A DNA stretch of 64,000 nucleotides. It comes from Candidatus Bathyarchaeota archaeon. Lineage in GTDB: Archaea > Thermoproteota > Bathyarchaeia > 40CM-2-53-6. The number at the start of each line of letters is the position of its first letter. Within the stretch, counting starts at the first letter, position 1. The notes beneath the pieces were generated by a model. That model did no database searches and was not told where the DNA came from. It was given only the letters and a program-made list of their open reading frames with translations. The position numbers and the translations under genes are program-made. Location of the stretch: NCBI GenBank assembly GCA_963733055.1, contig CAVTBR010000002.1:320001-384000 (forward strand). The letters are read 5' to 3'. This document shows, piece by piece, positions 1-64,000 of this stretch.

Positions 1-673
1 CCCAGCTGACATTGTGTTTCGACAGCAGATACGTGACATCAGTCCACGCATACCCTGCCGTGTGGTTCGCGTATTTGCGATCGGGTTGATTCAGATTGCT
101 TACACAACTCATAGGGTCTTGTGGACTGGTGCATGACGCCGACCATCCCGAGACGAGGTAGAGGTGGGAGGGCAGACTCCATGAGGCGACCGGCTCGAAC
201 ATATGATCCTGCAGAACAAAGTTGTTCGCATATGCCCAGTAGTTTGGTATCTGGCTTCCATCGTGGTAACCCATAACGTCGGGCGGGACACTTGGGTTGC
301 ACTCCGGGTTGTTTGGGTGGGTGGTGCAATCCGCTATCGCCTGCCCAATGAAACCGTCAAGTTTCCCGCCGTCTAAGTCAGCGACAGAATCTGAAGCGGC
401 ATGAGGGCCGCCAATGTTGAGATCATTCGGGTCCCTGTACGGCTTAACGCAGGCTCCAGTCAAGGGGTCTGGAACGCAGACGGTTGGCACGCCATTTTGC
501 ATCGGAATCCCATCCGCTCCCGGGTAAGTGCCAAAGTAAGAATCAAAGGAGCGGTTCTCCTGCATGATAATTATAACATGTTGAATGGGATTGGTCGGGG
601 CTGAGGCGCCTGATGAAATCGAGACACTGCTAACAAGGAGAACAGTTGCAACCAACAATGCAATCAGCTTCAC
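1..673 (-). CDS. Secreted phosphoesterase / phospholipase C family protein, 3' end runs off the window edge
   Basis: Not in the ORF track; translated by hand from GTG 673: signal peptide MKLIALLVATVLLVSSVSISSGASA, then IQHVIIIMQENRSFDSYFGTYPG...MGYHDGSQIPNYWAYANNFVLQDHMFEPVASWSLPSHL, hallmark phosphoesterase motifs. Confidence 0.88.
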   Translation of the reverse strand, partial: MKLIALLVATVLLVSSVSISSGASAPTNPIQHVIIIMQENRSFDSYFGTYPGADGIPMQNGVPTVCVPDPLTGACVKPYRDPNDLNIGGPHAASDSVADLDGGKLDGFIGQAIADCTTHPNNPECNPSVPPDVMGYHDGSQIPNYWAYANNFVLQDHMFEPVASWSLPSHLYLVSGWSASCTSPQDPMSCVSNLNQPDRKYANHTAGYAWTDVTYLLSKHNVSW

Positions 674-808
674 AGTGTTCCACTCCGTTTAGGGTTCCCT
701 GCAAAATAGCGGCGAGAACAAAAATCCTTGTGGACGAATCATCCATGACACTCACTCTTCCCAACCTCCGCCCAATGGAATGAGGGGCCTTCTACACTTT
801 GCATTGCA

Positions 809-1981
809 TCATGCGATTATGTTCGACTCGTAATGCCCAGCAAGCGACTTCCCTTCGATGAACCTGTTAGCGGAGAATGGAGCTAGGCTGTCAGGCTTGT
901 TGCGGCTCAGAACGAATTGAGCCATCCGTTTTCCCACTGCGGGAGAGAGTTTGAAGCCATGGCCACTGAAGCCAGCGGCTATGTACAACCCCTCGACCTC
1001 TGAGGATTCATCAAGAATCGGGTGCCAATCAGGAGTCACATCGTAGGCTCCCGCCCAACCCCTCTCCCACCGCCCACGAGCCATCGCGGGTAAACGGTTT
1101 ACGAGTTTCTTAGAGTAGATTTCGACGGTTTCGTAATCAACACCCTCGCAATTGTCTGGGTCAGCGACCTCCGGTAAGTTCGACTCCAACGACCCAGTAA
1201 GAAGCCTATCGGGCCCTTTGGGGCAGAAGTAGAAGCCGCTTGTGAAGTCGCCCCAAACGGTCAATTTCGTTGTCAAGTCAGGAGGCTTGAGGAAGATGCA
1301 ACTCTGTTCCTTCAGAACACGAATTGGAAGTTTCGAGTGTTCCGGAGGCATGATCTGATTAGCCCAAGCGTTCGCAGCGTTCACGACCCGACCGGCCGCT
1401 ATCTCACCCTTCTCAGTCCGAACTCCTCTGACCTTGCCTGCAGATTCCAAGATCTCCAAAACTTTCGTCTGCTCAAGGATGTTGACCCCTAGTTTCTCCG
1501 CTGCTTTAGCGAAAGATTGGGTGGTTGCGACGGGGTCGGCGTATCCTGAACGAGGTTCATACGCAGCAGCGGCTAATCCCTCAACATTAGCATCTGGCTG
1601 AAGCTTCTTCAGCTCCGCGGGCTCGAGGACGGACGTCTCAATGCCCAAGCTCCGCTGCATCTTCACATTACTGCGAAGGGCCTCCTCGTCCTTGCTTCCA
1701 ACTGCCAACGTGAAACCGGTTCGCATGAAACTAGCATCTCCTCCGACGGAATCCGGAAAACTCTCGAAAACCTTCAAACTCTCCAAAGCCATCCCGGCCG
1801 TTTCCGGGTTGCTGTAATGTTGGCGAACAATAGCAGTTGATCGACCTGTAGTGCCCCACGCAATATGTTGACGTTCGATGAGAATTATCTTCAGACTAGG
1901 GTTTAGTTTCGCGGCGTGAAAAGCTGTGCTGCAGCCTATGCAGCCGCCACCTACGATTACTATGTCCGCGGAGTCGCTCAT
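809..1981 (-). CDS. FAD-dependent oxidoreductase (DAO / sarcosine oxidase beta-like)
   Basis: DIVIVGGGCIG Rossmann motif; YDVTPDWHPIL and GFSGHGFKLSPAVG C-terminal motifs. Confidence 0.9.
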   Translation of the reverse strand: MSDSADIVIVGGGCIGCSTAFHAAKLNPSLKIILIERQHIAWGTTGRSTAIVRQHYSNPETAGMALESLKVFESFPDSVGGDASFMRTGFTLAVGSKDEEALRSNVKMQRSLGIETSVLEPAELKKLQPDANVEGLAAAAYEPRSGYADPVATTQSFAKAAEKLGVNILEQTKVLEILESAGKVRGVRTEKGEIAAGRVVNAANAWANQIMPPEHSKLPIRVLKEQSCIFLKPPDLTTKLTVWGDFTSGFYFCPKGPDRLLTGSLESNLPEVADPDNCEGVDYETVEIYSKKLVNRLPAMARGRWERGWAGAYDVTPDWHPILDESSEVEGLYIAAGFSGHGFKLSPAVGKRMAQFVLSRNKPDSLAPFSANRFIEGKSLAGHYESNIIA

Positions 1982-2153
1982 TGTCCGTACACCGATTGAT
2001 TATCAGCCCGACGGTATATTTACGGTCTCTCAGTGATTCTCGACAGGTAATAGCAAATGCAATCTAAACGGGCGTAAGAGAAACGGTCAGGAGTGTTCTT
2101 TAGTTTCAATTGAAGATGCGCTCGCCATTGCGAGTTGGTCGACGCTGAAGAGT

Positions 2154-3308
2154 TTGATTGACCGCGATGCATACACTTCCCTCTTCTTCTCTAGAACAAT
2201 TTACGCGGTCAACTGGTATAACATCGCAGCTCTTTTCACGTTCATAGCACTCGATTTCAAGCTGAATGTTTCAGGCCTGGGAGTTGTCTCAGCTTGTTTC
2301 TATATTGGCGTCGGATTATTCCAAGTTCCCGGCGGCATCGTTGCAGCCAAGTATGGCGCAAGGAACATAGCTATCGTGGGCGTGCTGATTGCATCGGTCG
2401 CGGTTCTCCTTACCGCCATCACTTCCGATTTCTATCAACTCATTCTACTCAGGTTCATAGTTGGAGTAGGTTCTGCCTTTTTCTTTGCTCCCGGAGTAAC
2501 GTTGATTGCCCGAACTTTTCGGCGAGAGTCTCAGGGATTTGGGGTAGGCACTTTTCAGAGTGCCTTCTACGTTGGTGGGACTCTAGGTCTCTTCGCGTGG
2601 TCGGTTCTGGCCGAGATGGGTGGCTGGAGATTCAGCCTGATAACGAGTGGCGCGTTGAGTCTCTTGGGAGGCGTACTCATTTTCCTAAAGGTCCCGAAGG
2701 ATGAGCTGCGTTCGGACTTCGTAATTAAGACTGAAGATCTGCGTAGGATTCTCTCGAACCGATGGCTAGTTCTGATCTCGATTGAATTGTTCGGGTTCGG
2801 GTCGGGCACGTTTCTCATCAACAGCTTCATGGTATACTACCTTGAACAGTCGCTTCATCTCAGCCCAAGCTTCGCGGGCATAATCGGTAGCCTCGCCCCG
2901 TTATGTGCAATAATCTCTTCGCCACTGTGCGGGATGCTTTACGCTAAGACCAAAAACGCTCGGTTGCTACTCTTCTCTTTGGGAGTGATGTTGGCAGCGG
3001 CATTGGTACTGGACGCTGTAGGCAGCGTACCATTTGCGGCAGTTTCAAGCGTTCTTGCGGGGTTCGGTAGCGGTGCATTCACGGTTGGGTATTTGGCAGC
3101 GCGTGATAGCATGGCCGCGTCAGTCGAATACGAATCCCTGGCGGTCAGCTGGGTAAACACCATTCAGATGCTAGCCGGCTTTGTCTCCCCGATAATATTC
3201 TCCTTACTGGTACTGTCGTTCGGCTACGGGTTTTCATGGTTGACTGGTGGGCTGTACACCTTAGTTCTGATTTCGACGATCCTTTACCCGGTAAGAAGTA
3301 AGCGTTAA
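2154..3308 (+). CDS. MFS transporter
   Basis: 384 aa, about 12 hydrophobic segments, motif A-like GIVAAKYGAR. Confidence 0.88.
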   Translation: MIDRDAYTSLFFSRTIYAVNWYNIAALFTFIALDFKLNVSGLGVVSACFYIGVGLFQVPGGIVAAKYGARNIAIVGVLIASVAVLLTAITSDFYQLILLRFIVGVGSAFFFAPGVTLIARTFRRESQGFGVGTFQSAFYVGGTLGLFAWSVLAEMGGWRFSLITSGALSLLGGVLIFLKVPKDELRSDFVIKTEDLRRILSNRWLVLISIELFGFGSGTFLINSFMVYYLEQSLHLSPSFAGIIGSLAPLCAIISSPLCGMLYAKTKNARLLLFSLGVMLAAALVLDAVGSVPFAAVSSVLAGFGSGAFTVGYLAARDSMAASVEYESLAVSWVNTIQMLAGFVSPIIFSLLVLSFGYGFSWLTGGLYTLVLISTILYPVRSKR

Positions 3309-3406
3309 AGCGAGAGATACCGATAGCTTTCATGTTCCCCTATCTTAACGCTTAATACGGCGAATCCGTTAGCCTATCGAAAATCAACGAACAAGGGTCT
3401 GTGCTC

Positions 3407-3985
3407 ATGAGTAGGAAACCACCTGAGATCAAAGTGTTCGATAAATGGGAAACAGAAAACATCGAGGTCACAGATCCCGGACTGGAGAAGTATCTTTCCT
3501 CCAAACCAATTCTCTACCCTCACAGTGGTGGACGACATGAACACAAGCGCTTCCGCAAGTCCCAGCTGAACATTGTAGAACGCCTCGTCGATAACATGAT
3601 GCGCCCCGGCAGGGTTGGCGGCAAGAAGGCGAAAGCGATTGGGATCGTACGAAACGCTATGGAAATCATCAACCTGAAGACCGGCAGGAACCCGATTGAA
3701 GTTTTGGTCAAAGCGGTTGAGAATACCGCGCCCGCCGAGGACGTTACACGAGTCGCCTACGGTGGAATCGTCTACCCAATCTCAGTTGACATCGCCCCTC
3801 AGAGAAGAATCGATATCGCGCTACGTTTCATGACTGATGGTGCACGCAAGGGGGCTTACAGTAACCCAAAAACTATCGACGAATGCCTCGCCGAAGAACT
3901 CGTGTACGCTTCCCAAAGGGACAATCGAAGCTTCGCGGTGAAGAAACGCGACGAGATGGAACGAGTAGCTTTAGCCTCGCGTTAA
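3407..3985 (+). CDS. rps7: 30S ribosomal protein S7 (uS7, archaeal type)
   Basis: PHSGGRHEHKRF, IVERLVDNMM, NPIEVLVKAVENTAP, KKRDEMERVALASR; start set to ATG 3407. Confidence 0.97.
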   Translation: MSRKPPEIKVFDKWETENIEVTDPGLEKYLSSKPILYPHSGGRHEHKRFRKSQLNIVERLVDNMMRPGRVGGKKAKAIGIVRNAMEIINLKTGRNPIEVLVKAVENTAPAEDVTRVAYGGIVYPISVDIAPQRRIDIALRFMTDGARKGAYSNPKTIDECLAEELVYASQRDNRSFAVKKRDEMERVALASR

Positions 3986-4116
3986 ACGTGGCCTATCGCA
4001 AATTTCTTTCTCGAAGCAAGTTTCTTGAACGTTTTTCGTTATTCAATCCGTTCTAAGCCTTAAATACTGGGTGCAGGGTCTTGATTTGCGAATCAAAATC
4101 GTTGGAAAGATGAAGA

Positions 4117-5442
4117 ATGTCTTCAGCAAAGAAACCGCACCTTAACCTGATCATCATAGGCCACGTCGACCATGGCAAGAGCACCATGACTGGCCACTTG
4201 CTATTCGACACGGGCAACGTGGACGAGAAGACCATCGCCAAGTACGCAGACGAATCAACCAAGCTTGGCAAGGGAGATACTTTCAAGTTCGCATTCGTCC
4301 TCGACACATTGAAGGAAGAGAGAGAACGTGGGGTTACGATCGACCTTCGGTTCGAGAAATTTGAAACTGACAAGGTCTTCTTCACAATCATCGACGCACC
4401 AGGCCATCGGGACTTCATCAAGAACATGATCACAGGCACGAGCCAAGCTGACGCAGCCATACTCGTTGTGTCAGGGAAGAAAGGAGAATTCGAAGTTGGC
4501 GTCGGGCCAGGAGGCCAAAGCCGAGAACACGCCTACCTAGCCAGAACCCTTGGAGTCGCACAACTCGCAGTCGCCATCAACAAGATGGATGACTCCACAG
4601 TCAACTTCTCGGAGGAGAGATTCAAGGAATGCACAAAAGAACTGGAGGCGTTGCTGAAGGTCGTTGGATACGACGTCTCCAAGATTAAATTCGTACCGGT
4701 GTCTGGCTGGAAAGGAGACAACCTGATCAAAGCGTCGCCAAACATGCCATGGTACAAGGGGCCAACTCTACTCGACGTGTTGAACACGTTCACCGAGCCG
4801 CCCAAACCAACTGACAAGCCCCTCCGCGTCCCAGTTCAAGACGTCTACTCAATCACCGGCATCGGCACAGTCCCAGTGGGCCGAGTAGAAACTGGAATCC
4901 TCAAGGTAGGTGATAGCATAGTCTTCATGCCCGCCAACGCAAGAGGCGAGTGCAAAGACATCGAAACCCACCACACTAAGATCCCGGAGGCCCTACCAGG
5001 AGACAACATAGGCTTCAACGTAAGAGGCATCGGGAAGACCGACGTCCACAGGGGCGATGTGGCGGGACACGCAGACAAACCCCCAACCGTCGCAGCCGAA
5101 TTCTTGGGACAAATAATCATAGTCTTCCACCCAACCGCAATAGCGGCAGGTTACACACCAGTGCTCCACGCACACACCGCCACGACCTCGGCCACATTCA
5201 CAGAACTCGTCTCTAAGATGGATGCGCGTACAGGTCAGGTGACTCAAGAGAAGCCGGACTTCCTCAAGACAGGCGATGCGGCCATGGTGAAGATCAGACC
5301 CCTCCGACCGCTTGCAATCGAAGCTTACTCAGATATTCCACAGCTAGGAAGATTCGCAATCCGCGACATGGGCAGCACGGTTGCCGTAGGCGTAGTTAAG
5401 CAGGTCACCGAAAAAGCACAGCTGTCTGAGAAGAAAGCCTAA
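4117..5442 (+). CDS. tuf: Translation elongation factor EF-1 alpha
   Basis: GHVDHGKST, ERERGVTID, DAPGHRDF, NKMD, GRFAIRDMG. Confidence 0.99.
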   Translation: MSSAKKPHLNLIIIGHVDHGKSTMTGHLLFDTGNVDEKTIAKYADESTKLGKGDTFKFAFVLDTLKEERERGVTIDLRFEKFETDKVFFTIIDAPGHRDFIKNMITGTSQADAAILVVSGKKGEFEVGVGPGGQSREHAYLARTLGVAQLAVAINKMDDSTVNFSEERFKECTKELEALLKVVGYDVSKIKFVPVSGWKGDNLIKASPNMPWYKGPTLLDVLNTFTEPPKPTDKPLRVPVQDVYSITGIGTVPVGRVETGILKVGDSIVFMPANARGECKDIETHHTKIPEALPGDNIGFNVRGIGKTDVHRGDVAGHADKPPTVAAEFLGQIIIVFHPTAIAAGYTPVLHAHTATTSATFTELVSKMDARTGQVTQEKPDFLKTGDAAMVKIRPLRPLAIEAYSDIPQLGRFAIRDMGSTVAVGVVKQVTEKAQLSEKKA

Positions 5443-5677
5443 ACTTCTCAGCCCTCAAAATTTTCTTTTGACTCCTACGCTTAGCTGGGGCTAAGTTCAA
5501 TCGATTCACAGGAACAAAATTACCTGAAGAAATCAGAATGCACACGAGTTACCCAACCGCAATGCCAGCTAATGTCCAGCGGAAATCGTCGAAGAAATCC
5601 GTTGGCAGCCTCCGAACTCTTTTTAAACGCCACGCAGAGGTAGGGCCATGTTTCACATCTGAATAGGTCGAAGAACG

Positions 5678-5986
5678 TTGCCAAACAAAGCCCGGATTCG
5701 TCTGTCAAGCACTGATCCTCAGGGCTTGAACAGCATTTGCGGCGAGATCATGAAGATCGCCGAACGTACCGGTGTGAAACTCCGCGGACCGATCCCGTTG
5801 CCGACAAAAAGGCTCTGGGTCCCAACGCGAAAGAGCCCCTGTGGTGAAGGAACTCATACGTGGGATAGTTGGGAGATGCGGATCCACAAGCGACTGATCG
5901 ATGTTGACCCGAACGAACGCTTTCTCAAACGCTTGATGCGCATTCAAACGCCTGAAAAAGTCTTTATCGAAATCGAACTTCTATAA
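5678..5986 (+). CDS. rps10: 30S ribosomal protein S10 (uS10)
   Basis: [35 protein letters not shown]. Confidence 0.97.
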
Positions 5987-6008
5987 ACTTCTATAAACTT
6001 CCGCGTGC

Positions 6009-6296
6009 TTACTTCACGAGTTTGTTGATCTTACTGGCCAGCTTGAAATCCTTCATTGTTAGTCCGCCCTCATCGTGAGTCGTGAGTGCGAGCCTTACCC
6101 GATTGTAATTTATGGTGATGTCTGGGTGATGGTTGGCGGCCTCCGCTAGCCTCGCGACCCTGTTAACGAATCGGATAGCCGCTATGAAGTCAGGGAATTC
6201 GACCCTTCTTGAAATCATCTGACCCCTTAATGTCCAGTTTACCAGCTTGGCGACTTCCGCTCGGGCTCTTTTGCGGGATAATTTCACTGTGGACAT
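6009..6296 (-). CDS. Pterin-4-alpha-carbinolamine dehydratase
   Basis: FVNRVARLAEAANHHPDI, LTTHDEGGLTMKDFKLA; start moved to ATG 6296. Confidence 0.9.
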   Translation of the reverse strand: MSTVKLSRKRARAEVAKLVNWTLRGQMISRRVEFPDFIAAIRFVNRVARLAEAANHHPDITINYNRVRLALTTHDEGGLTMKDFKLASKINKLVK

Positions 6297-6298
6297 CC

Positions 6299-7367
6299 TC
6301 ATGCGTGCTCGTAAATGTTCGAGGTTTGCACTCCGCGGCTCTGAATTTCCTGATCGATCTGTCTGAGTAGGAGTAGGCGTTTGTAGGTGGGGGGATGGGT
6401 GGCGAATGCCTGGTTTACGGTTCCCCATCTTGATTTTGCCTCCTGCTCCATGGCCAACTCGAGCTCATGCTCATCCAAAACTCCGTCCTTGTTCAAGTCG
6501 TACTTGTTAACGTGTTCCATAACCTGAGCCATCTCTTGTTTCGCGAGCGCCGGGTCGGAGATGTAGAGTGCGCGGGCTCCGTGTGGTTCTTCGGGGCTAA
6601 GCGAGAGCCCATAAGTTATGCGCGCCAACGCGCTTTCCAGTTCTCTCGGCGCCGCAGTAAGATAAGCCGAGAAGGCGTCCGCGGTAAGATTCCCTCAAAC
6701 GACTCAACCGGAGTACGAGTAGTTGAGCTACGAAATAGACAACGAGAGCAACTACTCCCGCGAGAATAATGTACGCCGCACCGTTGTCCTTACTGCTCCT
6801 CCGGCCTCCCATCCCACCATAATATCCGAACCCGAAAGCCATCCGAACAATCACATAGGCCACGAGCGGGACGGCCGACATGAATGTCATGATGATTGAG
6901 TCCTTGTGGCGAATGTGACCAATCTCATGACCTAGGACACCTTGAATCTCATCCTCATTCAGCTGATCGAGCAGGCCCTGGTTTACGGCGAGCGTCATGT
7001 TGTTAGAGGAATTCCCGAAAACGAATGCGTTCGGTGTCCTATCTGGAACGATTGCGAGGCGGGGTTGTTTAACTCCGGCCTGCTGAGCCAGCTTCGCTAC
7101 TAAACCCTCCAGCCAAGCGTTCTCGCCCGGCTGCAGGTAACGGAGCCTAGTGCTCCACCTGACGATCGACGGGCTAATTGCAAATTGAATGAGCATGAAG
7201 AATAGAGCGAGGACGAATGCGCCAATCAAAGTTGACGCGGGGTCGAGCTGTAGATTTGTGGCGTAGCTGAAGAAGAATGACACCACAACTATGAAGCCAA
7301 CGAAGATTACGAGGGTGATCAGGATCGTGAAGTACATCGTACCCTTCAACTGAGCTAGGTTACCCAT
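6299..7367 (-). pseudogene. htpX: HtpX (M48) zinc metalloprotease with a one-base frameshift near 6683 (real lesion or assembly error)
   Basis: PNAF, HEIGH, LSRLRESY; removing one base (TAC-C-GCG-GAC) restores ADAFSAYLTAAPRELESALARITYG...FATHPPTYKRL. Confidence 0.85.
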
Positions 7368-7457
7368 TTCCGATTCGACCTACTGAAATCTCGAAGACCT
7401 AAACCACCGAGCCCATTAAAGCCTAGCTCCCCATGCTCTCCGTGCGTCGGACCCTGC

Positions 7458-8213
7458 ATGGTAGCGGTTACGAGCCAGATCAGTTGCTCTCATTGTGGAG
7501 CTCCCTTACCGGTTCAACCCGGCGAAATACTAATCACGTGCAGCTATTGCGGCTTCACAAGCGTCGTCGAAACCGGAAAAGCGTTTGAATTCGAACACTC
7601 CTTAATCCTGAATACGCTGCCGGCGACCCAGGTTTTTGATACGATAAAGGGATGGATGAAGAACAGCTTCGTGGCACCCAAAGATTTGAGCAAGAAATCT
7701 TCGGAAATCGAGCAGAACCTGGTTTACTTGCCGTTCTGGGTTGTGAGTGGCGAGGCAACTTCGCACTACAAGGGAATCTTCGAAAGAATCTCACCCCCCG
7801 AAGAGAAAGAGGGCGACATCAGCAACCGCTACGACTGGATGGTCCTCGCTCGTACGCAGGCAGACTTTCCAACCCGATCCTACCACCTTTCCCTGGAAGG
7901 AAAGATCCCCTTCGAGGCTACCAAGATTGAGAAGGGCGCGAAGGTTTTGAATAGCGAAATGAGCGCTCAAGACGCAGGCGACCATGCCCGAGGTGAAATT
8001 AGCAACCTCCACCAGTACCTAGCTAAGGATAGGGTCGACAAAATCATAGACATCAAGACGAGTTTCGATGTCTCAGGCACATACTACCTCCACGCCCCAG
8101 TCTGGTTCCTCACATACGCCTACAAGGACAAACAGTACCAGGTCCTATTGGATGGAGCCTCCGGTCAGGTCATCAAGGGCGATATGCCGGGCGAGGACTT
8201 CAAACTCATCTAA
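7458..8213 (+). CDS. Zn-ribbon protein of the SPFH-associated operon
   Basis: CSHCGAPL...CSYCG N-terminus; YLPFW and HAPVW...Y...DG.SG.V motifs. Confidence 0.8.
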   Translation: MVAVTSQISCSHCGAPLPVQPGEILITCSYCGFTSVVETGKAFEFEHSLILNTLPATQVFDTIKGWMKNSFVAPKDLSKKSSEIEQNLVYLPFWVVSGEATSHYKGIFERISPPEEKEGDISNRYDWMVLARTQADFPTRSYHLSLEGKIPFEATKIEKGAKVLNSEMSAQDAGDHARGEISNLHQYLAKDRVDKIIDIKTSFDVSGTYYLHAPVWFLTYAYKDKQYQVLLDGASGQVIKGDMPGEDFKLI

Positions 8214-8273
8214 CACTTCCATCAAATGCTTAAAGGCGACAGCCCGAGACCACGTTTACGTGGTAAACTAGCC

Positions 8274-8810
8274 TTGACGGCGAAACCTCCACTTGAAAAA
8301 GTTCAGGAAAGCGAGAAACCCCTAGAACGCCTAATGCTCATTTTACCCGGCTTTCGCGGCTACAAGCTTAGGGAGCAGAGAAGAGAGGCGGACCGGATAG
8401 TTCGCGACTACATATACAAGGCCCTCGAACAATCCCGCGACGATCTAATGAGTTGCTTTCAATCACTGAGCGACTCGAAGGTGAGTGAACTGATGGAGCC
8501 CGTGAACCGGCTCATAGCTAAACTCGATACCGTGGCTGAGAAAATCAACCGAGCCTCCTATGGGTATAGCGGATTCTTCGACTCAATCAAGATTGAGGAA
8601 AACGAGCTTGACAACATGCTCGCCTATGATACTCAACTCATGGATTCGGTGCGGAAGGTCGGAGAGTTGACAGCGAACTTCAAAGCTGACCTAAACCAAG
8701 GAAAGTTTGAGAACGCAAGAAATGAACACCAACAACTGGATACCTCTGTCAGTAATCTCGAATCAGCGTTTGATCAACGTAAAGCGGTTATCGAAGGAGT
8801 GAAGGTGTAG
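8274..8810 (+). CDS. Conserved helical hypothetical protein
   Basis: IL-PGFRGYK..E.RREADRIVR motif; in operon upstream of the SPFH gene; TTG start inferred. Confidence 0.75.
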   Translation: MTAKPPLEKVQESEKPLERLMLILPGFRGYKLREQRREADRIVRDYIYKALEQSRDDLMSCFQSLSDSKVSELMEPVNRLIAKLDTVAEKINRASYGYSGFFDSIKIEENELDNMLAYDTQLMDSVRKVGELTANFKADLNQGKFENARNEHQQLDTSVSNLESAFDQRKAVIEGVKV

Positions 8811-8814
8811 CAAA

Positions 8815-9804
8815 ATGCCTCAAGTAATCGAGTGGACTGGCGCGGGACCGGATGACATTGTATGGCGTTACCCTAACGAAGACATAACCTGGGGTGCTCA
8901 GCTCATAGTGCGTGAGTACGAGAACGCCGTATTCTTCAGGGACGGAAAGAGCTACGATACGTTTGGAGCTGGCAGACACACACTCACAACCCTAAACCTT
9001 CCACTAATCACGTCAGTTCTCTCTAGGATTGCGGGTTACCAGAAAACGCCGTTCAAGGCGAACGTAATTTTCATTTCCAACAAGCAGTTTGCCGGAAAAT
9101 TCGGCAACAGGGCGCAAACCACCGAACTCGCACCCCTACTGACTTTCGGTTCGTTCTGGTTCAAAGTCGAGGATCCCTCAATCTTCGTGAATGAGGTGGT
9201 CGGGGGACAGAATGCTTACTCAACGTCAGACGTGAACAACTTTCTGCGCGGCTTCATAAACGAGAAAATGATTGACGAACTCTCAAAATACGATTTGCAG
9301 ACGGTCTTCAGGAAATTAGATGATACGTCAAATCAGGTGAAGGCTAACCTGATGGACTATTTCAAACGGTTAGGCGTTCAGATGATTGACCTGAAATTCG
9401 AGGGGATAGACACAACCCCTGAATTCCGTGACCGTCTCTTCTGGCTGAAATCGGGCGGCGTATCAGGAGATGAAGTGATCAGGATGGAGACGGTGAAGGA
9501 TGCGGCTGCGTCGCTCGGAAAGTCGACTGGGGGTGGAGCAGCGTTTGGCGCCGGTATGGTACTCGTCCCACCATTATTCCAGACAACCCCCTCGGGTGCG
9601 GGGATGTCGGTTGCGCTCATCGTCTGTCCCAACTGCCAAGCACACATACCGTCAACGTCCAAATTCTGCCCCAACTGTGGCCAGAATATTACCACCAGCC
9701 CAGCCCCGCCAGCTAATGCGCCCGTGAGAAAGTGCGCTAAGTGTGGAACGGTGATTCCGGGCGGAGCGAAGTTCTGCCAAAACTGCGGCGCAAAAACCGA
9801 ATAG
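8815..9804 (+). CDS. SPFH / band-7 domain protein with C-terminal double zinc ribbons
   Basis: IVWRYP..I.WGAQLIVRE...AVFFRDG...GRHTLTT.NLP; four CxxC pairs at the C-terminus. Confidence 0.88.
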   Translation: MPQVIEWTGAGPDDIVWRYPNEDITWGAQLIVREYENAVFFRDGKSYDTFGAGRHTLTTLNLPLITSVLSRIAGYQKTPFKANVIFISNKQFAGKFGNRAQTTELAPLLTFGSFWFKVEDPSIFVNEVVGGQNAYSTSDVNNFLRGFINEKMIDELSKYDLQTVFRKLDDTSNQVKANLMDYFKRLGVQMIDLKFEGIDTTPEFRDRLFWLKSGGVSGDEVIRMETVKDAAASLGKSTGGGAAFGAGMVLVPPLFQTTPSGAGMSVALIVCPNCQAHIPSTSKFCPNCGQNITTSPAPPANAPVRKCAKCGTVIPGGAKFCQNCGAKTE

Positions 9805-9806
9805 AG

Positions 9807-10175
9807 TTACTTCGAGCGCATGTAGGCGAGGAATACTAGCCCGAAGAAGACTAGCAGCAACGCTAGCAAATATTCGGCAATCTGGGGTCCGAGAGAGATC
9901 GAGAACCATAACACCCCTATGATCAATGCGAGTACGCCGTACGCCAACGTTGTTCTCGGCGACATCTCATACTTCTGACGCGGACTCCTGGCTTTGAAAA
10001 TGGCCAGCACGGTGAAGATCACGCCCACCCCGGCAATGAAGATGGCCGGAATCTCCCTTGGCGAATTGAACCCAGACAAGTATCCCAGCAAGATAAGCCC
10101 GAGAAGCAGCAGAACCGTCCCAGCCAAGTACGTTTCAAAGCGTCGGGCAACCATCTTTCGTCGCTGTACGCTCAT
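9807..10175 (-). CDS. Small 4-TM membrane protein
   Basis: Four hydrophobic segments. Confidence 0.7.
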   Translation of the reverse strand: MSVQRRKMVARRFETYLAGTVLLLLGLILLGYLSGFNSPREIPAIFIAGVGVIFTVLAIFKARSPRQKYEMSPRTTLAYGVLALIIGVLWFSISLGPQIAEYLLALLLVFFGLVFLAYMRSK

Positions 10176-10297
10176 CCCGCACCCCGATATGTATGCTCTG
10201 GTCGCACGGAGAGCAAGTCGGAACTAAGATTGCGCGTGTGAAACTTGACGGATTGCGATTAGCTTAATTCACCATCCTATTCGTTTAGCATAATGGT

Positions 10298-10461
10298 GCG
10301 GGGATACCAGAGCCAGGTCAAATGGGCGGGTCGCGTGCCCTTTCATGCCTACGCTTGGCCACGCGCGCTACACTCAAGATTCACGGACGTGCAGGCTTTG
10401 TGGCGGGTGAGCTATCCCGTGGCGTAGGCCTTCGTGGGTTCGAATCCCACTCCCCGCACCA
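10298..10461 (+). tRNA. tRNA-Leu(CAA) with two introns (10331-10371 at position 30/31; 10379-10413 at canonical 37/38) and encoded CCA
   Basis: Acceptor GCGGGGA/TCCCCGC+A+CCA; spliced anticodon arm CGGGA-CTCAAGA-TCCCG; long variable arm TGGCGTAGGCCTTC; T arm GTGGG-TTCGAAT-CCCAC; both introns fold into bulge-helix-bulge-like junctions. Confidence 0.93.
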
Positions 10462-10931
10462 CAAACGAACCCACGACATTTTCAGGGACGTTTTGAGTAA
10501 CATCACTTTTTCGGGTAGAATTCTCGTCATGGCTCATAACTTGCTAACACCAAAGTAGGTTATCGCCTTGGGCCGTAATTAACGTCTGGTTGGACAGACA
10601 CGTAAGGGACAGAGTGCTAATGATGGTGCTTGAGAATGGTCAGAGTCAAGTCTGACTCTATTAGGCGTCATGCGATCTGTCGAAGCTGGCATCCTTGGTC
10701 TGGACAGTTTTCCCTTTGTGACAAACTCATCAGAACTCATTGCATAACTCGAAATTCCTCAAGCTACTCTGACTGCGTGAGGCAGCGTTCCCAAAGTTGC
10801 TTATTGAAGCTGAACTAAAGGGTGATACTGCCAATTACGTTCTCTGCTAGAACCCGTTCGTTTCTGATTTTTCCTTTTGCTCAAACAATCCGCAAAAGTG
10901 TCTGGCAAACTACGCTCTTGCGTTCGCGTGG

Positions 10932-11603
10932 TTGGGAAAATCCAAGCCGTTCGTGAACAAAGCTATAGCGCCGTCGTGCCTATCCATTTCGGTGACCTTG
11001 CCAAGTGAAAAAGCCGTCAAGAATCGAAAGTCGGATGAAAGCCGCGTTCCCACAATTGTAGTGGTTACTCTTCTCGTGTTTTTCGTGATTCTATATTGTG
11101 TCGCTTATTTCGTTCCACAACTAAGACTCGTCGAATCGTTGCCGGACGTTATCTTTTACATTTGGCTCAACATGACTCTTGCCGTTCTTTGGTGGGGACA
11201 TAAAGGGAAAGTTGTGGAAAAGCTGGAACTTTTGAGCCTAGGACAGAGCACGATGGGGGGCACGGTGCAGGCTGGGATCATAGCAACTAGCATATTCATT
11301 CCATTGTGTCTTACCGCGATTCAGATTATGGTCGGCAATAACTACTCAGCTATCCCGGCGAGCGTCAAACTTCCCGCTGCGAACCTCATCGTTGCTATCT
11401 TCTGGTTTGGTTGTTCGACAATTTTCGGCGTGACTACACTCGTATATATGAATCAGAAAATCGGCGAAAACCGAGACGTTCTGAACGAACGACTGATTGG
11501 AATCCCAACCAACCTTCAGTTCTACGCGATTGTAATGGGAACGGTAAGGGTCTTGTATGTTTTGGTCTTAATGTGGGTAGGAATGGGCCTTGCTCTCGCT
11601 TGA
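10932..11603 (+). CDS. Hypothetical multi-pass membrane protein
   Basis: About 5 TM segments; true start probably downstream. Confidence 0.6.
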   Translation: MGKSKPFVNKAIAPSCLSISVTLPSEKAVKNRKSDESRVPTIVVVTLLVFFVILYCVAYFVPQLRLVESLPDVIFYIWLNMTLAVLWWGHKGKVVEKLELLSLGQSTMGGTVQAGIIATSIFIPLCLTAIQIMVGNNYSAIPASVKLPAANLIVAIFWFGCSTIFGVTTLVYMNQKIGENRDVLNERLIGIPTNLQFYAIVMGTVRVLYVLVLMWVGMGLALA

Positions 11604-12093
11604 AGACGTCAGGCATCTCATGAGCCGTCTTGGTGTTCAAGAAGACCCCAGCGCTGAAGATTTTGCGTTTACTGCCTTTGAAATGGCAAGAGAATATGCC
11701 GCGTCGCAAAGACGGGAAGTGACCATCGATGATGTCAAAATATCTCTTGGATGGCTTTGTCAGATTCCATTGCCTGGCAAGCCGCCACAGACAGATGAGA
11801 CTAAGAGAATAGTGGCCTACCTCTGTAGGCTCGGAAGAGAGAAAGGAGTAGGCGCGCTTACTTTACCTCAATCAATCGAGAGCGAAATGAGAACTCATCC
11901 ACCTGCGCCTTACTACTATCAACCACCGATAAGCCCGATAGGCCCACTCGCCTTAATGGTCAAGGTTGACCTCCTTTCTAGAGCCGGAATAGACGTAACT
12001 ACCACGTCCCAGGAAAGGTTTTTTGTGGCAGGCGTTCCGACAACCGTTGTACCTCTTTACCGAATCATGGACAGAATCCCAAGATCAGGCTAG
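11590..12093 (+). CDS. Hypothetical protein with a possible N-terminal histone-fold-like segment
   Basis: VRHLMSRLGVQEDP...FAF...AREYAASQRREVTIDDVKISL resembles the alpha1-L1-alpha2-L2-alpha3 pattern. Confidence 0.55.
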   Translation: MLSLEDVRHLMSRLGVQEDPSAEDFAFTAFEMAREYAASQRREVTIDDVKISLGWLCQIPLPGKPPQTDETKRIVAYLCRLGREKGVGALTLPQSIESEMRTHPPAPYYYQPPISPIGPLALMVKVDLLSRAGIDVTTTSQERFFVAGVPTTVVPLYRIMDRIPRSG

Positions 12094-12250
12094 AGCCTCG
12101 CCTCGGAGATTTGGTTTTGATGACACGCATCTTCCCGATCCATCTGTTTGCGGTGAAGCTGTATGTTCCCGTAATAGCCGCTTCAATTATCAGAATCGCT
12201 AGGAGAATCATGGAAGTCTGGAAGAAAACTTCGAGGCGAGGTAGAGTAAT

Positions 12251-12814
12251 TTGAAAGAATATGTGGACGACGTTCTGCTTGTATTCGACAGATTTTGGGC
12301 CTTTCTGAGACGGAAGTACCTGAATCGAGCGTTCATTACCACGCAGGTTAAGGGCCTCGTGTATGCAATCGGATTCTTCACCGTCGTCTTCGTAATACTT
12401 GAAATTGCAAATCGAATTGTCTACTACCCATTTCCCTCAAATATCGAACTGGTCCTTGCGCTCGAGATATTAAGGGCATTAATCCAAGTCGACGCCGCCT
12501 TGATAGGCTTCTTGGGCATAATCGCCGTGTACGTCTTCTCAACCATTCAAAACCAATTCGAAAAGTCCCTATCTATGCCGGTTTCAGACGAATGGGACAA
12601 CCGCCGATCAAACGCAGCCTGGTTAAGCGCTCTAACCGTTTCATCTCTCGTCGGGTCCTTGATTACGACATTGGTTTCAATCTCCAATCTCACTAATAGT
12701 ATGGCGTACTCTGAACTCTACTGGCCCGTTGCGCTTATGCTGGAGGGCATAGCAGGAGTCTTCGGACTCATATTTTATGCAACGAAGCGACCGCCTAAAC
12801 CCAAATTCCTATGA
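12251..12814 (+). CDS. Hypothetical 4-TM membrane protein
   Basis: Hydrophobic segments. Confidence 0.6.
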   Translation: MKEYVDDVLLVFDRFWAFLRRKYLNRAFITTQVKGLVYAIGFFTVVFVILEIANRIVYYPFPSNIELVLALEILRALIQVDAALIGFLGIIAVYVFSTIQNQFEKSLSMPVSDEWDNRRSNAAWLSALTVSSLVGSLITTLVSISNLTNSMAYSELYWPVALMLEGIAGVFGLIFYATKRPPKPKFL

Positions 12815-13038
12815 CGCTCGGGAATCCCGGAATGATCAACCCGCGTAAGGCGAGGGAAGCCAAGGTCGATGATTTTTCCGTTCTCCCAGATTTCCTTTCT
12901 GAAAACTTGGGATGACGTGGTGAGTGAGATTGAAGCGAATAATCGACCAAATTATCATTATGCAACTCGTGAGACCATTTAGACTATTGATGGAACTTCA
13001 ACAATCTAGTCACTGCTAGGCGTGGTTAGAGACCTTAG

Positions 13039-13818
13039 CTAAGCCTTGACGACTATTAGTTCTGGGATTTGTTGGATCAACTGATTATCCTTTGAGTAAA
13101 GTGAAATCACGTAACCATAGTTTCCTGGTGGAGCGCCATTGGACACGATGGCGAAGGCGTACTCTCCCGTTGTTCCCTGTGGGCCTATTGACTCGATCGG
13201 CAAAGATAGCGGGACTATTGAGAGATGGTCCACGCTCATGTTGAGCTTGACAGATACGACTAATCCGCTGTATATTACCGAAGAACTCATGCTTTGCACT
13301 TTGAACAACAAACTGGTGTTGTCATTCACACCAATGGTGTTCTTGTAAGGATAGAACATGTAGAACGGAAATTCTGAACGATAATCCACTGCCGTGAATT
13401 TGACGTTCGGAAGGAGATAGATCCAAGTTGCTTCATTACGAGTGACGTTCGTACCAGTTCCACTAGAAAACTGCAAATAGACACTCACTGAATAGTTCCC
13501 GTCTTGAATATCATTTCCAGTTATTATCACAGGAATCGCGGATAAGGAACCCGTGGTCAAGCTTATCGGACTGGAAACCGCACCCGATATTGCTCTGGAG
13601 ACAACAACTGGCAAAACCCCACTCAAATCTGTCCCGCTATTGGTAACACTCACAGTACCAGTTGCCGAGTGCCCTGCACTAATTGACTTTGGAAAATCAA
13701 CGGAGAAACTCAGACTAACTACTTGCTGTTGTTGCGGCGGCCTCTGATAGAACCAAACGAAATATACTCCGGCGAGTAAGATCATCACAATTATTGCAAC
13801 GCCAAACTTATTTGGCAT
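13039..13818 (-). CDS. Membrane-anchored secreted protein with Ig-like beta-rich domains
   Basis: N-terminal anchor, S/T/V-rich, two GNY-x-V/Y motifs, NxS/T sequons. Confidence 0.7.
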   Translation of the reverse strand: MPNKFGVAIIVMILLAGVYFVWFYQRPPQQQQVVSLSFSVDFPKSISAGHSATGTVSVTNSGTDLSGVLPVVVSRAISGAVSSPISLTTGSLSAIPVIITGNDIQDGNYSVSVYLQFSSGTGTNVTRNEATWIYLLPNVKFTAVDYRSEFPFYMFYPYKNTIGVNDNTSLLFKVQSMSSSVIYSGLVVSVKLNMSVDHLSIVPLSLPIESIGPQGTTGEYAFAIVSNGAPPGNYGYVISLYSKDNQLIQQIPELIVVKA

Positions 13819-13875
13819 CTACAATCCACCATTTTGCAAACTCGACACCATGCATTTAGGCTCTTCCATCAGACA

Positions 13876-14514
13876 TCATTCTCTAGTTGTTAATTTGTTT
13901 CCTTCGCTGGATTGAGCGATATACACTCCAGCGAGCGAGATGCCGAGAACAATCAAGGACGACAACAACACGCTATACCCAAAGATTGCCCTAGCCGGCG
14001 CGAGAACAATCATAATGGGGGTGAATATCAAGGAGAACATCATAGCGGGCAGAACCACGTACCATTGGAAATTCGCGCTCGCACCTTTCAAATACCACCA
14101 AAGATGAAAGAAAAAGAAAATTGTCAGCATCAACCCCATTGTGGCGACAATATCAATTTCGAATGAGAATTGGGAAACGACCACAACTTGGGTGCTTGTT
14201 AAGAATAGTAATATTGCATTGAAAAAGTAGTAACTTATCGCAATCTCGATGGCGAGACCTGCAATAGCGAACGGAACTCGCCCCAATCCAATCCGTTTTC
14301 TTTTTCGACACAGAAAGCAGATTTCAACAAGAGTTGCACCAGGAATACATACCAGCGCTATCAAAAAGGCTGCTCGAATGGGCAATATGAAATCCGTGTA
14401 CCCTACCCAGAGAACCTGAAGGGATGACCCCACATAGAGACCGTAGACAAGCGTGGCAAATAGGAGTGAGAAATGGAAAGGGTAATCGACTCGTCTTCCT
14501 CGTAACGGAGCCAA
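13876..14514 (-). CDS. Hypothetical multi-pass membrane protein
   Basis: About 6 TM segments. Confidence 0.6.
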   Translation of the reverse strand: MAPLRGRRVDYPFHFSLLFATLVYGLYVGSSLQVLWVGYTDFILPIRAAFLIALVCIPGATLVEICFLCRKRKRIGLGRVPFAIAGLAIEIAISYYFFNAILLFLTSTQVVVVSQFSFEIDIVATMGLMLTIFFFFHLWWYLKGASANFQWYVVLPAMMFSLIFTPIMIVLAPARAIFGYSVLLSSLIVLGISLAGVYIAQSSEGNKLTTRE

Positions 14515-14710
14515 AACGATCTGTTGCGTCTTGTCCGAGAATGCGATTTATTTTTTTCTGACAGAGTTCGAATTTCTACACAAACAGGGTAAAGCCGTTC
14601 AGTTTCATTTTGGCGCCTCTTGGAGCACCATCGTCGACCCGATACAACCGCGCACCTAGCAGATTGGACGGCAATACAAGTCCAACAAGAAACGCACGCC
14701 AATGGTCCTC

Positions 14711-15865
14711 TCATTTCGAAAACCTGAAGGGTTCCTCAACTAGGAACTTCAGCTTTCGGTAAAGGTGGACTTCGCCGAACTCGTCAAATTTCTGATAGCC
14801 CATTGAACCCAATTCCGTTGCTTCCTCTGGGCATTTGGCTTGCTTCACGTCATAATCGTCTTCACGGAGAAGAATTGCCTGTGCTAATTGGACGTAGACG
14901 TTCACTAGCCACGGGTTCACTATGCCCAGCAAATCCATGACGTGCCTTACGTCTTTCGTCTGGTAGTATTCCCAAGTGGCTCGCCAGGTGCGAAAGCTGT
15001 GAAAGTGGACTGCTCGGAGGCGGTAAGCGGGATATTGTTCGTCTAGCTGTTTTCGGAGCCGCTCGAATTGTCTGCGGAAATCATCCAGGCTGTCCGCGTA
15101 TTTTGCGGGGTCGGTCAGCTCTCGGTGGAACACGTATGGGCTGTCCGTTTTTCGAAGCAGGTTTAACATGTCGACGAGGCGTTGGGATACGGTTCTCGTT
15201 CTTGAGCGGCTTCCTTTCTCTGGTTCGGCGATTGTTATGAGGCGCTGTTTGAATTCGATCTCGCTCCATTTCAGCATCCACGCTTCGCCAGCCCTTGCTG
15301 CGGTTTCCTTCAGCGTTTGAAGGAACACGCCCTGTTTGAAGTCAAGTTGTGTCATCATGTGAATGAGGAATAGGATGGATTGGAGCGGCGGCAGGTAGGG
15401 TTGCGTTCGCACTCTCTTCAGGTCGGGAGCGTTCCACTTGATGCCCGCCCACAAATAGAAGGCGTTGAGGTCTTGCAGCCACTTGTATTTTGTGTTGGGA
15501 CTCGGTTTCTTCCCTCTCAGACCGAGGGTCTCAGGGTCTTCGAGCCAACTTGCGACATATTCGTGGTCGAGAATGTTTGATTTCCAGTTCTGCAGATTGA
15601 CGGCTCTGTTGATGCGCTTCAGCACCCCGAAACGGGGCTTTAGGGTTGTTCGCTTGAGTTTCTTGTTCGCTAGCGCATACTGGAGGATGCGTGCCTCGCC
15701 GTTCTTGAGAAGTTGAGCGGACCCACTGTTTGGAGCGCCGTTTGGCGCAATGTGAGCCGCCAAATTTGTGGCGGCACTAGTGGGTTCCGCACGAGGAGCG
15801 CTGACACAGTTGCGAGTTGGCTCCAAACGACTACAACGCCTTCCTTGTTGAGTTGGCGTGCGCAC
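14711..15865 (-). CDS. Tyrosine recombinase / integrase
   Basis: TAARAGEAW (R), EKGSRSR (K), HSFR (HxxR), LLGI, VYVQL (Y); C-terminal tail AKCPEEATELGSMGYQKFDEFGEVHLYRK of the kind seen in TACK integrases; start uncertain. Confidence 0.9.
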   Translation of the reverse strand: MRTPTQQGRRCSRLEPTRNCVSAPRAEPTSAATNLAAHIAPNGAPNSGSAQLLKNGEARILQYALANKKLKRTTLKPRFGVLKRINRAVNLQNWKSNILDHEYVASWLEDPETLGLRGKKPSPNTKYKWLQDLNAFYLWAGIKWNAPDLKRVRTQPYLPPLQSILFLIHMMTQLDFKQGVFLQTLKETAARAGEAWMLKWSEIEFKQRLITIAEPEKGSRSRTRTVSQRLVDMLNLLRKTDSPYVFHRELTDPAKYADSLDDFRRQFERLRKQLDEQYPAYRLRAVHFHSFRTWRATWEYYQTKDVRHVMDLLGIVNPWLVNVYVQLAQAILLREDDYDVKQAKCPEEATELGSMGYQKFDEFGEVHLYRKLKFLVEEPFRFSK

Positions 15866-15978
15866 GCGGACGGCAATGGGGGTGGATGAACATCACCCTG
15901 TATGTCTTGGGACTACTCCTGTCCCGGCGGCTGTCGCTGAGGATCGTGTAGCGTTCCCACCACTTCTTCCTCATGCTC

Positions 15979-16356
15979 TCACCTCAGTTCCTCCTTGCGG
16001 AGGAAAGTGAGCCGCATCGCTTGCCCCGTGTTGGTGCTGATCGTGTCGTTCCCGTATCCGTTAGCACCGAACTCGGCTCTGGCAGGGCCCCACATTTCCG
16101 ATGCCACGAGCCGCGCAATATCTCTAGCCTCTGCCCACGCCTTCGCTAGGTTCGCCCCCGCGACGGGCACGGTCTCAAGGTCCTCTTCCTCGGCCCATTC
16201 TATTTCCTTCTTCGCTCCCTTCCTCCTCTCGGTCCCTCCTGCCTCGAACAGGAAGACGAACCTATGCTGGCGAGAGGTTGCCACGGGCATGGGCGCGTTA
16301 ATGCGGTCGTTGTGCCACTGTTTCAGCTTCCACTTCGGCGTGTGTTGCTCTTCCAA
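15979..16356 (-). CDS. Hypothetical protein (leftward virus-like operon A)
   Basis: Tightly packed operon 17413 to 14711 with GGAG-type RBS-like motifs. Confidence 0.6.
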   Translation of the reverse strand: MEEQHTPKWKLKQWHNDRINAPMPVATSRQHRFVFLFEAGGTERRKGAKKEIEWAEEEDLETVPVAGANLAKAWAEARDIARLVASEMWGPARAEFGANGYGNDTISTNTGQAMRLTFLRKEELR

Positions 16357-16357
16357 G

Positions 16358-16777
16358 TCACTGCGCCTCCGAGCCGCCGTTTCGGGCTTCGACGGGCTTC
16401 CACCTGATTTCGTCTTCGTCCTCGGTTTCGTCCTTGACGTAGTGTCTGCCCGTCAGGCAATAGTCGAGGAGCCACTCTCTCGACCTGTGAAACTCGTTGG
16501 CGGGGCCGTCCCCATGCTCGATGGTGACCCCTACCTCCTCCAGCGCCCGCTCGATTTCGATAAGCCTGTGGTACTGCTCGTCGGTGTCGCAGGCGAAACG
16601 GATTATCAGCCCAGGGGCGTCGTCGCCGCATACACGCCAGAGATAGTCGACCCGAGTCTGCAGTGGACCGCCGCTCGCTTCGCCTTCGCGGGCGGAGCGG
16701 AGCCTCCCGCAGACGAAGCAGTGAAACGTGTTTGCGACTTCGCCAGCAGGAGACTGTTTTTCGCTCATCGCTTGCAC
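16358..16777 (-). CDS. Hypothetical protein with CxxC motifs
   Basis: CFVCG...RVCG; adjacent to neighbouring genes in the operon. Confidence 0.6.
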   Translation of the reverse strand: MQAMSEKQSPAGEVANTFHCFVCGRLRSAREGEASGGPLQTRVDYLWRVCGDDAPGLIIRFACDTDEQYHRLIEIERALEEVGVTIEHGDGPANEFHRSREWLLDYCLTGRHYVKDETEDEDEIRWKPVEARNGGSEAQ

Positions 16778-16992
16778 CTCGACTCAGAGGTGACTTGGTC
16801 GGAGAACTCCTGCACGCTGATGACCACGGTGTTTGTCTCGGTGTCTTCCCTCACCGTGACTCTTTGCTGCTTGCGCAGCTTGTTCTTGCGTATCCAATTG
16901 AGGGGTAGCGTTGCCACATAGCTGCAGTTCGGGTACTTGCCGAGCGCAATCAGTCTCCGTTCTTCCTTGCTTCTCAACTTCCGTACCTCCAT
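16765..16992 (-). CDS. AbrB/SpoVT-like DNA-binding protein
   Basis: RRLIALG...SYVATLPLNWIRKNKLRKQQRVTV pattern. Confidence 0.7.
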   Translation of the reverse strand: MEVRKLRSKEERRLIALGKYPNCSYVATLPLNWIRKNKLRKQQRVTVREDTETNTVVISVQEFSDQVTSESRCKR

Positions 16993-17180
16993 TTCGGCTC
17001 AAGTCGAGGGTGGCGGGGCAAGCCGTGTTTCGGAAGCCTGGTTTTGCCCGCATCCATGATGCCGTTGTGGTCGCTGCAAAGAACTGTCCGACTAGCCGGA
17101 TCCCAGAAGATTGTTTGGCTGTCGTCGGCAACGGGAGAGTAGCAGGGGCAACCGCAAACCGAGCATCGATATTCATACAT
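16974..17180 (-). CDS. Small Cys-rich (putative Zn-binding) protein, paralogue of 51604-51924
   Basis: YRCSVCGCPCY...TIFWDPASRTVLCSDH...HPRLEPKWR; start set to the MYEY ATG. Confidence 0.7.
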   Translation of the reverse strand: MYEYRCSVCGCPCYSPVADDSQTIFWDPASRTVLCSDHNGIMDAGKTRLPKHGLPRHPRLEPKWRYGS

Positions 17181-17200
17181 AGTTTTGATTTGCAGGAAGG

Positions 17201-17413
17201 TCACTGGAACAGCCACCTCCGAAGTGGGACGCACGACGCTTCCCACCCGTGAAGTCGGATGCTCTCAAGCGCCTGCTCCAAGGTGCTAGCGTCCTTGATT
17301 TGCCACGTCACGCCGTCAAGGCGCAGGGAAAAGATGCGCCCGGACTCTAGGTATTTGACCCGGCTGACCCGAAGAGTCCCATCGTTTCGTTCTCCGCTCT
17401 CGCTGTTTGCCAT
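17201..17413 (-). CDS. Small hypothetical protein at the head of operon A
   Basis: ATG ORF divergent from 17474. Confidence 0.45.
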   Translation of the reverse strand: MANSESGERNDGTLRVSRVKYLESGRIFSLRLDGVTWQIKDASTLEQALESIRLHGWEASCVPLRRWLFQ

Positions 17414-17473
17414 CGCATTTCACGTTAACACCGCAAAGCAGATTAGCCGTGCAAGCCGCGAACTGTTCAGAAG

Positions 17474-18388
17474 TTGATCTGCGCAGTGCGCGTTTCGGTA
17501 AGTTCGAAGGAGCGAACGATCCGGTCTTCGATCCTCATCTACATGGCCGGCCGACCACGGGACCAGCCCGTCGTGTGGGGTCACAGCATCGCCAAAGAAT
17601 TTGCGAAAAGTAAGATCGGCGAAGTGTCCCCGAACACCGTCTACGAAGCACTGGAAGCATTCCGCGAGGAGGGCATGGCCGAACCCGCCGACCGGCCGGC
17701 TTCCGAAAAGCCGCCATTGTCACCGATTGAGGCGCTTGCGCCCGGGGTTTTGGACGAAAAGGAAATGAAGCTACAGAAAAACGTGAAGCGCTTGCTTCGG
17801 GCCGGCTACACGGAGGTCGAACTGGACCGGCTAGAGACAAATCTCCAAAAGAAACACAGTAGGCGCCGGCATTCTGGTATCGCGGGTTTACGCCCAAGAG
17901 AGATCAAAGCTCTCATCGCCGCCAAAGCGAGAGAAGGCTTCGCACCGCCGGATCCCCGCACAAAGGGCTACCACATTACGGACAAAGGGCGGAGAGTGGC
18001 GGCGCTATTGAAGGAGGAGTTCCTTACAACAAGATGGAATGATTGCATCAAGTCCCCACTAGACGACGCCAAGTTCCTCTCCGAGCTTGGCAGACACGGG
18101 TTTGAGGCACACCACGTCGTGGCGGCTGTAAACGTGCGAGCGATACGCATAGTGCCCCTAGAGCCGGAAAAGCACCCAGCAAAGTATCAGCTCGGCCGAA
18201 CATATTACAAGGGCACCCAGACCCGAGACATTGAGCGACGCAGCTTCAGGTACGATATTCCCGACCTGACACAGCCGGACTTCGCAAGTTCCGAGCACAA
18301 AGAAGACGAACCCATAATCTCCAGAGAGCACGCAAGGTTTCTTGTACGAGCTATGAAACTGGGAAAGAGAAGGAAGCTTGAGTCTTGA
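17474..18388 (+). CDS. Winged-helix-like regulator with an insertion, divergent from operon A
   Basis: GHSIAKEF...VSPNTVYEALEAFREEGM and YHITDKGRRVAALL (PadR/MarR-like wing end). Confidence 0.6.
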   Translation: MICAVRVSVSSKERTIRSSILIYMAGRPRDQPVVWGHSIAKEFAKSKIGEVSPNTVYEALEAFREEGMAEPADRPASEKPPLSPIEALAPGVLDEKEMKLQKNVKRLLRAGYTEVELDRLETNLQKKHSRRRHSGIAGLRPREIKALIAAKAREGFAPPDPRTKGYHITDKGRRVAALLKEEFLTTRWNDCIKSPLDDAKFLSELGRHGFEAHHVVAAVNVRAIRIVPLEPEKHPAKYQLGRTYYKGTQTRDIERRSFRYDIPDLTQPDFASSEHKEDEPIISREHARFLVRAMKLGKRRKLES

Positions 18389-18475
18389 CCTCTAGTTCTT
18401 TGTGGTCTTTGAATACTTCTTGTAGAAATCCAGCAATCCGTTAACTATCGTGTCGTACGTCTCGCCCTTTCTGCC

Positions 18476-18963
18476 GTGGCTGAAGAGCCGCTTGCGACTG
18501 AATTTCCTGACTTTTATCGTGGTGAGGTCGCCGAAGTCCGCGAGTCCTTCGACAAGGAGATTGCTGCGCTCCAGAAGCGGACTAGGCTGTCCGAGGCGAC
18601 AATCGTGACGATGCTCGCCGACAACGCGATGAAGCAGGCGGATACGGTCGCTTACAAGCGCACCAAGCAGACGATCTGCGTTGTGGCCAAGTGCCCGATA
18701 TGCTACGACGACAACAGGACCTCTACCTTACGAAGAACACCAGGGAGGAGCTACAGACAGCCATAGAGCAGCACCTGCTCGTCCACTTCACGTCGCCCGA
18801 AGACGTCGCACGGGAAACCGCCGAAGCCGGTAATGGGTTGGTAATGGGTTGGTTGCTAATCATCAAATCGTGCAAAAGCGTAAATTCAGACCCGTACAAA
18901 ACAGGATTCTATGAGCTGGTTTCCAATCGGTCCGAATTTAGTATTCGCCCCCCGCGATGGTAA
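18476..18963 (+). pseudogene. C2H2-like Zn-finger protein split by a frameshift near 18715-18725
   Basis: CPICYDD in one frame and IEQHLLVHF in another; intact paralogue at 23827 has CPLC...LERHLLTHF. Confidence 0.5.
18829..18850 (+). repeat. Tandem duplication GGTAATGGGTT x2
   Basis: Exact 11-bp direct repeat. Confidence 0.9.
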
Positions 18964-21900
18964 CTTCAAGCGGCTCTCACGCAGGAACGAGTTTGGAAGG
19001 CAGGGCATGGTCTCGAATATCGCGATTGACCCCACGGACCCGGGAACAATTTACGTAGTCGAGACGCCGGGCTCAGGCGGGGCTTCGGCTTTTCGAACAA
19101 CGGACAATGGAAACTCTTGGGTGTGCATCACGGATACGCTTGAACAGACTTATCCCTCCGCTGGGCCACTCATCCCAACAAGCATCACGGTTAATCCATC
19201 AAACCGAGCAACGATTTACATGGGTGATAATTCGGGGAACTTCTATGTTTCAAACGATCAAGGGGATTCGTGGAGTGCGGGTACTAACGTGGGGTTTTTT
19301 GGCCTCTTCAAGCTGATTGTGGATCCACGGACGGCGAACGTTCCGGCGACAACGGTAATACTGGCAGCGAGCAACAGCGGCGTGTACTGCTCAGCTAACG
19401 GAGGCACCAGCTGGACTAACGTACTTCCGGGGGTTGCAACGTGTTTGGCCGCCTACATGCCTCCCAGCGGAACCGATCAATACTACGCAGGAGTGGCGAA
19501 TGATCAGGCGCCCGGGGGTACACCGGCGGGAGTTTATGGTGCAACAAATCCAACCGGCCCTTGGACCAATTTAAACAGCCAAGGTATTGGGTTGCCGGCC
19601 TGTGTCGCGGGGAATTTCGCGGAAGTTCTCGTTGATTACTGCCCACTCAATCCGAGTCGGGTTTACGTCTGGCTTGCAAATGCAGGTAAAACAGTCGGAA
19701 TATACACAACATCATCTCCCCTCACGTCGTGGACGCAGATCACGGGTGGGACGCCTCCGGACCCGGGGCAGGTCTTTTATTCCTATGTCTTTTCCGTCGC
19801 ACCGAATTCGCCCGGAGATGGCCTGAACGACATCCTGTTTTTCGCCGGGGTAAACCTGTACCGCTCAACCAACGCGGGACAAACGTGGCAAGCAGAAGCT
19901 CCTGCCATCTTTCATGATGATCAACACGCCTTCGCGTTTTTTCCTTCTATTCCACTGGCCGGAGTGATCCCAACTATGTACGTCGGCTGCGACGGCGGGA
20001 TCTCTATGAGCGATGGGGCGTGTGATCCCAATTTCGCTTTTGCAACTACGGCAACCTATTTCGACGAGTTGGACAACTACACAGACCTAGGCCTACGTCA
20101 AACCCTCAATCACGGAAAGCAAAGCAGTGCTGTATATCAGTATAACAGTGACTCCGGGGTCAGTGCGCTCGGTTACATCGGATGCCAAGACACAGGAGTC
20201 GCCGCCGGAGCAGGCGCTCTCGGCTGGCGGGGCATTATTGACCTAGATTTCTCTTCGATCGCCATCGCGCAGGGCTCGAATAGTGTGATCGTTTGGGCGT
20301 ACTCCTTCAGCTATGCTGAAACCATGATCTTTTTCGATAAGGGTGAATACGCGCCGAATTCGAAAGCCGTCACTCTCGGGGTCGGGGGCGCCGCCCCGGT
20401 TACCGGTATGAGCAACTTTGTTGCGGGACTGGATAAGAAATGCTTGGCGGGTCTTGAAGTTCAAGAAACGACAACCTTGAGCGCAGCCATTATAGCGACT
20501 GGCTTGCAAACGGCGACACCATCGGCCATGATCAACATTGTGGCCGGCATGCAAGTGGATATTGATAGTGGAACCAGCATAGAGTCGGTCAACGTGATTT
20601 CAACCACGGCGACCACATTCAACGCCAATTTTTCTAAGACACATTTCGCTGGTGTCGCTATCCAGTTTTGGTTGAACTTCGTTGGGCGAATCGACCAGAG
20701 CGGCGTCGCATCACAAATCAGTCAACAAATGGTGGATGAGGTGAACATCGTCGCTGCGCATCCCACGAACGCGGATATTCTATATTGCGGAACCTTGCTT
20801 CAACAGCGGTTGCTTTCAACCAACAGTGGCTCGACGGCTGACGCATCGACCGTCTGGACGGAGGCCACCGCGGGCAGACCGACTAACCTTAAAATTAGTT
20901 CGATCGCAATCGACGGCCTCGGAAACGTGTTCGTTCTGCTCCAGACCCCTGTGACCGTGGTCGGATCTCCGATAACGACGCCCCTGTTTCAAATCACCGG
21001 TGGAACCAACTGGGTTCCGCTAGGCTGCTCCAATCTCCCGACAGAATCTCAAAATTACGGAAAGCTGGTCGCCGATCCCGTGCAACCGAACACCCTCTAC
21101 GCGAGCTATGGGGGGCACGTGTACCAACTCACTTTGAACGCCGGAACCTGGAACTGGCAGGACATCAGCGACAATCTTCCCAGGCAGGTCATTCTGGATC
21201 TCTGGATAGGCAACATCGGTACTGGTGCTTCGCCTAAGGTTCTGCTGCGAGCGGCGATACCTACGCGCGGAGTTTGGGAGCGGGACGTCACCGCCGGAGC
21301 TACCCCGCCAGCAATCGCCCTATACGTGCGCGACAACACTCTCGACCAGGGCTGGCTTCCCCGCTCTCCCGAGGGTGTACCCGACCCCTATAATCCTGGA
21401 GACACAAAATCGATACTCTACCATTACATGTGCGCGGATATCAAGGTCGACGCCCAAGTGCCGGGAACCGCATCGGTAGCTCCATATTTCCAGACTGACC
21501 CGGAGAGTCCACCTCCGATCACGGGTGTCCTCTTCGATGAATTGAAGGACAACAGCCAGAACCTTCCCGGTTCCGACCAAGCCCTGATTCACGTTCAGGT
21601 ACACAACCGTAGCATCACACCCGCTAACAATGTTTCTGTTTGGGCTATCTACTGCAGTGCGGCGGCCGGTTTGCCAGCCCTGAACAAAAGCCCGTCGATG
21701 GGAAACGCCTTCAACTTCTGGAGCCAATTCACAGGCACAGGTCAAGTTGTTCCCAACCTGCCTGCCGACAGCCCTTGGCATTCGGTCGGATCACCTCAAA
21801 TACTCTCCGGGATAGCCGCCGCAGCACCGAAGGTCGCATCTTTGAACTGGACGATCCCCACGCTCGCGTCCGGCGATCCCGGACACTATTGCATCGCGGT

Positions 21901-22687
21901 CTTCATTCACCACGCTATCAGCCCTGTGAACGAGACTAGCATGGATGTTGATGATATCACGCCACGGAACCGGCAGGTAGGGCAGAAAAACCTCCAGATC
22001 GGCGCGCCGCTGCCGCCCGGCCCCAAACCCCTGAGTGGTCCGCCGCATCTAGGGCAGTTGGAGTTCGTCGAGTTTCACAATCCGAACGCCGCAGTGCGAG
22101 AGGCGAACCTCGTCATCGACTTGCGTGGACTACCGCCCCAACTTTCCACTTCCTTCGAACTAAGCCACATCGATTCGATGAGACCTTTGCCGCAATCGTT
22201 CACGGGAGTCGCTCGAACCCGTAAAGAGAATCCAGAGGACTTCATCGAAGGTGACGGGGAAGAGTGCCGTTGTTTTGAGAACCTTTCGCGGGAACTCGCC
22301 GGGGTAGAGAGGGTCCGCTGCGATTGCGAACAGCACGACAAGCTTCCACACCTGGAGCCGATTGTTTATGAGGCTGAACCCTCCGAGCGCGTAGAAATAA
22401 AGGGCATTCGTATTCCAGGATATGGATTCATCACCGCGGCGATCAACATTCGCAATACAGGACAACTCAAGGCAGGCATAAAATTCCAATTCCAGGTTCA
22501 GCAGATAGTGAAAGGCGCCGTGGTTGGCGGCAGTGTCTATGTGGTACGGACCGCCGGCACGCCCGAACTGAAGCCTCAAAAAGAATTGCAAGAGGAGGGC
22601 AGCCGATCTCGATTGGGATACATCCCACCCTGGGCGCAGCTGCATGTTGCGGAACGCCAGAAGCGTCTAGGGAAAAGCGAGAGGTAG
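18911..22687 (+). CDS. 1258-aa BNR/Asp-box beta-propeller protein with a C-terminal beta-sandwich region
   Basis: Asp boxes TTDNGNSW, SNDQGDSW, SANGGTSW, STNAGQTW; H.DQHA, GCDGGI, GCQD.G motifs; C-terminal LYVRDN.LD.G...GHYCI...QKNL. Confidence 0.85.
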   Translation: MSWFPIGPNLVFAPRDGNFKRLSRRNEFGRQGMVSNIAIDPTDPGTIYVVETPGSGGASAFRTTDNGNSWVCITDTLEQTYPSAGPLIPTSITVNPSNRATIYMGDNSGNFYVSNDQGDSWSAGTNVGFFGLFKLIVDPRTANVPATTVILAASNSGVYCSANGGTSWTNVLPGVATCLAAYMPPSGTDQYYAGVANDQAPGGTPAGVYGATNPTGPWTNLNSQGIGLPACVAGNFAEVLVDYCPLNPSRVYVWLANAGKTVGIYTTSSPLTSWTQITGGTPPDPGQVFYSYVFSVAPNSPGDGLNDILFFAGVNLYRSTNAGQTWQAEAPAIFHDDQHAFAFFPSIPLAGVIPTMYVGCDGGISMSDGACDPNFAFATTATYFDELDNYTDLGLRQTLNHGKQSSAVYQYNSDSGVSALGYIGCQDTGVAAGAGALGWRGIIDLDFSSIAIAQGSNSVIVWAYSFSYAETMIFFDKGEYAPNSKAVTLGVGGAAPVTGMSNFVAGLDKKCLAGLEVQETTTLSAAIIATGLQTATPSAMINIVAGMQVDIDSGTSIESVNVISTTATTFNANFSKTHFAGVAIQFWLNFVGRIDQSGVASQISQQMVDEVNIVAAHPTNADILYCGTLLQQRLLSTNSGSTADASTVWTEATAGRPTNLKISSIAIDGLGNVFVLLQTPVTVVGSPITTPLFQITGGTNWVPLGCSNLPTESQNYGKLVADPVQPNTLYASYGGHVYQLTLNAGTWNWQDISDNLPRQVILDLWIGNIGTGASPKVLLRAAIPTRGVWERDVTAGATPPAIALYVRDNTLDQGWLPRSPEGVPDPYNPGDTKSILYHYMCADIKVDAQVPGTASVAPYFQTDPESPPPITGVLFDELKDNSQNLPGSDQALIHVQVHNRSITPANNVSVWAIYCSAAAGLPALNKSPSMGNAFNFWSQFTGTGQVVPNLPADSPWHSVGSPQILSGIAAAAPKVASLNWTIPTLASGDPGHYCIAVFIHHAISPVNETSMDVDDITPRNRQVGQKNLQIGAPLPPGPKPLSGPPHLGQLEFVEFHNPNAAVREANLVIDLRGLPPQLSTSFELSHIDSMRPLPQSFTGVARTRKENPEDFIEGDGEECRCFENLSRELAGVERVRCDCEQHDKLPHLEPIVYEAEPSERVEIKGIRIPGYGFITAAINIRNTGQLKAGIKFQFQVQQIVKGAVVGGSVYVVRTAGTPELKPQKELQEEGSRSRLGYIPPWAQLHVAERQKRLGKSER

Positions 22688-22778
22688 GCTACAGCCGTGA
22701 AACTGAGCGACCAAAATGCTTACCATGCGATTTGGACTCCTCAGAATTCGACTTCGACATTAGAAGGGAAATAGGGGG

Positions 22779-23531
22779 ATGGGAGATTTTCTTCCCTTGG
22801 TTGACTTGCCTTTGAAATTGATTCAAGACTACATCACAAGAATCCAAGAAGCAAAGGACAGACGCAGGGATCAAGTAGTGATCACACTAACCAAATTATT
22901 GGAACTCATACAGATTCACTGCAATGCGATTGACGACGTAGTAGCGCCACTTTTGGAAGTGCGCGATTTAATGAGCACATGTCGCAATTACCGAAGACTC
23001 GCGTATAACGCCTATTTTCCAGTGACATACGGTCTTCTGAAAGGCCAGCTCGAACGAGCACGCGAAGGGAAGCAGTTCCGGAAAGAAGAAATGCACAAGC
23101 AACTTGACGGCGTCCTTTCCTGGACCGCAGGCTTTCAGTCGAAAGCCTTTCTATTGGAAATTGACAGTTATAATATGGCAACGAACTTCAGTTGGGTAGC
23201 TCGGCACTGGGTGTCCTTACCACCCGAACCGGAGTTGGCCTCTGCGTCTACCGAACCGAAAACAACAAGATCTAATTTTCAAGGATTAGATCTTCCCGAC
23301 CTTGGCACGGTATTGGCGTCTTTCAAACTCTCCTACCAAATATTTCAACCTGGAGCCGAGCTTACCAATATTGTGGCTGCATGCCAATCCCAATTGTCAC
23401 AGATTGTCTCCAAGTGGTGCGAAGGATGGCAATTTGCCGTTCACCAATACGTTACAGGAGGAGGAGGACTCCCATTCATCAAAGGGATAGCGAACACAAT
23501 CGGGAACCTATTGGTCAAAAGCTACGAATAG
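22779..23531 (+). CDS. Hypothetical helical protein
   Basis: 250-aa ATG ORF with a GGGGG RBS-like motif. Confidence 0.6.
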   Translation: MGDFLPLVDLPLKLIQDYITRIQEAKDRRRDQVVITLTKLLELIQIHCNAIDDVVAPLLEVRDLMSTCRNYRRLAYNAYFPVTYGLLKGQLERAREGKQFRKEEMHKQLDGVLSWTAGFQSKAFLLEIDSYNMATNFSWVARHWVSLPPEPELASASTEPKTTRSNFQGLDLPDLGTVLASFKLSYQIFQPGAELTNIVAACQSQLSQIVSKWCEGWQFAVHQYVTGGGGLPFIKGIANTIGNLLVKSYE

Positions 23532-23597
23532 AAACAAAAGGAACAGCAATAAGCTCCAATATGCTTTGGTCAATCTGCCCAAGATCGAAGGGGCTCT

Positions 23598-23759
23598 TCA
23601 CACTTTTAGTTCTCCTCTCCGTATGATTATGTTGCCTCTTTCGTCTTCTAGATAGGCGAGGGTGTCACCTACGGCAATCTTGAGTTTCTTCCGAACGACA
23701 TCCGTCAGGGTCACTCTGCAGTGGTCTTGCACTTTGCAGTCGTCAATGATCCTGTTCGT
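23598..23759 (-). pseudogene. AbrB/SpoVT-like paralogue 1, lacks a canonical start codon
   Basis: NRIIDDCKVQDHCRVTLTDVVRKKLKIAVGDTLAYLEDERGNIIIRRGELKV; ACG where the paralogues have ATG. Confidence 0.65.
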
Positions 23760-23826
23760 GGTAGCGTTCAGGTCGAAAATGGAAAAGCAAGGGCCGCGCT
23801 CGTCGGAGTATTGGTGGAGAACACGA

Positions 23827-24098
23827 TGAGCCGGGCCGCAAGAGCCAGCTACGAAGTATCGGGGACAAAATATGACACGACGAGAAAAGGCAAACGGCTC
23901 ATTCTCAAAGAAACCGGACACGACTCCACAACCTGCCCGCTGTGCGAAAGCCGCAACGACATCGCCGGGGAATGCAAGCAGCAGCCGCGAACTAATCTAG
24001 AACGCCATCTGCTGACGCATTTCAATGCGAAAGAGCACGTTATTGCCGGGCAAGCGCCGGAGACCACGACCTACAAACAGACTAGGGGTGAAGGATGA
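23827..24098 (+). CDS. Small C2H2-like Zn-finger protein (start approximate)
   Basis: CPLC...LERHLLTHF. Confidence 0.5.
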
Positions 24099-24480
24099 GA
24101 TACGATGCGACAACACCTAGGATGAAGAACAGAGTATTCAGAAAGAACGTAAGCCAGAACGACCGTTCGTCGTGCACGGCTAGTCTGATGAGTTCGAACA
24201 ACGCCTGCTTCTGCTCTTTGCTAAACGGAGGGAGTTTTCCCTCGAGCTTTTCGGTTTTCCTCATCTTCTTGAAAGCCATTTTGCTGTGTTTTTCTTCGTG
24301 TCGGGAGATCAGGTATGCGGTTCCGATGTTGAGAACTAGCATGACGATCGTAGCGCCGATGATTTCAAGTAACATGAGTATTCCTTTCAGAATTAATGCT
24401 ACCGCGCAGACGAACACTGCTACGACGGACACGACGGCCAGGAGCTTCCTCTGGTTTTCCTTGAACTCGCGTCCGCTCAT
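24082..24480 (-). CDS. Small membrane protein (3 TM)
   Basis: Hydrophobic termini; GGAGG RBS; directly downstream of AbrB paralogue 2. Confidence 0.65.
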   Translation of the reverse strand: MSGREFKENQRKLLAVVSVVAVFVCAVALILKGILMLLEIIGATIVMLVLNIGTAYLISRHEEKHSKMAFKKMRKTEKLEGKLPPFSKEQKQALFELIRLAVHDERSFWLTFFLNTLFFILGVVASYLILHP

Positions 24481-24501
24481 TTCGAGTTCTCGCCTCCAGT
24501 A

Positions 24502-24663
24502 TCACACTTTGAGCTCGGCTTTCTTGATCATGATGTTGCCCCGCTCATCCTCCACATAAGCCAAGGTGTCACCAACAGCTATCTTCAGTCTCTTCCTGAC
24601 GGCATCGGTCAAGGTGACCCTGTAGTGGTCTTGAACTATGCTCGTATCCAGTATCTTCGTCAT
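24502..24663 (-). CDS. AbrB/SpoVT-like DNA-binding protein, paralogue 2 (53 aa)
   Basis: Below the ORF-track cutoff; MTKILDTSIVQDHYRVTLTDAVRKRLKIAVGDTLAYVEDERGNIMIKKAELKV. Confidence 0.85.
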   Translation of the reverse strand: MTKILDTSIVQDHYRVTLTDAVRKRLKIAVGDTLAYVEDERGNIMIKKAELKV

Positions 24664-24689
24664 GCCGTGGTGAAGTGGGATTAACCCAG

Positions 24690-24730
24690 ATAGGGCTGTG
24701 CGGGAAAATGGGAAAATGGGAAAGCCCTAT
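24690..24730. promoter_or_regulatory. Putative operator: GGGAAAAT x2 + GGGAAAG, enclosed by the inverted repeat ATAGGGCT/AGCCCTAT
   Basis: Seen directly, upstream of AbrB paralogue 2; function inferred. Confidence 0.55.
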
Positions 24731-24796
24731 TAGTTTTCAGATACTATAAGACCCTGACTGGAATTGGGCAAAATCGCCTTCCCGCCCCGCCGCCTG

Positions 24797-24961
24797 TCAC
24801 ACCTTGACGTCCGGCTTCCTGACAAGCACGTTTCCCTTGTCGTCGAGGACCCACGCGATCAGGTCGTTCTCCTTGACTTTCAGTATCTTCCGAACGTTTT
24901 CGGTCATCGTTATGCGGTAAGATGACTGCACTTGGGTGTAGTCAAGTATCCTATTTGCCAT
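24797..24961 (-). CDS. AbrB/SpoVT-like DNA-binding protein, paralogue 3 (54 aa)
   Basis: MANRILDYTQVQSSYRITMTENVRKILKVKENDLIAWVLDDKGNVLVRKPDVKV. Confidence 0.85.
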   Translation of the reverse strand: MANRILDYTQVQSSYRITMTENVRKILKVKENDLIAWVLDDKGNVLVRKPDVKV

Positions 24962-24991
24962 GCCCGCCACCAGCCCCGTCTATCCGGACCA

Positions 24992-25031
24992 TTATATAAC
25001 GGTGTTCCGGTGTTCCGGCGTTACAGCGTTA
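24992..25031 (-). promoter_or_regulatory. TATA box (TTATATAA) abutting four 8-bp periodic repeats (+ strand CGGTGTTC, CGGTGTTC, CGGCGTTA, CAGCGTTA)
   Basis: About 30 bp upstream of the AbrB paralogue 3 ATG. Confidence 0.6.
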
Positions 25032-25182
25032 CGGCTGGGTTTATACGCAACTGGCTAGGGCCCGTGGGCCCGCGAAGTGTTTCGGATGAGTAGAATTATC
25101 GTCGTGGTCTTGGTTCCGAGAACGGACTTGGAGGTTTCGGACGAGGCTCTGGAGGTGCTGGTGCGCGAGCGGCTCAGCGGAT

Positions 25183-26892
25183 TTGCGCCGGAGTTGGAGG
25201 TCGAGCACATTGCAATCGTCGAATAGATCGAGCCTCGTGGCGGTCCTGTTCCTCGCCCTAACGCTTGCCCTGCTCTTGATGGAGATCGGGACGCTCCCGG
25301 CGGCGGGGCAGACGACGCAAATAGTGGACGTCACCATCGACAGCGCTCCCGAGCACGGGCCGGGCAACTACTTCGTTTTCGTGGACAACGTCTTCATTCC
25401 GACGCCATCCATTTACAGCTGGCACGTGGGCGAAACCCATCTGCTGACCGCCGCCATAGAGACCCGCGCTGACGTGGACTGCTCGGTCCACCAATGCGAT
25501 TATTGGTTCACGAGTTGGAGCGACAACGGCTTTCGCAATCACACCATCACCGTTACCCCCACGACGACGTCCTACACGGCGTTCTTCGTCAAGCGGGACT
25601 ACGTCTATGTGTCGGGGTCGCCGGCAGAACTCAGCGACATACAGGTCGACGGAGCGCCGCTCGCCAACAATCCACAATTTTTTGGCTGGATGCCCGGCAG
25701 CACCCACGACCTGACGGCGCTCAACACGCGAGGGCTCTTCGTTAACTGGTCGTCGCCGAGTCTTAACTCGGTCTATATGAACCGCATCACATACACCGCG
25801 CCAAGCGACGGTGAGAACGTCACCGCCTACTTTGTGGCGGGCAACACCACCACGACGCAGACGACCACGGTCACCACGCCGCCGCCGAACACGGAGGAAA
25901 TAACGGTGACGACGAACCCGTCGAGCCAGGGCATCATCTCGGTGGACGGCACCACCATCGACACTCCGCAGATATATGATTGGCAAATCGGATCGAGCCA
26001 CTACCTGGTCGCGCCGCAGATCGCGCCCGGAATGAACTGCGACGGCTGCCAGTATGATTTCCTTTATTGGTACGCATCGAGCTCGCGGGAACACGACTCC
26101 AACCTATTCTTGTATACGGTGCCGAACTGGTCTGAGACCGTAACCGCCTTCTATCAGCTTCAGACCTCGACCACGAGCGCGTCCACAACGACGACGGTCA
26201 CTGTTTCTTCGACCGCGAGCTCGCAGACCGCCAGTCCCGACTTCGCCCTTTCCGCTTCGCCCTCGTCGGTCTCGCTGCCTCCGAACAACTACCTCGGCTC
26301 TGTCGGTTTCACTCTGGCACTTTCGAGCGTTTCGGGATGGACCGGCCCTGTCCAGTTAACGGCATCGGCCTTGCCGGCGGGAGTGACGCTCTCCAATCTT
26401 CCGCTGTCGTATCAGCTGGGCGCGGGCGGGGCGGCGTCATGGACCATTTTCGTCAACATTTCGCCCTCGGCCCCGGCGGGCACCTACCAGCTCGTCATCA
26501 CGGGCCTGAGCGGCTCTCTGGTCCACTCCGCCGCGGTGACGATAACCGTGTCAAGCCCCAGCACCGCTGTGCCCGAGTTTCCGCAGTCCACATTAGGAGT
26601 TTTGGCGGTTTGCCTCGCCTTCGTGCCACTTCTCATTAGGCGCAGCTTCCGCCGCGCTCCCTGTCTGCGGCGCAACCCTTCCGTGATATGCGCGGTCCGC
26701 CTCCGTCGAGGTCATGCAAAGAGAGCGTTGCCCGCGCTGCGGATCGCTGCTTTACTTCGGAACAAGGATGCAGATCCCAAAGCCCGGTGGAGGCTTCAAG
26801 ACGAGTGTGTTCAAACAGTGCGAATGCTGCCACTTGACGACCGACGAGGTTTTCGACGACGGGAGAGTCGTGTTCACTTGACCTTTGCCTAA
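25183..26892 (+). CDS. Cell-surface protein with three beta-repeats, T/S-rich linkers and a PEF-CTERM-like sorting signal
   Basis: Signal/anchor; repeated V-D-[GN]...W..G..H.L.A...F..W...T...TA[FY][FY]; VPEFP + TM + RRSFRR. Confidence 0.8.
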   Translation: MRRSWRSSTLQSSNRSSLVAVLFLALTLALLLMEIGTLPAAGQTTQIVDVTIDSAPEHGPGNYFVFVDNVFIPTPSIYSWHVGETHLLTAAIETRADVDCSVHQCDYWFTSWSDNGFRNHTITVTPTTTSYTAFFVKRDYVYVSGSPAELSDIQVDGAPLANNPQFFGWMPGSTHDLTALNTRGLFVNWSSPSLNSVYMNRITYTAPSDGENVTAYFVAGNTTTTQTTTVTTPPPNTEEITVTTNPSSQGIISVDGTTIDTPQIYDWQIGSSHYLVAPQIAPGMNCDGCQYDFLYWYASSSREHDSNLFLYTVPNWSETVTAFYQLQTSTTSASTTTTVTVSSTASSQTASPDFALSASPSSVSLPPNNYLGSVGFTLALSSVSGWTGPVQLTASALPAGVTLSNLPLSYQLGAGGAASWTIFVNISPSAPAGTYQLVITGLSGSLVHSAAVTITVSSPSTAVPEFPQSTLGVLAVCLAFVPLLIRRSFRRAPCLRRNPSVICAVRLRRGHAKRALPALRIAALLRNKDADPKARWRLQDECVQTVRMLPLDDRRGFRRRESRVHLTFA

Positions 26893-26940
26893 TTCTCTGG
26901 GCCAGAGTGAGGCTGTCCGATCTGCCTATCGTCAATCGTG

Positions 26941-27780
26941 CTACAACCATTTTGCGAGATCGTGAATTTTGAAGTAGTCACGAATGTAATTCTCTTTTCT
27001 CCACTTCTCCAAGTTCCTTGCAATGCCGGGAAGGACTTCTTGGGCCTTGGTCTGCCATACGAAGAGCATCAGGTAATAGATGGGGACTTTGTGCGCAATT
27101 TCCTCCACTATGGTGTAGAGAACGTTTCGATAACCGAATGCGGTAACGCGCTTCATGTAGAACTCGGCGAGGTCGCCACTGGGCCACAAACTTCTCCATT
27201 CTTCGGTTCCAAAAAACCTGTCGTTTTGTGCGAGCGCGGTCTGACCTCTTGGCGCATTCGGGTCATCAAGCCATCCGGCGTTTCTCTTGATTCTTCCGAT
27301 CGGGAAGTTCACTAGAAGCTCGGGCACTCTTACCTGGCCGCTCGTCTGGTATCGGTAACTGTGTTGGGCTATGGCTTGGACTGTTTCCCAGTATAGTTCT
27401 CCCGGGTGAGTTGGATCGATAAATCCGAGGCTGTGGAAATGAGGCGGTATCTCCGGCAGGATTTCCGAAATTTTGGCGTTAGAATCGCCCGCGATGAATG
27501 TCACGTGTCCGCATGGGTTGATGTTTGATTTGACGTTACTTTCAAGCTCGGCAAGACGCTCCTTCTCGACCAGCACGCACCTGAAATGGGCGGGGCTGCT
27601 GGCGGCTATTAGAGCAGAACCAAACTGCTTCGAGCCGTCCGGAAACTCGGCGAGTCCGTCACCCGCATGGGTTTCAAAGTAGGTAAACCTGTCCGGCGCC
27701 TTCAGGTGCACCTTGCTGCAAATGGTCAGCCAATACCTGAGCATGTGCAGCTTGATCTTAGTGTGGTGTGCGAAGATCAA
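26941..27780 (-). CDS. tcmP: Three-Cys-motif partner protein (TcmP), methyltransferase-like fold
   Basis: HT.IKL..L.Y, YFETHAGDG, GSALIA, GDSN, FIDP, W.TV..IA, ELLVNFP, FFGTEEW, PIYYL. Confidence 0.82.
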   Translation of the reverse strand: MIFAHHTKIKLHMLRYWLTICSKVHLKAPDRFTYFETHAGDGLAEFPDGSKQFGSALIAASSPAHFRCVLVEKERLAELESNVKSNINPCGHVTFIAGDSNAKISEILPEIPPHFHSLGFIDPTHPGELYWETVQAIAQHSYRYQTSGQVRVPELLVNFPIGRIKRNAGWLDDPNAPRGQTALAQNDRFFGTEEWRSLWPSGDLAEFYMKRVTAFGYRNVLYTIVEEIAHKVPIYYLMLFVWQTKAQEVLPGIARNLEKWRKENYIRDYFKIHDLAKWL

Positions 27781-28552
27781 TCATTCCGCCCACCGGTACA
27801 TATGTTCCGTCGAGCAATGGCGGCCGTTGAGGCTCCAGTCGTCTCGGAAACTCGTTCCATTCTCTTCCGTCCAGACGCCGTCCGCCGGACTTCGGTTTTG
27901 TTCCACCCCATTGTTTGAAGAAGAAGGAGACTCCCGCCGCCAGGCACTGGTCACGAACTTCTCTGGCCCACTGAACATTCAACGGCCTGTGATTCCGCCC
28001 AGATTCTCCCCCGACAATTACCCAGTGAACTCCGCGGAGATTGAGAACCCCAACGGGACCTATCAAAGGCTCAATGCTGAGGAATCTCACCCTCGCCGGG
28101 GTCTGCCTCAAATGGTCTATACGAAACTTGAACCTGGAATCTTCGACACTCACGCCCAACCACGCATTGTCCGGAAAGCCCCCGATTCTCTCGCCGTAGC
28201 GCTTCATGATCCATGAGCGTTTGGTCAAGATCTGGTACGTATGCTGGGGGGTCTTTCTGATGGTCTCGACCGCTCTATCCCTGACTTGGTCGGGAATCTT
28301 CTCGTGGAAAAAGTCGCTCATAGAGCAGGTGAATATCATTCTGTGGTCACGCCATTTCAATGGCAGACTAAGCAAATCCTCGTGGACCGTCACCACATCC
28401 GGCGTGGCAGGGTACCTTCTGTTCTTCATCCGGTGGAGACGTGGATACAGCCGATACATGTAGCAATTCGCGCACCCCGGAGAGATTTTCGTGCATCCGG
28501 TCGCCCAATTCCACGTTGCGTCAGTCCATTCGATCGACGACTTGTCCGCCAT
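27758..28552 (-). CDS. DUF5131 / phage Gp37Gp68 family protein (radical-SAM-like three-Cys motif)
   Basis: SSIEWTDATWN..TGCTKISPGCANCY, CSMSDFFH, QILTKR, FLSIEPL, WVIVGGESG, FFFKQWGG. Confidence 0.95.
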   Translation of the reverse strand: MADKSSIEWTDATWNWATGCTKISPGCANCYMYRLYPRLHRMKNRRYPATPDVVTVHEDLLSLPLKWRDHRMIFTCSMSDFFHEKIPDQVRDRAVETIRKTPQHTYQILTKRSWIMKRYGERIGGFPDNAWLGVSVEDSRFKFRIDHLRQTPARVRFLSIEPLIGPVGVLNLRGVHWVIVGGESGRNHRPLNVQWAREVRDQCLAAGVSFFFKQWGGTKPKSGGRRLDGREWNEFPRRLEPQRPPLLDGTYVPVGGMIDLRTPH

Positions 28553-28553
28553 G

Positions 28554-28874
28554 CTAGCTCCCTCCTAGCTCGTTGGAACCTTCGAGGTGGTTTTCACGGT
28601 TTGCAAGCTCCAAGAGAATGTCGGCGTGACATGGCTGGTCCATGTTGCAGAAACATGCTAAGTTCTTTCCGCGCAACGGTGCCAAAAACCCTGGCCGTTT
28701 GACGATTTCTTGCACAAGCCATGCCTTGTATTTGACGAGCACTTCGCCCTGGTCCCCGTGAACTCCGATCTTGAAAGGGTTCCCCCACTGCGTAGGGCGA
28801 CCGACGTAAATCGTGTTGCGTGGCATCCGCCACCCTCTAGTTCGCTTGCGTTGGACGCGATGCAAGAGCGTCAT
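28554..28874 (-). CDS. DUF4326 domain protein
   Basis: Own ATG at 28874; IYVGRPTQWGNPF...LRGKNLACFC...CHADILLELAN. Confidence 0.9.
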   Translation of the reverse strand: MTLLHRVQRKRTRGWRMPRNTIYVGRPTQWGNPFKIGVHGDQGEVLVKYKAWLVQEIVKRPGFLAPLRGKNLACFCNMDQPCHADILLELANRENHLEGSNELGGS

Positions 28875-28933
28875 TTCGTTGCGCTCACTTAGCGCAGCTG
28901 CGACGAATGTGGCGGAATTAAATGTTGGGACAG

Positions 28934-29834
28934 CTAAACCAGGGGCTGCGCCAGAGTCCAGAGGTCTTCGAACACCTTCCTGAAGAGCTGGTGACTTTCG
29001 ATTTGCACCAGATAAGTCGGCTTCTTTCCCGTCCTTGAATGATTGACCCATAACCCAGCAACCATCGTCTATGAAGAACAGCCTGTCGTGGCAGTCCTTG
29101 CTAGTACGCACCTCGAAGTTGACGCCGGGATTCATCTTGAACTTCTTCGCAACAGTCACAAAGTTGCCTTTCGGCGTATTCGTAAGGATCCGAATCTTGA
29201 TTCCCGTGGGTATCTTCTCAAGGTACAGGTTGAGGATCTCTTCGTCGGCATACGCATCGATCAGGAAGACCTCGCTCTTCGCCTGTGTCGTTATGTCGCG
29301 GATGTCCTTGTAAAAGTCATAGACCTGTCCTTTTTCGTAGACTTTCTCTCCCTGCCCGTAAACGATTGTCTGGGGCTTGAGGTTGGACCAAGGCAGCTCG
29401 ATGCCGGCTTCGAGAAGCATCTTATCGATCTTGAGCATTTCGTCGAAGATAGCCTTCAGATTAGTCATCAACTGCTTGAATGCGCTGTGCACCGTGTCTA
29501 TGCGCTGCTGATGCTGCATGAAGTTGGGGGAGACGTCTCCATTTCGGTCGACTTCCTGAACAACCCGATAGTAACAATGACCGTCGGGCATTATGTTGCA
29601 TGAGTGGCAGAAGGCGAACCCGAGCCTTTCGAGGAAGTTCTCTCTCCGATCCTTTCCGCGGACATTGGAGCGTTGAAGATAGGGAGAATAATCGAAGGTG
29701 TTGGAGTAGACGTGAATCACGAAGAAAGCTGACTGCTGACTGACTTTCAGGTAGGAAAGGCGTCCGAGAAATTCGCCGCTTCCAGCTTCGTTGACCTTCT
29801 CATTTGATAGACCGACGTGCCCCTCGCCGTTCAT
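28934..29834 (-). pseudogene. Protein with a C-terminal PLD-like nuclease domain, frameshifted near 29030
   Basis: LIDAY, IRILT, HDRLFFIDD...GQSFKD; restoring 2 nt gives GKKPTYLVQIESHQLFRKVFEDLWTLAQPLV*. Confidence 0.7.
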
Positions 29835-30102
29835 AACAATGCTTTAGCGCCGTTCTCGGATAAATGGCTTGGAGTGAAGATTGGACTCTACCAGAATGGT
29901 CCGAAATCTCCTTGGGGAAATCACACACTCGCCTTGTGAAGTCCTTCGCCAAGTGATCTGGGTATTCACCACTGAGTGAAGGTACCATGTGTCGAGACTG
30001 TGGCTTCCAAACCGAGTTACGATCCGAATTGATCTTGAGTCGGAATCGTTGACTGCGGCGCCATCCCGAAATCACAAATAAAGCAATCATCCGTTATTTG
30101 GT

Positions 30103-31527
30103 ATGGGATTGGGTAATATACGGTCCCTTGTGCTTAGTTCCAGGTTCGTCTTCTCTCTCTACGTTCTTCAGGCGCTTTTCCCGATAACAAGTATCCTCTT
30201 GATATTAGTGCCCAGTGTGCCCTACGTCGCCAAAGTGATGGGGTTTCCTCTCCTGTCCATTGGCTTTGGTCTATATCCTAATGGCGTGCTGGCAACCACG
30301 GCCCAGAATATCGGACTCAAAAACAAGTCTTGGTTCAAAGGAGCCTTGGACGCGGCGTGTGTCGCAGCTGCCATAGGGTTCATAGTCTCTTTTGGGTATT
30401 TGGCACGGGCCGATGAGAGCATACTAAACTCGATTTGGTTGGCTATTACAGTCGCCTACGTCTTCTCGGTTCTCATTGTGACCGCCAGCGCCCCCGATGA
30501 AGAGATTAGGCACCGACTGGTTGACCGCCTGAACGCTTACTCCGCCCGGGAGATGATAACCTTCAGAACTGGAATGGCCCGCACTAAGTTTGCTTCGCGA
30601 TTATTCTTCAAGGACAACCTGAAATCCCTATTCGCACTAATTATCGGCCTGTATTTGGTTGTCTCACTAACGGACCCGCTCGTTTACCCTCACTTGTTGA
30701 TTGCGACTATCGGGGGCGTCGTTTTCCTGTCAGCCCTCACAAAACTTGCCGTTTACGTGCTCTCAGGCGCCACTTTGATTTTACGTCGGGCCGACGGTGG
30801 ATCTCGACCCACCAATTTGGGGACGAGATATTGGCTGTTGTACGGAGGATCGATCGGCCTCTGCTCGGTGTTGACGTACTATCAGTTTCTATTCAGTGCT
30901 CTATCCCTACCGCCGACTTATTTCTACATGCTGCGTGAAGTGGCCCTCGACGGAGCGATTGTTAACGTCCAGCTTGCGTGCCTGATTGGATTGAGCATAA
31001 ACATTGTCGCAGGTCCTCGGCTCGGGGAGGGGCTCACGAAGTTCCTGAGCTACCTCTCCAGGGTCTGGAGATATTCGCAGCTTGACCGCAAGGCAACTGA
31101 AATCCATCTAGGCAGCAAGCCCAGTGTGAGCACGTTTCAAATGTTTTTTCACGGACTCCTGGAAATCTCTGCAGGCGTTGTGTGGGTGGTTGTCGTGTTT
31201 CCGGCCGCTCTTTCTCCTCTTGTGGGACTAGCTTCCCTGTCGCTTCTCGCAGCGATCGGGTGCTTATCGGTGGCGGTATACGTTTTTCTCGACCTTGGGT
31301 TCAGAGGGGTTGAACTCGATGGGACCAAGATCAGTCCGAAGCTACTTCACAAGGCTTGGACGATTCTCACCGTTGTCGCGGCCGTAAAGCAAATCATTAG
31401 TCCCAATATGTCCATCATAGTTGTCGCAATTCCGGTAGGTCTAAGCGCGATCTTGGGTTTCACCCTCGGATTCCTCGCATCATACGAATCCGCTGCAGCC
31501 AGAATACGCTTCAATTCAAGAGACTGA
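30103..31527 (+). CDS. Hypothetical polytopic membrane protein
   Basis: 474 aa, about 12 TM segments. Confidence 0.65.
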   Translation: MGLGNIRSLVLSSRFVFSLYVLQALFPITSILLILVPSVPYVAKVMGFPLLSIGFGLYPNGVLATTAQNIGLKNKSWFKGALDAACVAAAIGFIVSFGYLARADESILNSIWLAITVAYVFSVLIVTASAPDEEIRHRLVDRLNAYSAREMITFRTGMARTKFASRLFFKDNLKSLFALIIGLYLVVSLTDPLVYPHLLIATIGGVVFLSALTKLAVYVLSGATLILRRADGGSRPTNLGTRYWLLYGGSIGLCSVLTYYQFLFSALSLPPTYFYMLREVALDGAIVNVQLACLIGLSINIVAGPRLGEGLTKFLSYLSRVWRYSQLDRKATEIHLGSKPSVSTFQMFFHGLLEISAGVVWVVVVFPAALSPLVGLASLSLLAAIGCLSVAVYVFLDLGFRGVELDGTKISPKLLHKAWTILTVVAAVKQIISPNMSIIVVAIPVGLSAILGFTLGFLASYESAAARIRFNSRD

Positions 31528-31534
31528 GAGCGTT

Positions 31535-31933
31535 CTATACACTCATCGCGTGCGCATACCAAGCGGGCAAGGTAACGGCTCTGCCAGACTGTTTTGCGAT
31601 CTTTCTTTTCTTGTGGAACATTGACTTGGGGGCGGGGGGCGTGTCTGTTTCTTCGACCGCTTCCTGCTTTTCGTCTTCCACAGCGCGGCCGAAGACCCTG
31701 ACCTCCTGCTCCTCTGTCAGAACGATTTCCTGTGTCCGCCGCACATATTCGAGTTCGCCCTCGTTCAGAAATCCCAGGTTCTTGGTGGTCTGCAAGCCAT
31801 TCACCGTCTGGACCACGCGGTACGGGTAGGCCGCTTTCTGGTCGTGCAGCATCTGCTTATCCACCTCGACCTCGACGCAAGCGCGCCGGTTGCGACTGAA
31901 GGCTTTCGCCGTGAACAGTTTTTCGACGCTCAA
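31535..31933 (-). CDS. Hypothetical protein (end of leftward operon B1)
   Basis: Abuts the upstream gene. Confidence 0.55.
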   Translation of the reverse strand: MSVEKLFTAKAFSRNRRACVEVEVDKQMLHDQKAAYPYRVVQTVNGLQTTKNLGFLNEGELEYVRRTQEIVLTEEQEVRVFGRAVEDEKQEAVEETDTPPAPKSMFHKKRKIAKQSGRAVTLPAWYAHAMSV

Positions 31934-32680
31934 TTAACTTTCCACCTGTATCGTTGTAACCGCTACCTTGATCGTGACTTGCTGAGGGCTGACACTTTGC
32001 GGTAGCGCCGTTGTGCCGGTGAGTGTTGTGTGCGCGCCTTCGCCGGGGGCTGCCGTGAGCGTGGCTTGTATGGAGCCTGAGGTGTCTGCAGGGAGAGTCT
32101 CTGTGAATGCGCTGACCTGAACGGAGTGGTAAGTGACGGCGAGGTAGGAGCGCGAGGACACGGGGTAGGGAGCGAGGACTTGGATCAAGTCAATCGTGAC
32201 AGCGAGGTGGTTTCCGGTCTTCAGAACGAACACTTCGACAGTTGGAGTCGTGTCAATTTCGGCCGTTCCGTCGTTGTATTTCCAGCTGACTGCCGGGACA
32301 GTGCTGGTCATGGACCCGCTTCCGTGAATGAACGCAGGCTGAGGCGTGAACAGCGGGTAAGGGTTCGCATATTCTACGACGGCCGTGGCGCCGCTCCACA
32401 AGGGCGCCTGGACGCCGCCGGACCCGTAGCTGACGTAGAGATCTGCGAGCCAAGTACGGACAACGCCTGACGTGAACAGGAAGCGGATCTGCGTGGGGGA
32501 GCCGCCATAGGCGGTGTTGGTGAAGGCTGCGGGGAGCTGCTGACCCATGACCACTTGAGCGTTAGGTACTTCGGCGTAGTAAAACGCGGGCAGGTAGGTC
32601 TGAACGCCCAACGCGAACAACCCCACCACCATCACTAGCATGGCTATTGTGACGAAGTTGTACTCAACCACCGTCTCCAT
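31934..32680 (-). CDS. Membrane-anchored beta-rich protein, pilin/spike-like
   Basis: VVEYNFVTIAMLVMVVGLFALGV N-terminal helix, then a T/V/S-rich ectodomain; no K/R-G class III cleavage site visible. Confidence 0.6.
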   Translation of the reverse strand: METVVEYNFVTIAMLVMVVGLFALGVQTYLPAFYYAEVPNAQVVMGQQLPAAFTNTAYGGSPTQIRFLFTSGVVRTWLADLYVSYGSGGVQAPLWSGATAVVEYANPYPLFTPQPAFIHGSGSMTSTVPAVSWKYNDGTAEIDTTPTVEVFVLKTGNHLAVTIDLIQVLAPYPVSSRSYLAVTYHSVQVSAFTETLPADTSGSIQATLTAAPGEGAHTTLTGTTALPQSVSPQQVTIKVAVTTIQVES

Positions 32681-33023
32681 TTCTTTCTCCCTCCTTGGGT
32701 TTGCGGTGATCGTTGATTAGCGCGTCCAACTCGTGCTGAATGAACAGGCTGCGGTTGATCCTTTTGAGCGCAGTCCATCTGAGTTGGTCAGCAAAGACGT
32801 AGATGCTTCTCACGGTCGGTGGCTGCTTGGTGTGCACGAAGGGACTGACGGCGTGCGGCTCGCCGCCCATCAAGGCGTCGAATCTCTCCCTCACAAACGC
32901 CGAGAAGTTCTTAACCAAGTCTGGGTGGGCGCGGAGAAGTTCGTGTTGGTCTCGACGTATGTGGACGGCCGCCGTTACCAGCTCGCGGCGCGACCTGATC
33001 CCCGCCCTCGCTTTCCGGTTCAT
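32664..33023 (-). CDS. Tandem ribbon-helix-helix-like DNA-binding protein
   Basis: Internal repeat TAAVHIRRDQ...NFSAFVRERFDALM / VRSIYVFADQ...NRSLFIQHELDALI. Confidence 0.65.
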   Translation of the reverse strand: MNRKARAGIRSRRELVTAAVHIRRDQHELLRAHPDLVKNFSAFVRERFDALMGGEPHAVSPFVHTKQPPTVRSIYVFADQLRWTALKRINRSLFIQHELDALINDHRKPKEGERNGDGG

Positions 33024-33337
33024 GCGGCTGCCTCCTGTAGGCCGGAAGACAGCGCCCGCATGACGCTCTCAACTCGTTCCTCGTGGGTCTTTCCAAGCAC
33101 GCTGACCTGTGACACGTCGCCGCAGACCAGCCACCGCTCCCCCGGCCGCTCACGCAGCATGGTCAGGTTGCTTGCGCGCACTATGCGAAGTCGAGAGCGT
33201 GCTTGGTCTCTTTCGACTCCGATCCAGTCTAGATTTTCGTTCGTTTCGCACCGGAAGTAAGCCTCGATTACTGAGACGTATTTCTCAGCAGCCTTGCGGA
33301 TCTTGTCCGCCGTCTCCAGTGGTGCTTGTGCGCTCAT
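33020..33337 (-). CDS. Hypothetical protein
   Basis: ATGA-coupled to both neighbours. Confidence 0.6.
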   Translation of the reverse strand: MSAQAPLETADKIRKAAEKYVSVIEAYFRCETNENLDWIGVERDQARSRLRIVRASNLTMLRERPGERWLVCGDVSQVSVLGKTHEERVESVMRALSSGLQEAAA

Positions 33338-33762
33338 TCGCCCTCACCTATGGCCGCTGTCGATGCCAAGGCTACGGCGTCCGGCGTCGGGTCGAGAAGG
33401 TACTGACCTGTGACCTTGACTTCGTTGAACGTGACGAGGATCGGCATTCCATTGGGATAGCGGTAGGGCATCGAGAGCCTCTGAACTCGGACCTCGTAGT
33501 TCTCGGCGGGCTGCATCTCTACGGGCGCGTGCTTGCCAACGTAGCACTCCTTGCCGCTGTGCGGAGACTGCGGATCGTAGTGAACCGCGTACCAATATTG
33601 GTAGGGTGTGCCGGCTGAAGTTCGGACGGTCTTGAACCTGAAGTTGCAGATTAGCCCGCACTTTGGACAGTACTGAGGGCTCGAGTTCTTAGGCGGTCTC
33701 TTTCGGAGTTCCGGCTTCAGAACCGGGACTCTGCCGCCGTCCACTCCGATGCTTTTTCCCAT
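33334..33762 (-). CDS. Zn-binding, putative DNA-binding protein heading operon B1
   Basis: CPKCG...YQYWYAVH...KECYVGK; TTTAAAAG box about 33 bp upstream. Confidence 0.65.
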   Translation of the reverse strand: MGKSIGVDGGRVPVLKPELRKRPPKNSSPQYCPKCGLICNFRFKTVRTSAGTPYQYWYAVHYDPQSPHSGKECYVGKHAPVEMQPAENYEVRVQRLSMPYRYPNGMPILVTFNEVKVTGQYLLDPTPDAVALASTAAIGEGE

Positions 33763-33907
33763 CGCTTTTCCCCTAATAATATATTGTTAGAACCCTTTTA
33801 AAGAGCCATACCCGCCCGCCAACTACTCAGCGTAGTTTGTGAAAGGTTTAGATAAGGACGGAAGACCGGATTTGGAGTCCGTTTCCTATGCTAAAGATCG
33901 GCGTTCA

Positions 33908-34786
33908 TCATGTCGGCTTCCAATCAGACTTGACTTGGGATTTAATGGTCCGTTTGATCTCTTCGTTGTCCCAGCCCTCGAGAAACTGGTTCAGGAACGC
34001 CGGCCCCCTGCTCGACCACTCGCTCGGGTCAGTTTCTAGATCGTAAGTCGAAAAACTATTCATCGCCGTGAGAAGTTTCGAAACGAGCTCGCTCAATTCC
34101 GTGTCTAGTTCCTGAATGAGGTTCTTCCTGAAGAACGACCAACGCGACTTCAGCGACAGCGAGAGCACGAAGATCGTGAGCTGCTCCTCAAGCTCCTCCA
34201 CCTTCAGAAGCTTGAAGCCGGCGTCCGCCACCGCGTCTCTCACGGTGCAGAGCCTGATTACGTCCACCAGCTCATCAAGGTCGTAGAACGAGGGCGGGTT
34301 CTGGTAGACCATCTTGGGAATTTCGTTGAGTTGCGCTGGGTCAACGGCGGGTAACGGACCGGCCGGCAGGGTGGCTGGCGACAGCAGGATCCGTATTTGA
34401 TAGCCGAAGCTCGCAGGGAAGAAGTAGAAGTAGGCAGCGCAGACGGCGACCACAACCACTCCCCAGAAGATTGTCAAGCCCGGATTGGGGTTGAGCGCCT
34501 GCCCGTAGAGCGAGCTGGCAAGCATGCCGCCACCGATGCCGATGCCCACAGTCAGGATGTATGGAATGGCTATGAGACGCTTGTTATTGAGAGCCTCAAG
34601 AGCTCTTCCCAGCATGGCAGTTTGGCTTGCCGTCCATTCCAGCAGAACCTCGGGAGCGGTCGAAGGTTTGCCCCTTTGTGGCCGCTTCAACGGGCCAGAA
34701 GTACAGTACGGCCACGTGTCCACATCCCATATGCGTTTCGACAGAACCGCCTCTTTAGAAAACGGAATCAATTGAGGCAACGCCAC
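33908..34786 (-). CDS. Hypothetical 2-TM protein
   Basis: GGAGGTG RBS; two TM segments plus a helical C-terminal domain. Confidence 0.65.
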   Translation of the reverse strand: MALPQLIPFSKEAVLSKRIWDVDTWPYCTSGPLKRPQRGKPSTAPEVLLEWTASQTAMLGRALEALNNKRLIAIPYILTVGIGIGGGMLASSLYGQALNPNPGLTIFWGVVVVAVCAAYFYFFPASFGYQIRILLSPATLPAGPLPAVDPAQLNEIPKMVYQNPPSFYDLDELVDVIRLCTVRDAVADAGFKLLKVEELEEQLTIFVLSLSLKSRWSFFRKNLIQELDTELSELVSKLLTAMNSFSTYDLETDPSEWSSRGPAFLNQFLEGWDNEEIKRTIKSQVKSDWKPT

Positions 34787-34919
34787 TGCCTACACCTCCA
34801 TACGCAAACCCGTTAGACAGCGGGACGTCACGCGAGGAAATATGCCCTTCCTTTTTTCGCCTCCGCCTAAAACAGAAGCGATAAATCGGTAGGAGCCGCT
34901 GCTCTCTGTCTGATCTCAG

Positions 34920-35288
34920 TTGGGTCGGGGAAGAAATCCAAGGAAATTCAGCGCGAGACGCAGCATTGGCCACAGCGTTCTTGACAAGAAACCCCGGCCC
35001 GAGAAGCTCACCAACAAAGAGAGTTTCAAAGTCAAGGTGTTGGGACGCGAGGTTTACGGCACCGAAGGGAAGAAGACCGTATCCCCCGTGCCCGCCAAAC
35101 AAAGCACCGAGGAGTCCGGAGAAGGCGGCATCCAAGTGGACCCGACCAAGCCTTCAGTCGCTGTGGCAGGGAAGAAGACGACCAAGAAGACGCTTGAATT
35201 CAAGCAATCAGACTCGAAATCAACTCCGCCACCCTCAACAAACACCGGAAACACGGGCCAATCCCAAACCTCCTCCACAACTCAGTAA
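34920..35288 (+). CDS. Small Lys/Thr-rich hypothetical protein
   Basis: Low-complexity ORF with a coding-like composition. Confidence 0.4.
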   Translation: MGRGRNPRKFSARRSIGHSVLDKKPRPEKLTNKESFKVKVLGREVYGTEGKKTVSPVPAKQSTEESGEGGIQVDPTKPSVAVAGKKTTKKTLEFKQSDSKSTPPPSTNTGNTGQSQTSSTTQ

Positions 35289-35958
35289 GAACGAGCCACT
35301 CTCTCGACTACTCTGAGAATCCAGTCCTCAAGACTACTAACCGTCCATTCTTAACAATCATTCAGCTGGGGAGAGTGTTCCTGGTTCTTTTGATTGCGGT
35401 AGTTCGAGAGACTATCTCTGATTTGATTTTAGAAGACTCCAAGGAATAGAGAAGGAGAACAAAGAGAGAAGAATCTTAGAAGGTTGCGGTAGTTAGTACA
35501 AGCATAATCATCAAGCAGCTTCCGGTTCCGCAGGCCGCACAGGTCCCTCGTCCTCAGAGCAACTAGGATACCGCAACAAGCATCCCACCCGGCAGCCTAC
35601 GACCCCCCAAACAAGGGAGGCTTAACAAGCATAGCCCAAATCCGAGCGAAGCGAGACCGCGTATACCGCGGGGTCCTCCGAAGCCACACAAGCCAAGCCC
35701 AATTCTAGTTGATTAAGCCTCGAACGGACTTAAACGCCCCCGGACTGGCGGGGTCTTACCTTGCGTGTTACGGGTAAGAGAGCCGGATCAATTAACCCAC
35801 GAGGCCCCACAACCAAGCGTCGCCCCCCTCAAACGGCCGCCCTCGACACCGTCAACTCGCCTCCGCCAACAACCTCGCCACCACTCCGACCTCTCAATCC
35901 AAACTTCGCCTCCCGCCATGACTCAACCCCGCCTATCGCCTCCACCCACGAATGCAAA

Positions 35959-36523
35959 GTGTGGGGAGAGTTTGAAGGGTGTTAGTCAATGACTAGGTCA
36001 CGGACGGCGCTGCGAGAGTGGCGCTATTTCAGCAGGCCGACTTCTATCAGCCAGTAGAGGACCACGAGAAGCACCACGCCGACCGCCGCAACTACCGCGT
36101 ACACTGACAGCCGACGCCTCGGACGCTCCAAATAAGGCGAATTCCGAGCCACACAACCCCCTCACTCTTTCCTGCTCGGCATGGACAAAATAAACCGTGC
36201 AGGCGAAAGCGCCCACCAACGTGCGGGGAGAGTCCTGCGGATTGTTAGTCAATGAGAGACGCCACACCAGCCCGCAGGCAGAGAACAACTCCAAACTGTT
36301 AGTCGCTGACAGACCACCTAGCGGAAGGCGTAGTTAGTCAAGGACAGTTAGTCAATGAAACCAACCCCCCACAACACACCAAAAGAGACCCAGGAAACCC
36401 CCAAACAAACAGGGAAAAACCAGCAGGGCTGCAACCTACCAAACCACAAACCCTCCCCACTAAGAGGCGAAATCAGGGCTGCACGAGCTCGGAGGAGGGT
36501 TGCAGCGGAAACCTAGGGCTGGA
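35959..36523. repeat. Iteron-like repeat cluster
   Basis: GTTAGTCAATGA at 35981, 36244, 36347, with variants at 36298 and 36333; GTGYGGGGAGAGT at 35959 and 36221; AGGG(C/T)TG(C/G)A x4 at 36425-36523. Confidence 0.8.
36024..36152 (-). CDS. 42-aa single-pass membrane protein
   Basis: Not in the ORF track; MARNSPYLERPRRRLSVYAVVAAVGVVLLVVLYWLIEVGLLK with a GAGGGGG RBS. Confidence 0.6.
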   Translation of the reverse strand: MARNSPYLERPRRRLSVYAVVAAVGVVLLVVLYWLIEVGLLK

Positions 36524-36536
36524 CACGAAAATTGTG

Positions 36537-37049
36537 TTACTGTTTCGAGAGAATCTTCCAGGTGAGGTTGGCGAAGTGGCCCAGGGTGGGCAAAAGCACT
36601 ACGTCGGCGATAGCGAGGCCGACAACGTCAGGACCGAACATCCTAGGATAAAACAAGAGGAGCAAGACGATCGCGGTCACCACCACGGAAATGCCGACAA
36701 GGGCCCCCAGCAGTTCCTTCAAGCGCTTCCGGCGCTTCTTGCGCAACTGCCTGCGCCTAGCCCTATCCTCCGAACGCTCCCCGAAATGCCCCCGAGCGTA
36801 AGCTGTAGTATGGACCTCCCTAGCGAACATAATTCGTTCAAGACACTCCTGCGCGAGGAGGACGACGCCGACCCCGATGAGCGCGCCCGCAATCACGGCG
36901 ACGCCCACCGGGCCCAGGCTGAGGGCCGGGACCAAAGCGCCAAAAACCGTGAGCAACAAACCTCCGACCACGCACGCCACGTTGAAAGCCATCACTGGAC
37001 GCCTGAGAAACTGCGATCCGCACACGCCGATCTTCCGCTCCCCGCTCAT
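36537..37049 (-). CDS. 4-TM membrane protein with a basic linker
   Basis: Two hydrophobic hairpins separated by RARRRQLRKKRRKR; start uncertain. Confidence 0.6.
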   Translation of the reverse strand: MSGERKIGVCGSQFLRRPVMAFNVACVVGGLLLTVFGALVPALSLGPVGVAVIAGALIGVGVVLLAQECLERIMFAREVHTTAYARGHFGERSEDRARRRQLRKKRRKRLKELLGALVGISVVVTAIVLLLLFYPRMFGPDVVGLAIADVVLLPTLGHFANLTWKILSKQ

Positions 37050-37166
37050 GCTGCTCGTTCCCGCGGAGCAAATCATGCCCCGGCCGTTCTAATTTCACTT
37101 GCGCACCGACCACCCCAACGCCGCAACCACTAAATCCGATCCCCCACACCTCACGCAGGATAAGGA

Positions 37167-37652
37167 ATGGCGGAAAAAGCGGACTTGCGGGCATCCATCC
37201 GGATGATGCCCACACGCCTCTCACTGAGACTCCTTCAGCCCGTGAAGCTCGCCCCGCTGCTCGTGAGCGAACACTACATGCTCCGGCTGAAATTGGAAAA
37301 CATGCGCTACCAAACCCTGAAAGACGTGAGAGTCTCAACTAAGACCTGGGTCAAGATCGCGGGGAAAAACACGCCCTTCAAAGAAACTCTCGACTTCGGC
37401 GACATCTCAGCGAGAGACACGGTCGAGCGCACCTGGGGGCCGTACCTCATGAGGGAGCAGGGCTCATCCGACGTCGTAGTCGCTTGGGCGAAGGCGAGCG
37501 GCAAGTCCCTCACAATCCTCTACGAAAACCGCCCCAGCCGAACGTGGCTTCACACCTACGACGCGGAACCCTGGAGCTCAATTGTGCAAAGGCTTGTGGG
37601 CGTCATCACCTTCATCACGCTCATGCTCACCATACTCAAGCTACTGTGGTGA
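37167..37652 (+). CDS. Ig-like domain protein with a C-terminal TM
   Basis: L.LEN......DV.V pattern; hydrophobic C-terminus. Confidence 0.55.
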   Translation: MAEKADLRASIRMMPTRLSLRLLQPVKLAPLLVSEHYMLRLKLENMRYQTLKDVRVSTKTWVKIAGKNTPFKETLDFGDISARDTVERTWGPYLMREQGSSDVVVAWAKASGKSLTILYENRPSRTWLHTYDAEPWSSIVQRLVGVITFITLMLTILKLLW

Positions 37653-37674
37653 CAGACCCGTCGAAGCAACGGAC

Positions 37675-37962
37675 CTAATCGCGATTAGTGAGGAAAGCAA
37701 CGAACGCGCCGGCGAACATCACGACGCCTTCCATGGCGAGCAGAAAGTAGCAGGTGTTCGGATCCGTTTTGGCGATGAACACCCACGGATCCAAATTGAA
37801 CCCGGCCGAGAGCGGACTGAGCGCCCTCGCATAGACCCCCCACAGAACCCACACGGCATCGCAGACAACGCCCACCAACACCCAGTAGACCGGATACCAA
37901 CCCCTCACTGTCACGGCGACCACGGCGCGCCAGAGGCCAACAGTAGCGGCTCGAGAGATCAA
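37675..37962 (-). CDS. Small 2-TM protein
   Basis: TTGA-coupled to the upstream gene. Confidence 0.55.
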   Translation of the reverse strand: MISRAATVGLWRAVVAVTVRGWYPVYWVLVGVVCDAVWVLWGVYARALSPLSAGFNLDPWVFIAKTDPNTCYFLLAMEGVVMFAGAFVAFLTNRD

Positions 37963-39017
37963 GCGAACTGCCTCCCGTCCGGCTTCGCCAAATCTTCATG
38001 CAGGGTTGGCTGGGTCGGTGTCGATCCGTTCGAGCCAAGCAACGCCTGCTCCAACTCTAGTCTCCTAGTCTCAAGTTCAAGTCTCCTATTCTCAAGATCG
38101 ATGAGCTGCTCCAACAGCCCAGCGACCTTCCTGAGTTCTCCGCTGATTCTTCCGTGCGCCCTCTCCGTCGCCTCGTTGCCGCTGATCACTTCCTTCACGA
38201 AGCGCTTGGCCCAGGGCGGCGTCGACTCCCACGTCTCCAAACTTTCCGGATGACTGCCATCGGCTCCTATAACGAGGCCCAAGGACGACTTGTAGTGCGT
38301 GTTCTTGAAGGGCGTCACGGGCCCGATGGGAAACGTGCAGTGCCTGCTGGCCGCCTCCTCCAGCATGTCCCCCACGAAACCAACGATCAGCTTATGGGAC
38401 GCCAACGGCGCGTTCTGGGGGAGGAGCTGGGCGAAGGCGAGCTCCGCCGAGTTCGTGAACGCCAACATATTCATAGGCCTGGTCATGCGCACCCTGCAAG
38501 TCTCCGACTTCGGGAAAACGTAAATGACGACGTCCGACGACCGGAAACACCACTGACGATTCCGATTGACCGATCTGTACCAGACGCCGAAGCCCGACCG
38601 GCCCGCCGACACCAACCGCAACCGCTCGATAAGCTCCGCCGGGACATGGCCGACAAACTCCGCGTGATGACTTGAGGGTAGGACTGTTAGGGCGTGTCCA
38701 TTTTTCGTAACGGTCGGCGGGTTCTCGACGGTTCGCAGCCATTTCGTGTAGTCGTGCTTGACCTTCCTCACCCAGCCGCCATACTCTCTGTAGGGCAGTT
38801 TCAGGTAGGAGCATGCGGATTTGGCGCTTGAGTGAGGGTATTCGCGGAAGTACCGGAGCATGGCTTCCTTAATCTGGTTGTTTTGACGTCGGCTCCGCCG
38901 GGGCGTTACATCTGTTACGTAACGGTCAGCCTTTGTTGGGTTCGGGGATGCAAACGTGTTCACCATCGCCTCCTCCTTGACCGCGCTTCCGTTCACGTCG
39001 TGCGGTTTAGAACTCAA
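37959..39017 (-). CDS. HTH-like + central alpha/beta + coiled-coil protein; candidate replication protein
   Basis: N-terminal helical HTH-like segment, DGSHPESLETWE acidic motif, heptad C-terminus; function inferred. Confidence 0.6.
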   Translation of the reverse strand: MSSKPHDVNGSAVKEEAMVNTFASPNPTKADRYVTDVTPRRSRRQNNQIKEAMLRYFREYPHSSAKSACSYLKLPYREYGGWVRKVKHDYTKWLRTVENPPTVTKNGHALTVLPSSHHAEFVGHVPAELIERLRLVSAGRSGFGVWYRSVNRNRQWCFRSSDVVIYVFPKSETCRVRMTRPMNMLAFTNSAELAFAQLLPQNAPLASHKLIVGFVGDMLEEAASRHCTFPIGPVTPFKNTHYKSSLGLVIGADGSHPESLETWESTPPWAKRFVKEVISGNEATERAHGRISGELRKVAGLLEQLIDLENRRLELETRRLELEQALLGSNGSTPTQPTLHEDLAKPDGRQFA

Positions 39018-39577
39018 TGGCCTTCACTTCCTTCGACGGACGTCAAGATGTGCGGGATTGGAACGGCGACGCTTTCGGTGTGGTAACGGGTTAGGGGCGA
39101 CGCAGCAGCGTTTTTCGCTACGACGATTTTGAAGCCACCGAAGTCAGACCGAGCTAGAGAGAGCCAGTTGTTCTTGTTCTTCAACCAGGCCCTGACGAGG
39201 GCAGGCCAAGGCAGGAGATAGCATCGCCTGCTCCCTTGGATCATGTATGCTACGTAGTCGTATGCGGTCACCGACTTTCTTATCCAGCCGGGCGTTGCAA
39301 GTTCCCGCACCGACAGGTATTCCAGAAGAACGTCGTTCCACGCGCCCTCTCGGACAATCTCATTGACCCGCAGAACGTCCCCGTCTGCGAGGCGGATATA
39401 GCGGTCAATACCCCCACTCCGTATATCTTCGTCACGGTCGTAGGGCGCCCTCACCATTCTTGTCAGCGAAGGAAACGCCTGCGTGTAGATTCTATCCCAA
39501 ATCGCGTCGTCAACGAAGCGGGTACCCTTTTTGAGCGAGTTGTGGTACTCGTGAATTCTCAGTGTGGGTGCGGTCAA
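39014..39577 (-). CDS. PD-(D/E)xK nuclease-like protein with a degenerate active site
   Basis: GIDRYI...VNEIVR...DVLLEYLS...GWIRK...DYVAY; TTG start overlaps the MT-A70 stop. Confidence 0.65.
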   Translation of the reverse strand: MTAPTLRIHEYHNSLKKGTRFVDDAIWDRIYTQAFPSLTRMVRAPYDRDEDIRSGGIDRYIRLADGDVLRVNEIVREGAWNDVLLEYLSVRELATPGWIRKSVTAYDYVAYMIQGSRRCYLLPWPALVRAWLKNKNNWLSLARSDFGGFKIVVAKNAAASPLTRYHTESVAVPIPHILTSVEGSEGH

Positions 39578-40671
39578 TGCTTCTCCACCTCGTTGCCCCA
39601 CGCCGCCCAGTTTTTCCGTGGACGACCGCGAGCGAATAGTTCGATTTTTTTCGCTGTTGGGTACATTGCCTCAATTAATTCGTAGACGATGGCGGGCTTC
39701 TCACTGTGATCGGTGCGTGATGACTCAAAGATTGAGGGTGGGCGAGCCGCCGGGTCGGGCGTCTGCGGATTCCCTCGGGTTCCGACCAAGAGGTATTCGT
39801 GCTGAATTCTGAAGTAATACCCCATTCCCACTTTGAGTTTGTTCCAAACAGCGCTTGTCTTGTAGGAGAAACCCCACCGTTGAAGCAGCTGTAGTCCTTC
39901 GATGAGTTTCGGGGGCGGAGTCCACAGGAACAGGACGCAGTCGTCCGCACAAATGTTCTCAACCGGTAACGCCGCGAGTTCTTCAAGTGTTTGAGTTGGA
40001 TAGTGATTTTCGATCACTCTCGTATTGGACTTTCCGAACGTGTAAGCATATGGCGGATCCGCAAGTATGATGTTGAATTTGCCGTTCGGCAGTGACGGCG
40101 TCTTGTCTTTCAGTTCGTACCGAATTAATTCCTGTTTCGCAATTATGAGCTTCTTTTTGCCGGACCTGACTTCCTGCGCGAGATCCGGTCTAGCGGCTGC
40201 CAGCCGCTTGAAGTCGCTTACATAATGCTCATTCACACCGACGACTTTCGCCGCTCGATCCCTTGCCTTTCCAATCTCCTCAGGGTGTGGAACCGGTTCC
40301 CGCCCCTGCCGTTGCCTCTCTTTGGCTTCCCGTTCCAGGAGCGGAAGCATGTCGTAGGCAACCGCCGCCTTCTGGTCCGCCGTCAAATGTCTGCGTTCGA
40401 GGTTGAGAGACACGACGCGTTCAGTCAGTGACCCTGGACCACGCCACTCGACAAATTGTGGAGCTATTCCGAGTTCGGCACAGGCCCGGAGGCGGTTCTT
40501 TCCGTCAATGATTTTGCCGCCGAGCGTTTCTATCGGAACAAGCAACCCGTTCTTTTCGATACTTACCCTGAGCACTTGGTACTCGCTATCGGACATGGGC
40601 GGGAATAGCGCGCAGACCTCGTGAAGCTCCGGGGTCGGCGCACGCTTATACGAAAGTTCTGCTGATACCAT
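39574..40671 (-). CDS. ParB N-domain + MT-A70 family adenine methyltransferase
   Basis: LFPPM..., IIDGKNRLRAC, NLERRHLT; ILADPPY, NHYPT, LFLW, WGFSYKT, HSEKP, IELFAR, WAAWGNE. Confidence 0.93.
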   Translation of the reverse strand: MVSAELSYKRAPTPELHEVCALFPPMSDSEYQVLRVSIEKNGLLVPIETLGGKIIDGKNRLRACAELGIAPQFVEWRGPGSLTERVVSLNLERRHLTADQKAAVAYDMLPLLEREAKERQRQGREPVPHPEEIGKARDRAAKVVGVNEHYVSDFKRLAAARPDLAQEVRSGKKKLIIAKQELIRYELKDKTPSLPNGKFNIILADPPYAYTFGKSNTRVIENHYPTQTLEELAALPVENICADDCVLFLWTPPPKLIEGLQLLQRWGFSYKTSAVWNKLKVGMGYYFRIQHEYLLVGTRGNPQTPDPAARPPSIFESSRTDHSEKPAIVYELIEAMYPTAKKIELFARGRPRKNWAAWGNEVEKH

Positions 40672-40757
40672 TTTGGCTCACCGGCGTGGTGGGTTGGTGG
40701 CTCTGCCGCTCCGTGGTGGGTCTCAATCACACCGGGGCGGCGTCGCCATACTTCTCT

Positions 40758-41057
40758 TCAGCCCGCCTCCTTGAGCGGTCTCTCGCCGTTTTTCGTTCGA
40801 GTCTTCCTGACTCTTGACATGAGAAAGTACGTGTTGACTGATTTTGTGACTTCACGCAGTCGGCGCTCCAGTTGCTGTTTTTCTGCGAGCAGCTTCTCAA
40901 GCTCGGCGCGGGTGACGCCGGCCGCGTTGACCATACCGAGATACTTTTGACGAGTGATCGGCCGCTTCTTTTTCCGGTCGTAGCCCACGTATTCCACTTG
41001 GAACGCCGCCAGATACTTCTGGCCGGGTCCGACCTTTCGAACGTAAACGTATGGCAT
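40758..41057 (-). CDS. Small basic protein: beta-sheet DNA-binding-like N-terminus plus coiled coil
   Basis: YVYVRK...YDRKKKRPITRQKYLG; GGAGGG RBS; TTTAAAAG box upstream. Confidence 0.65.
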   Translation of the reverse strand: MPYVYVRKVGPGQKYLAAFQVEYVGYDRKKKRPITRQKYLGMVNAAGVTRAELEKLLAEKQQLERRLREVTKSVNTYFLMSRVRKTRTKNGERPLKEAG

Positions 41058-41159
41058 CAGTCTGTTCCCTCCGCCGCCCGGTTCTCTGGCGCTTCCATTG
41101 CACTTACACTCCGTATACCCTCCCGCGGAGCTCTTTTAAAGACCAACAATTAGACTATA

Positions 41160-41331
41160 GTTCTTAATGTGTTCTTAATTTTGCCAGTGTTCTTACTAAG
41201 TTCTTACCAGTATTCACCAGTGCTGGTAGTGCTGGCTCGCTAGACGCGAAAATGAAACTGTGACCGCGCGCCACCCTATGTATCTTACTTAGCCCTTAAA
41301 CTCATCGAAAAATCATCGCTATGTATCTTAC
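41160..41331. repeat. Upstream repeat cluster GTTCTTA x4 and CTATGTATCTTAC x2
   Basis: GTTCTTA at 41160, 41171, 41189, 41200; 13-mer at 41276 and 41319. Confidence 0.75.
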
Positions 41332-41364
41332 GCAGTGCTTAATTGAAATACGTTCGGATGTCAG

Positions 41365-42897
41365 CTATTCCAGTGATGGCACGTCTTCAAGCCCGATCAT
41401 TCTGACGCCTTTGTAATCTGTGATAGGCGGGAAGTCCCTGATCACTATCACGCCTATCACATTCTTGACCACGTCAGAATCAAATCCGTGTTTGCTCATG
41501 TTGAGTTTAGCATACTCCATCTTCTCAAGAAGACTTGGAATTTTCTCTTCGACGAGTCGGCCGTCTTTCATCTTGTATCTCTTCCCGTCAACTACGCCTC
41601 TGAGGTCTCTGATCAGCTGGTCACGCCTATTCCTATGCTCATAGAATGTGGTTAACCCGCGAGCTTTCACCTCCACCACGAAGAGTGTGCCGTTACGGCC
41701 TGCTAGACCATCGATTTCCAAAGTCGCCTTCTTCTTGTCAGTCACGTTCGGAACCCATTTGAATCCCGCGCTTTCAAAGGCGGCCTTGGCTCTTTCCCTT
41801 TCGAGTTCCCTGGAACGCCTTACCGTTTCATCATGGAAATATTCGCTCAGAAGGAGCGGGTGCAATAGCAAGAAAATCATGAACGTCATCCTATGCGAAA
41901 TGAACACGTTTCCCGCTAGCAGCGGAAACAGAGGAAACGTATCGGCATTAGTGGACGAGGACAACAGAATTGATTCCGCCTGGATTGCTTTGCCTTTGAA
42001 AATCTGCCTTAGCGCTTCCCTGAAGGTAGCCAGAGGAGTAACGGTCATGGTTTCTTGCACGGCCATGAACCCGCTAGCTATCCGCAGTATCTGCAATGGT
42101 TCACGAACGACGCCCCCGTAGTTTGCAAGGTCGAACGTGTTGGCGTAGAACACGTTCTTCAGCAGTCCACAGTAGAATGAATTTAGAAGTTCGTAGGAAG
42201 TTTTGATGAAGTTCCTTGGCCGATAGCTCCCCTGCCTGGGCGCGTTCTCAAGCTTTTGCCTGATGGTTTCCCACTCTTGGCGGTACTCTTCCGTCTTCTT
42301 TCGACCTTCTTGGTCGGTAAAGATTTCGTTATTTGCAAAGGTCCGAAGGAGAGGAACGTAATCCTCATTGTAGATCACTTTGAATATTCTCAGTTTGTCT
42401 CTCGGTGTGAGCGACGAAAGCGTGAATGATTCTGTGGCTACGAGTTCGGCATAGCCCTCCTGTAGGTAGATATGCTCCGTCAAGAGCCCTAAGTAATCTG
42501 AAAACGAACGCACCAGTGCTAACGTGTTGTGCTCGTCGGCCTCAATTGTTCCGTTGAAATCCTTTTTCATCAGAAGCGCTATCAAGTAAGTGAACACGAC
42601 GGTCATGCTCAGGTCAAGTGGCTCAGGATAATTGTCGAAGTAATGTCTCGCGTACCTCTCCCTTTGCCAAACGATGTGCATGATCAACCGGGTTTTCTTG
42701 AATTGCCTCATGTATCGAAGAAATAGGTCGTATATGCGAACCAAACGTTCGGTGGAGATACTGAGCGCTAGGTCCCGATCGATTACAATTAACCCATAAC
42801 ACTCGGGACAGAGACTTTTCATCAGCAGCGGCTGAGTGAGCAGGAGCCTCGCACCGCACACTTGACATGGCATAGGACCGACTCGAAGTAGTTGCAA
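41365..42897 (-). CDS. Protein with an N-terminal Zn ribbon and a C-terminal NERD / PD-(D/E)xK nuclease domain
   Basis: CQVC...CPEC; ELE...EIDGL....TLFVVEVKA. Confidence 0.75.
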   Translation of the reverse strand: MQLLRVGPMPCQVCGARLLLTQPLLMKSLCPECYGLIVIDRDLALSISTERLVRIYDLFLRYMRQFKKTRLIMHIVWQRERYARHYFDNYPEPLDLSMTVVFTYLIALLMKKDFNGTIEADEHNTLALVRSFSDYLGLLTEHIYLQEGYAELVATESFTLSSLTPRDKLRIFKVIYNEDYVPLLRTFANNEIFTDQEGRKKTEEYRQEWETIRQKLENAPRQGSYRPRNFIKTSYELLNSFYCGLLKNVFYANTFDLANYGGVVREPLQILRIASGFMAVQETMTVTPLATFREALRQIFKGKAIQAESILLSSSTNADTFPLFPLLAGNVFISHRMTFMIFLLLHPLLLSEYFHDETVRRSRELERERAKAAFESAGFKWVPNVTDKKKATLEIDGLAGRNGTLFVVEVKARGLTTFYEHRNRRDQLIRDLRGVVDGKRYKMKDGRLVEEKIPSLLEKMEYAKLNMSKHGFDSDVVKNVIGVIVIRDFPPITDYKGVRMIGLEDVPSLE

Positions 42898-43049
42898 AAA
42901 CCTCCTTTGTATCAGGCGACTTATTTGCCCTCTTCAGACGTGAGTTCTCACATCTCCCGAATAATACGGGAGACCCTTCGACTGAGATCATTGAGAAGTA
43001 CGACAACAGGAGCATAGCTCCGAAAACCAGGCAGCACGATATTTGTACG

Positions 43050-43679
43050 TTAATCGTGTTCCAGCTGCTGGGGCTGGGTCGATTCGGGCGGCTTTTCCGC
43101 GGGTTGGGCTGGAACGCTGCCCGGATATTGTTTCATCCGCGTAAGTCTAAGTCCGTTTTGCACGCAGAACGTGAACAGCCGGTCTGGGAAGCACTTTCTG
43201 CACCACTGTCCAGCCTCCGTAAGCTGATACTCTTTCCTTTCAGTCTCATACCTAGTCTCTGGGGAATTGATGAGCCCCATCTTGTCCATCTTCAGTATGT
43301 ATTGGCGAATTTGGGGCTGAGTTATCTCAACTCCCTTGCCCTGCGCGTAGGTTGTCATGTCTGTCTGGGACAGGGTCTCGTTGTTGTGGAAACTGCGAAG
43401 GAGAATTACGTGGATCAAATCGCCGTTGTTCGTTGTTGTCTTCAGTAGCTTTCTAACTTCGTTGGGGGCGTTCGGAATTATGACTCGACGGATGGTCCTT
43501 GCGTCGTAGCCCACTCGGCTAAGAGCGATTGCGAGGTAAAGTATGGAAAGCAAGATCGAGACGATCACTATCGATGAGTGATTCAGAAGGCTCCAGAGAA
43601 ACGAGAGCACGAGAGCTATCGGCGCCACGAAGACCAGAAACGCCGATGCGATGAGTAAGAGACGCCCCAATGACTCCAA
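43050..43679 (-). CDS. 2-TM protein with a C-terminal winged helix
   Basis: ITQPQIRQYILKMDKMGLI...YQLTEAG. Confidence 0.7.
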   Translation of the reverse strand: MESLGRLLLIASAFLVFVAPIALVLSFLWSLLNHSSIVIVSILLSILYLAIALSRVGYDARTIRRVIIPNAPNEVRKLLKTTTNNGDLIHVILLRSFHNNETLSQTDMTTYAQGKGVEITQPQIRQYILKMDKMGLINSPETRYETERKEYQLTEAGQWCRKCFPDRLFTFCVQNGLRLTRMKQYPGSVPAQPAEKPPESTQPQQLEHD

Positions 43680-43784
43680 CCGACTTTGAAAGTCCTTTGA
43701 TACCGTCTTGCAAGCCCATTAAAGATACTTTGTACCGCCAGACCTGAAATAGCCGGTTCGCTCATCTACTCTCGGTGTGAAAGA

Positions 43785-44678
43785 TTGGCTTCTGTCGAAT
43801 CAAGAATGGGCATTGTGGTGGTACTCGTGATAGTCGTGGTCGCGGCCGGAGTCTTTGTCATGTTCAATCCATTTCCTTCAAAAACACCTCAACCTCCGTC
43901 ACAACCGACCAGCGCCACGTTGAGCATTCAAACGCTCGTTCCCACAAACACGCTCTATGGAAGCCAAGTGGACGTGAAGGAGATCGCAACTAGCCAGGGG
44001 CAGGCCGCCGTCAATCCGAAGCTCACGTTGAGCGTTTCCCTGGGGAACGACACGATCTACACAAACTCACAGCCGATCAATCTGGCGTCACCATTCACGC
44101 AGGATTACACTGTCACGCTAATGGATCCGAATTCCGTAATCCAACCGTCCGCGAGCGCGGCGACCATTCAGAGCACATTATCAGCTGACAACGGAAACGC
44201 CGCACTAAACACAACCTCAATACCGCTCTGGGAACCCTCGGCAACTCTAAAGGTCGACCTACCCAACAGTTGTTTCGTGGGCATATGTAATCCGACTCAA
44301 CCCACACCGTTGAAAGCCGGAACTTATTTGTTCAACAGCGCAACGGTGCAATACATCGGAACCCAGACGCAAACATTCCAGGTCGCCGTAGGAGTCGTCG
44401 TCGGCGCCCAGACTACACCCTACTTCCAGATGAACAAGCAGCTCACACAAAGCTACAGCTACAATGGCAACACAGTATGGATAGCGGGCAGCGACACGAT
44501 CGACTTAGCACACCCACTCTGGAACGTTCCTACCAGCCCAACAGAATTCACTGTGTTAACTGGCGGTATCGCAGGCGCGCAAATCAGCTTCAACATAGTG
44601 CTATACCTCGTGGTCGGAAACGGCCATTATCTTCCTCTGAGCACGATTCCCGAAACATATCAAGTCAACCAGAGCTAG
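43785..44678 (+). CDS. Membrane-anchored secreted beta-rich protein
   Basis: N-terminal anchor, T/S/Q-rich. Confidence 0.7.
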   Translation: MASVESRMGIVVVLVIVVVAAGVFVMFNPFPSKTPQPPSQPTSATLSIQTLVPTNTLYGSQVDVKEIATSQGQAAVNPKLTLSVSLGNDTIYTNSQPINLASPFTQDYTVTLMDPNSVIQPSASAATIQSTLSADNGNAALNTTSIPLWEPSATLKVDLPNSCFVGICNPTQPTPLKAGTYLFNSATVQYIGTQTQTFQVAVGVVVGAQTTPYFQMNKQLTQSYSYNGNTVWIAGSDTIDLAHPLWNVPTSPTEFTVLTGGIAGAQISFNIVLYLVVGNGHYLPLSTIPETYQVNQS

Positions 44679-44685
44679 AACCGAG

Positions 44686-45018
44686 ATGGGTACAGGGCTT
44701 TCCTCGAAATTTCCGCCCGATACGGAGCTTGAGCAGTGGGAGAGAGACCAGTATCTCGAGCTTTTGGAGAACAGAAACGATCTGGTCGGGGGCCTGCAGC
44801 TGCAGGGTCTGTTTCTCTTGAGAAGACGACTCAATCAGCTGAGAGACTTGCTCAACCTCCTCAACACAACCGAACTGCAAGTCAAAGGAGCGACCGAATC
44901 TCTGACTTCTCAACTCAGCAAGTTGAATTCGTCAAGCAGGAGAATTGAAATCGCAACAATATTCCTGTTGGCGGCCACGCTTCTGCTAGTCATCTCGTCC
45001 TTGCTTCACGTACTGTAG
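44686..45018 (+). CDS. Coiled-coil protein with a C-terminal TM
   Basis: Heptad pattern followed by a hydrophobic tail. Confidence 0.55.
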   Translation: MGTGLSSKFPPDTELEQWERDQYLELLENRNDLVGGLQLQGLFLLRRRLNQLRDLLNLLNTTELQVKGATESLTSQLSKLNSSSRRIEIATIFLLAATLLLVISSLLHVL

Positions 45019-45345
45019 CAAAGAAATCCGCTCCGCCTCGTACCACGAAGGCAGGTCTTCGTCTGGCCTTTTTATCGGTGGGTTAAGCATCCGTTTTGTC
45101 ATTCGTCGAAGCGGAACTGTTGGTGAGCGGCACGGAACGATAACGATGTCGGACCACAGCCAATCCTTGAACTTTACAAGAAATTGCGCTATTGGCGGTA
45201 GCGGGTCTCTGATGAGTTGGTCGCCTGCGAAGTATGCTCTCGTGACTTTGCACCGAAACAGGAGCCACTCCGTCTCTACGAGCTCCCATATCGCACCGAC
45301 CCTCGTTTGTGCGGACGAGCGAACGCGCTGTTTGATTTCCGTCAA
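44986..45345 (-). CDS. Hypothetical protein
   Basis: TTG start overlapping the 45342 stop (TTGA). Confidence 0.4.
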   Translation of the reverse strand: MTEIKQRVRSSAQTRVGAIWELVETEWLLFRCKVTRAYFAGDQLIRDPLPPIAQFLVKFKDWLWSDIVIVPCRSPTVPLRRMTKRMLNPPIKRPDEDLPSWYEAERISLLQYVKQGRDD

Positions 45346-46010
45346 GGTCCTACAACCCCTGCGTGAAGCGACGCGAACACCGTGCCCCACTGCCCGAACC
45401 CTGTGATGAGCCCGACCACTCCGATGAGACCGAAGAGAAAGCACACCTTCAGGTCCGTGTCTTTCCAATGAAATATGGCCAGCCGTTGCTTGCCTGTTAT
45501 GCCGAAAACGCCGGCGTGAGTGGGCAGGTCGGCTACCAAGTGGCAACAACTTGCGAGCAGCCCGGCCAAGACCGTCCATTGCCAGAACACCGGAAACGAG
45601 AACCCAAGGAAAGACATGACAAACTCGAAGAGCATTCCGGCGGCCAGCCCGACGATCACGCCGACGACAGGCGCAGTGAGCACGGAGTGCGTCCTCGCTG
45701 TTCTGACCGGTATTGATTTGTTCTGTGATTGACTCCAAACCCGCCTGTGGCCGAAACCGTCGATCGCCCCATCGGTCCACACGGCGACGATCCAGAGCGG
45801 TATGAATCCGAGTATGGCTGACGAACTCACGGAACTCAGCGGTCCCGTTAGCCAACCACCCGCGAATGGAATCGGCGAGACGAACTGCGAAGCCAAGCCC
45901 ACGGAGGGAAACGTTAGCCCACTGGTTGTGATCATGGTTGTCAGGCTTGGCAGGAAACAAGCAGCTACTACGCCGGCAGAAAATATGTTGTGGATGATGA
46001 GCTTCGACAT
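45342..46010 (-). CDS. Membrane metal-dependent hydrolase, DUF1286/YdjM-like
   Basis: H..FS.G, DGFGH.R, RT..THS, HLVADL.T..GV. Confidence 0.75.
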   Translation of the reverse strand: MSKLIIHNIFSAGVVAACFLPSLTTMITTSGLTFPSVGLASQFVSPIPFAGGWLTGPLSSVSSSAILGFIPLWIVAVWTDGAIDGFGHRRVWSQSQNKSIPVRTARTHSVLTAPVVGVIVGLAAGMLFEFVMSFLGFSFPVFWQWTVLAGLLASCCHLVADLPTHAGVFGITGKQRLAIFHWKDTDLKVCFLFGLIGVVGLITGFGQWGTVFASLHAGVVGP

Positions 46011-46263
46011 TACTGGTCGTCCGTCTCGTCCTCAAGGATTTTGTTTTGTAGTAGCTTCAGTAGGTTGCCGACTGTCACGCAGAATCCCAGGCCCAGGCCG
46101 GCCCATGCGTGTTGGATTTAAACCCAGCAGGGCACCCAAGGGGTCTCCGCTGTCTCCAGCAGGAAGGTGTAGGTGACTCGAACAAGATACTGACGGCTAC
46201 TACAATAGATACCAAATCCATCAGATTGACCAAGCAAACTGATGACTGGAGAGATCGGCGGAG

Positions 46264-46887
46264 TTGAGTTCCCGGGCACCCAGACTATTTCACTACGAGG
46301 AGGAACTTCGGAGCGCAGAAAGAGCTCTAGACACAAAGTTGTACCGGGCTTGTATACTTCACTGCGTGCTTGCCGTCGAGGCGTTTGTCTGGGACCTGCT
46401 GTGGGGAAACGATCATGTTGGTGTGGTCTTCCCACCCGGGACGAATCCCGTGCCGTACCAGACTGTTGATTTGATTTTCCAGTATGTGCGTCCCTGCGTA
46501 GACGAACATGGGAAACCCGCCCCAGTCTATCCACCTGATTATCAGGTCGGTCATCCGGAACTGAAGCCCTACATGGAGGCGTTCCGCAAAGCGAACAAGA
46601 AATTATTCAGAAACGGCTCGGACGGCTTACTCCTAGCTCAGGCCGTTCGGACCGGCGTAGTGAGCGCGGACGAAGCAGAGTCAGTGCGAAGGCTTCGCAC
46701 CATACGTGATTTCTGTTGCCACTTCAACCCCTACTGCCGCACGCTGCAGAACTACAAGGAATGCCTGCGGAATTTCAGCATCGAAATCGACGCATTCAAG
46801 GAGCTACCGCAAGTCGCCTCAAAGGTCTTCGAAGAAACAAGGGGGCTGCTCGACACTTGGGTCGGGCGTAGAAGAGCGCCGACCTAG
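46264..46887 (+). CDS. HEPN-like protein
   Basis: AERAL....YRACI......VE and the Rx4H motif RDFCCH. Confidence 0.6.
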   Translation: MSSRAPRLFHYEEELRSAERALDTKLYRACILHCVLAVEAFVWDLLWGNDHVGVVFPPGTNPVPYQTVDLIFQYVRPCVDEHGKPAPVYPPDYQVGHPELKPYMEAFRKANKKLFRNGSDGLLLAQAVRTGVVSADEAESVRRLRTIRDFCCHFNPYCRTLQNYKECLRNFSIEIDAFKELPQVASKVFEETRGLLDTWVGRRRAPT

Positions 46888-46903
46888 GTTCGTTTCTCAA
46901 ATA

Positions 46904-47482
46904 TCAGAGAAAGGCGATGCTCTGAACGTCCTTCTCCGAAATGAACATCTGTTTGCCGAGGCGGAGCTTCTTTGTCGCCTCGTGGTTCCCGTCGCGGATT
47001 ATCATTTCGGGCTGGAGAAGACGGAGTTCCTTGGCCGTGTCGCCTGTCCCGACCGAGTCTAACTGGCCCATTATTTCTTGTCCTAGAGCCGTATGCACCA
47101 AGACGAAGTTCGGCTCGTTCCGCTTCAGGCTCTTCACAATTGCCCCCCACACGGTTCCCGGATGATAGCCTTGCCTGAACAGTCTCCTTCCTACTAGCCC
47201 GGGGAAAAGCCCGATCGCAATTGAGAGTGCTAGCAGCAGCGTGATGTTCTGCGGCATTAGCGCCGCTTCCCTGATCTTGTCGAGGCTATCGATCGAGGTC
47301 AGGTATGAGAAGGGGACGTATATCACGAGGCTGAGCGCGAAGCTGATCACCGTCATATCGAAGTCTGAGAATTTTCGGTCGTACGCGAATACCCACGCAA
47401 AAACCTTGGCCGAAACGAAACCCGGGACTAACAGTACGACCAGCACAAGAGCGTCCGCTAGCGAGGGGAGGTCGAGGACCAT
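46904..47482 (-). CDS. DUF6338-like membrane protein
   Basis: LLVPGFV, 3 TM segments, TVW, then a C-terminal beta domain ending I...D.QSIAF. Confidence 0.7.
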   Translation of the reverse strand: MVLDLPSLADALVLVVLLVPGFVSAKVFAWVFAYDRKFSDFDMTVISFALSLVIYVPFSYLTSIDSLDKIREAALMPQNITLLLALSIAIGLFPGLVGRRLFRQGYHPGTVWGAIVKSLKRNEPNFVLVHTALGQEIMGQLDSVGTGDTAKELRLLQPEMIIRDGNHEATKKLRLGKQMFISEKDVQSIAFL

Positions 47483-47491
47483 GTTCTCCCT

Positions 47492-47641
47492 CTACTGCTT
47501 CTTGTCTTCCTTCTTGATCGGCTCAGGTTGAGGAACGGGCGGAGGGGTTGCATTGACCGACGCTGCGAGATCTCGTCGTTCGCCCTGGAAGACCTGGAAG
47601 TACTCTTTGATTTTGACGTCCTTCTTTTCTTCGTCGCCCAA
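47492..47641 (-). CDS. 49-aa charged, Pro-rich peptide upstream of the DUF6338-like gene
   Basis: Not in the ORF track; MGDEEKKDVKIKEYFQVFQGERRDLAASVNATPPPVPQPEPIKKEDKKQ, ends 9 nt before the next ATG. Confidence 0.6.
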   Translation of the reverse strand: MGDEEKKDVKIKEYFQVFQGERRDLAASVNATPPPVPQPEPIKKEDKKQ

Positions 47642-47771
47642 GGTTAACCACGATGACCCCGTTGGATCCTAGTTATTAGTTCTACAGGTTGGGACGGAAC
47701 TCGTTGAGCGTTTGGTCGGTAGGCTTTTGGAAACGATTGATGGCCACATGCACGGGATAATTGTAATCCGT

Positions 47772-47969
47772 TTACTGCTTGTCCAAGTCTATTCCCAGTT
47801 GCTTCTTGGCCTCTTTGATTTTGTCTGTGTAGTCGAGACCCACGCCGCTGTCGGGACCACCGCACTCCTCCCACTCGCCTCCATCAAACGACTTCAGCAT
47901 ACCCTCGAAGTTGTAGCTGACCGAGTGGCCTGCGGCAGATTTGTTTTCGTCCTCATGCTTCTCGCTCAT
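47772..47969 (-). CDS. Small acidic hypothetical protein
   Basis: GAGGTGA RBS; overlaps the MTase stop. Confidence 0.5.
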   Translation of the reverse strand: MSEKHEDENKSAAGHSVSYNFEGMLKSFDGGEWEECGGPDSGVGLDYTDKIKEAKKQLGIDLDKQ

Positions 47970-49344
47970 CAGTGTTCACCTCGCTGAATTGAAGAAGTCC
48001 GTTCCTGTGAAGTTCGGTCACGGGCGTCGGCGGTCTCTTGCGCTCGTGCCTGATGCGGTAGTCCGCCAGCCTTCGGTAATCTTCCGAGACCTCAATGCCC
48101 AACCAATCCCTTCCAAGGTTCTCGGCGACCAGCCCGCTTGTGCCCGAGCCAAAGAACATGTCCAGCAGAATCCCTGGTCTGTGGCCTGCGCCGCAGCCGC
48201 AGTCAGTCCAGCCGACCGTCTTCTTGACAGGCGTCAAGATGTCTTTCTGCGGCATCTCCCGCTTGTCGCAGAACGCCCATGGATTGGTTCTTCGCTCGCC
48301 CCACTGCTGATTGACTTTGTCGATTGTCTCCACGATGCGGACTCTCGGCTTGCCACACTTCGAGCAAACCCACGCGGGACAGCCTGCGAGGATCAGTTGT
48401 TTGACGAGATCCTTCGGGAATGTTGCCGTGTGAGTGAGCCAGTCCGTGGCTCCGCAGGCGCACCGCCTCGTGAAGTGTTTCTTGTGCGCTCTCTCGCCCA
48501 CATCGCCGCGGTTGGGTCGTCTCAGTCCGCTGTAGTTCCTGGGTGGGGCTTCGACGGCTTCGAGCACGTCCCAGTCAGTCTTGGCGTAGACTTGCTTGCA
48601 TCGCTTGCAGAGCTGGTAGCCGAGCAGCGTGGGATTTGCCGTGATGACGTTGCGGGCGATTCTCCACAGGTCAGATGTCTCGGAGCTTCTCTCCTGCACG
48701 GCGAAGGTATCATAGTAGTAGTGCCCGGCCTTCGTTAACATATAGACGAATTCCCAGGTGTTCGTGCGGCGGTCCTCTGCGGACTCGGGTCTAGCGTTCC
48801 GCTTGACCCACGCAATTCGGTCCCTGAGATACCACCCATCCTTTTGGAGGGCGGCGACGAGCTTCTCTGGGACGAGACAGAGATCTTTGCCCTTGAGTCC
48901 GATGCCCGCACGGCCGTAAGGTCGGAGATAGTCGTCGCCTCTCCCGCCACCTCTGAAGTCCCCGCCAGGACTCCCTGAGCCGCAGTAGCAGTCGCCTACG
49001 TTCAAGTAGCACACGCCGTCGCTGCGCAGCTTCTGCCTCGCAATGCGAAAGACTTCGACGAGGTGCTCGACATAGAGTTCGACCGACGGTTCGATCCCCA
49101 GGGCCCCACGCCAAGCGCTGCAGATGTGGCAGAATTCTCCAGCGTCATGGGCGGTCCACTCGTGGACGCAGTGTGGGTTTCCGCCGAGCGCTTGGTTCTG
49201 CTCGCCGCCTGCGTAAAGGCGCTGCGAAAGATAGGGCGGAGAAGTGACTATGCAGCTGACGGCGTTGTCGGGCAGGGTCATCATCATCGTGGCAGCGTCC
49301 CCTTGTAGAATTCGGTTGACGGCGAGGGTTGCCGTCTCCGACAT
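47953..49344 (-). CDS. Beta-class DNA methyltransferase (SPPY, probably N4-cytosine) with Cys-rich insertions
   Basis: IVTSPPY, LNVGD, W.K.N..PES..DR, H.ATFP, LDMFFGSGT, GIEVS; ATG overlaps the upstream TGA. Confidence 0.92.
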   Translation of the reverse strand: MSETATLAVNRILQGDAATMMMTLPDNAVSCIVTSPPYLSQRLYAGGEQNQALGGNPHCVHEWTAHDAGEFCHICSAWRGALGIEPSVELYVEHLVEVFRIARQKLRSDGVCYLNVGDCYCGSGSPGGDFRGGGRGDDYLRPYGRAGIGLKGKDLCLVPEKLVAALQKDGWYLRDRIAWVKRNARPESAEDRRTNTWEFVYMLTKAGHYYYDTFAVQERSSETSDLWRIARNVITANPTLLGYQLCKRCKQVYAKTDWDVLEAVEAPPRNYSGLRRPNRGDVGERAHKKHFTRRCACGATDWLTHTATFPKDLVKQLILAGCPAWVCSKCGKPRVRIVETIDKVNQQWGERRTNPWAFCDKREMPQKDILTPVKKTVGWTDCGCGAGHRPGILLDMFFGSGTSGLVAENLGRDWLGIEVSEDYRRLADYRIRHERKRPPTPVTELHRNGLLQFSEVNTDEREA

Positions 49345-51209
49345 CAGTTCGGCGCCCCCTGTTCGAGCCCGTTGCCGTAGGTCGCCCATCCACGGCGCTG
49401 TTTGCGTGCGAATAATTCCAACTTCTTCGAGTTCGGATACATCCTCTCGACGAGTCGGTAGGCGGCATCGGGCTTCTCGTTGCGTGTGACTCTCGGAGCT
49501 ACGATTACGGAGGGCGAGCGGTTCGCTGCGTTCGGAGTCTTGGGGTCTCCTCGGGTGGCGAGAAGAAGGTGCTCGTGGCGTGTTCGGAAATACGAGCCCC
49601 CGCTTACTTTACGCTGATCCCAGACTGCACCCGTGCGGTATTGGAAGCCCCACCGTCGAATGAGTTCGAGCCCCGATGCGAGCTGCGTGGCGGAAACCCA
49701 CACGAAGAGAACGCATTCGTCGCCGCAGATGTTTTGGATTGGCAGCGCTGACAGTTCCTCAAGCGTCATCGCGGTCGAGCTGGACTGCTCCGACATGCGG
49801 AACGGAGGGTCGGCGACTATCACGCCGTATTTTTCCTTGGGCAGCGGTGGCGTCTTGTTTTGCAGTTGGTGGCGGAGAAGTTCCCGCTTGGCGGCGACGA
49901 TGTTCGTTTTGCCAGCTCTGACCTCCGCTGCAAGGTCTGGTCGGGAGCTCTCTATTTTCTTGAAGTCTGAAACGTAGTGGCTGTTCACGCCGACTGTCTT
50001 TGCGGCGATGTCACGGGCTTTACCCTGCTGTTCCCGTGGTGGAAGTTTTTCCACTGCGGGCGGCGTGTTTCCCTTTTTCAGCGTTGAGAGTTGGCGCTCT
50101 TTTGCTTCCCGCTCTATCAGCGGCAAGATTTCGTTTGCAATAGCTGCCTTCTGTCCATCGGTGAGGTGGCGGCGCTTCAGGTTCATGCTGACGACGTGCT
50201 CGACGAGCGAGCCCTTCGCGTCCCATTCCACGAATTTCGGAGGTATGCCTAGTTCTCGGCAGGCTCGGAGCCTGTTCTTCCCGTCGATTACTCGTCCCTC
50301 GAATTTCTCGATAGGGACTGTCAGCCCGTGCTTCCTAATGTCTTTCTTCAGCGCATGGTATTCTTCTTCGCCCATCGGTGGGAACAGAATTGTCACTGCG
50401 TCGAGGGCGGGAAGGTTCTGTTGGCTGGCGATGCGCTGGCGGAACGCTTCGAGTCGGGCTCGTTGCGTGGTGGTCGCTGGGTTGAGCAGTCCGTTCCTAT
50501 TGAGCGCCGCCAGGCGGTTGATTGCGCCGTCGGGCAGCCCGTTGAAGCCGTTGGTCTTCTCGATGAACGCGACTCGGATTTGGTGTCTGCTCTTCCCGTT
50601 CGGAAGACAGTAGTTGCATTTAGTGCCGCACCAAGTGTCTTCTTTCCGACCCGTGAGCTTGACGCCTGGACGGTCTGCGGGACAGAGGAATTCATTCTCC
50701 GCCGCCTGGGCCTCGTCCTCGACAATCCGTGCGTAATTGTCTCTTGTCTTGTCAATCTTCGAGTCGTGAACGCCGCCGAACCTTTTCGTCACGGCGAAAT
50801 TAGGTAAGCGTTCGAGGGGCGTGAGGTCGAGGTGCAACGACTTGGTGTAGCTGAAGAATTTTACGTCGGGTAGGCGGCGGGCGACTTCTGCCCAGCTGTC
50901 CACGTAAGTTTGCGAATAGAAGTCCCCGCCGTCGTGGACACGAACCGCAAGAACCTTCATCTTCTTCAGGGCTTCGGTCATCCGCTCCACAAAGTCTGGT
51001 CTCGTGGACGCTTTCAGGTTCTCGGCGTCGGCGGCGACCACCGAGCTGAATTCCTTTTGGACCTTGCCGTAGTAGCAGGTCAGCAGGCACGTCGCCGCTC
51101 CTGGACACGTCGAGGGAACTGGAAGGCTCCACACCGCAATCGAGGGGGCGACCTTCTTGTTTCCCTTCGATAGGCTCAAGCGGGGCGGGGTTTCGGCGAC
51201 TACGTCCAT
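49344..51209 (-). CDS. GP88-like domain + ParB N-domain + MT-A70 methyltransferase fusion
   Basis: GNKK..., WSLP...TCPGAATCLLTCY, RVHDGGDFYS..Y...W, YTKS, CP...CGTKCNYC; IDGKNRLRAC; VADPPF...EKP...LELFAR...YGN. Confidence 0.88.
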   Translation of the reverse strand: MDVVAETPPRLSLSKGNKKVAPSIAVWSLPVPSTCPGAATCLLTCYYGKVQKEFSSVVAADAENLKASTRPDFVERMTEALKKMKVLAVRVHDGGDFYSQTYVDSWAEVARRLPDVKFFSYTKSLHLDLTPLERLPNFAVTKRFGGVHDSKIDKTRDNYARIVEDEAQAAENEFLCPADRPGVKLTGRKEDTWCGTKCNYCLPNGKSRHQIRVAFIEKTNGFNGLPDGAINRLAALNRNGLLNPATTTQRARLEAFRQRIASQQNLPALDAVTILFPPMGEEEYHALKKDIRKHGLTVPIEKFEGRVIDGKNRLRACRELGIPPKFVEWDAKGSLVEHVVSMNLKRRHLTDGQKAAIANEILPLIEREAKERQLSTLKKGNTPPAVEKLPPREQQGKARDIAAKTVGVNSHYVSDFKKIESSRPDLAAEVRAGKTNIVAAKRELLRHQLQNKTPPLPKEKYGVIVADPPFRMSEQSSSTAMTLEELSALPIQNICGDECVLFVWVSATQLASGLELIRRWGFQYRTGAVWDQRKVSGGSYFRTRHEHLLLATRGDPKTPNAANRSPSVIVAPRVTRNEKPDAAYRLVERMYPNSKKLELFARKQRRGWATYGNGLEQGAPN

Positions 51210-51595
51210 AGCGTCCTCGCCTTCCGATTGCTACTGACTGCTGGTGGATTGCTCGCGCTTGCGGGTGGCGACTGTTTCCGGTTGCCGCCAGAGTTCTCTT
51301 CTCTGGGCGAGACTTGGGAGGGGCGCTGCGTGTCGCAGGGAGTGTGGACCTCTTGCAGCTTGTCCAAGATGCTCATTTGCATTTTCATGGAGGCTTGTGT
51401 GGTCAGGGACAGAACGTTGACTTCGATGAGGCAGCCGAGAACCTCCTCGCTTGTTTCGCCCGACCTCACGCCGCTATCAACTGCGGTGTCGAAGATTTCG
51501 GCGCAGAGGCTGTTTATGAGGTCGCTGAGGCGGCGGGTGTGCCACTCGTGCGGTTGCGGCTTCCGCTTCGCCTCGTGTTCCCTTGAGATGTCTGA
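51200..51595 (-). CDS. Hypothetical protein (start approximate)
   Basis: Fills the operon between 51604 and 51209. Confidence 0.45.
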   Translation of the reverse strand, partial: SDISREHEAKRKPQPHEWHTRRLSDLINSLCAEIFDTAVDSGVRSGETSEEVLGCLIEVNVLSLTTQASMKMQMSILDKLQEVHTPCDTQRPSQVSPREENSGGNRKQSPPASASNPPAVSSNRKARTLWT

Positions 51596-51603
51596 GTGCT
51601 CGC

Positions 51604-51924
51604 TCACCGCTTGAACCTCCACTTCTCCTGAAGCCTCGGGTGGGCGGTCGTCCCCGCCGCCACGTCGCTGTGAGCACTGCAGAGGATTGCGTGACTTGCT
51701 GGGTCCCAGAAGACCGTCCGCTCAGGTTCGGCTTCGGTGGCGTAGCAGAGGCAGCCGCAGACGGCGCAACGGTGCTCGTGCAAGGTGGTCGTAGCTGAGA
51801 ACAGCTTCACGGTCACGCCACGGGCGTCGCTGGAACGCTTCCTGTTCCAAAGAAGGCGGGTGGCTCTTGGCGTGTTTTGCCCGTCGGTGCGGGCTTCGTT
51901 CGTTCGGTTCGTAGTCGTTTGCAT
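51604..51924 (-). CDS. Small Cys-rich protein, paralogue of 16974-17180
   Basis: HRCAVCGCLCY...TVFWDPASHAILCSAH...HPRLQEKWR. Confidence 0.7.
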   Translation of the reverse strand: MQTTTNRTNEARTDGQNTPRATRLLWNRKRSSDARGVTVKLFSATTTLHEHRCAVCGCLCYATEAEPERTVFWDPASHAILCSAHSDVAAGTTAHPRLQEKWRFKR

Positions 51925-51986
51925 TTGTCATCACGGAACCCTTACCGAAAACGTGAAGTAGAATCGGTGAGCAACGTGAAACGGAA

Positions 51987-52858
51987 GTGTTGCATGTGAA
52001 AGGTAGCCGCACCACGCTGCTGTTTTACCTGCGGCAGCATCCGTACCACGGCGACAATGAAGGAAGCGGCGCGACGCTCTACGAGATGAAGGAGAATGAG
52101 GGATTCAGCACCGCGTTCAGCGGCAAGGTGGTGAGACAGTGGCTGCGGCGAGGCATTGTGAGGGAGTGCGGAAAACCGAAGGAGACAGCCAACGTCCTCA
52201 CAACGAAGGCGACTCCGGTCGGTGGCGATAGAGTCCGCTTGAAGACGCAGCTGACAGACCTGCTGGACCGCGGGGAGGAGACAGGCCGGTCAGGTTCCGC
52301 AGAAGGCCGGTCGCCAAAAGCCTCTCACACCGCGGAAGGAGAGTGTACGAGTTGACGGAACGCGGCGTCAGAGTCGCCAAGCTGATGGGAGTCTTCGTTG
52401 AAAACAACTTCGTGGGAATGACAAGATCGGACAGGGTCGCCCGGGCCCTCGCCCAGAAAGGATTGAAGGGCGGCGACCTCGCCGCCGCCGTCGGATGTGG
52501 ACTGCTCATCCCCAGAACATGGGTCGTAAAGACAATCCCCCTGCCAGGGGAGCTGGAGGAGCTTGTGGACAAGTACGCCGCAGAGACACCCTACCGAGAA
52601 CTCCAGCAGTCAAAGACCGAAACAACCATGACCGGCGCGCAGTTCAAGTCGATGACGGACCTCTCCTACCTGCTCAACACGAAGACGACGCCGTTCATCG
52701 ACAAGAAGGCGCTGAGAGACATGTTCGGAGGCGAACCCAACGCCAACGGCAAAGTGGTAAGCACGCCCGAGAAGACGAAAAGACTGGTAGAAGAGAAAGA
52801 GAGAAGAATGATACAGGAACCCGCGGCCCTCTCGTTCATAGACTGGGCAATCGAGTAG
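51987..52858 (+). pseudogene. Winged-helix-like regulator split over two frames, paralogue of 17474-18388
   Basis: YELTERGVRVAKL...LAQKGL.GGDLAAAV aligns with YHITDKGRRVAAL...LGRHGF.AHHVVAAV; frameshift between about 52230 and 52343. Confidence 0.55.
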
Positions 52859-53013
52859 GCGAATTCAGTTCGTTATACTCGCGCTCAAGAGCGGTGACGG
52901 GGCGCGGATACTAAAAACCTGCTGTGTTGGGTTGGTCTTTCAAGACGCAGATTTCTCGGAACTTGTATCGCCACGGCCTCTCTTCGATGACGCCGCGGCC
53001 AAGCACCCGGACC

Positions 53014-53052
53014 GTTAATTGAGCAATTTCGTGTAACAATTGCTCAATTAAC
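53014..53052. repeat. Perfect 15-bp inverted repeat with a 9-bp spacer
   Basis: GTTAATTGAGCAATT-tcgtgtaac-AATTGCTCAATTAAC. Confidence 0.95.
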
Positions 53053-53174
53053 CCAGCTTAAGCTAATTCGAAATGTTCGGGGGAGAAGCTCGAAAGAACG
53101 GAACGGTCAGAGAACGCTCGGTGACTCGGAAATCGTATATTCTCGGTCTGAAACGATTACGCCATTGAACGAGC

Positions 53175-54014
53175 TTGGCTAGTTCTGTCCTAAGCGATGA
53201 TGAACACATCGTAATGGAGACCGCTGCAACCGTCTATTACACGAGGTTTGAGAGTGATGAGAATGCGCGAGGCACACTCTTTTTGCTTGACGATGGAAGC
53301 GTGGTCTTTGTCACTAAACGGCTACTAGTATTCGGATACGAAAGACACCATGGATATGACAAAGGGCAGATTCTGAAGGTTGAAACCTACAGCGACGGTT
53401 TCAAAGCACATGTTCTCTTCCCTGAAAGTGGGGACGAACCCGAAGAAGTGATTTCTTACTTCTACGAAATCGAACGCGATGTAGACCGTTGGGCAGCCGC
53501 TTTGTCCAGAGCCCCTGAACAACCGAAGAGAGTGGACGCCGTTCCTGCAACAACGTCACAACCTATTGAAGTCAAACCACAAGCATTGGATTGGATCGGT
53601 GAGGTAGAACCAGAGAAAGAGTCAGGGCCAAGTGTAACCAATGCGGCAGTCTCTTCGATGAAAAGGAAGACAGGTGCCATCACTGCTGTGCAGAGCGAAT
53701 TTCTGACGCAATTACGCTCAAAACTAGACGAGCATCTGATGCCCCACGCAAGAAGCGTCAGAAAACTGGCTGGCTATTTACTCGGGTTTGCGGTACTGAG
53801 CCTTCTCGCGGTTTTTGCGCTTTTGTTTTTGGCCGTGAACGAATATCTCATTGGTTTGTGGTCACTTTCCGCTCTTGTAGCACTGTTCTCTGGACTTGCG
53901 TTCGCAAACTACGGCATCGCGCAAGCAACTCCAGCAGAACAAGAGGCGGCAGAGAATTTCTGGAAGAGAAATTCTGATTTGTCGAGTATTATCTGGTACA
54001 ATAAGTCGGCCTAA
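53175..54014 (+). CDS. PH-like N-terminal domain + 2-TM protein
   Basis: RGTLFL...VVFV...D.W..AL pattern; C-terminal TM hairpin. Confidence 0.6.
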   Translation: MASSVLSDDEHIVMETAATVYYTRFESDENARGTLFLLDDGSVVFVTKRLLVFGYERHHGYDKGQILKVETYSDGFKAHVLFPESGDEPEEVISYFYEIERDVDRWAAALSRAPEQPKRVDAVPATTSQPIEVKPQALDWIGEVEPEKESGPSVTNAAVSSMKRKTGAITAVQSEFLTQLRSKLDEHLMPHARSVRKLAGYLLGFAVLSLLAVFALLFLAVNEYLIGLWSLSALVALFSGLAFANYGIAQATPAEQEAAENFWKRNSDLSSIIWYNKSA

Positions 54015-54038
54015 GCAATCTTTCTGATCGTAGTTGGG

Positions 54039-55007
54039 TTGATTATGTGGACCTCGGTGCTGCAAGTCGCTCAGGGAAAAGCTGCGGGCACAATAAGTCA
54101 ATCCGCTCTGGTCTTCTTCGTCGGGTTAGCTTCAATAATATTGGGAGGGTCCCGAGCTAAGCAAGCGATTCGTCTATCTGCTGAGGCAGGGGGAGTTGGT
54201 AGACATTTCACTAAACGCAACTTCGGGTTTGCGCTTGTTATTCTGTGGTTACCTCTTTGGTATGTGGCGTACGAGAGGTACCTTGCCTATCAAGCCCTCA
54301 TCGACATAAGCCCACAACCTGCCAGAGATGCAATGGTGCAGACTGCTGTCCTTGTCATTGGGGGATTGCTCTCGGCTGGCATGGGTTATGAGCTTATCAA
54401 TCCTGTCGCATGGGTCGCAGATTGGCGGTACAAGAAATCCGCGATTAGGACGGAAACACTCTCAGAGCTAAGATCGCTGTCTCCTTCCCAATTTGAGGTA
54501 GCAGTGGCCCAGCTGTTACGCGATCTGGACTATCGAAATGTTAGCGTTGTCGGAGGCGCTGGCGATCTAGCTAGAGACATTCGTTGTAAAGATCCGGAAG
54601 GAAAAAGCGTCAGTGTTCAGTGCAAGAAATACGGTGAAGGTCATTCGGTTAGTTCGCCCGATGTTCAGCGGTTCATAGGAATGCTGATCACCGAGCATCA
54701 CGCGAAGCGAGGAATCATTGTAACGACAACGGAACTCACAGAGCATGCACGAAATCTCTGCCGTAACCACGAAGTAGAAGTTTGGGACAGCGAAAAACTG
54801 CCTGACTTGCTGAACCAAGCAAAACGAAGACAAAGACCAAATGAGAAACCCATAGCCACCGCTCTCCTCATGAGTCCGCGACAAACGACGCTAAATGTAA
54901 CTGAAACTAAGAAGGTAAGTCTTGAGAAACAGTTCTGTCTAGAATGTGGCACCCAACTTCCGGTTGGTTCAAAATTCTGCACGAAGTGTGGAACTAAGCA
55001 AGCCTGA
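54039..55007 (+). CDS. Membrane-anchored Mrr-family restriction endonuclease with a C-terminal Zn ribbon
   Basis: LSPSQFE..VA.LL..L.Y, GD..RDI, VQCKKY, V...DVQ.F.G, GIIVTT; FCLECG...KFCTKCG. Confidence 0.85.
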   Translation: MIMWTSVLQVAQGKAAGTISQSALVFFVGLASIILGGSRAKQAIRLSAEAGGVGRHFTKRNFGFALVILWLPLWYVAYERYLAYQALIDISPQPARDAMVQTAVLVIGGLLSAGMGYELINPVAWVADWRYKKSAIRTETLSELRSLSPSQFEVAVAQLLRDLDYRNVSVVGGAGDLARDIRCKDPEGKSVSVQCKKYGEGHSVSSPDVQRFIGMLITEHHAKRGIIVTTTELTEHARNLCRNHEVEVWDSEKLPDLLNQAKRRQRPNEKPIATALLMSPRQTTLNVTETKKVSLEKQFCLECGTQLPVGSKFCTKCGTKQA

Positions 55008-55034
55008 TCCGCTATCTTGCGAGGGCTAGTGAGT

Positions 55035-55991
55035 ATGAGTCGCTTGAAGGTCGGGCTTCTGATTTTTGGAGTTCTCGGTGCCTTTCTGGTTGTCTTCTTC
55101 GCGACCTTTGGCGTATTGGTGCTTATCAATCGTCAAGGCTCAGTTCAGTTACAAACAGCAGTAGCGTTCTCCCAGATAGTTGTCGGTATTGCTGAAGGGC
55201 TGATTGCTCTGGGTATCGGTGCGGAGGCAGTCCTGGGAGGATATTCTTTTTTGAAAAGGGAGCGCAAGGAGCATTATGAGAAAATCAACGACAAGGTGCT
55301 GAAGCAACTCAGTGGCATACGCCCTGAGGCTATTACTTCTGCCCCAGAGGATAGACTCCGAGACTACAAGTTAGGCGTTGGCAATTTCCCCGATAACGAG
55401 TATTTGAGCAAAAACGCTTGGTTGCATATCAAACAAGAGGATGCCTCAGCATACGAAGCGCTGCGTACTCTGCGAGCGAGCATAAAAGAACACAACCAGA
55501 GGGTCGATTCTACTCAATATGAGATCATGAACTCGATACAGAGTAGGTTCCCTAGCCACGAATTCGCTACTGAGCCGCCCACGGCATGGGCTTACAATCT
55601 GCAGAATACTATCATTCCGGCTCTTTTCTCGTTCTGGAAGGAGCACCTCGAACTTGTTAGGTCTAGAGACGGAGCACAGCTTTTGGGCGCCTTCAATTCA
55701 GTTTATTCCACGTTTTATGATAGTAATGGATTATTCCTACAGAGAGAGGGCAGAGGGAACTCTGTCTGGCCCGGCACGCAGCAGAAGGGTCTCGAAATCT
55801 TCGAAATCATGAAGGGCATATTGGTTGATCCGGTAATTTTGCGTGGAATTAGTGAAGTTGAAAATTCAAAATCTACTTTGATTCATACTATCACCAAAAT
55901 CAGTGAAGTGGCAACTAGAATCAGCAACGCCATCGACGCTGGCGACTATGTGACAGTGGTAGATTGTTGTCCCTCAATTTTAGGTTTCTAA
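55035..55991 (+). CDS. Hypothetical 2-TM + helical protein
   Basis: ATG ORF, hydrophobic N-terminus. Confidence 0.6.
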   Translation: MSRLKVGLLIFGVLGAFLVVFFATFGVLVLINRQGSVQLQTAVAFSQIVVGIAEGLIALGIGAEAVLGGYSFLKRERKEHYEKINDKVLKQLSGIRPEAITSAPEDRLRDYKLGVGNFPDNEYLSKNAWLHIKQEDASAYEALRTLRASIKEHNQRVDSTQYEIMNSIQSRFPSHEFATEPPTAWAYNLQNTIIPALFSFWKEHLELVRSRDGAQLLGAFNSVYSTFYDSNGLFLQREGRGNSVWPGTQQKGLEIFEIMKGILVDPVILRGISEVENSKSTLIHTITKISEVATRISNAIDAGDYVTVVDCCPSILGF

Positions 55992-56138
55992 GCGTAAGTC
56001 ACCCACAAGACTGTATTCATGAGAGGATTAAGAAGAAGGTCACAAGGGAACCTCCGATCGGGGCATGCCGTCCATGCTTGAAGCGTGTGTCCGTTGAGGC
56101 GGAAGTTCCCGAAAGAGATCGTGTTATGAGGCTAGCGA

Positions 56139-56672
56139 ATGAGTGATTTTCTCTCCGTTCTCGGGGTGGCGGTCGGTATTGTTGGAGGAACTGCAGGTGT
56201 CATCAGCCTCGTGGTTCAATTTGTGAGAGATAGAGCGCGTCTGCAATTGACAGTTCTTCGGAGTTCGTTCGGGAACGAACCCGGTGTCGGCTGGCTTGAC
56301 ATCAGATTCGAGATCAGTAACGTCGGAAACTTTCACACCTCCGTAACTCAGTTGAATGCGTGGATTATGGACGGCGCGAATCGGCTGGAAGGCGAGCTGG
56401 ACAAGTTGAGACCTAACGAGACAGACACGCTGATTAGGGCAGGGTATCGGCCTGATGAGCCCCCTCGGATGACGGTTTCTCTACCTCAAGGAATCGGTGG
56501 GCATTCCAGCGAAATCTACACAGCAATCTTTCGGCTGGAGAGGAGCATTGAAACTGGGCACGAAACGGCCTGCGGATTGACAATAACGCACACGCATGGT
56601 GAAATCAGCGTCGAAGCAGTTGCTCATCCTCAGCCACTGCAGCGTGCGGTAGGCAGACAGGGAGAGCAATAG
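56139..56672 (+). CDS. Membrane-anchored beta-domain protein
   Basis: TM followed by I.N.G...TSV. Confidence 0.6.
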   Translation: MSDFLSVLGVAVGIVGGTAGVISLVVQFVRDRARLQLTVLRSSFGNEPGVGWLDIRFEISNVGNFHTSVTQLNAWIMDGANRLEGELDKLRPNETDTLIRAGYRPDEPPRMTVSLPQGIGGHSSEIYTAIFRLERSIETGHETACGLTITHTHGEISVEAVAHPQPLQRAVGRQGEQ

Positions 56673-56767
56673 TTGGATGCTCTCTTGTCAAAGGTTTTCG
56701 TAACCTTTCTCAGCCTATTTCATTCTGTATCCTATCCTAGACTCGATCTCCGTAATTCACAAATACT

Positions 56768-57133
56768 TTGAGTGGGCGCGGCGTTTCTTGGTGGCGGGTA
56801 CAAATGCAGCGGAGAAGGACTGGGGCAGCGCGTTGTCGTTCGTATCCGCTAGTTTTCAGGTCGCATGAGCGGTCAACTCCTCATTTAGTCGAATTAATCT
56901 TGACCGTTGTCTTCGCTATTGTGTCGATCTTCGTATCTCACGTAGAGCCCTTTCTCAGCATTCTTGCGATAATTTGCCTACTGGTGTTGACTAGCCTAGC
57001 AAGAAGAGGAGTTGGAGTTCGACGATGGGCCTCACTTGATCTGAAGGAGACTGTGAGGATTTACGGGGAGAAGAAGACAACCCGGTTGATTGCCAGATTC
57101 ACTCGAGACATGCAGCGGTACGGCTCTCCGTAG
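56768..57133 (+). CDS. Hypothetical 2-TM protein or gene fragment
   Basis: Hydrophobic hairpin; start unclear. Confidence 0.3.
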   Translation: MSGRGVSWWRVQMQRRRTGAARCRSYPLVFRSHERSTPHLVELILTVVFAIVSIFVSHVEPFLSILAIICLLVLTSLARRGVGVRRWASLDLKETVRIYGEKKTTRLIARFTRDMQRYGSP

Positions 57134-57160
57134 GCAAAGGGTAAGTGTTCAAGAATGGAA

Positions 57161-57190
57161 CTGCGGGGGTTCAAATCCCATTGACCCCAC
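57161..57190 (+). repeat. Degenerate tRNA 3'-end copy (candidate attR)
   Basis: CTGCGGGGGTTCAAATCCCATTGACCCCAC vs 10430-10459 CTTCGTGGGTTCGAATCCCACTCCCCGCAC, 23/30 identical, ungapped. Confidence 0.6.
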
Positions 57191-57487
57191 GTTTGATCTC
57201 ATTCTATGCTTACTGGAGCGCAGAGAAACAGAAACGGCTCAAAATGCGGCGTCTAATAAGTCGCCCCACCGCACCACTACGGTGAGTTCCTCTCGCCCCA
57301 CCAGATTGCGGAGAGGGCACAGGTAATCTCCCTCGGGCATGCGATTTTACCATGAGTTCTCTTATGTTGAGAAGGCATTTGGAAAATCGTGATTGGCAGA
57401 AGTTTTGTGCACTTAGACTTCCTGGCGCCCTTTCCACACCAGAAAGAGCCCTATTGTCCAACCCGCAAGTGCCGCAATGAACTTGGA

Positions 57488-58165
57488 CTAGAAACGAAAT
57501 CCCGTCAATCTTCTCAGCCAAAAGAGAACGATCGGCATGTACCATAGGTAGATTCTGACGGGGTTGCCTAGAATCACGTAGGAGAAGACAGGTGCTGCAG
57601 AGATCAGCATGATTCCAGCTAAGATGAACATTAGATTTCTACCGTTCTTGTATAGCCTTAACAGGCGTGGGGCCCGCAATTTGGATTCTTTCTGCTCCAG
57701 AATCCAGTAGAAGAGCCCGAGCACTAGCAGCAATCCAAAGAGGTCAACAGTAAACAGAGTAGCTGCATAATTGCGAATTGCAAGATTCTCCGCAACGGTA
57801 AGCGAGGAATTAGAGAGCTCGACGGCGTTCAACAGGAAGGGGATTAGCGCGACTAAAAGTAGCATTACTACATTGAGCACCATGACTAACCTCGTCTCGA
57901 TGGGCAACACGGACATGGACGCCGTGTAGTTGATCCATATAGTAATCAGAATCAAGAATGCAAAGACAAACACGAGTATGTGGCTATTAATTTCCGAATT
58001 GGTGCTGGGCGGACTTACGACCAGAGATAAAGCGCCTAAAGAAAGCGAAAGCCCAAAAACCAGGTCAGCGAGCCCTTCAATCCTAGGCCGAGGAGGACGC
58101 TCTTTGAACTTCTGGGGCATGCGACCGTCATACTCTTGCCTTTCTCTAAACAGTTTCCTATTCAT
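57488..58165 (-). CDS. TMEM175 family (DUF1211) potassium channel
   Basis: RIEGLADLVFGLSLSL, F.ILI.IW, LN...LL.V.LIPF. Confidence 0.85.
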   Translation of the reverse strand: MNRKLFRERQEYDGRMPQKFKERPPRPRIEGLADLVFGLSLSLGALSLVVSPPSTNSEINSHILVFVFAFLILITIWINYTASMSVLPIETRLVMVLNVVMLLLVALIPFLLNAVELSNSSLTVAENLAIRNYAATLFTVDLFGLLLVLGLFYWILEQKESKLRAPRLLRLYKNGRNLMFILAGIMLISAAPVFSYVILGNPVRIYLWYMPIVLFWLRRLTGFRF

Positions 58166-58421
58166 AGTGCTAAGCAATACAGAAATCCAAATCCTGCAAG
58201 TAGGACGTAGTTTCTGGGATGTCGGAGAGTTGACATTGTATCGAACGTTGTTTTCCGAGAGGCGGGGTCGTGATAAAAGGATGATCTCAGGGGTTTCTAC
58301 GGCGTCGCGGACGAGGTTTGCTGTATTGCGAGTGTTCCGATGAAATTGCTCATGGCCTGTCTGGAGGGCTAATCGGCAGATCCTGCCGAAACTGAAGCAC
58401 ACTAATCATAAGTAGTGCAAC

Positions 58422-58808
58422 GTGAAGATTCCGGGTGGAATTGAATTGAGGCATATCAAGAAGCCGTGGGGGTCGTTTGACGAGTATGCGTTGAATGAAC
58501 GTTCGACGGTTAAGATACTCACAATAAACCCTGGCGCGAGGACAAGCTTACAATCACATCGACATAGGAAGGAATTGTGGGTGGCCCTTGACAAAGGCAT
58601 TCGGGTTGAGGTCGGAAAAGAAAGAGTACGGTTACGGAAAGGATCGAACATCTTAGCGAAGAGCGGAACGAAACACCGACTTGAATGCGAAGGAAGGTCA
58701 GCAGTTCGGATCCTGGAAATTTCATTTGGAGTTTTCGCTGAGAAGGACATTGTAAGGTATGAAGATGATTACGGCCGCGTTACCGGAAGAGGGTCACGTA
58801 AACGCTGA
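58422..58808 (+). CDS. Cupin, mannose-6-phosphate isomerase type II C-terminal-like
   Basis: KPWG, SLQSH.HR.E.W, HRL, EIS.G...E.DIVRYEDDYGR. Confidence 0.88.
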   Translation: MKIPGGIELRHIKKPWGSFDEYALNERSTVKILTINPGARTSLQSHRHRKELWVALDKGIRVEVGKERVRLRKGSNILAKSGTKHRLECEGRSAVRILEISFGVFAEKDIVRYEDDYGRVTGRGSRKR

Positions 58809-59130
58809 ATAAAACTCCTGAGTAACAGTATACTTCCAGGCAAGTTCTTCGAAAACCGCTCTCATCCTCTGACTGTGCCCACACCGCCATCAGTCAGGTT
58901 CGCCTAAAGCCCAGCCAATTCAATATTCGAATAGATTGACAAGTATCGCAATCCCGCCTCAAAACGGGAATGCTCTTCCTTTGAGGTTTGCGTGATCGTC
59001 GTATACTGGTATGACTCGTTCTGTTCAACCTCCTCGATTTGGAGGAGAATATTCCTGCCCTGGCCTCATATCAAGCGGCCTAACGTTAATTTGTGACTGA
59101 CTGAAGACCAACAATTAGGGGGGTACATGT

Positions 59131-59646
59131 TTGAGCCAACGGCGAAAGATTCGATTAAAAATGAAGAGCCCTGTCGAATCAGATAGAGTGTTCAAGCGGA
59201 TACTTATCGCAGTGGACGGATCGGAGAGCTCTTTCAGGGCAGCAAGAGTTGCGGCTAGAGTGGCAAAACGCAATGGAGCCGAATTGCTGGTTGTTTCCGT
59301 GATTCAAACACCTGCCCACCCATTCATGCCAACACAGGCTTTGACTGCTCCAGGCTGGAACATCGACGGATTGGAGGGATACTATAAGTTCGCCACGAGG
59401 GACGCTCAAGAGTGGATTGACAAAGTCGCATCTATAGCAACACCGCTAGGAGTGAAAGTTCGTGAGAACGTTCTCAAAGGCGCTACTTCGGTAGTTCAGG
59501 CTTTAACAGACTACGCATCAAGTCAGGCGGTTGATCTCATAGTTGTCGGGAGAAAAGGGTCAGGCGGCTTCAGGAGACTCTTGCTCGGCAGCGTTTCGAG
59601 CGGAGTTGTGAATCACGCGGCTAGCTCAGTGCTGGTAGTAAGATGA
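59131..59646 (+). CDS. Universal stress protein
   Basis: ILIAVDGSESS, DLIVVG.KG.GG...LLLGSVS..VV..A...VLVVR. Confidence 0.93.
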   Translation: MSQRRKIRLKMKSPVESDRVFKRILIAVDGSESSFRAARVAARVAKRNGAELLVVSVIQTPAHPFMPTQALTAPGWNIDGLEGYYKFATRDAQEWIDKVASIATPLGVKVRENVLKGATSVVQALTDYASSQAVDLIVVGRKGSGGFRRLLLGSVSSGVVNHAASSVLVVR

Positions 59647-59750
59647 CCGTCTCTTATTGGAGGTCAGCCTTTGGAAGGCTGAGGTAAGTCAAGGCATTCA
59701 TCCACTCACCTTTTGCAAGAGCTTTTTCTGTAAGACGATGTAAGTGTTGT

Positions 59751-61013
59751 GTGTTCGTTTTGTCCATAAGACTCGGCAGAATTATGGGGATCCCGATCAG
59801 GATCCACTACACGTTGTGGTTTGTTTTCATTCTAATCGCGTGGTCCTTGGCTGTAGGATATATGCCTCATGAGTATCCGGGGCTTGGCGCTGTGACGTAC
59901 TGGGCGATTGGTATTGCGTCGGCAATAATCCTATTCGCTTCCATCCTGGTTCACGAACTCTCCCATTCCTACATAGCTAAAAAGAATGGACTCCCGATCG
60001 CGCGAATCACACTCTTCTTCTTCGGTGGAGTCTCTGAGATTACCGAAGAGCCCCAGGATCCCAGCCTTGAGGTTCGTATGGCCGCTGCTGGTCCTCTGAT
60101 GAGTTTTCTGATCGCCGGCGTCCTGGGCGCTCTCTGGTACCTATGCGAATCCATCAAGGCACCGATTCCGATTGTGGCCACGCTCGGCTATGCTGCTTTG
60201 ATTAATGCGTTGTTGGGGGCGTTCAACTTGGTACCAGCGTTTCCGTTGGACGGAGGTAGGGTTTTTCGAGGAAGCATCTGGAAGCATTCAAACAATCTGG
60301 TCGGTGCTACCAAAACAGCGACGCGTGTTAGCGAGGGCATATCCTTGTTAATGATGTTTGGAGGATTCGTGTTCATAATCCTCGGAGATTTCATTGATGG
60401 CATTTGGATCATCGTACTCGGTTGGTTCATCAAGTCAGGCGCAGAAACTAGCCTCCGGCAGACGCTTGTTGGGGAATCGCTAGGGGGCGTTACGGTTGCG
60501 GACATCATGACTAGGGACGTCTTGACTGTTCCACCGAATATTACGGTCCAGCAGCTCGTTTCAGATTACTTGCTAGTTCACCGCCATGGAGGCTACCCCG
60601 TCGTAAGGGATGGTGAGGTTTTGGGCTTAGTTACCTTGCAGTCCGTGCGAGCCATTCCGAAGGAGAAGAGAGACTTTGAGACCGTTCAACAGGCGATGGT
60701 TCCAGCCGAGCGAACTCTGACGGTAAAGCCATCGGCGAGCGCGCTTGACGCTATGCACAAGATGGCGAGCAATAAGGTTGGACGAGTATTAGTGGTTGAT
60801 CAGGGACGACTACTAGGCGTCGTGACTCGGGAGGACGTGATGAGGACTGTTCAAACTAGACAGGAACTCGAGTTGGGCCCTAGTCGACCTTCCTTCGGTA
60901 TGGGATCTGCTCAATTCCCTCGAATCCAAGCGGGACACTGCGTTCAATGTGGTGTCCTGTTGCCAGCTAATGTCAAATTCTGCCCCGAATGCGGTACCAA
61001 ACAAGCACCATAA
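59751..61013 (+). CDS. Site-2 (M50) protease with a CBS pair and a C-terminal Zn ribbon
   Basis: HELSH, FNLVPAFPLDGGR, CBS repeats, CVQC...FCPECG. Confidence 0.93.
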   Translation: MFVLSIRLGRIMGIPIRIHYTLWFVFILIAWSLAVGYMPHEYPGLGAVTYWAIGIASAIILFASILVHELSHSYIAKKNGLPIARITLFFFGGVSEITEEPQDPSLEVRMAAAGPLMSFLIAGVLGALWYLCESIKAPIPIVATLGYAALINALLGAFNLVPAFPLDGGRVFRGSIWKHSNNLVGATKTATRVSEGISLLMMFGGFVFIILGDFIDGIWIIVLGWFIKSGAETSLRQTLVGESLGGVTVADIMTRDVLTVPPNITVQQLVSDYLLVHRHGGYPVVRDGEVLGLVTLQSVRAIPKEKRDFETVQQAMVPAERTLTVKPSASALDAMHKMASNKVGRVLVVDQGRLLGVVTREDVMRTVQTRQELELGPSRPSFGMGSAQFPRIQAGHCVQCGVLLPANVKFCPECGTKQAP

Positions 61014-61091
61014 CCACCACACGCCCGTGAGCCAACTCTCGTGAACCTCTTTCCCTGAAAAGGTGAAGGTTAAGTCTCCTCAAGATGATAT

Positions 61092-61400
61092 ATGGACAGA
61101 CAACGGGCAACATTATTGATAACTGAACAGGATGCAATACGCAATGCTATCGCGGCCTTCACCACGCTCCATGCCGAGGCTCAATACAGGGCCGGAGTTC
61201 GTGGGTTAGACCGCGGAGAATTGAACCTGAATGATATGAAATGCGTTCAGCGCGAGGACGGTGCTTGGATATGCACGCTCCCTCACCATCACTTGCCTCT
61301 AATGAATTTGGTCTACGAATTCTCCTACACCGTCAAGGACGACTTAGGAAGAGCCGAATATTCATGCAAGAACGCCAGCCTACCGGAGTCGAGCAAGTAG
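61092..61400 (+). CDS. Hypothetical protein
   Basis: 102-aa ATG ORF. Confidence 0.45.
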   Translation: MDRQRATLLITEQDAIRNAIAAFTTLHAEAQYRAGVRGLDRGELNLNDMKCVQREDGAWICTLPHHHLPLMNLVYEFSYTVKDDLGRAEYSCKNASLPESSK

Positions 61401-61784
61401 ACGGGTAATCCTCTGAGCGCAAGCTGGTCTTATGGCACAGCCAATATAGGATATTCTGGTTGCTGTTGCTGGATACACTGATCCAGCGACAGGCAAGAGA
61501 GACAATGTGCTTGAAACGGTTATTCGCAGTTTCGTAATACCTTTCTATGAATGTCTCAAGCTGTTAATTGAGAGCCTATGTCGAATGATCGAAGCGTGAA
61601 GGCAAACCTGGATGAGAGGGTGCCGAGTGCGAAGTTAGATGCCCTCATGAGGGCATGCAGAGAATTCAAGAGGCAAGATCTCTACAAACCGTTGAGTTAT
61701 ATTCTTAATCTGAACGTCAGGTGGTTGAGTAAGAATCTGGAGACATCATTGATGCAAAAACCTAGGCCACCCTTTTGAAGTCTT

Positions 61785-63092
61785 TTGCCTGTGCAATATG
61801 AATTGTCGGAGAGAAATTCTCTCGATCGGCACGCGGCTCTATCGGATAACGCGTCACCATCCCGGTTCTCGGGAGCACTTTCCCCTTCGTTGGGTAGCCA
61901 AAGGTATCACATTGAAACCACGCTCAAAGACCGGGTCATTCGTAATGGAGTTTCGAAGAGTAGACTAGGGGGCCGTCCCTCCAGTCTTCAACGCCTCGGG
62001 ATTGCGAGGGAAGACATTTGGAACCTTACCGCCCACGGGCTCACTAACGCCCAAGTGGCGAAACGTCTCACCAACTCCAAGGGAAGAATTAGCGTTCGAA
62101 CGGTGGCAAAATATCTTTCCGAAATGCCACATGATTACGCGGTTCGCCTAGATGATTTCGACGCGATGCCAGAGGTAGAGGAGTTAAGGAATTGGATTAA
62201 CTCCAGGTATTCGACTGCGAACAACGCAGATAACATCATCTCACGCCTGAAGAGAATATGGAAAGCCTGCTGGCGTAAGCCCCTTGAAAGCGTAGACGAG
62301 AACGACATAGTGAAAGCCGTCGCCTGGATCAGAGAGAAGCACCCAGACGGTCAATTCGATTGGATATTGTCGATTCGCTACATGATCCGGTCCGGGATCG
62401 GACAACCTTACTGGTTAACGAAACATTTAGACACTAGGGGGAAGAAACGACCGCCCCGAACGCTCGCGATTCTGAATTCCCCAGACTTCTTTGATAAGAC
62501 GCTGCCTTTGATTTACTCTGAAATAGACAAACTCACGTACCTTTCTCAAAGGCAAAGGAACGAACTACGGCTAGTTCTGCTGCTGAAAGCCACAACGGGG
62601 ATTCGAACTGGAGCAATGATACGTAGGCGAAAGCTCCTTGAACTGGAGTTGTGGGGAACTAGGTTAGGAGAGGGAAAGACAAACCTGCAGATTATCAACT
62701 GCCAGTTTGTCGATTGGATCGTAAGAGCGAAGAGGAATGAGACTTGGCATATCAAGTACATGCCCTCGAAAGTGATGCGTTTGTTACTCTCGCACGTGGC
62801 TAAGTATGGGATCGGACAGGGTGAACCGCTGATTCAGGAACTCAAGACGGTTCAAGCACTCAAGGCCCTGAAATGCATCTGTCGGAATCTAGCTTTGCCC
62901 AATCTGGTTCTGCACGACTTCCGAAAGGTCTACTTGACGGGGCTCTGTCTTTCGGGCATATCTCTTGAAACGGCTGTCGATCTCAATGTGGGCTGGAAAG
63001 ACCTGAACACAGCTAGAAACCATTACCTAGCTGTCAAAGCCATGAATGCCAATCAGGAATACGAGAAGTTCCAAAGGAGGTTCTTCAAATGA
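61785..63092 (+). CDS. Tyrosine recombinase with an N-terminal HTH
   Basis: TGIRTG (R), LHDFRK (HxxR), VGWKDLNTARNHY (W, Y); GLTNAQVAKRL...ISVRTVAKYL HTH; start probably downstream. Confidence 0.85.
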   Translation: MPVQYELSERNSLDRHAALSDNASPSRFSGALSPSLGSQRYHIETTLKDRVIRNGVSKSRLGGRPSSLQRLGIAREDIWNLTAHGLTNAQVAKRLTNSKGRISVRTVAKYLSEMPHDYAVRLDDFDAMPEVEELRNWINSRYSTANNADNIISRLKRIWKACWRKPLESVDENDIVKAVAWIREKHPDGQFDWILSIRYMIRSGIGQPYWLTKHLDTRGKKRPPRTLAILNSPDFFDKTLPLIYSEIDKLTYLSQRQRNELRLVLLLKATTGIRTGAMIRRRKLLELELWGTRLGEGKTNLQIINCQFVDWIVRAKRNETWHIKYMPSKVMRLLLSHVAKYGIGQGEPLIQELKTVQALKALKCICRNLALPNLVLHDFRKVYLTGLCLSGISLETAVDLNVGWKDLNTARNHYLAVKAMNANQEYEKFQRRFFK

Positions 63093-63526
63093 ATTGGGAA
63101 TTGCGATTTCCAGGGCTTCCTCTCCTAATTCTTCTCTTAGGCGTCTGAGGTCGCCGCTTGAATGCTGGGAGAAGAAAACGATGAAGTCAGCTTGCCCTGG
63201 CTCTATCGACTCTTTGGTGGGCTGGTGAGGTTCCCTCTCTGTTGCCTCGAAAAATAAATTGGCAGAGAGTCACCATGAGATCTTCGATTCGGTTCATGCT
63301 TTCTCATTAAGTTGGCTACTGCAAGCGAAACGAACGCGGGCAACCGACGGGCCGCATTCTTCACGCATGTACGCTCTTAAACAACAGTAACACAAACTCC
63401 GTTATTAGACCAATAATAGTCAAAGTGGTCTTTCGAAGACGCTCATGCGAAGCATAGTCAGTAAACATTCTCACTCTAAAATCATCGGGGAAATAAAAGC
63501 CAGCCGCACCACGCGAAAGTTGTTAA

Positions 63527-64000
63527 CTAGACCGTGCCTTGCCCCGCCATTAGGATGAACGCATCTTCGAGCGTAGGCGGTAATGTCACCACATCGTCTA
63601 CCTCATAGCCACGCTTTGAAAGCAACTTCAAGTCGCTATCCTTGAAACCGAATATGGGATATATTTTGTAGCCTAGTGAAGTCTCTCTGACCAGACCACG
63701 TATTGAGTAAGATCGAAGGGCCTGTCTGAAAACTCTCTGCTTTCGTCCACGGACCTCCTTAATTGCCCCTGATTCACATCTCATCTTTAGCTCGTTGACA
63801 GTTCCTTGAGCTATGAACCTACCACTGCAGATAAACCCAACCCTGTCCGCAATAGCCTCAACATCGTCGGCAATGTGGCTAGTCATAATTATTGTGCGAT
63901 CTTCACCTTTCAGGTCCTCAATGATTTCTATCAGCTCACGTCTGAAAATCGGGTCGACTCCATATCCCGGCTCATCGAGGATCAGGAGTTGAGGGTCTGC
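63527..64000 (-). CDS. ABC transporter ATP-binding protein, C-terminal part
   Basis: LLILDEPGYGVDP (Walker B / D-loop), TSHI switch; 5' end lies outside the window. Confidence 0.88.
   Translation of the reverse strand, partial: ADPQLLILDEPGYGVDPIFRRELIEIIEDLKGEDRTIIMTSHIADDVEAIADRVGFICSGRFIAQGTVNELKMRCESGAIKEVRGRKQRVFRQALRSYSIRGLVRETSLGYKIYPIFGFKDSDLKLLSKRGYEVDDVVTLPPTLEDAFILMAGQGTV

Follow-up and report, generated by a model that had tools for sequence, protein, structure and literature searches.

The locus described here raises the question of what a GP88 domain contributes when it is joined, within a single polypeptide, to a DNA methyltransferase; the fusion is very rare and hints at a possible new kind of DNA modification. 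It lies in a 64,000-nucleotide stretch of a Candidatus Bathyarchaeota contig (the window), in which an earlier note had described one uninterrupted reading frame of 621 residues (ORF A) followed by a second methyltransferase gene (ORF B). The frame is open throughout 49344..51209 on the minus strand, both of the outer domains that the note had named (GP88 and MT-A70) are matched by Pfam, and the listed GP88 motifs, namely the cysteine triad, RVHDGGDF, YTKS (residues 121-124), and a C-terminal cysteine cluster, were all found upon translation. The reading favored here, to which about an even chance is given, is that ORF A and ORF B constitute an orphan operon for DNA modification, carried by an integrated mobile element of an archaeon, with GP88 as a radical-SAM-like component. 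The relevant features are as follows:

39574..40671, minus strand: stand-alone ParB-MT-A70 paralogue of 365 aa with DPPY; 55-56% identity to ORF A residues 264-620
47953..49344, minus strand: ORF B, beta-class N6/N4 amino-methyltransferase of 463 aa whose insertions are rich in Cys (18 in the whole protein), from Pfam N6_N4_Mtase
48139..48162, minus strand: DMFFGSGT, the SAM-binding motif I of ORF B, near the C-terminus, FGSGT at residues 398-402
49231..49242, minus strand: motif IV SPPY of ORF B, residues 35-38, from the translation
49342..49346, minus strand: TGATG overlap, the ORF A stop sharing its A with the ORF B start, read from the sequence
49344..51209, minus strand: ORF A, 621 aa, GP88 - ParB N/HTH - MT-A70 fusion, stop TGA at 49344-49346
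49347..49844, minus strand: MT-A70 N6-adenine methyltransferase domain, residues 456-621, from Pfam, METTL3, and PADLOC matches
49800..49811, minus strand: catalytic motif IV DPPF, residues 467-470, from the translation; DPTF in orthologue P0002
49845..50417, minus strand: ParB-like N domain (DGKNRLRA box) and HTH-like helical region, residues 265-455, from PHROG profiles
50418..50561, minus strand: GP88 C-terminal tail, residues 217-264, which now serves as a linker; the end of stand-alone GP88 relatives falls here (alignment A3)
50562..51209, minus strand: GP88 core, residues 1-216, from Pfam; AF2 and structure search predict a radical-SAM-like partial alpha/beta barrel
50607..50684, minus strand: C-terminal four-Cys site C176-P...C194-x3-C198-x2-C201, from the translation; candidate auxiliary cluster or zinc site
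50919..50942, minus strand: RVHDGGDF, residues 90-97, at and just after strand 88-91, aligning with 'MgDlf' of DUF5131-like proteins
51072..51107, minus strand: N-terminal Cys triad CPGAATCLLTCY (C35-x5-C41-x3-C45-Y46), from the translation
51200..51622, minus strand: upstream 140-aa ORF sharing 10 nt with the start of ORF A; the operon may begin with it

Judged from alignment, ORF A is an end-to-end join of a complete stand-alone GP88 protein and a complete ParB-MT-A70 protein, as the stand-alone GP88 relatives P0059, P0062, and P0208 stop where the stand-alone paralogue starts (alignment A3). The central ParB N-domain of the earlier note was recovered, but not as an N-domain only: an HTH-like helical region, recognized by eye, is also present, with helices at residues 351-452 of the model. 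The assignment of this part draws on PHROG profiles (phrog_4715 at residues 281-438, E 1.7e-12; phrog_12047, E 5.8e-10) and on phrog_21315 (415 positions, E 4.7e-47), of which positions 10-114 fall on the ParB part and positions 233-405 on the MT-A70 part. Pfam placed no family on residues 254-440, even at E 10, and the TIGR00180 parB model reached E 0.0041 and 16.9 bits, under its cut-off of 58.45. The DGKNRLRA box was spotted by eye; Box II of the ParB-CTPase fold is an arginine-rich GxxRxxA. That ParB-MT-A70 fusions are a known kind, as the note had stated, agrees with the available part of a survey in which archaeal and phage ParB-methyltransferase fusions appear and those with MT-A70 are reported as archaea-enriched (PMC12704722).

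An assembly artefact or pseudogene, with two or three genes misread as one, is barely credible, even though the source genome belongs to a metagenome-type assembly whose contamination is 5.28%. The earlier note had raised the case of a fusion unique to this assembly and broken between its domains; the same 621-residue ORF recurs in a second assembly as P0002, which is 81% identical over its whole length and retains all seven GP88 cysteines. Run-level contigs identical to the window span the GP88/ParB (50252-51019), ParB/MT-A70 (49690-49967), and ORF A/B (49188-49479) junctions, though their sample (X1) may be the source sample of the assembly; a 151-nt contig with four differences from the window, obtained from another sample (X2), spans 50400-50550. 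The architecture is real and no assembly accident. P0002, the ORF B orthologue P0224 (91% identical), and P0004, the orthologue of the stand-alone paralogue (98.4% identical), probably share one contig, because each lists a longest contig of 82,106 bp. The note's unfamiliarity with this arrangement is borne out by its rarity, as only 2 of 58 homologues (from the window and one other assembly) carry the GP88-ParB-MT-A70 fusion, and a literature search found no paper naming the combination.

The MT-A70 domain is recognized by Pfam (PF05063, residues 461-613; E 8.5e-27, 94.6 bits against a cut-off of 23.9), by PADLOC (MTase_II, E 7.1e-39), and by comparison with METTL3 (E 2.9e-16 by sequence; Foldseek E 3.4e-13). 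Motif IV of MT-A70 enzymes, the catalytic one, is DPP[WYF]; given the DPTF of P0002, methylation of adenine by this domain may be dispensable. A rival proposal, in which the fused domain is a weakened or inactive partner in the manner of METTL14 or MTA9 and pairs with the canonical paralogue, such that ORF A would bring GP88 and the ParB/HTH module to the paralogue's sites, gains from this substitution, from the presence of two MT-A70 paralogues within one island, from a loop after DPPF that is 8 residues shorter than the paralogue's and without its HYP segment, and from the closest solved relatives being METTL3-METTL14 and MTA1-MTA9, heterodimers in which one subunit is inactive (according to PDB entry titles). 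Nevertheless, the window's own DPPF is intact, the loop has the length of the METTL3 loop in a gap-free alignment, and MT-A70 is the best-conserved part of the fusion (91.6% identity to P0002, versus 72.7% for GP88, the fastest-evolving part); such a partnership is accordingly considered improbable, and an active fused methyltransferase in a DNA-modification operon is preferred.

ORF B matches Pfam N6_N4_Mtase (PF01555; E 1.3e-27, 97.6 bits) and PADLOC MTase_II (E 3.8e-62), and its motif I is C-terminal to motif IV, which gives the beta order. The reported overlap of the ORF A TGA with the ATG of the SPPY methyltransferase is present as TGATG at 49346-49342; the longest possible ORF B would start at an upstream ATG at 49389, and the orthologue P0224 starts at the overlap Met. 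Among 50 ORF B homologues, S35 and P37 of SPPY are invariant and P36 and Y38 are kept in at least 90%. An SPPY motif is a hint of m4C. Of the label "Cys-rich N4C-type", the first half holds (18 Cys in 463 aa), and ORF B may be either an N4C or an N6A enzyme, as the PDB matches mix m6A enzymes (DpnA, CcrM, and MboIIA) with m4C enzymes (PvuII and another N4 enzyme) at similar E. A type II restriction-modification system was considered and rejected for want of a cognate endonuclease beside the methyltransferases: no nuclease family was found in the flanking ORFs at 41365-47482 and 51200-54014, and the type IV enzyme of Mrr type at 54039-55007 is directed at methylated DNA and is not a cognate partner. 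The upstream 140-residue ORF had no family match and no PADLOC match.

The note's placement of these genes in an archaeal element is in keeping with the ribosomal protein S27e present in the host genome and with the position of the genes inside a strain-specific island that carries an integrase:

10466..57160, no strand: strain-specific island of ~47 kb, running from a tRNA-like gene (3' end) to a fragment resembling a tRNA 3' end
14711..15865, minus strand: tyrosine recombinase (integrase) of the island, PF00589 E 2.3e-15 (G000:C2:334882-335358)

DNA conservation against 22 genus relatives ends at about 10461-10465 and returns at about 57164. The island may be composite, its boundaries being taken from the relatives' DNA in a comparison of the window minus the 20001-44000 stretch. 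The same island also houses a true DUF5131/TcmP pair at 26941-28552, whose DUF5131 member (27758-28552) matches its family at E 2.4e-90.

The GP88 assignment itself is firm, as Pfam PF17338 matches residues 23-179 (E 9.1e-32; 111.2 bits, clearing the gathering score of 24.4 bits) and the domain scores 114 bits in a genome-wide search. In an alignment of 60 GP88 sequences, C45 is invariant and C35, C41, and Y46 are present in at least 90%, while the four-Cys site, kept in P0002, is missing from one subgroup of GP88 proteins. The AlphaFold2 model (pLDDT 91.9, pTM 0.88) places the triad in the loop/helix that follows the first long strand (strand 24-27, helix 40-44); RVHDGGDF, read by eye, presumably corresponds to the SAM-binding 'GGE' motif of radical SAM enzymes. 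A structure search with this model (VIA, 48,161 chains) returned radical SAM enzymes in all 17 best rows, at Z 6.7-5.3, led by SPL 4fhc (Z 6.7, 177 aligned) and followed by QueE, PFL-AE, viperin, LipA, and others, with the tool advising that Z < 8 may reflect a common arrangement; Foldseek gave nothing at E <= 0.001. When 60 GP88 sequences were compared with 21 DUF5131-like sequences using hhalign, P was 5.4e-5 over 103 columns at a probability of just 60-67%, versus P of about 0.2 for two unrelated control alignments, and the last two cysteines, SGDF with MgDlf, and YTKS with LTKn were paired. A PDB profile search provided no sequence link from GP88 to radical SAM enzymes, Pfam Radical_SAM (PF04055) was not among the ORF A matches at E 0.1, NCBIfam likewise supplied no radical SAM model, and ORF A matched neither PF07505 (Pfam) nor PDC-M30B/M41B (PADLOC). 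The triad, CX5CX3C, differs from the defining CX3CX2C, which GP88 does have, though at its C-terminal end (residues 194-201). In the available part of one radical SAM study, the triad variants all retain CX2C and none is matched by CX5CX3C; there DUF5131 is a radical SAM subgroup (Megacluster-5-2, CX6CX2C) sharing its megacluster with spore photoproduct lyase (PMC9477430). The radical-SAM-like character that the note had suggested is consistent with both the predicted fold and the profile link to DUF5131, and GP88 looks to be a divergent, radical-SAM-like relative of DUF5131 and of enzymes of the spore photoproduct lyase type, a likeness that appears to be new here.

Alternatively, GP88 could be non-catalytic, its cysteine sites binding zinc or an Fe-S cluster with a structural or redox-sensing role, and the domain acting as a DNA-binding, targeting, or regulatory module of the methyltransferase. 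The non-canonical triad spacing, the zinc-ribbon-like spacing of the four-Cys site, the extra zinc ribbons frequent in GP88 relatives (including a weak ZPR1 zinc-ribbon match in L004/P0069), and the rapid evolution of GP88 within the fusion would all suit such a module; R.H.sGDF, YTKS, N137, and S143 would not, as the model has them on consecutive strands in the manner of radical SAM barrels, the conserved motifs align with DUF5131-like proteins, some of which bear the canonical CX3CX2C, and conserved non-Cys motifs would be superfluous in a structural module. This alternative is therefore deemed quite unlikely, and a catalytic, radical-SAM-like GP88 is retained.

GP88 genes occur in 3 of 23 genomes of the genus, and all four of them are methyltransferase-linked, by fusion or adjacency, with three different kinds of partner. 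In the window, MT-A70 is fused and an N6_N4 gene coupled; in L003, GP88 is fused to a DPPY class-I methyltransferase domain (Methyltransf_11, E 3.6e-4); an N6_N4 gene overlaps the GP88 gene in L006 (E 1.3e-34); and a divergent N6_N4 gene lies beside it in L004 (E 8.3e-35). The L003 fusion is known from one assembly, and P0060, a fragment with 100% identity, departs from its frame past residue 212, before the join of GP88 and methyltransferase is reached. A further fusion, N6_N4-GP88, is seen in P0201. The four cases from the genus are related, a quick tree grouping them within a single clade of 19 rows, and the clade of the ORF A GP88 has the C-terminal tail, with methyltransferase linkage in 5/5 members of known context. 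Overall, GP88 is mostly independent of methyltransferases: an N6_N4-like gene occurs in 3 of 80 GP88 loci, three inspected phage contexts contained no methyltransferase, and the archaeal family f30 has GP88 either flanked by aminotransferase and dehydroquinase/chorismate-mutase genes or next to AAA_5 and Cas6.

These contexts bear on a further explanation, which is doubtful yet the most substantial of the rivals, wherein stop-codon loss produced a chance or convenience fusion with a neighboring ParB-MT-A70 gene and no chemical coupling, GP88 retained a phage-type, methyltransferase-independent job (on a nucleotide, RNA, protein, or small molecule), and the operon yields ordinary m6A and/or m4C only. 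GP88 is mostly stand-alone (of 150 representatives in a listing, the majority have 180-260 aa; the note had mentioned stand-alone GP88 proteins in phages), methyltransferases make up just 2 of 109 immediate neighbors at 76 viral loci, where terminase is commonest, the f30 context is chromosomal with aromatic amino-acid genes, the join is exact and end to end between two complete proteins, and the fusion is limited to two close relatives. Conversely, three methyltransferase kinds at 4/4 genus genes, together with the P0201 fusion, make chance unlikely, and the frame has stayed open with every cysteine kept despite 19% protein divergence.

According to the favored DNA-modification operon, a complete GP88-family gene would have fused end to end with a complete ParB-MT-A70 gene to give ORF A, whose ParB/HTH module would keep the protein on DNA while its MT-A70 domain (DPPF) methylates N6 of adenine and the co-translated ORF B adds a second amino-methylation, at N6 of adenine or N4 of cytosine. 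The CX5CX3C triad sits where a SAM-binding [4Fe-4S] cluster would be, with the four-Cys site as a second candidate metal site; the tethered GP88 would cleave SAM and perform radical chemistry on the same DNA, coupled to methylation, resulting in a further base change or in lesion repair. The net role may be marking or protecting the element's DNA against restriction.

Several known systems invite comparison. ORF A residues 265-621 (phrog_359, E 7.7e-44) would correspond in full to a ParB(CTPase fold)-MT-A70 fusion, from which ORF A differs by a whole GP88 protein added at the N-terminus; GP88 is mentioned zero times in the main text of the ParB-fusion survey, as far as available (PMC12704722). 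Members of Pfam GP88 (PF17338; mycobacteriophages, Streptomyces phages, and others) have the Cys triad, R.H.sGDF, and YTKS in common with ORF A, although typical ones are stand-alone, about 190-220 aa, and annotated as hypothetical, whereas the GP88 of ORF A is fused. DUF5131 (PF07505, formerly phage Gp37/Gp68) likewise has a three-Cys domain and then [SG]DF and TK[RS] in the same order, and with TcmP (TIGR04474) it is paired, as GP88 is with its methyltransferases, with a second SAM-enzyme-like gene, the two being the PADLOC defence candidates PDC-M30/PDC-M41; the spacing differs (CX5CX3C versus CX6CX2C), and the partners of GP88 are bona fide DNA amino-methyltransferases, not TcmP. Spore photoproduct lyase, which acts on DNA, is with QueE, PFL activase, and viperin among the top structural matches (Z 6.7-6.4, still below 8, with 150-177 residues aligned), although these small radical SAM enzymes share neither a sequence-level match nor the Cys spacing. 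Lastly, the available part of a study of phage C5-MT and TET clusters describes a methyltransferase-then-oxidase path to hypermodified DNA (PMC8256090), and by analogy two-step hypermodification by GP88 and a methyltransferase is plausible. The logic is the same, a DNA methyltransferase being genetically tied to an enzyme that may act on its mark, and those clusters are likewise associated with ParB proteins; however, the second enzyme in those phages, TET, is an Fe/2OG dioxygenase that requires O2 and is proven to act on 5mC (PMC8256090), rather than a putative radical-SAM-like domain, and ORF A and ORF B would place their marks on exocyclic amines.

Every motif that the earlier note had listed for the fusion of a GP88-like, a ParB-like and an MT-A70 domain is present in the translation where it had been placed. 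The two coupled genes are as follows:

49344-51209, minus strand: ORF A, a single open frame of 621 codons (GP88, ParB N/HTH, MT-A70)
47953-49344, minus strand: ORF B, an amino-methyltransferase gene with an SPPY motif

In ORF A, Pfam assigns residues 23-179 to GP88 (PF17338, E 9.1e-32) and residues 461-613 to MT-A70 (PF05063, E 8.5e-27), and it returns no family for the middle region, even when this is excised and searched at E 10. ParB-like PHROG profiles match residues 281-438 (phrog_4715, E 1.7e-12; phrog_12047, E 5.8e-10), phrog_21315, a 415-position profile of unknown function, matches one stretch in the ParB part and another in the MT-A70 part (E 4.7e-47), and TIGR00180 gives a sub-threshold match to the middle (E 0.0041). 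By eye, this region resembles a ParB N domain (IDGKNRLRACRELG), after which come a helix with the conserved sequence NLKRRHLT and an HTH-like stretch of helices; the full-length model places helices at 351-452. The stop codon of ORF A overlaps the start of ORF B in a TGATG (49346-49342), and, although an alternative ATG lies upstream at 49389, P0224, the orthologue of ORF B (91% identical), begins at the overlapping methionine. Judged by its sequence, ORF B is a beta-class amino-methyltransferase (N6_N4_Mtase, E 1.3e-27 in Pfam; SPPY near the N-terminus, DMFFGSGT near the C-terminus, 18 cysteines in 463 residues), whose base specificity is not readable from these features, since enzymes of solved structure match it equally well whether they make m6A or m4C. 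A 140-aa ORF that matches no family overlaps the start of ORF A by 10 nt. Since neither family nor PADLOC models reveal a cognate nuclease among the neighbouring ORFs, ORF A and ORF B are regarded as orphan methyltransferases of a mobile element.

The fusion is real and is not confined to this assembly. From a collection of 5.8 billion protein clusters, the 8,000 candidates (341-1,087 aa) sharing the most words were scored, and homologues were accepted at E ≤ 1e-5; GP88 and MT-A70 occur together in only two of the 58 homologues, namely the window protein and P0002. An assembly artefact is hardly credible, as P0002 is a protein of the same 621-aa length in a different assembly, 81% identical to ORF A, and as run-level contigs bridge all three junctions. 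In the comparison of single-run public contigs with the window, those identical to it from a soil run that is possibly the source sample (X1) span 50252-51019, 49690-49967, and 49188-49479; a 151-nt contig from a second run (X2) spans 50400-50550 with four differences. Identity between ORF A and P0002 is 72.7% in the GP88 core, 72.9% in the tail, 83.2% in the ParB/HTH part, and 91.6% in the MT-A70 part, and all seven GP88 cysteines are retained. P0002, P0224, and P0004, the last being the orthologue of a ParB-MT-A70 paralogue in the window, probably lie on one contig (the longest contig listed for each is 82,106 bp), and the whole gene set therefore probably recurs. Searches of viral and genome contigs yielded no further fusion copies, and the sole result of an additional contig search was a ParB-MT-A70 relative from a bacterium (33% identity over residues 270-613). 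One contig of X2, a freshwater-sediment run, tracks the window from 50390 to 50525, differing at 20 of 136 nt, and diverges at 50390 into unlike sequence toward the ParB-coding side; it possibly represents a relative whose GP88 tail is unjoined to this ParB sequence.

The origin of the fusion can be read from an alignment with stand-alone proteins that includes a paralogue from the same stretch:

39574-40671, minus strand: ParB-MT-A70 paralogue, 365 aa, DPPY motif, 55-56% identical to its counterpart in ORF A

The nearest stand-alone GP88 proteins (P0059, P0062, and P0208; 230-290 aa) extend through a conserved tail, WNG.P..A..RL..L...GL..P.T.TQ..RLE, and end at the point where the paralogue begins; thus, ORF A comprises two complete proteins placed end to end, with the GP88 tail as linker. 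That the fused MT-A70 domain is an inactive, METTL14-like partner of the paralogue is considered a lesser alternative, and two features bear on it: the loop after DPPF in ORF A is eight residues shorter than that of the paralogue and can be aligned gap-free with that of METTL3, and the motif reads DPTF in P0002, so that the fused methyltransferase may not need to be active. The paralogue itself is 98.4% identical to P0004, a conservation well above the 81% of ORF A; a 195-aa ORF overlapping it downstream (39014-40671 region, minus strand) has no Pfam or PADLOC match.

The GP88 family is large, with 3,293 representative clusters (50% identity) at E ≤ 0.001, mostly 180-260 aa among the 150 representatives listed, and with matches in 368 phage records; the sources searched name it only as hypothetical. 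Among 60 aligned members, C35, C41, C45, Y46, R90, H92, G95, D96, T122, N137, and S143 are invariant or nearly so, and the C-terminal four-cysteine site is absent from one subgroup. An AlphaFold2 model of residues 1-235 (pLDDT 91.9, pTM 0.88) alternates strands with helices and places the cysteine triad in a loop and helix following the first long strand. The earlier note had proposed a radical-SAM-like domain, and the structural comparisons bear this out in part. With Foldseek, no PDB entry reached E ≤ 0.001, the rows obtained being weak and TIM-barrel-like; VIA, run exhaustively over 48,161 chains, places radical SAM enzymes in all of rows 1-17 (Z 6.7-5.3, 146-177 residues aligned), including spore photoproduct lyase, three QueE entries, PFL activase, viperin, SuiB, and two lipoyl synthase entries, although values of Z < 8 may reflect merely a common arrangement and the match is therefore taken as moderate evidence. 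Profiles lend independent support: by hhalign, GP88 aligns with 21 DUF5131-like archaeal proteins (P 5.4e-5, probability 66.6%, 103 columns) in such a way that the final two cysteines correspond, as do SGDF and MgDlf, and YTKS and LTKn; the 15 of these 21 proteins with a canonical CX3CX2C give P 8.9e-5, and two unrelated control alignments give P of about 0.2. DUF5131 is a listed radical SAM subgroup (Megacluster-5-2, CX6CX2C) whose megacluster also holds spore photoproduct lyase, according to the available text of the RadicalSAM.org paper (PMC9477430). The main text of that paper does not mention GP88, and the CX5CX3C spacing of GP88 differs from every variant listed in its available text; the family is therefore termed radical-SAM-like herein rather than filed as a member. 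A non-catalytic, metal-binding role for GP88 is viewed as a lesser alternative. A PDB profile search with the 60 GP88 sequences returned nothing relevant, and the protein atlas offered no functional lead, its matches at 0.94 being confined to viral DUF7227 and unnamed clusters. Among the literature matches listed, none concerned PF17338, hits to "GP88" being mainly progranulin or unrelated phage gp88 proteins, and no description of an architecture combining radical SAM, MT-A70, and ParB was found in a search confined to main texts. Long GP88-containing proteins with other or unknown domains also occur (P0093, P0110, P0173, P0080, and P0086; 753-1,154 aa); a VTC domain is present in P0093 and DUF6321 in P0110, and Pfam leaves the greater part of these proteins without a match.

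ORF A, ORF B, and the paralogue lie in a strain-specific island of an archaeal genome (ribosomal protein S27e, E 1.5e-21; four archaeal controls above the cut-off). In a comparison with 22 genus relatives covering the window outside 20001-44000, DNA conservation stops sharply at 10461-10465 and resumes at about 57164. The principal features of the island and its borders are the following:

10297-10465, plus strand: tRNA-like gene (acceptor GCGGGGA..., long insert or intron, T arm GTGGGTTCGAATCCCAC, ...TCCCCGCACCA, CCA)
14711-15865: tyrosine recombinase gene
26941-29834, minus strand: TcmP, DUF5131, and 426-aa protein genes, adjacent and partly overlapping
54039-55007, plus strand: Mrr-type type IV (methyl-directed) restriction nuclease gene, 3 kb from the methyltransferase operon
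57161-57190, plus strand: tRNA-3'-like fragment, GCGGGGGTTCAAATCCCATTGACCCCA, where conservation with relatives resumes

The tRNA-like gene is 80-89% conserved in most genus relatives, and its 3' end coincides exactly with the point where conservation stops. No tRNA was reported by ARAGORN for the window as a whole or for 57000-57500, nor by Rfam for the two borders; the tRNA reading of 10297-10465 is therefore made by eye alone. The fragment at 57161-57190 may be an old attachment-site scar. With no direct repeats of at least 24 nt in the window, and with a 17/20 match (E 0.19) as the sole similarity between the left and right borders, the attachment sites are not established. Pieces of 130-140 bp similar to 57161-57190 recur in the genome, one of them (407690-407815 of the genome contig) near a second integrase (408467-408949). 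Within the three-gene cluster, the DUF5131 gene (E 2.4e-90; PDC-M41B, E 1.7e-94) encodes C20-x6-C27-x2-C30, TcmP matches TIGR04474 (80.3 bits) and weakly PDC-M41A, and the 426-aa protein has PDC-S05-like and DUF4326 parts; the island thus holds, beside GP88, another radical-SAM-like gene that has a partner. TcmP had been presumed to be RlmJ-like, a reading dropped for want of support from Pfam or PDB. The Mrr-type nuclease ends in a zinc ribbon and has membrane-like segments at its N-terminus. This nuclease, the three-gene cluster, and the ParB-MT-A70 paralogue count as further modification or defence genes of the island.

The company kept by GP88 elsewhere indicates how far the methyltransferase link extends. 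GP88 occurs in 3 of 23 genus genomes and 4 of 59 family genomes and is therefore an accessory gene. Each of the four genus copies is tied to a DNA methyltransferase, the sort or arrangement differing between them: that of the window is fused to MT-A70 and coupled to an N6_N4 enzyme, and the others are fused to a DPPY class-I domain (L003; Methyltransf_11, E 3.6e-4), overlap an SPPY N6_N4 gene by 4 nt (L006), or diverge from an SPPF N6_N4 gene (L004). P0201, an unrelated representative, is an N6_N4-GP88 fusion. In a quick tree of 59 rows hand-picked from the 150 listed representatives plus the loci, the genus proteins group in a single clade of 19 rows (SH-aLRT 90), in which all five rows of known context are methyltransferase-linked and the remaining 14 have no context; label statistics on this tree carry no meaning, most of its rows being without context. 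A 310-aa protein from another sample, P0060, matches residues 9-212 of the GP88-methyltransferase ORF of L003 (470 aa; 850-2262, minus strand) at 100% identity and is fully divergent thereafter, so one of the two records must contain a frameshift; the L003 frame runs on into the conserved GP88 tail.

Outside this clade the link is lost. A degenerate-motif scan of viral contigs gave 91 stretches, with 80 loci listed and a GP88 ORF in 76 of these 80; of 140 flanking ORFs, 109 were kept (≤ 400 nt away and ≥ 80 aa) and 31 dropped. Among the 109, one matches N6_N4, one a C5 methylase, and nine the terminase large-subunit model Terminase_6N; a purpose-made profile finds N6_N4-like genes at 3 of the 80 listed loci, and three annotated phage contexts contain no methyltransferase. 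In a group of related viral contigs (L068, L086, L087, L097, L121, L125, and L130), GP88 overlaps the end of an upstream 394-400-aa gene, and we infer that the Terminase_6N neighbours belong to this group. In another archaeal family, f30, 12 of 23 genomes carry a GP88 homologue (about 290 aa; the f30 loci include L012-L014), which at the two loci scanned with Pfam lies between aminotransferase and dehydroquinase/chorismate-mutase genes; a second paralogue adjoins an AAA_5 ATPase and Cas6. This context hints that some members of the GP88 family serve a chromosomal function apart from methyltransferases. The GP88-methyltransferase link is thus real but particular to the clade, and its four genus instances are related to one another.

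The earlier note had suggested a two-step DNA base modification; the architecture, its conservation, the clade-specific tie to methyltransferases, and the fold likeness of GP88 to radical SAM enzymes stand, and the two-step chemistry remains conjectural. The reading favored here, given roughly an even chance, is that ORF A and ORF B form a DNA-modification module of the island, in which the ParB/HTH part would hold the enzyme on DNA, the two methyltransferases would mark that DNA, and the tethered GP88 domain, presumably with a bound metal cluster, would cleave SAM and perform radical chemistry on the same DNA, possibly in steps that depend on one another. The main rival, in which the fusion is one of convenience and the chemical activities are uncoupled, is possible though unlikely. 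A complex prediction for ORF B and the GP88 domain scored 0.00 in a run without controls and counts neither way, and no RNA runs are listed among the sequencing runs carrying the sequence.

Placement beside DUF5131 and spore photoproduct lyase, like the repeated fusion or coupling of one clade to DNA methyltransferases, offers concrete, testable chemistry for a large family to which no function is assigned. Should GP88 act on DNA, mobile elements would possess a novel enzymatic means of modifying or repairing DNA, with bearing on restriction evasion, archaeal epigenetic marking, and enzyme tools; should the fusion be one of convenience only, it would still serve as a clean "Rosetta stone" implicating nucleic acid as the substrate of GP88, and as one more ParB-methyltransferase variant. 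A bolder and rather doubtful proposal is that GP88 is an unrecognized radical SAM branch with a CX5CX3C cluster motif, acting with amino-methyltransferases on archaeal mobile-element DNA either in hypermodification of the methylated or a neighbouring base by oxygen-independent radical chemistry or in repair of methylation damage, with ParB/HTH delivering both activities to the same DNA. The hypermodification variant would be an anaerobic counterpart of the methyltransferase-plus-TET route, for which the phage C5-MT/TET clusters, also associated with ParB, provide a proven precedent of a methyltransferase followed by a second enzyme (available text of PMC8256090). ParB-MT-A70 fusions have been described as enriched in archaea (available text of PMC12704722). 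ParB-methyltransferase fusions and three-cysteine radical-SAM-like genes with methyltransferase-like partners are kinds already known, of which ORF A is a new variant.
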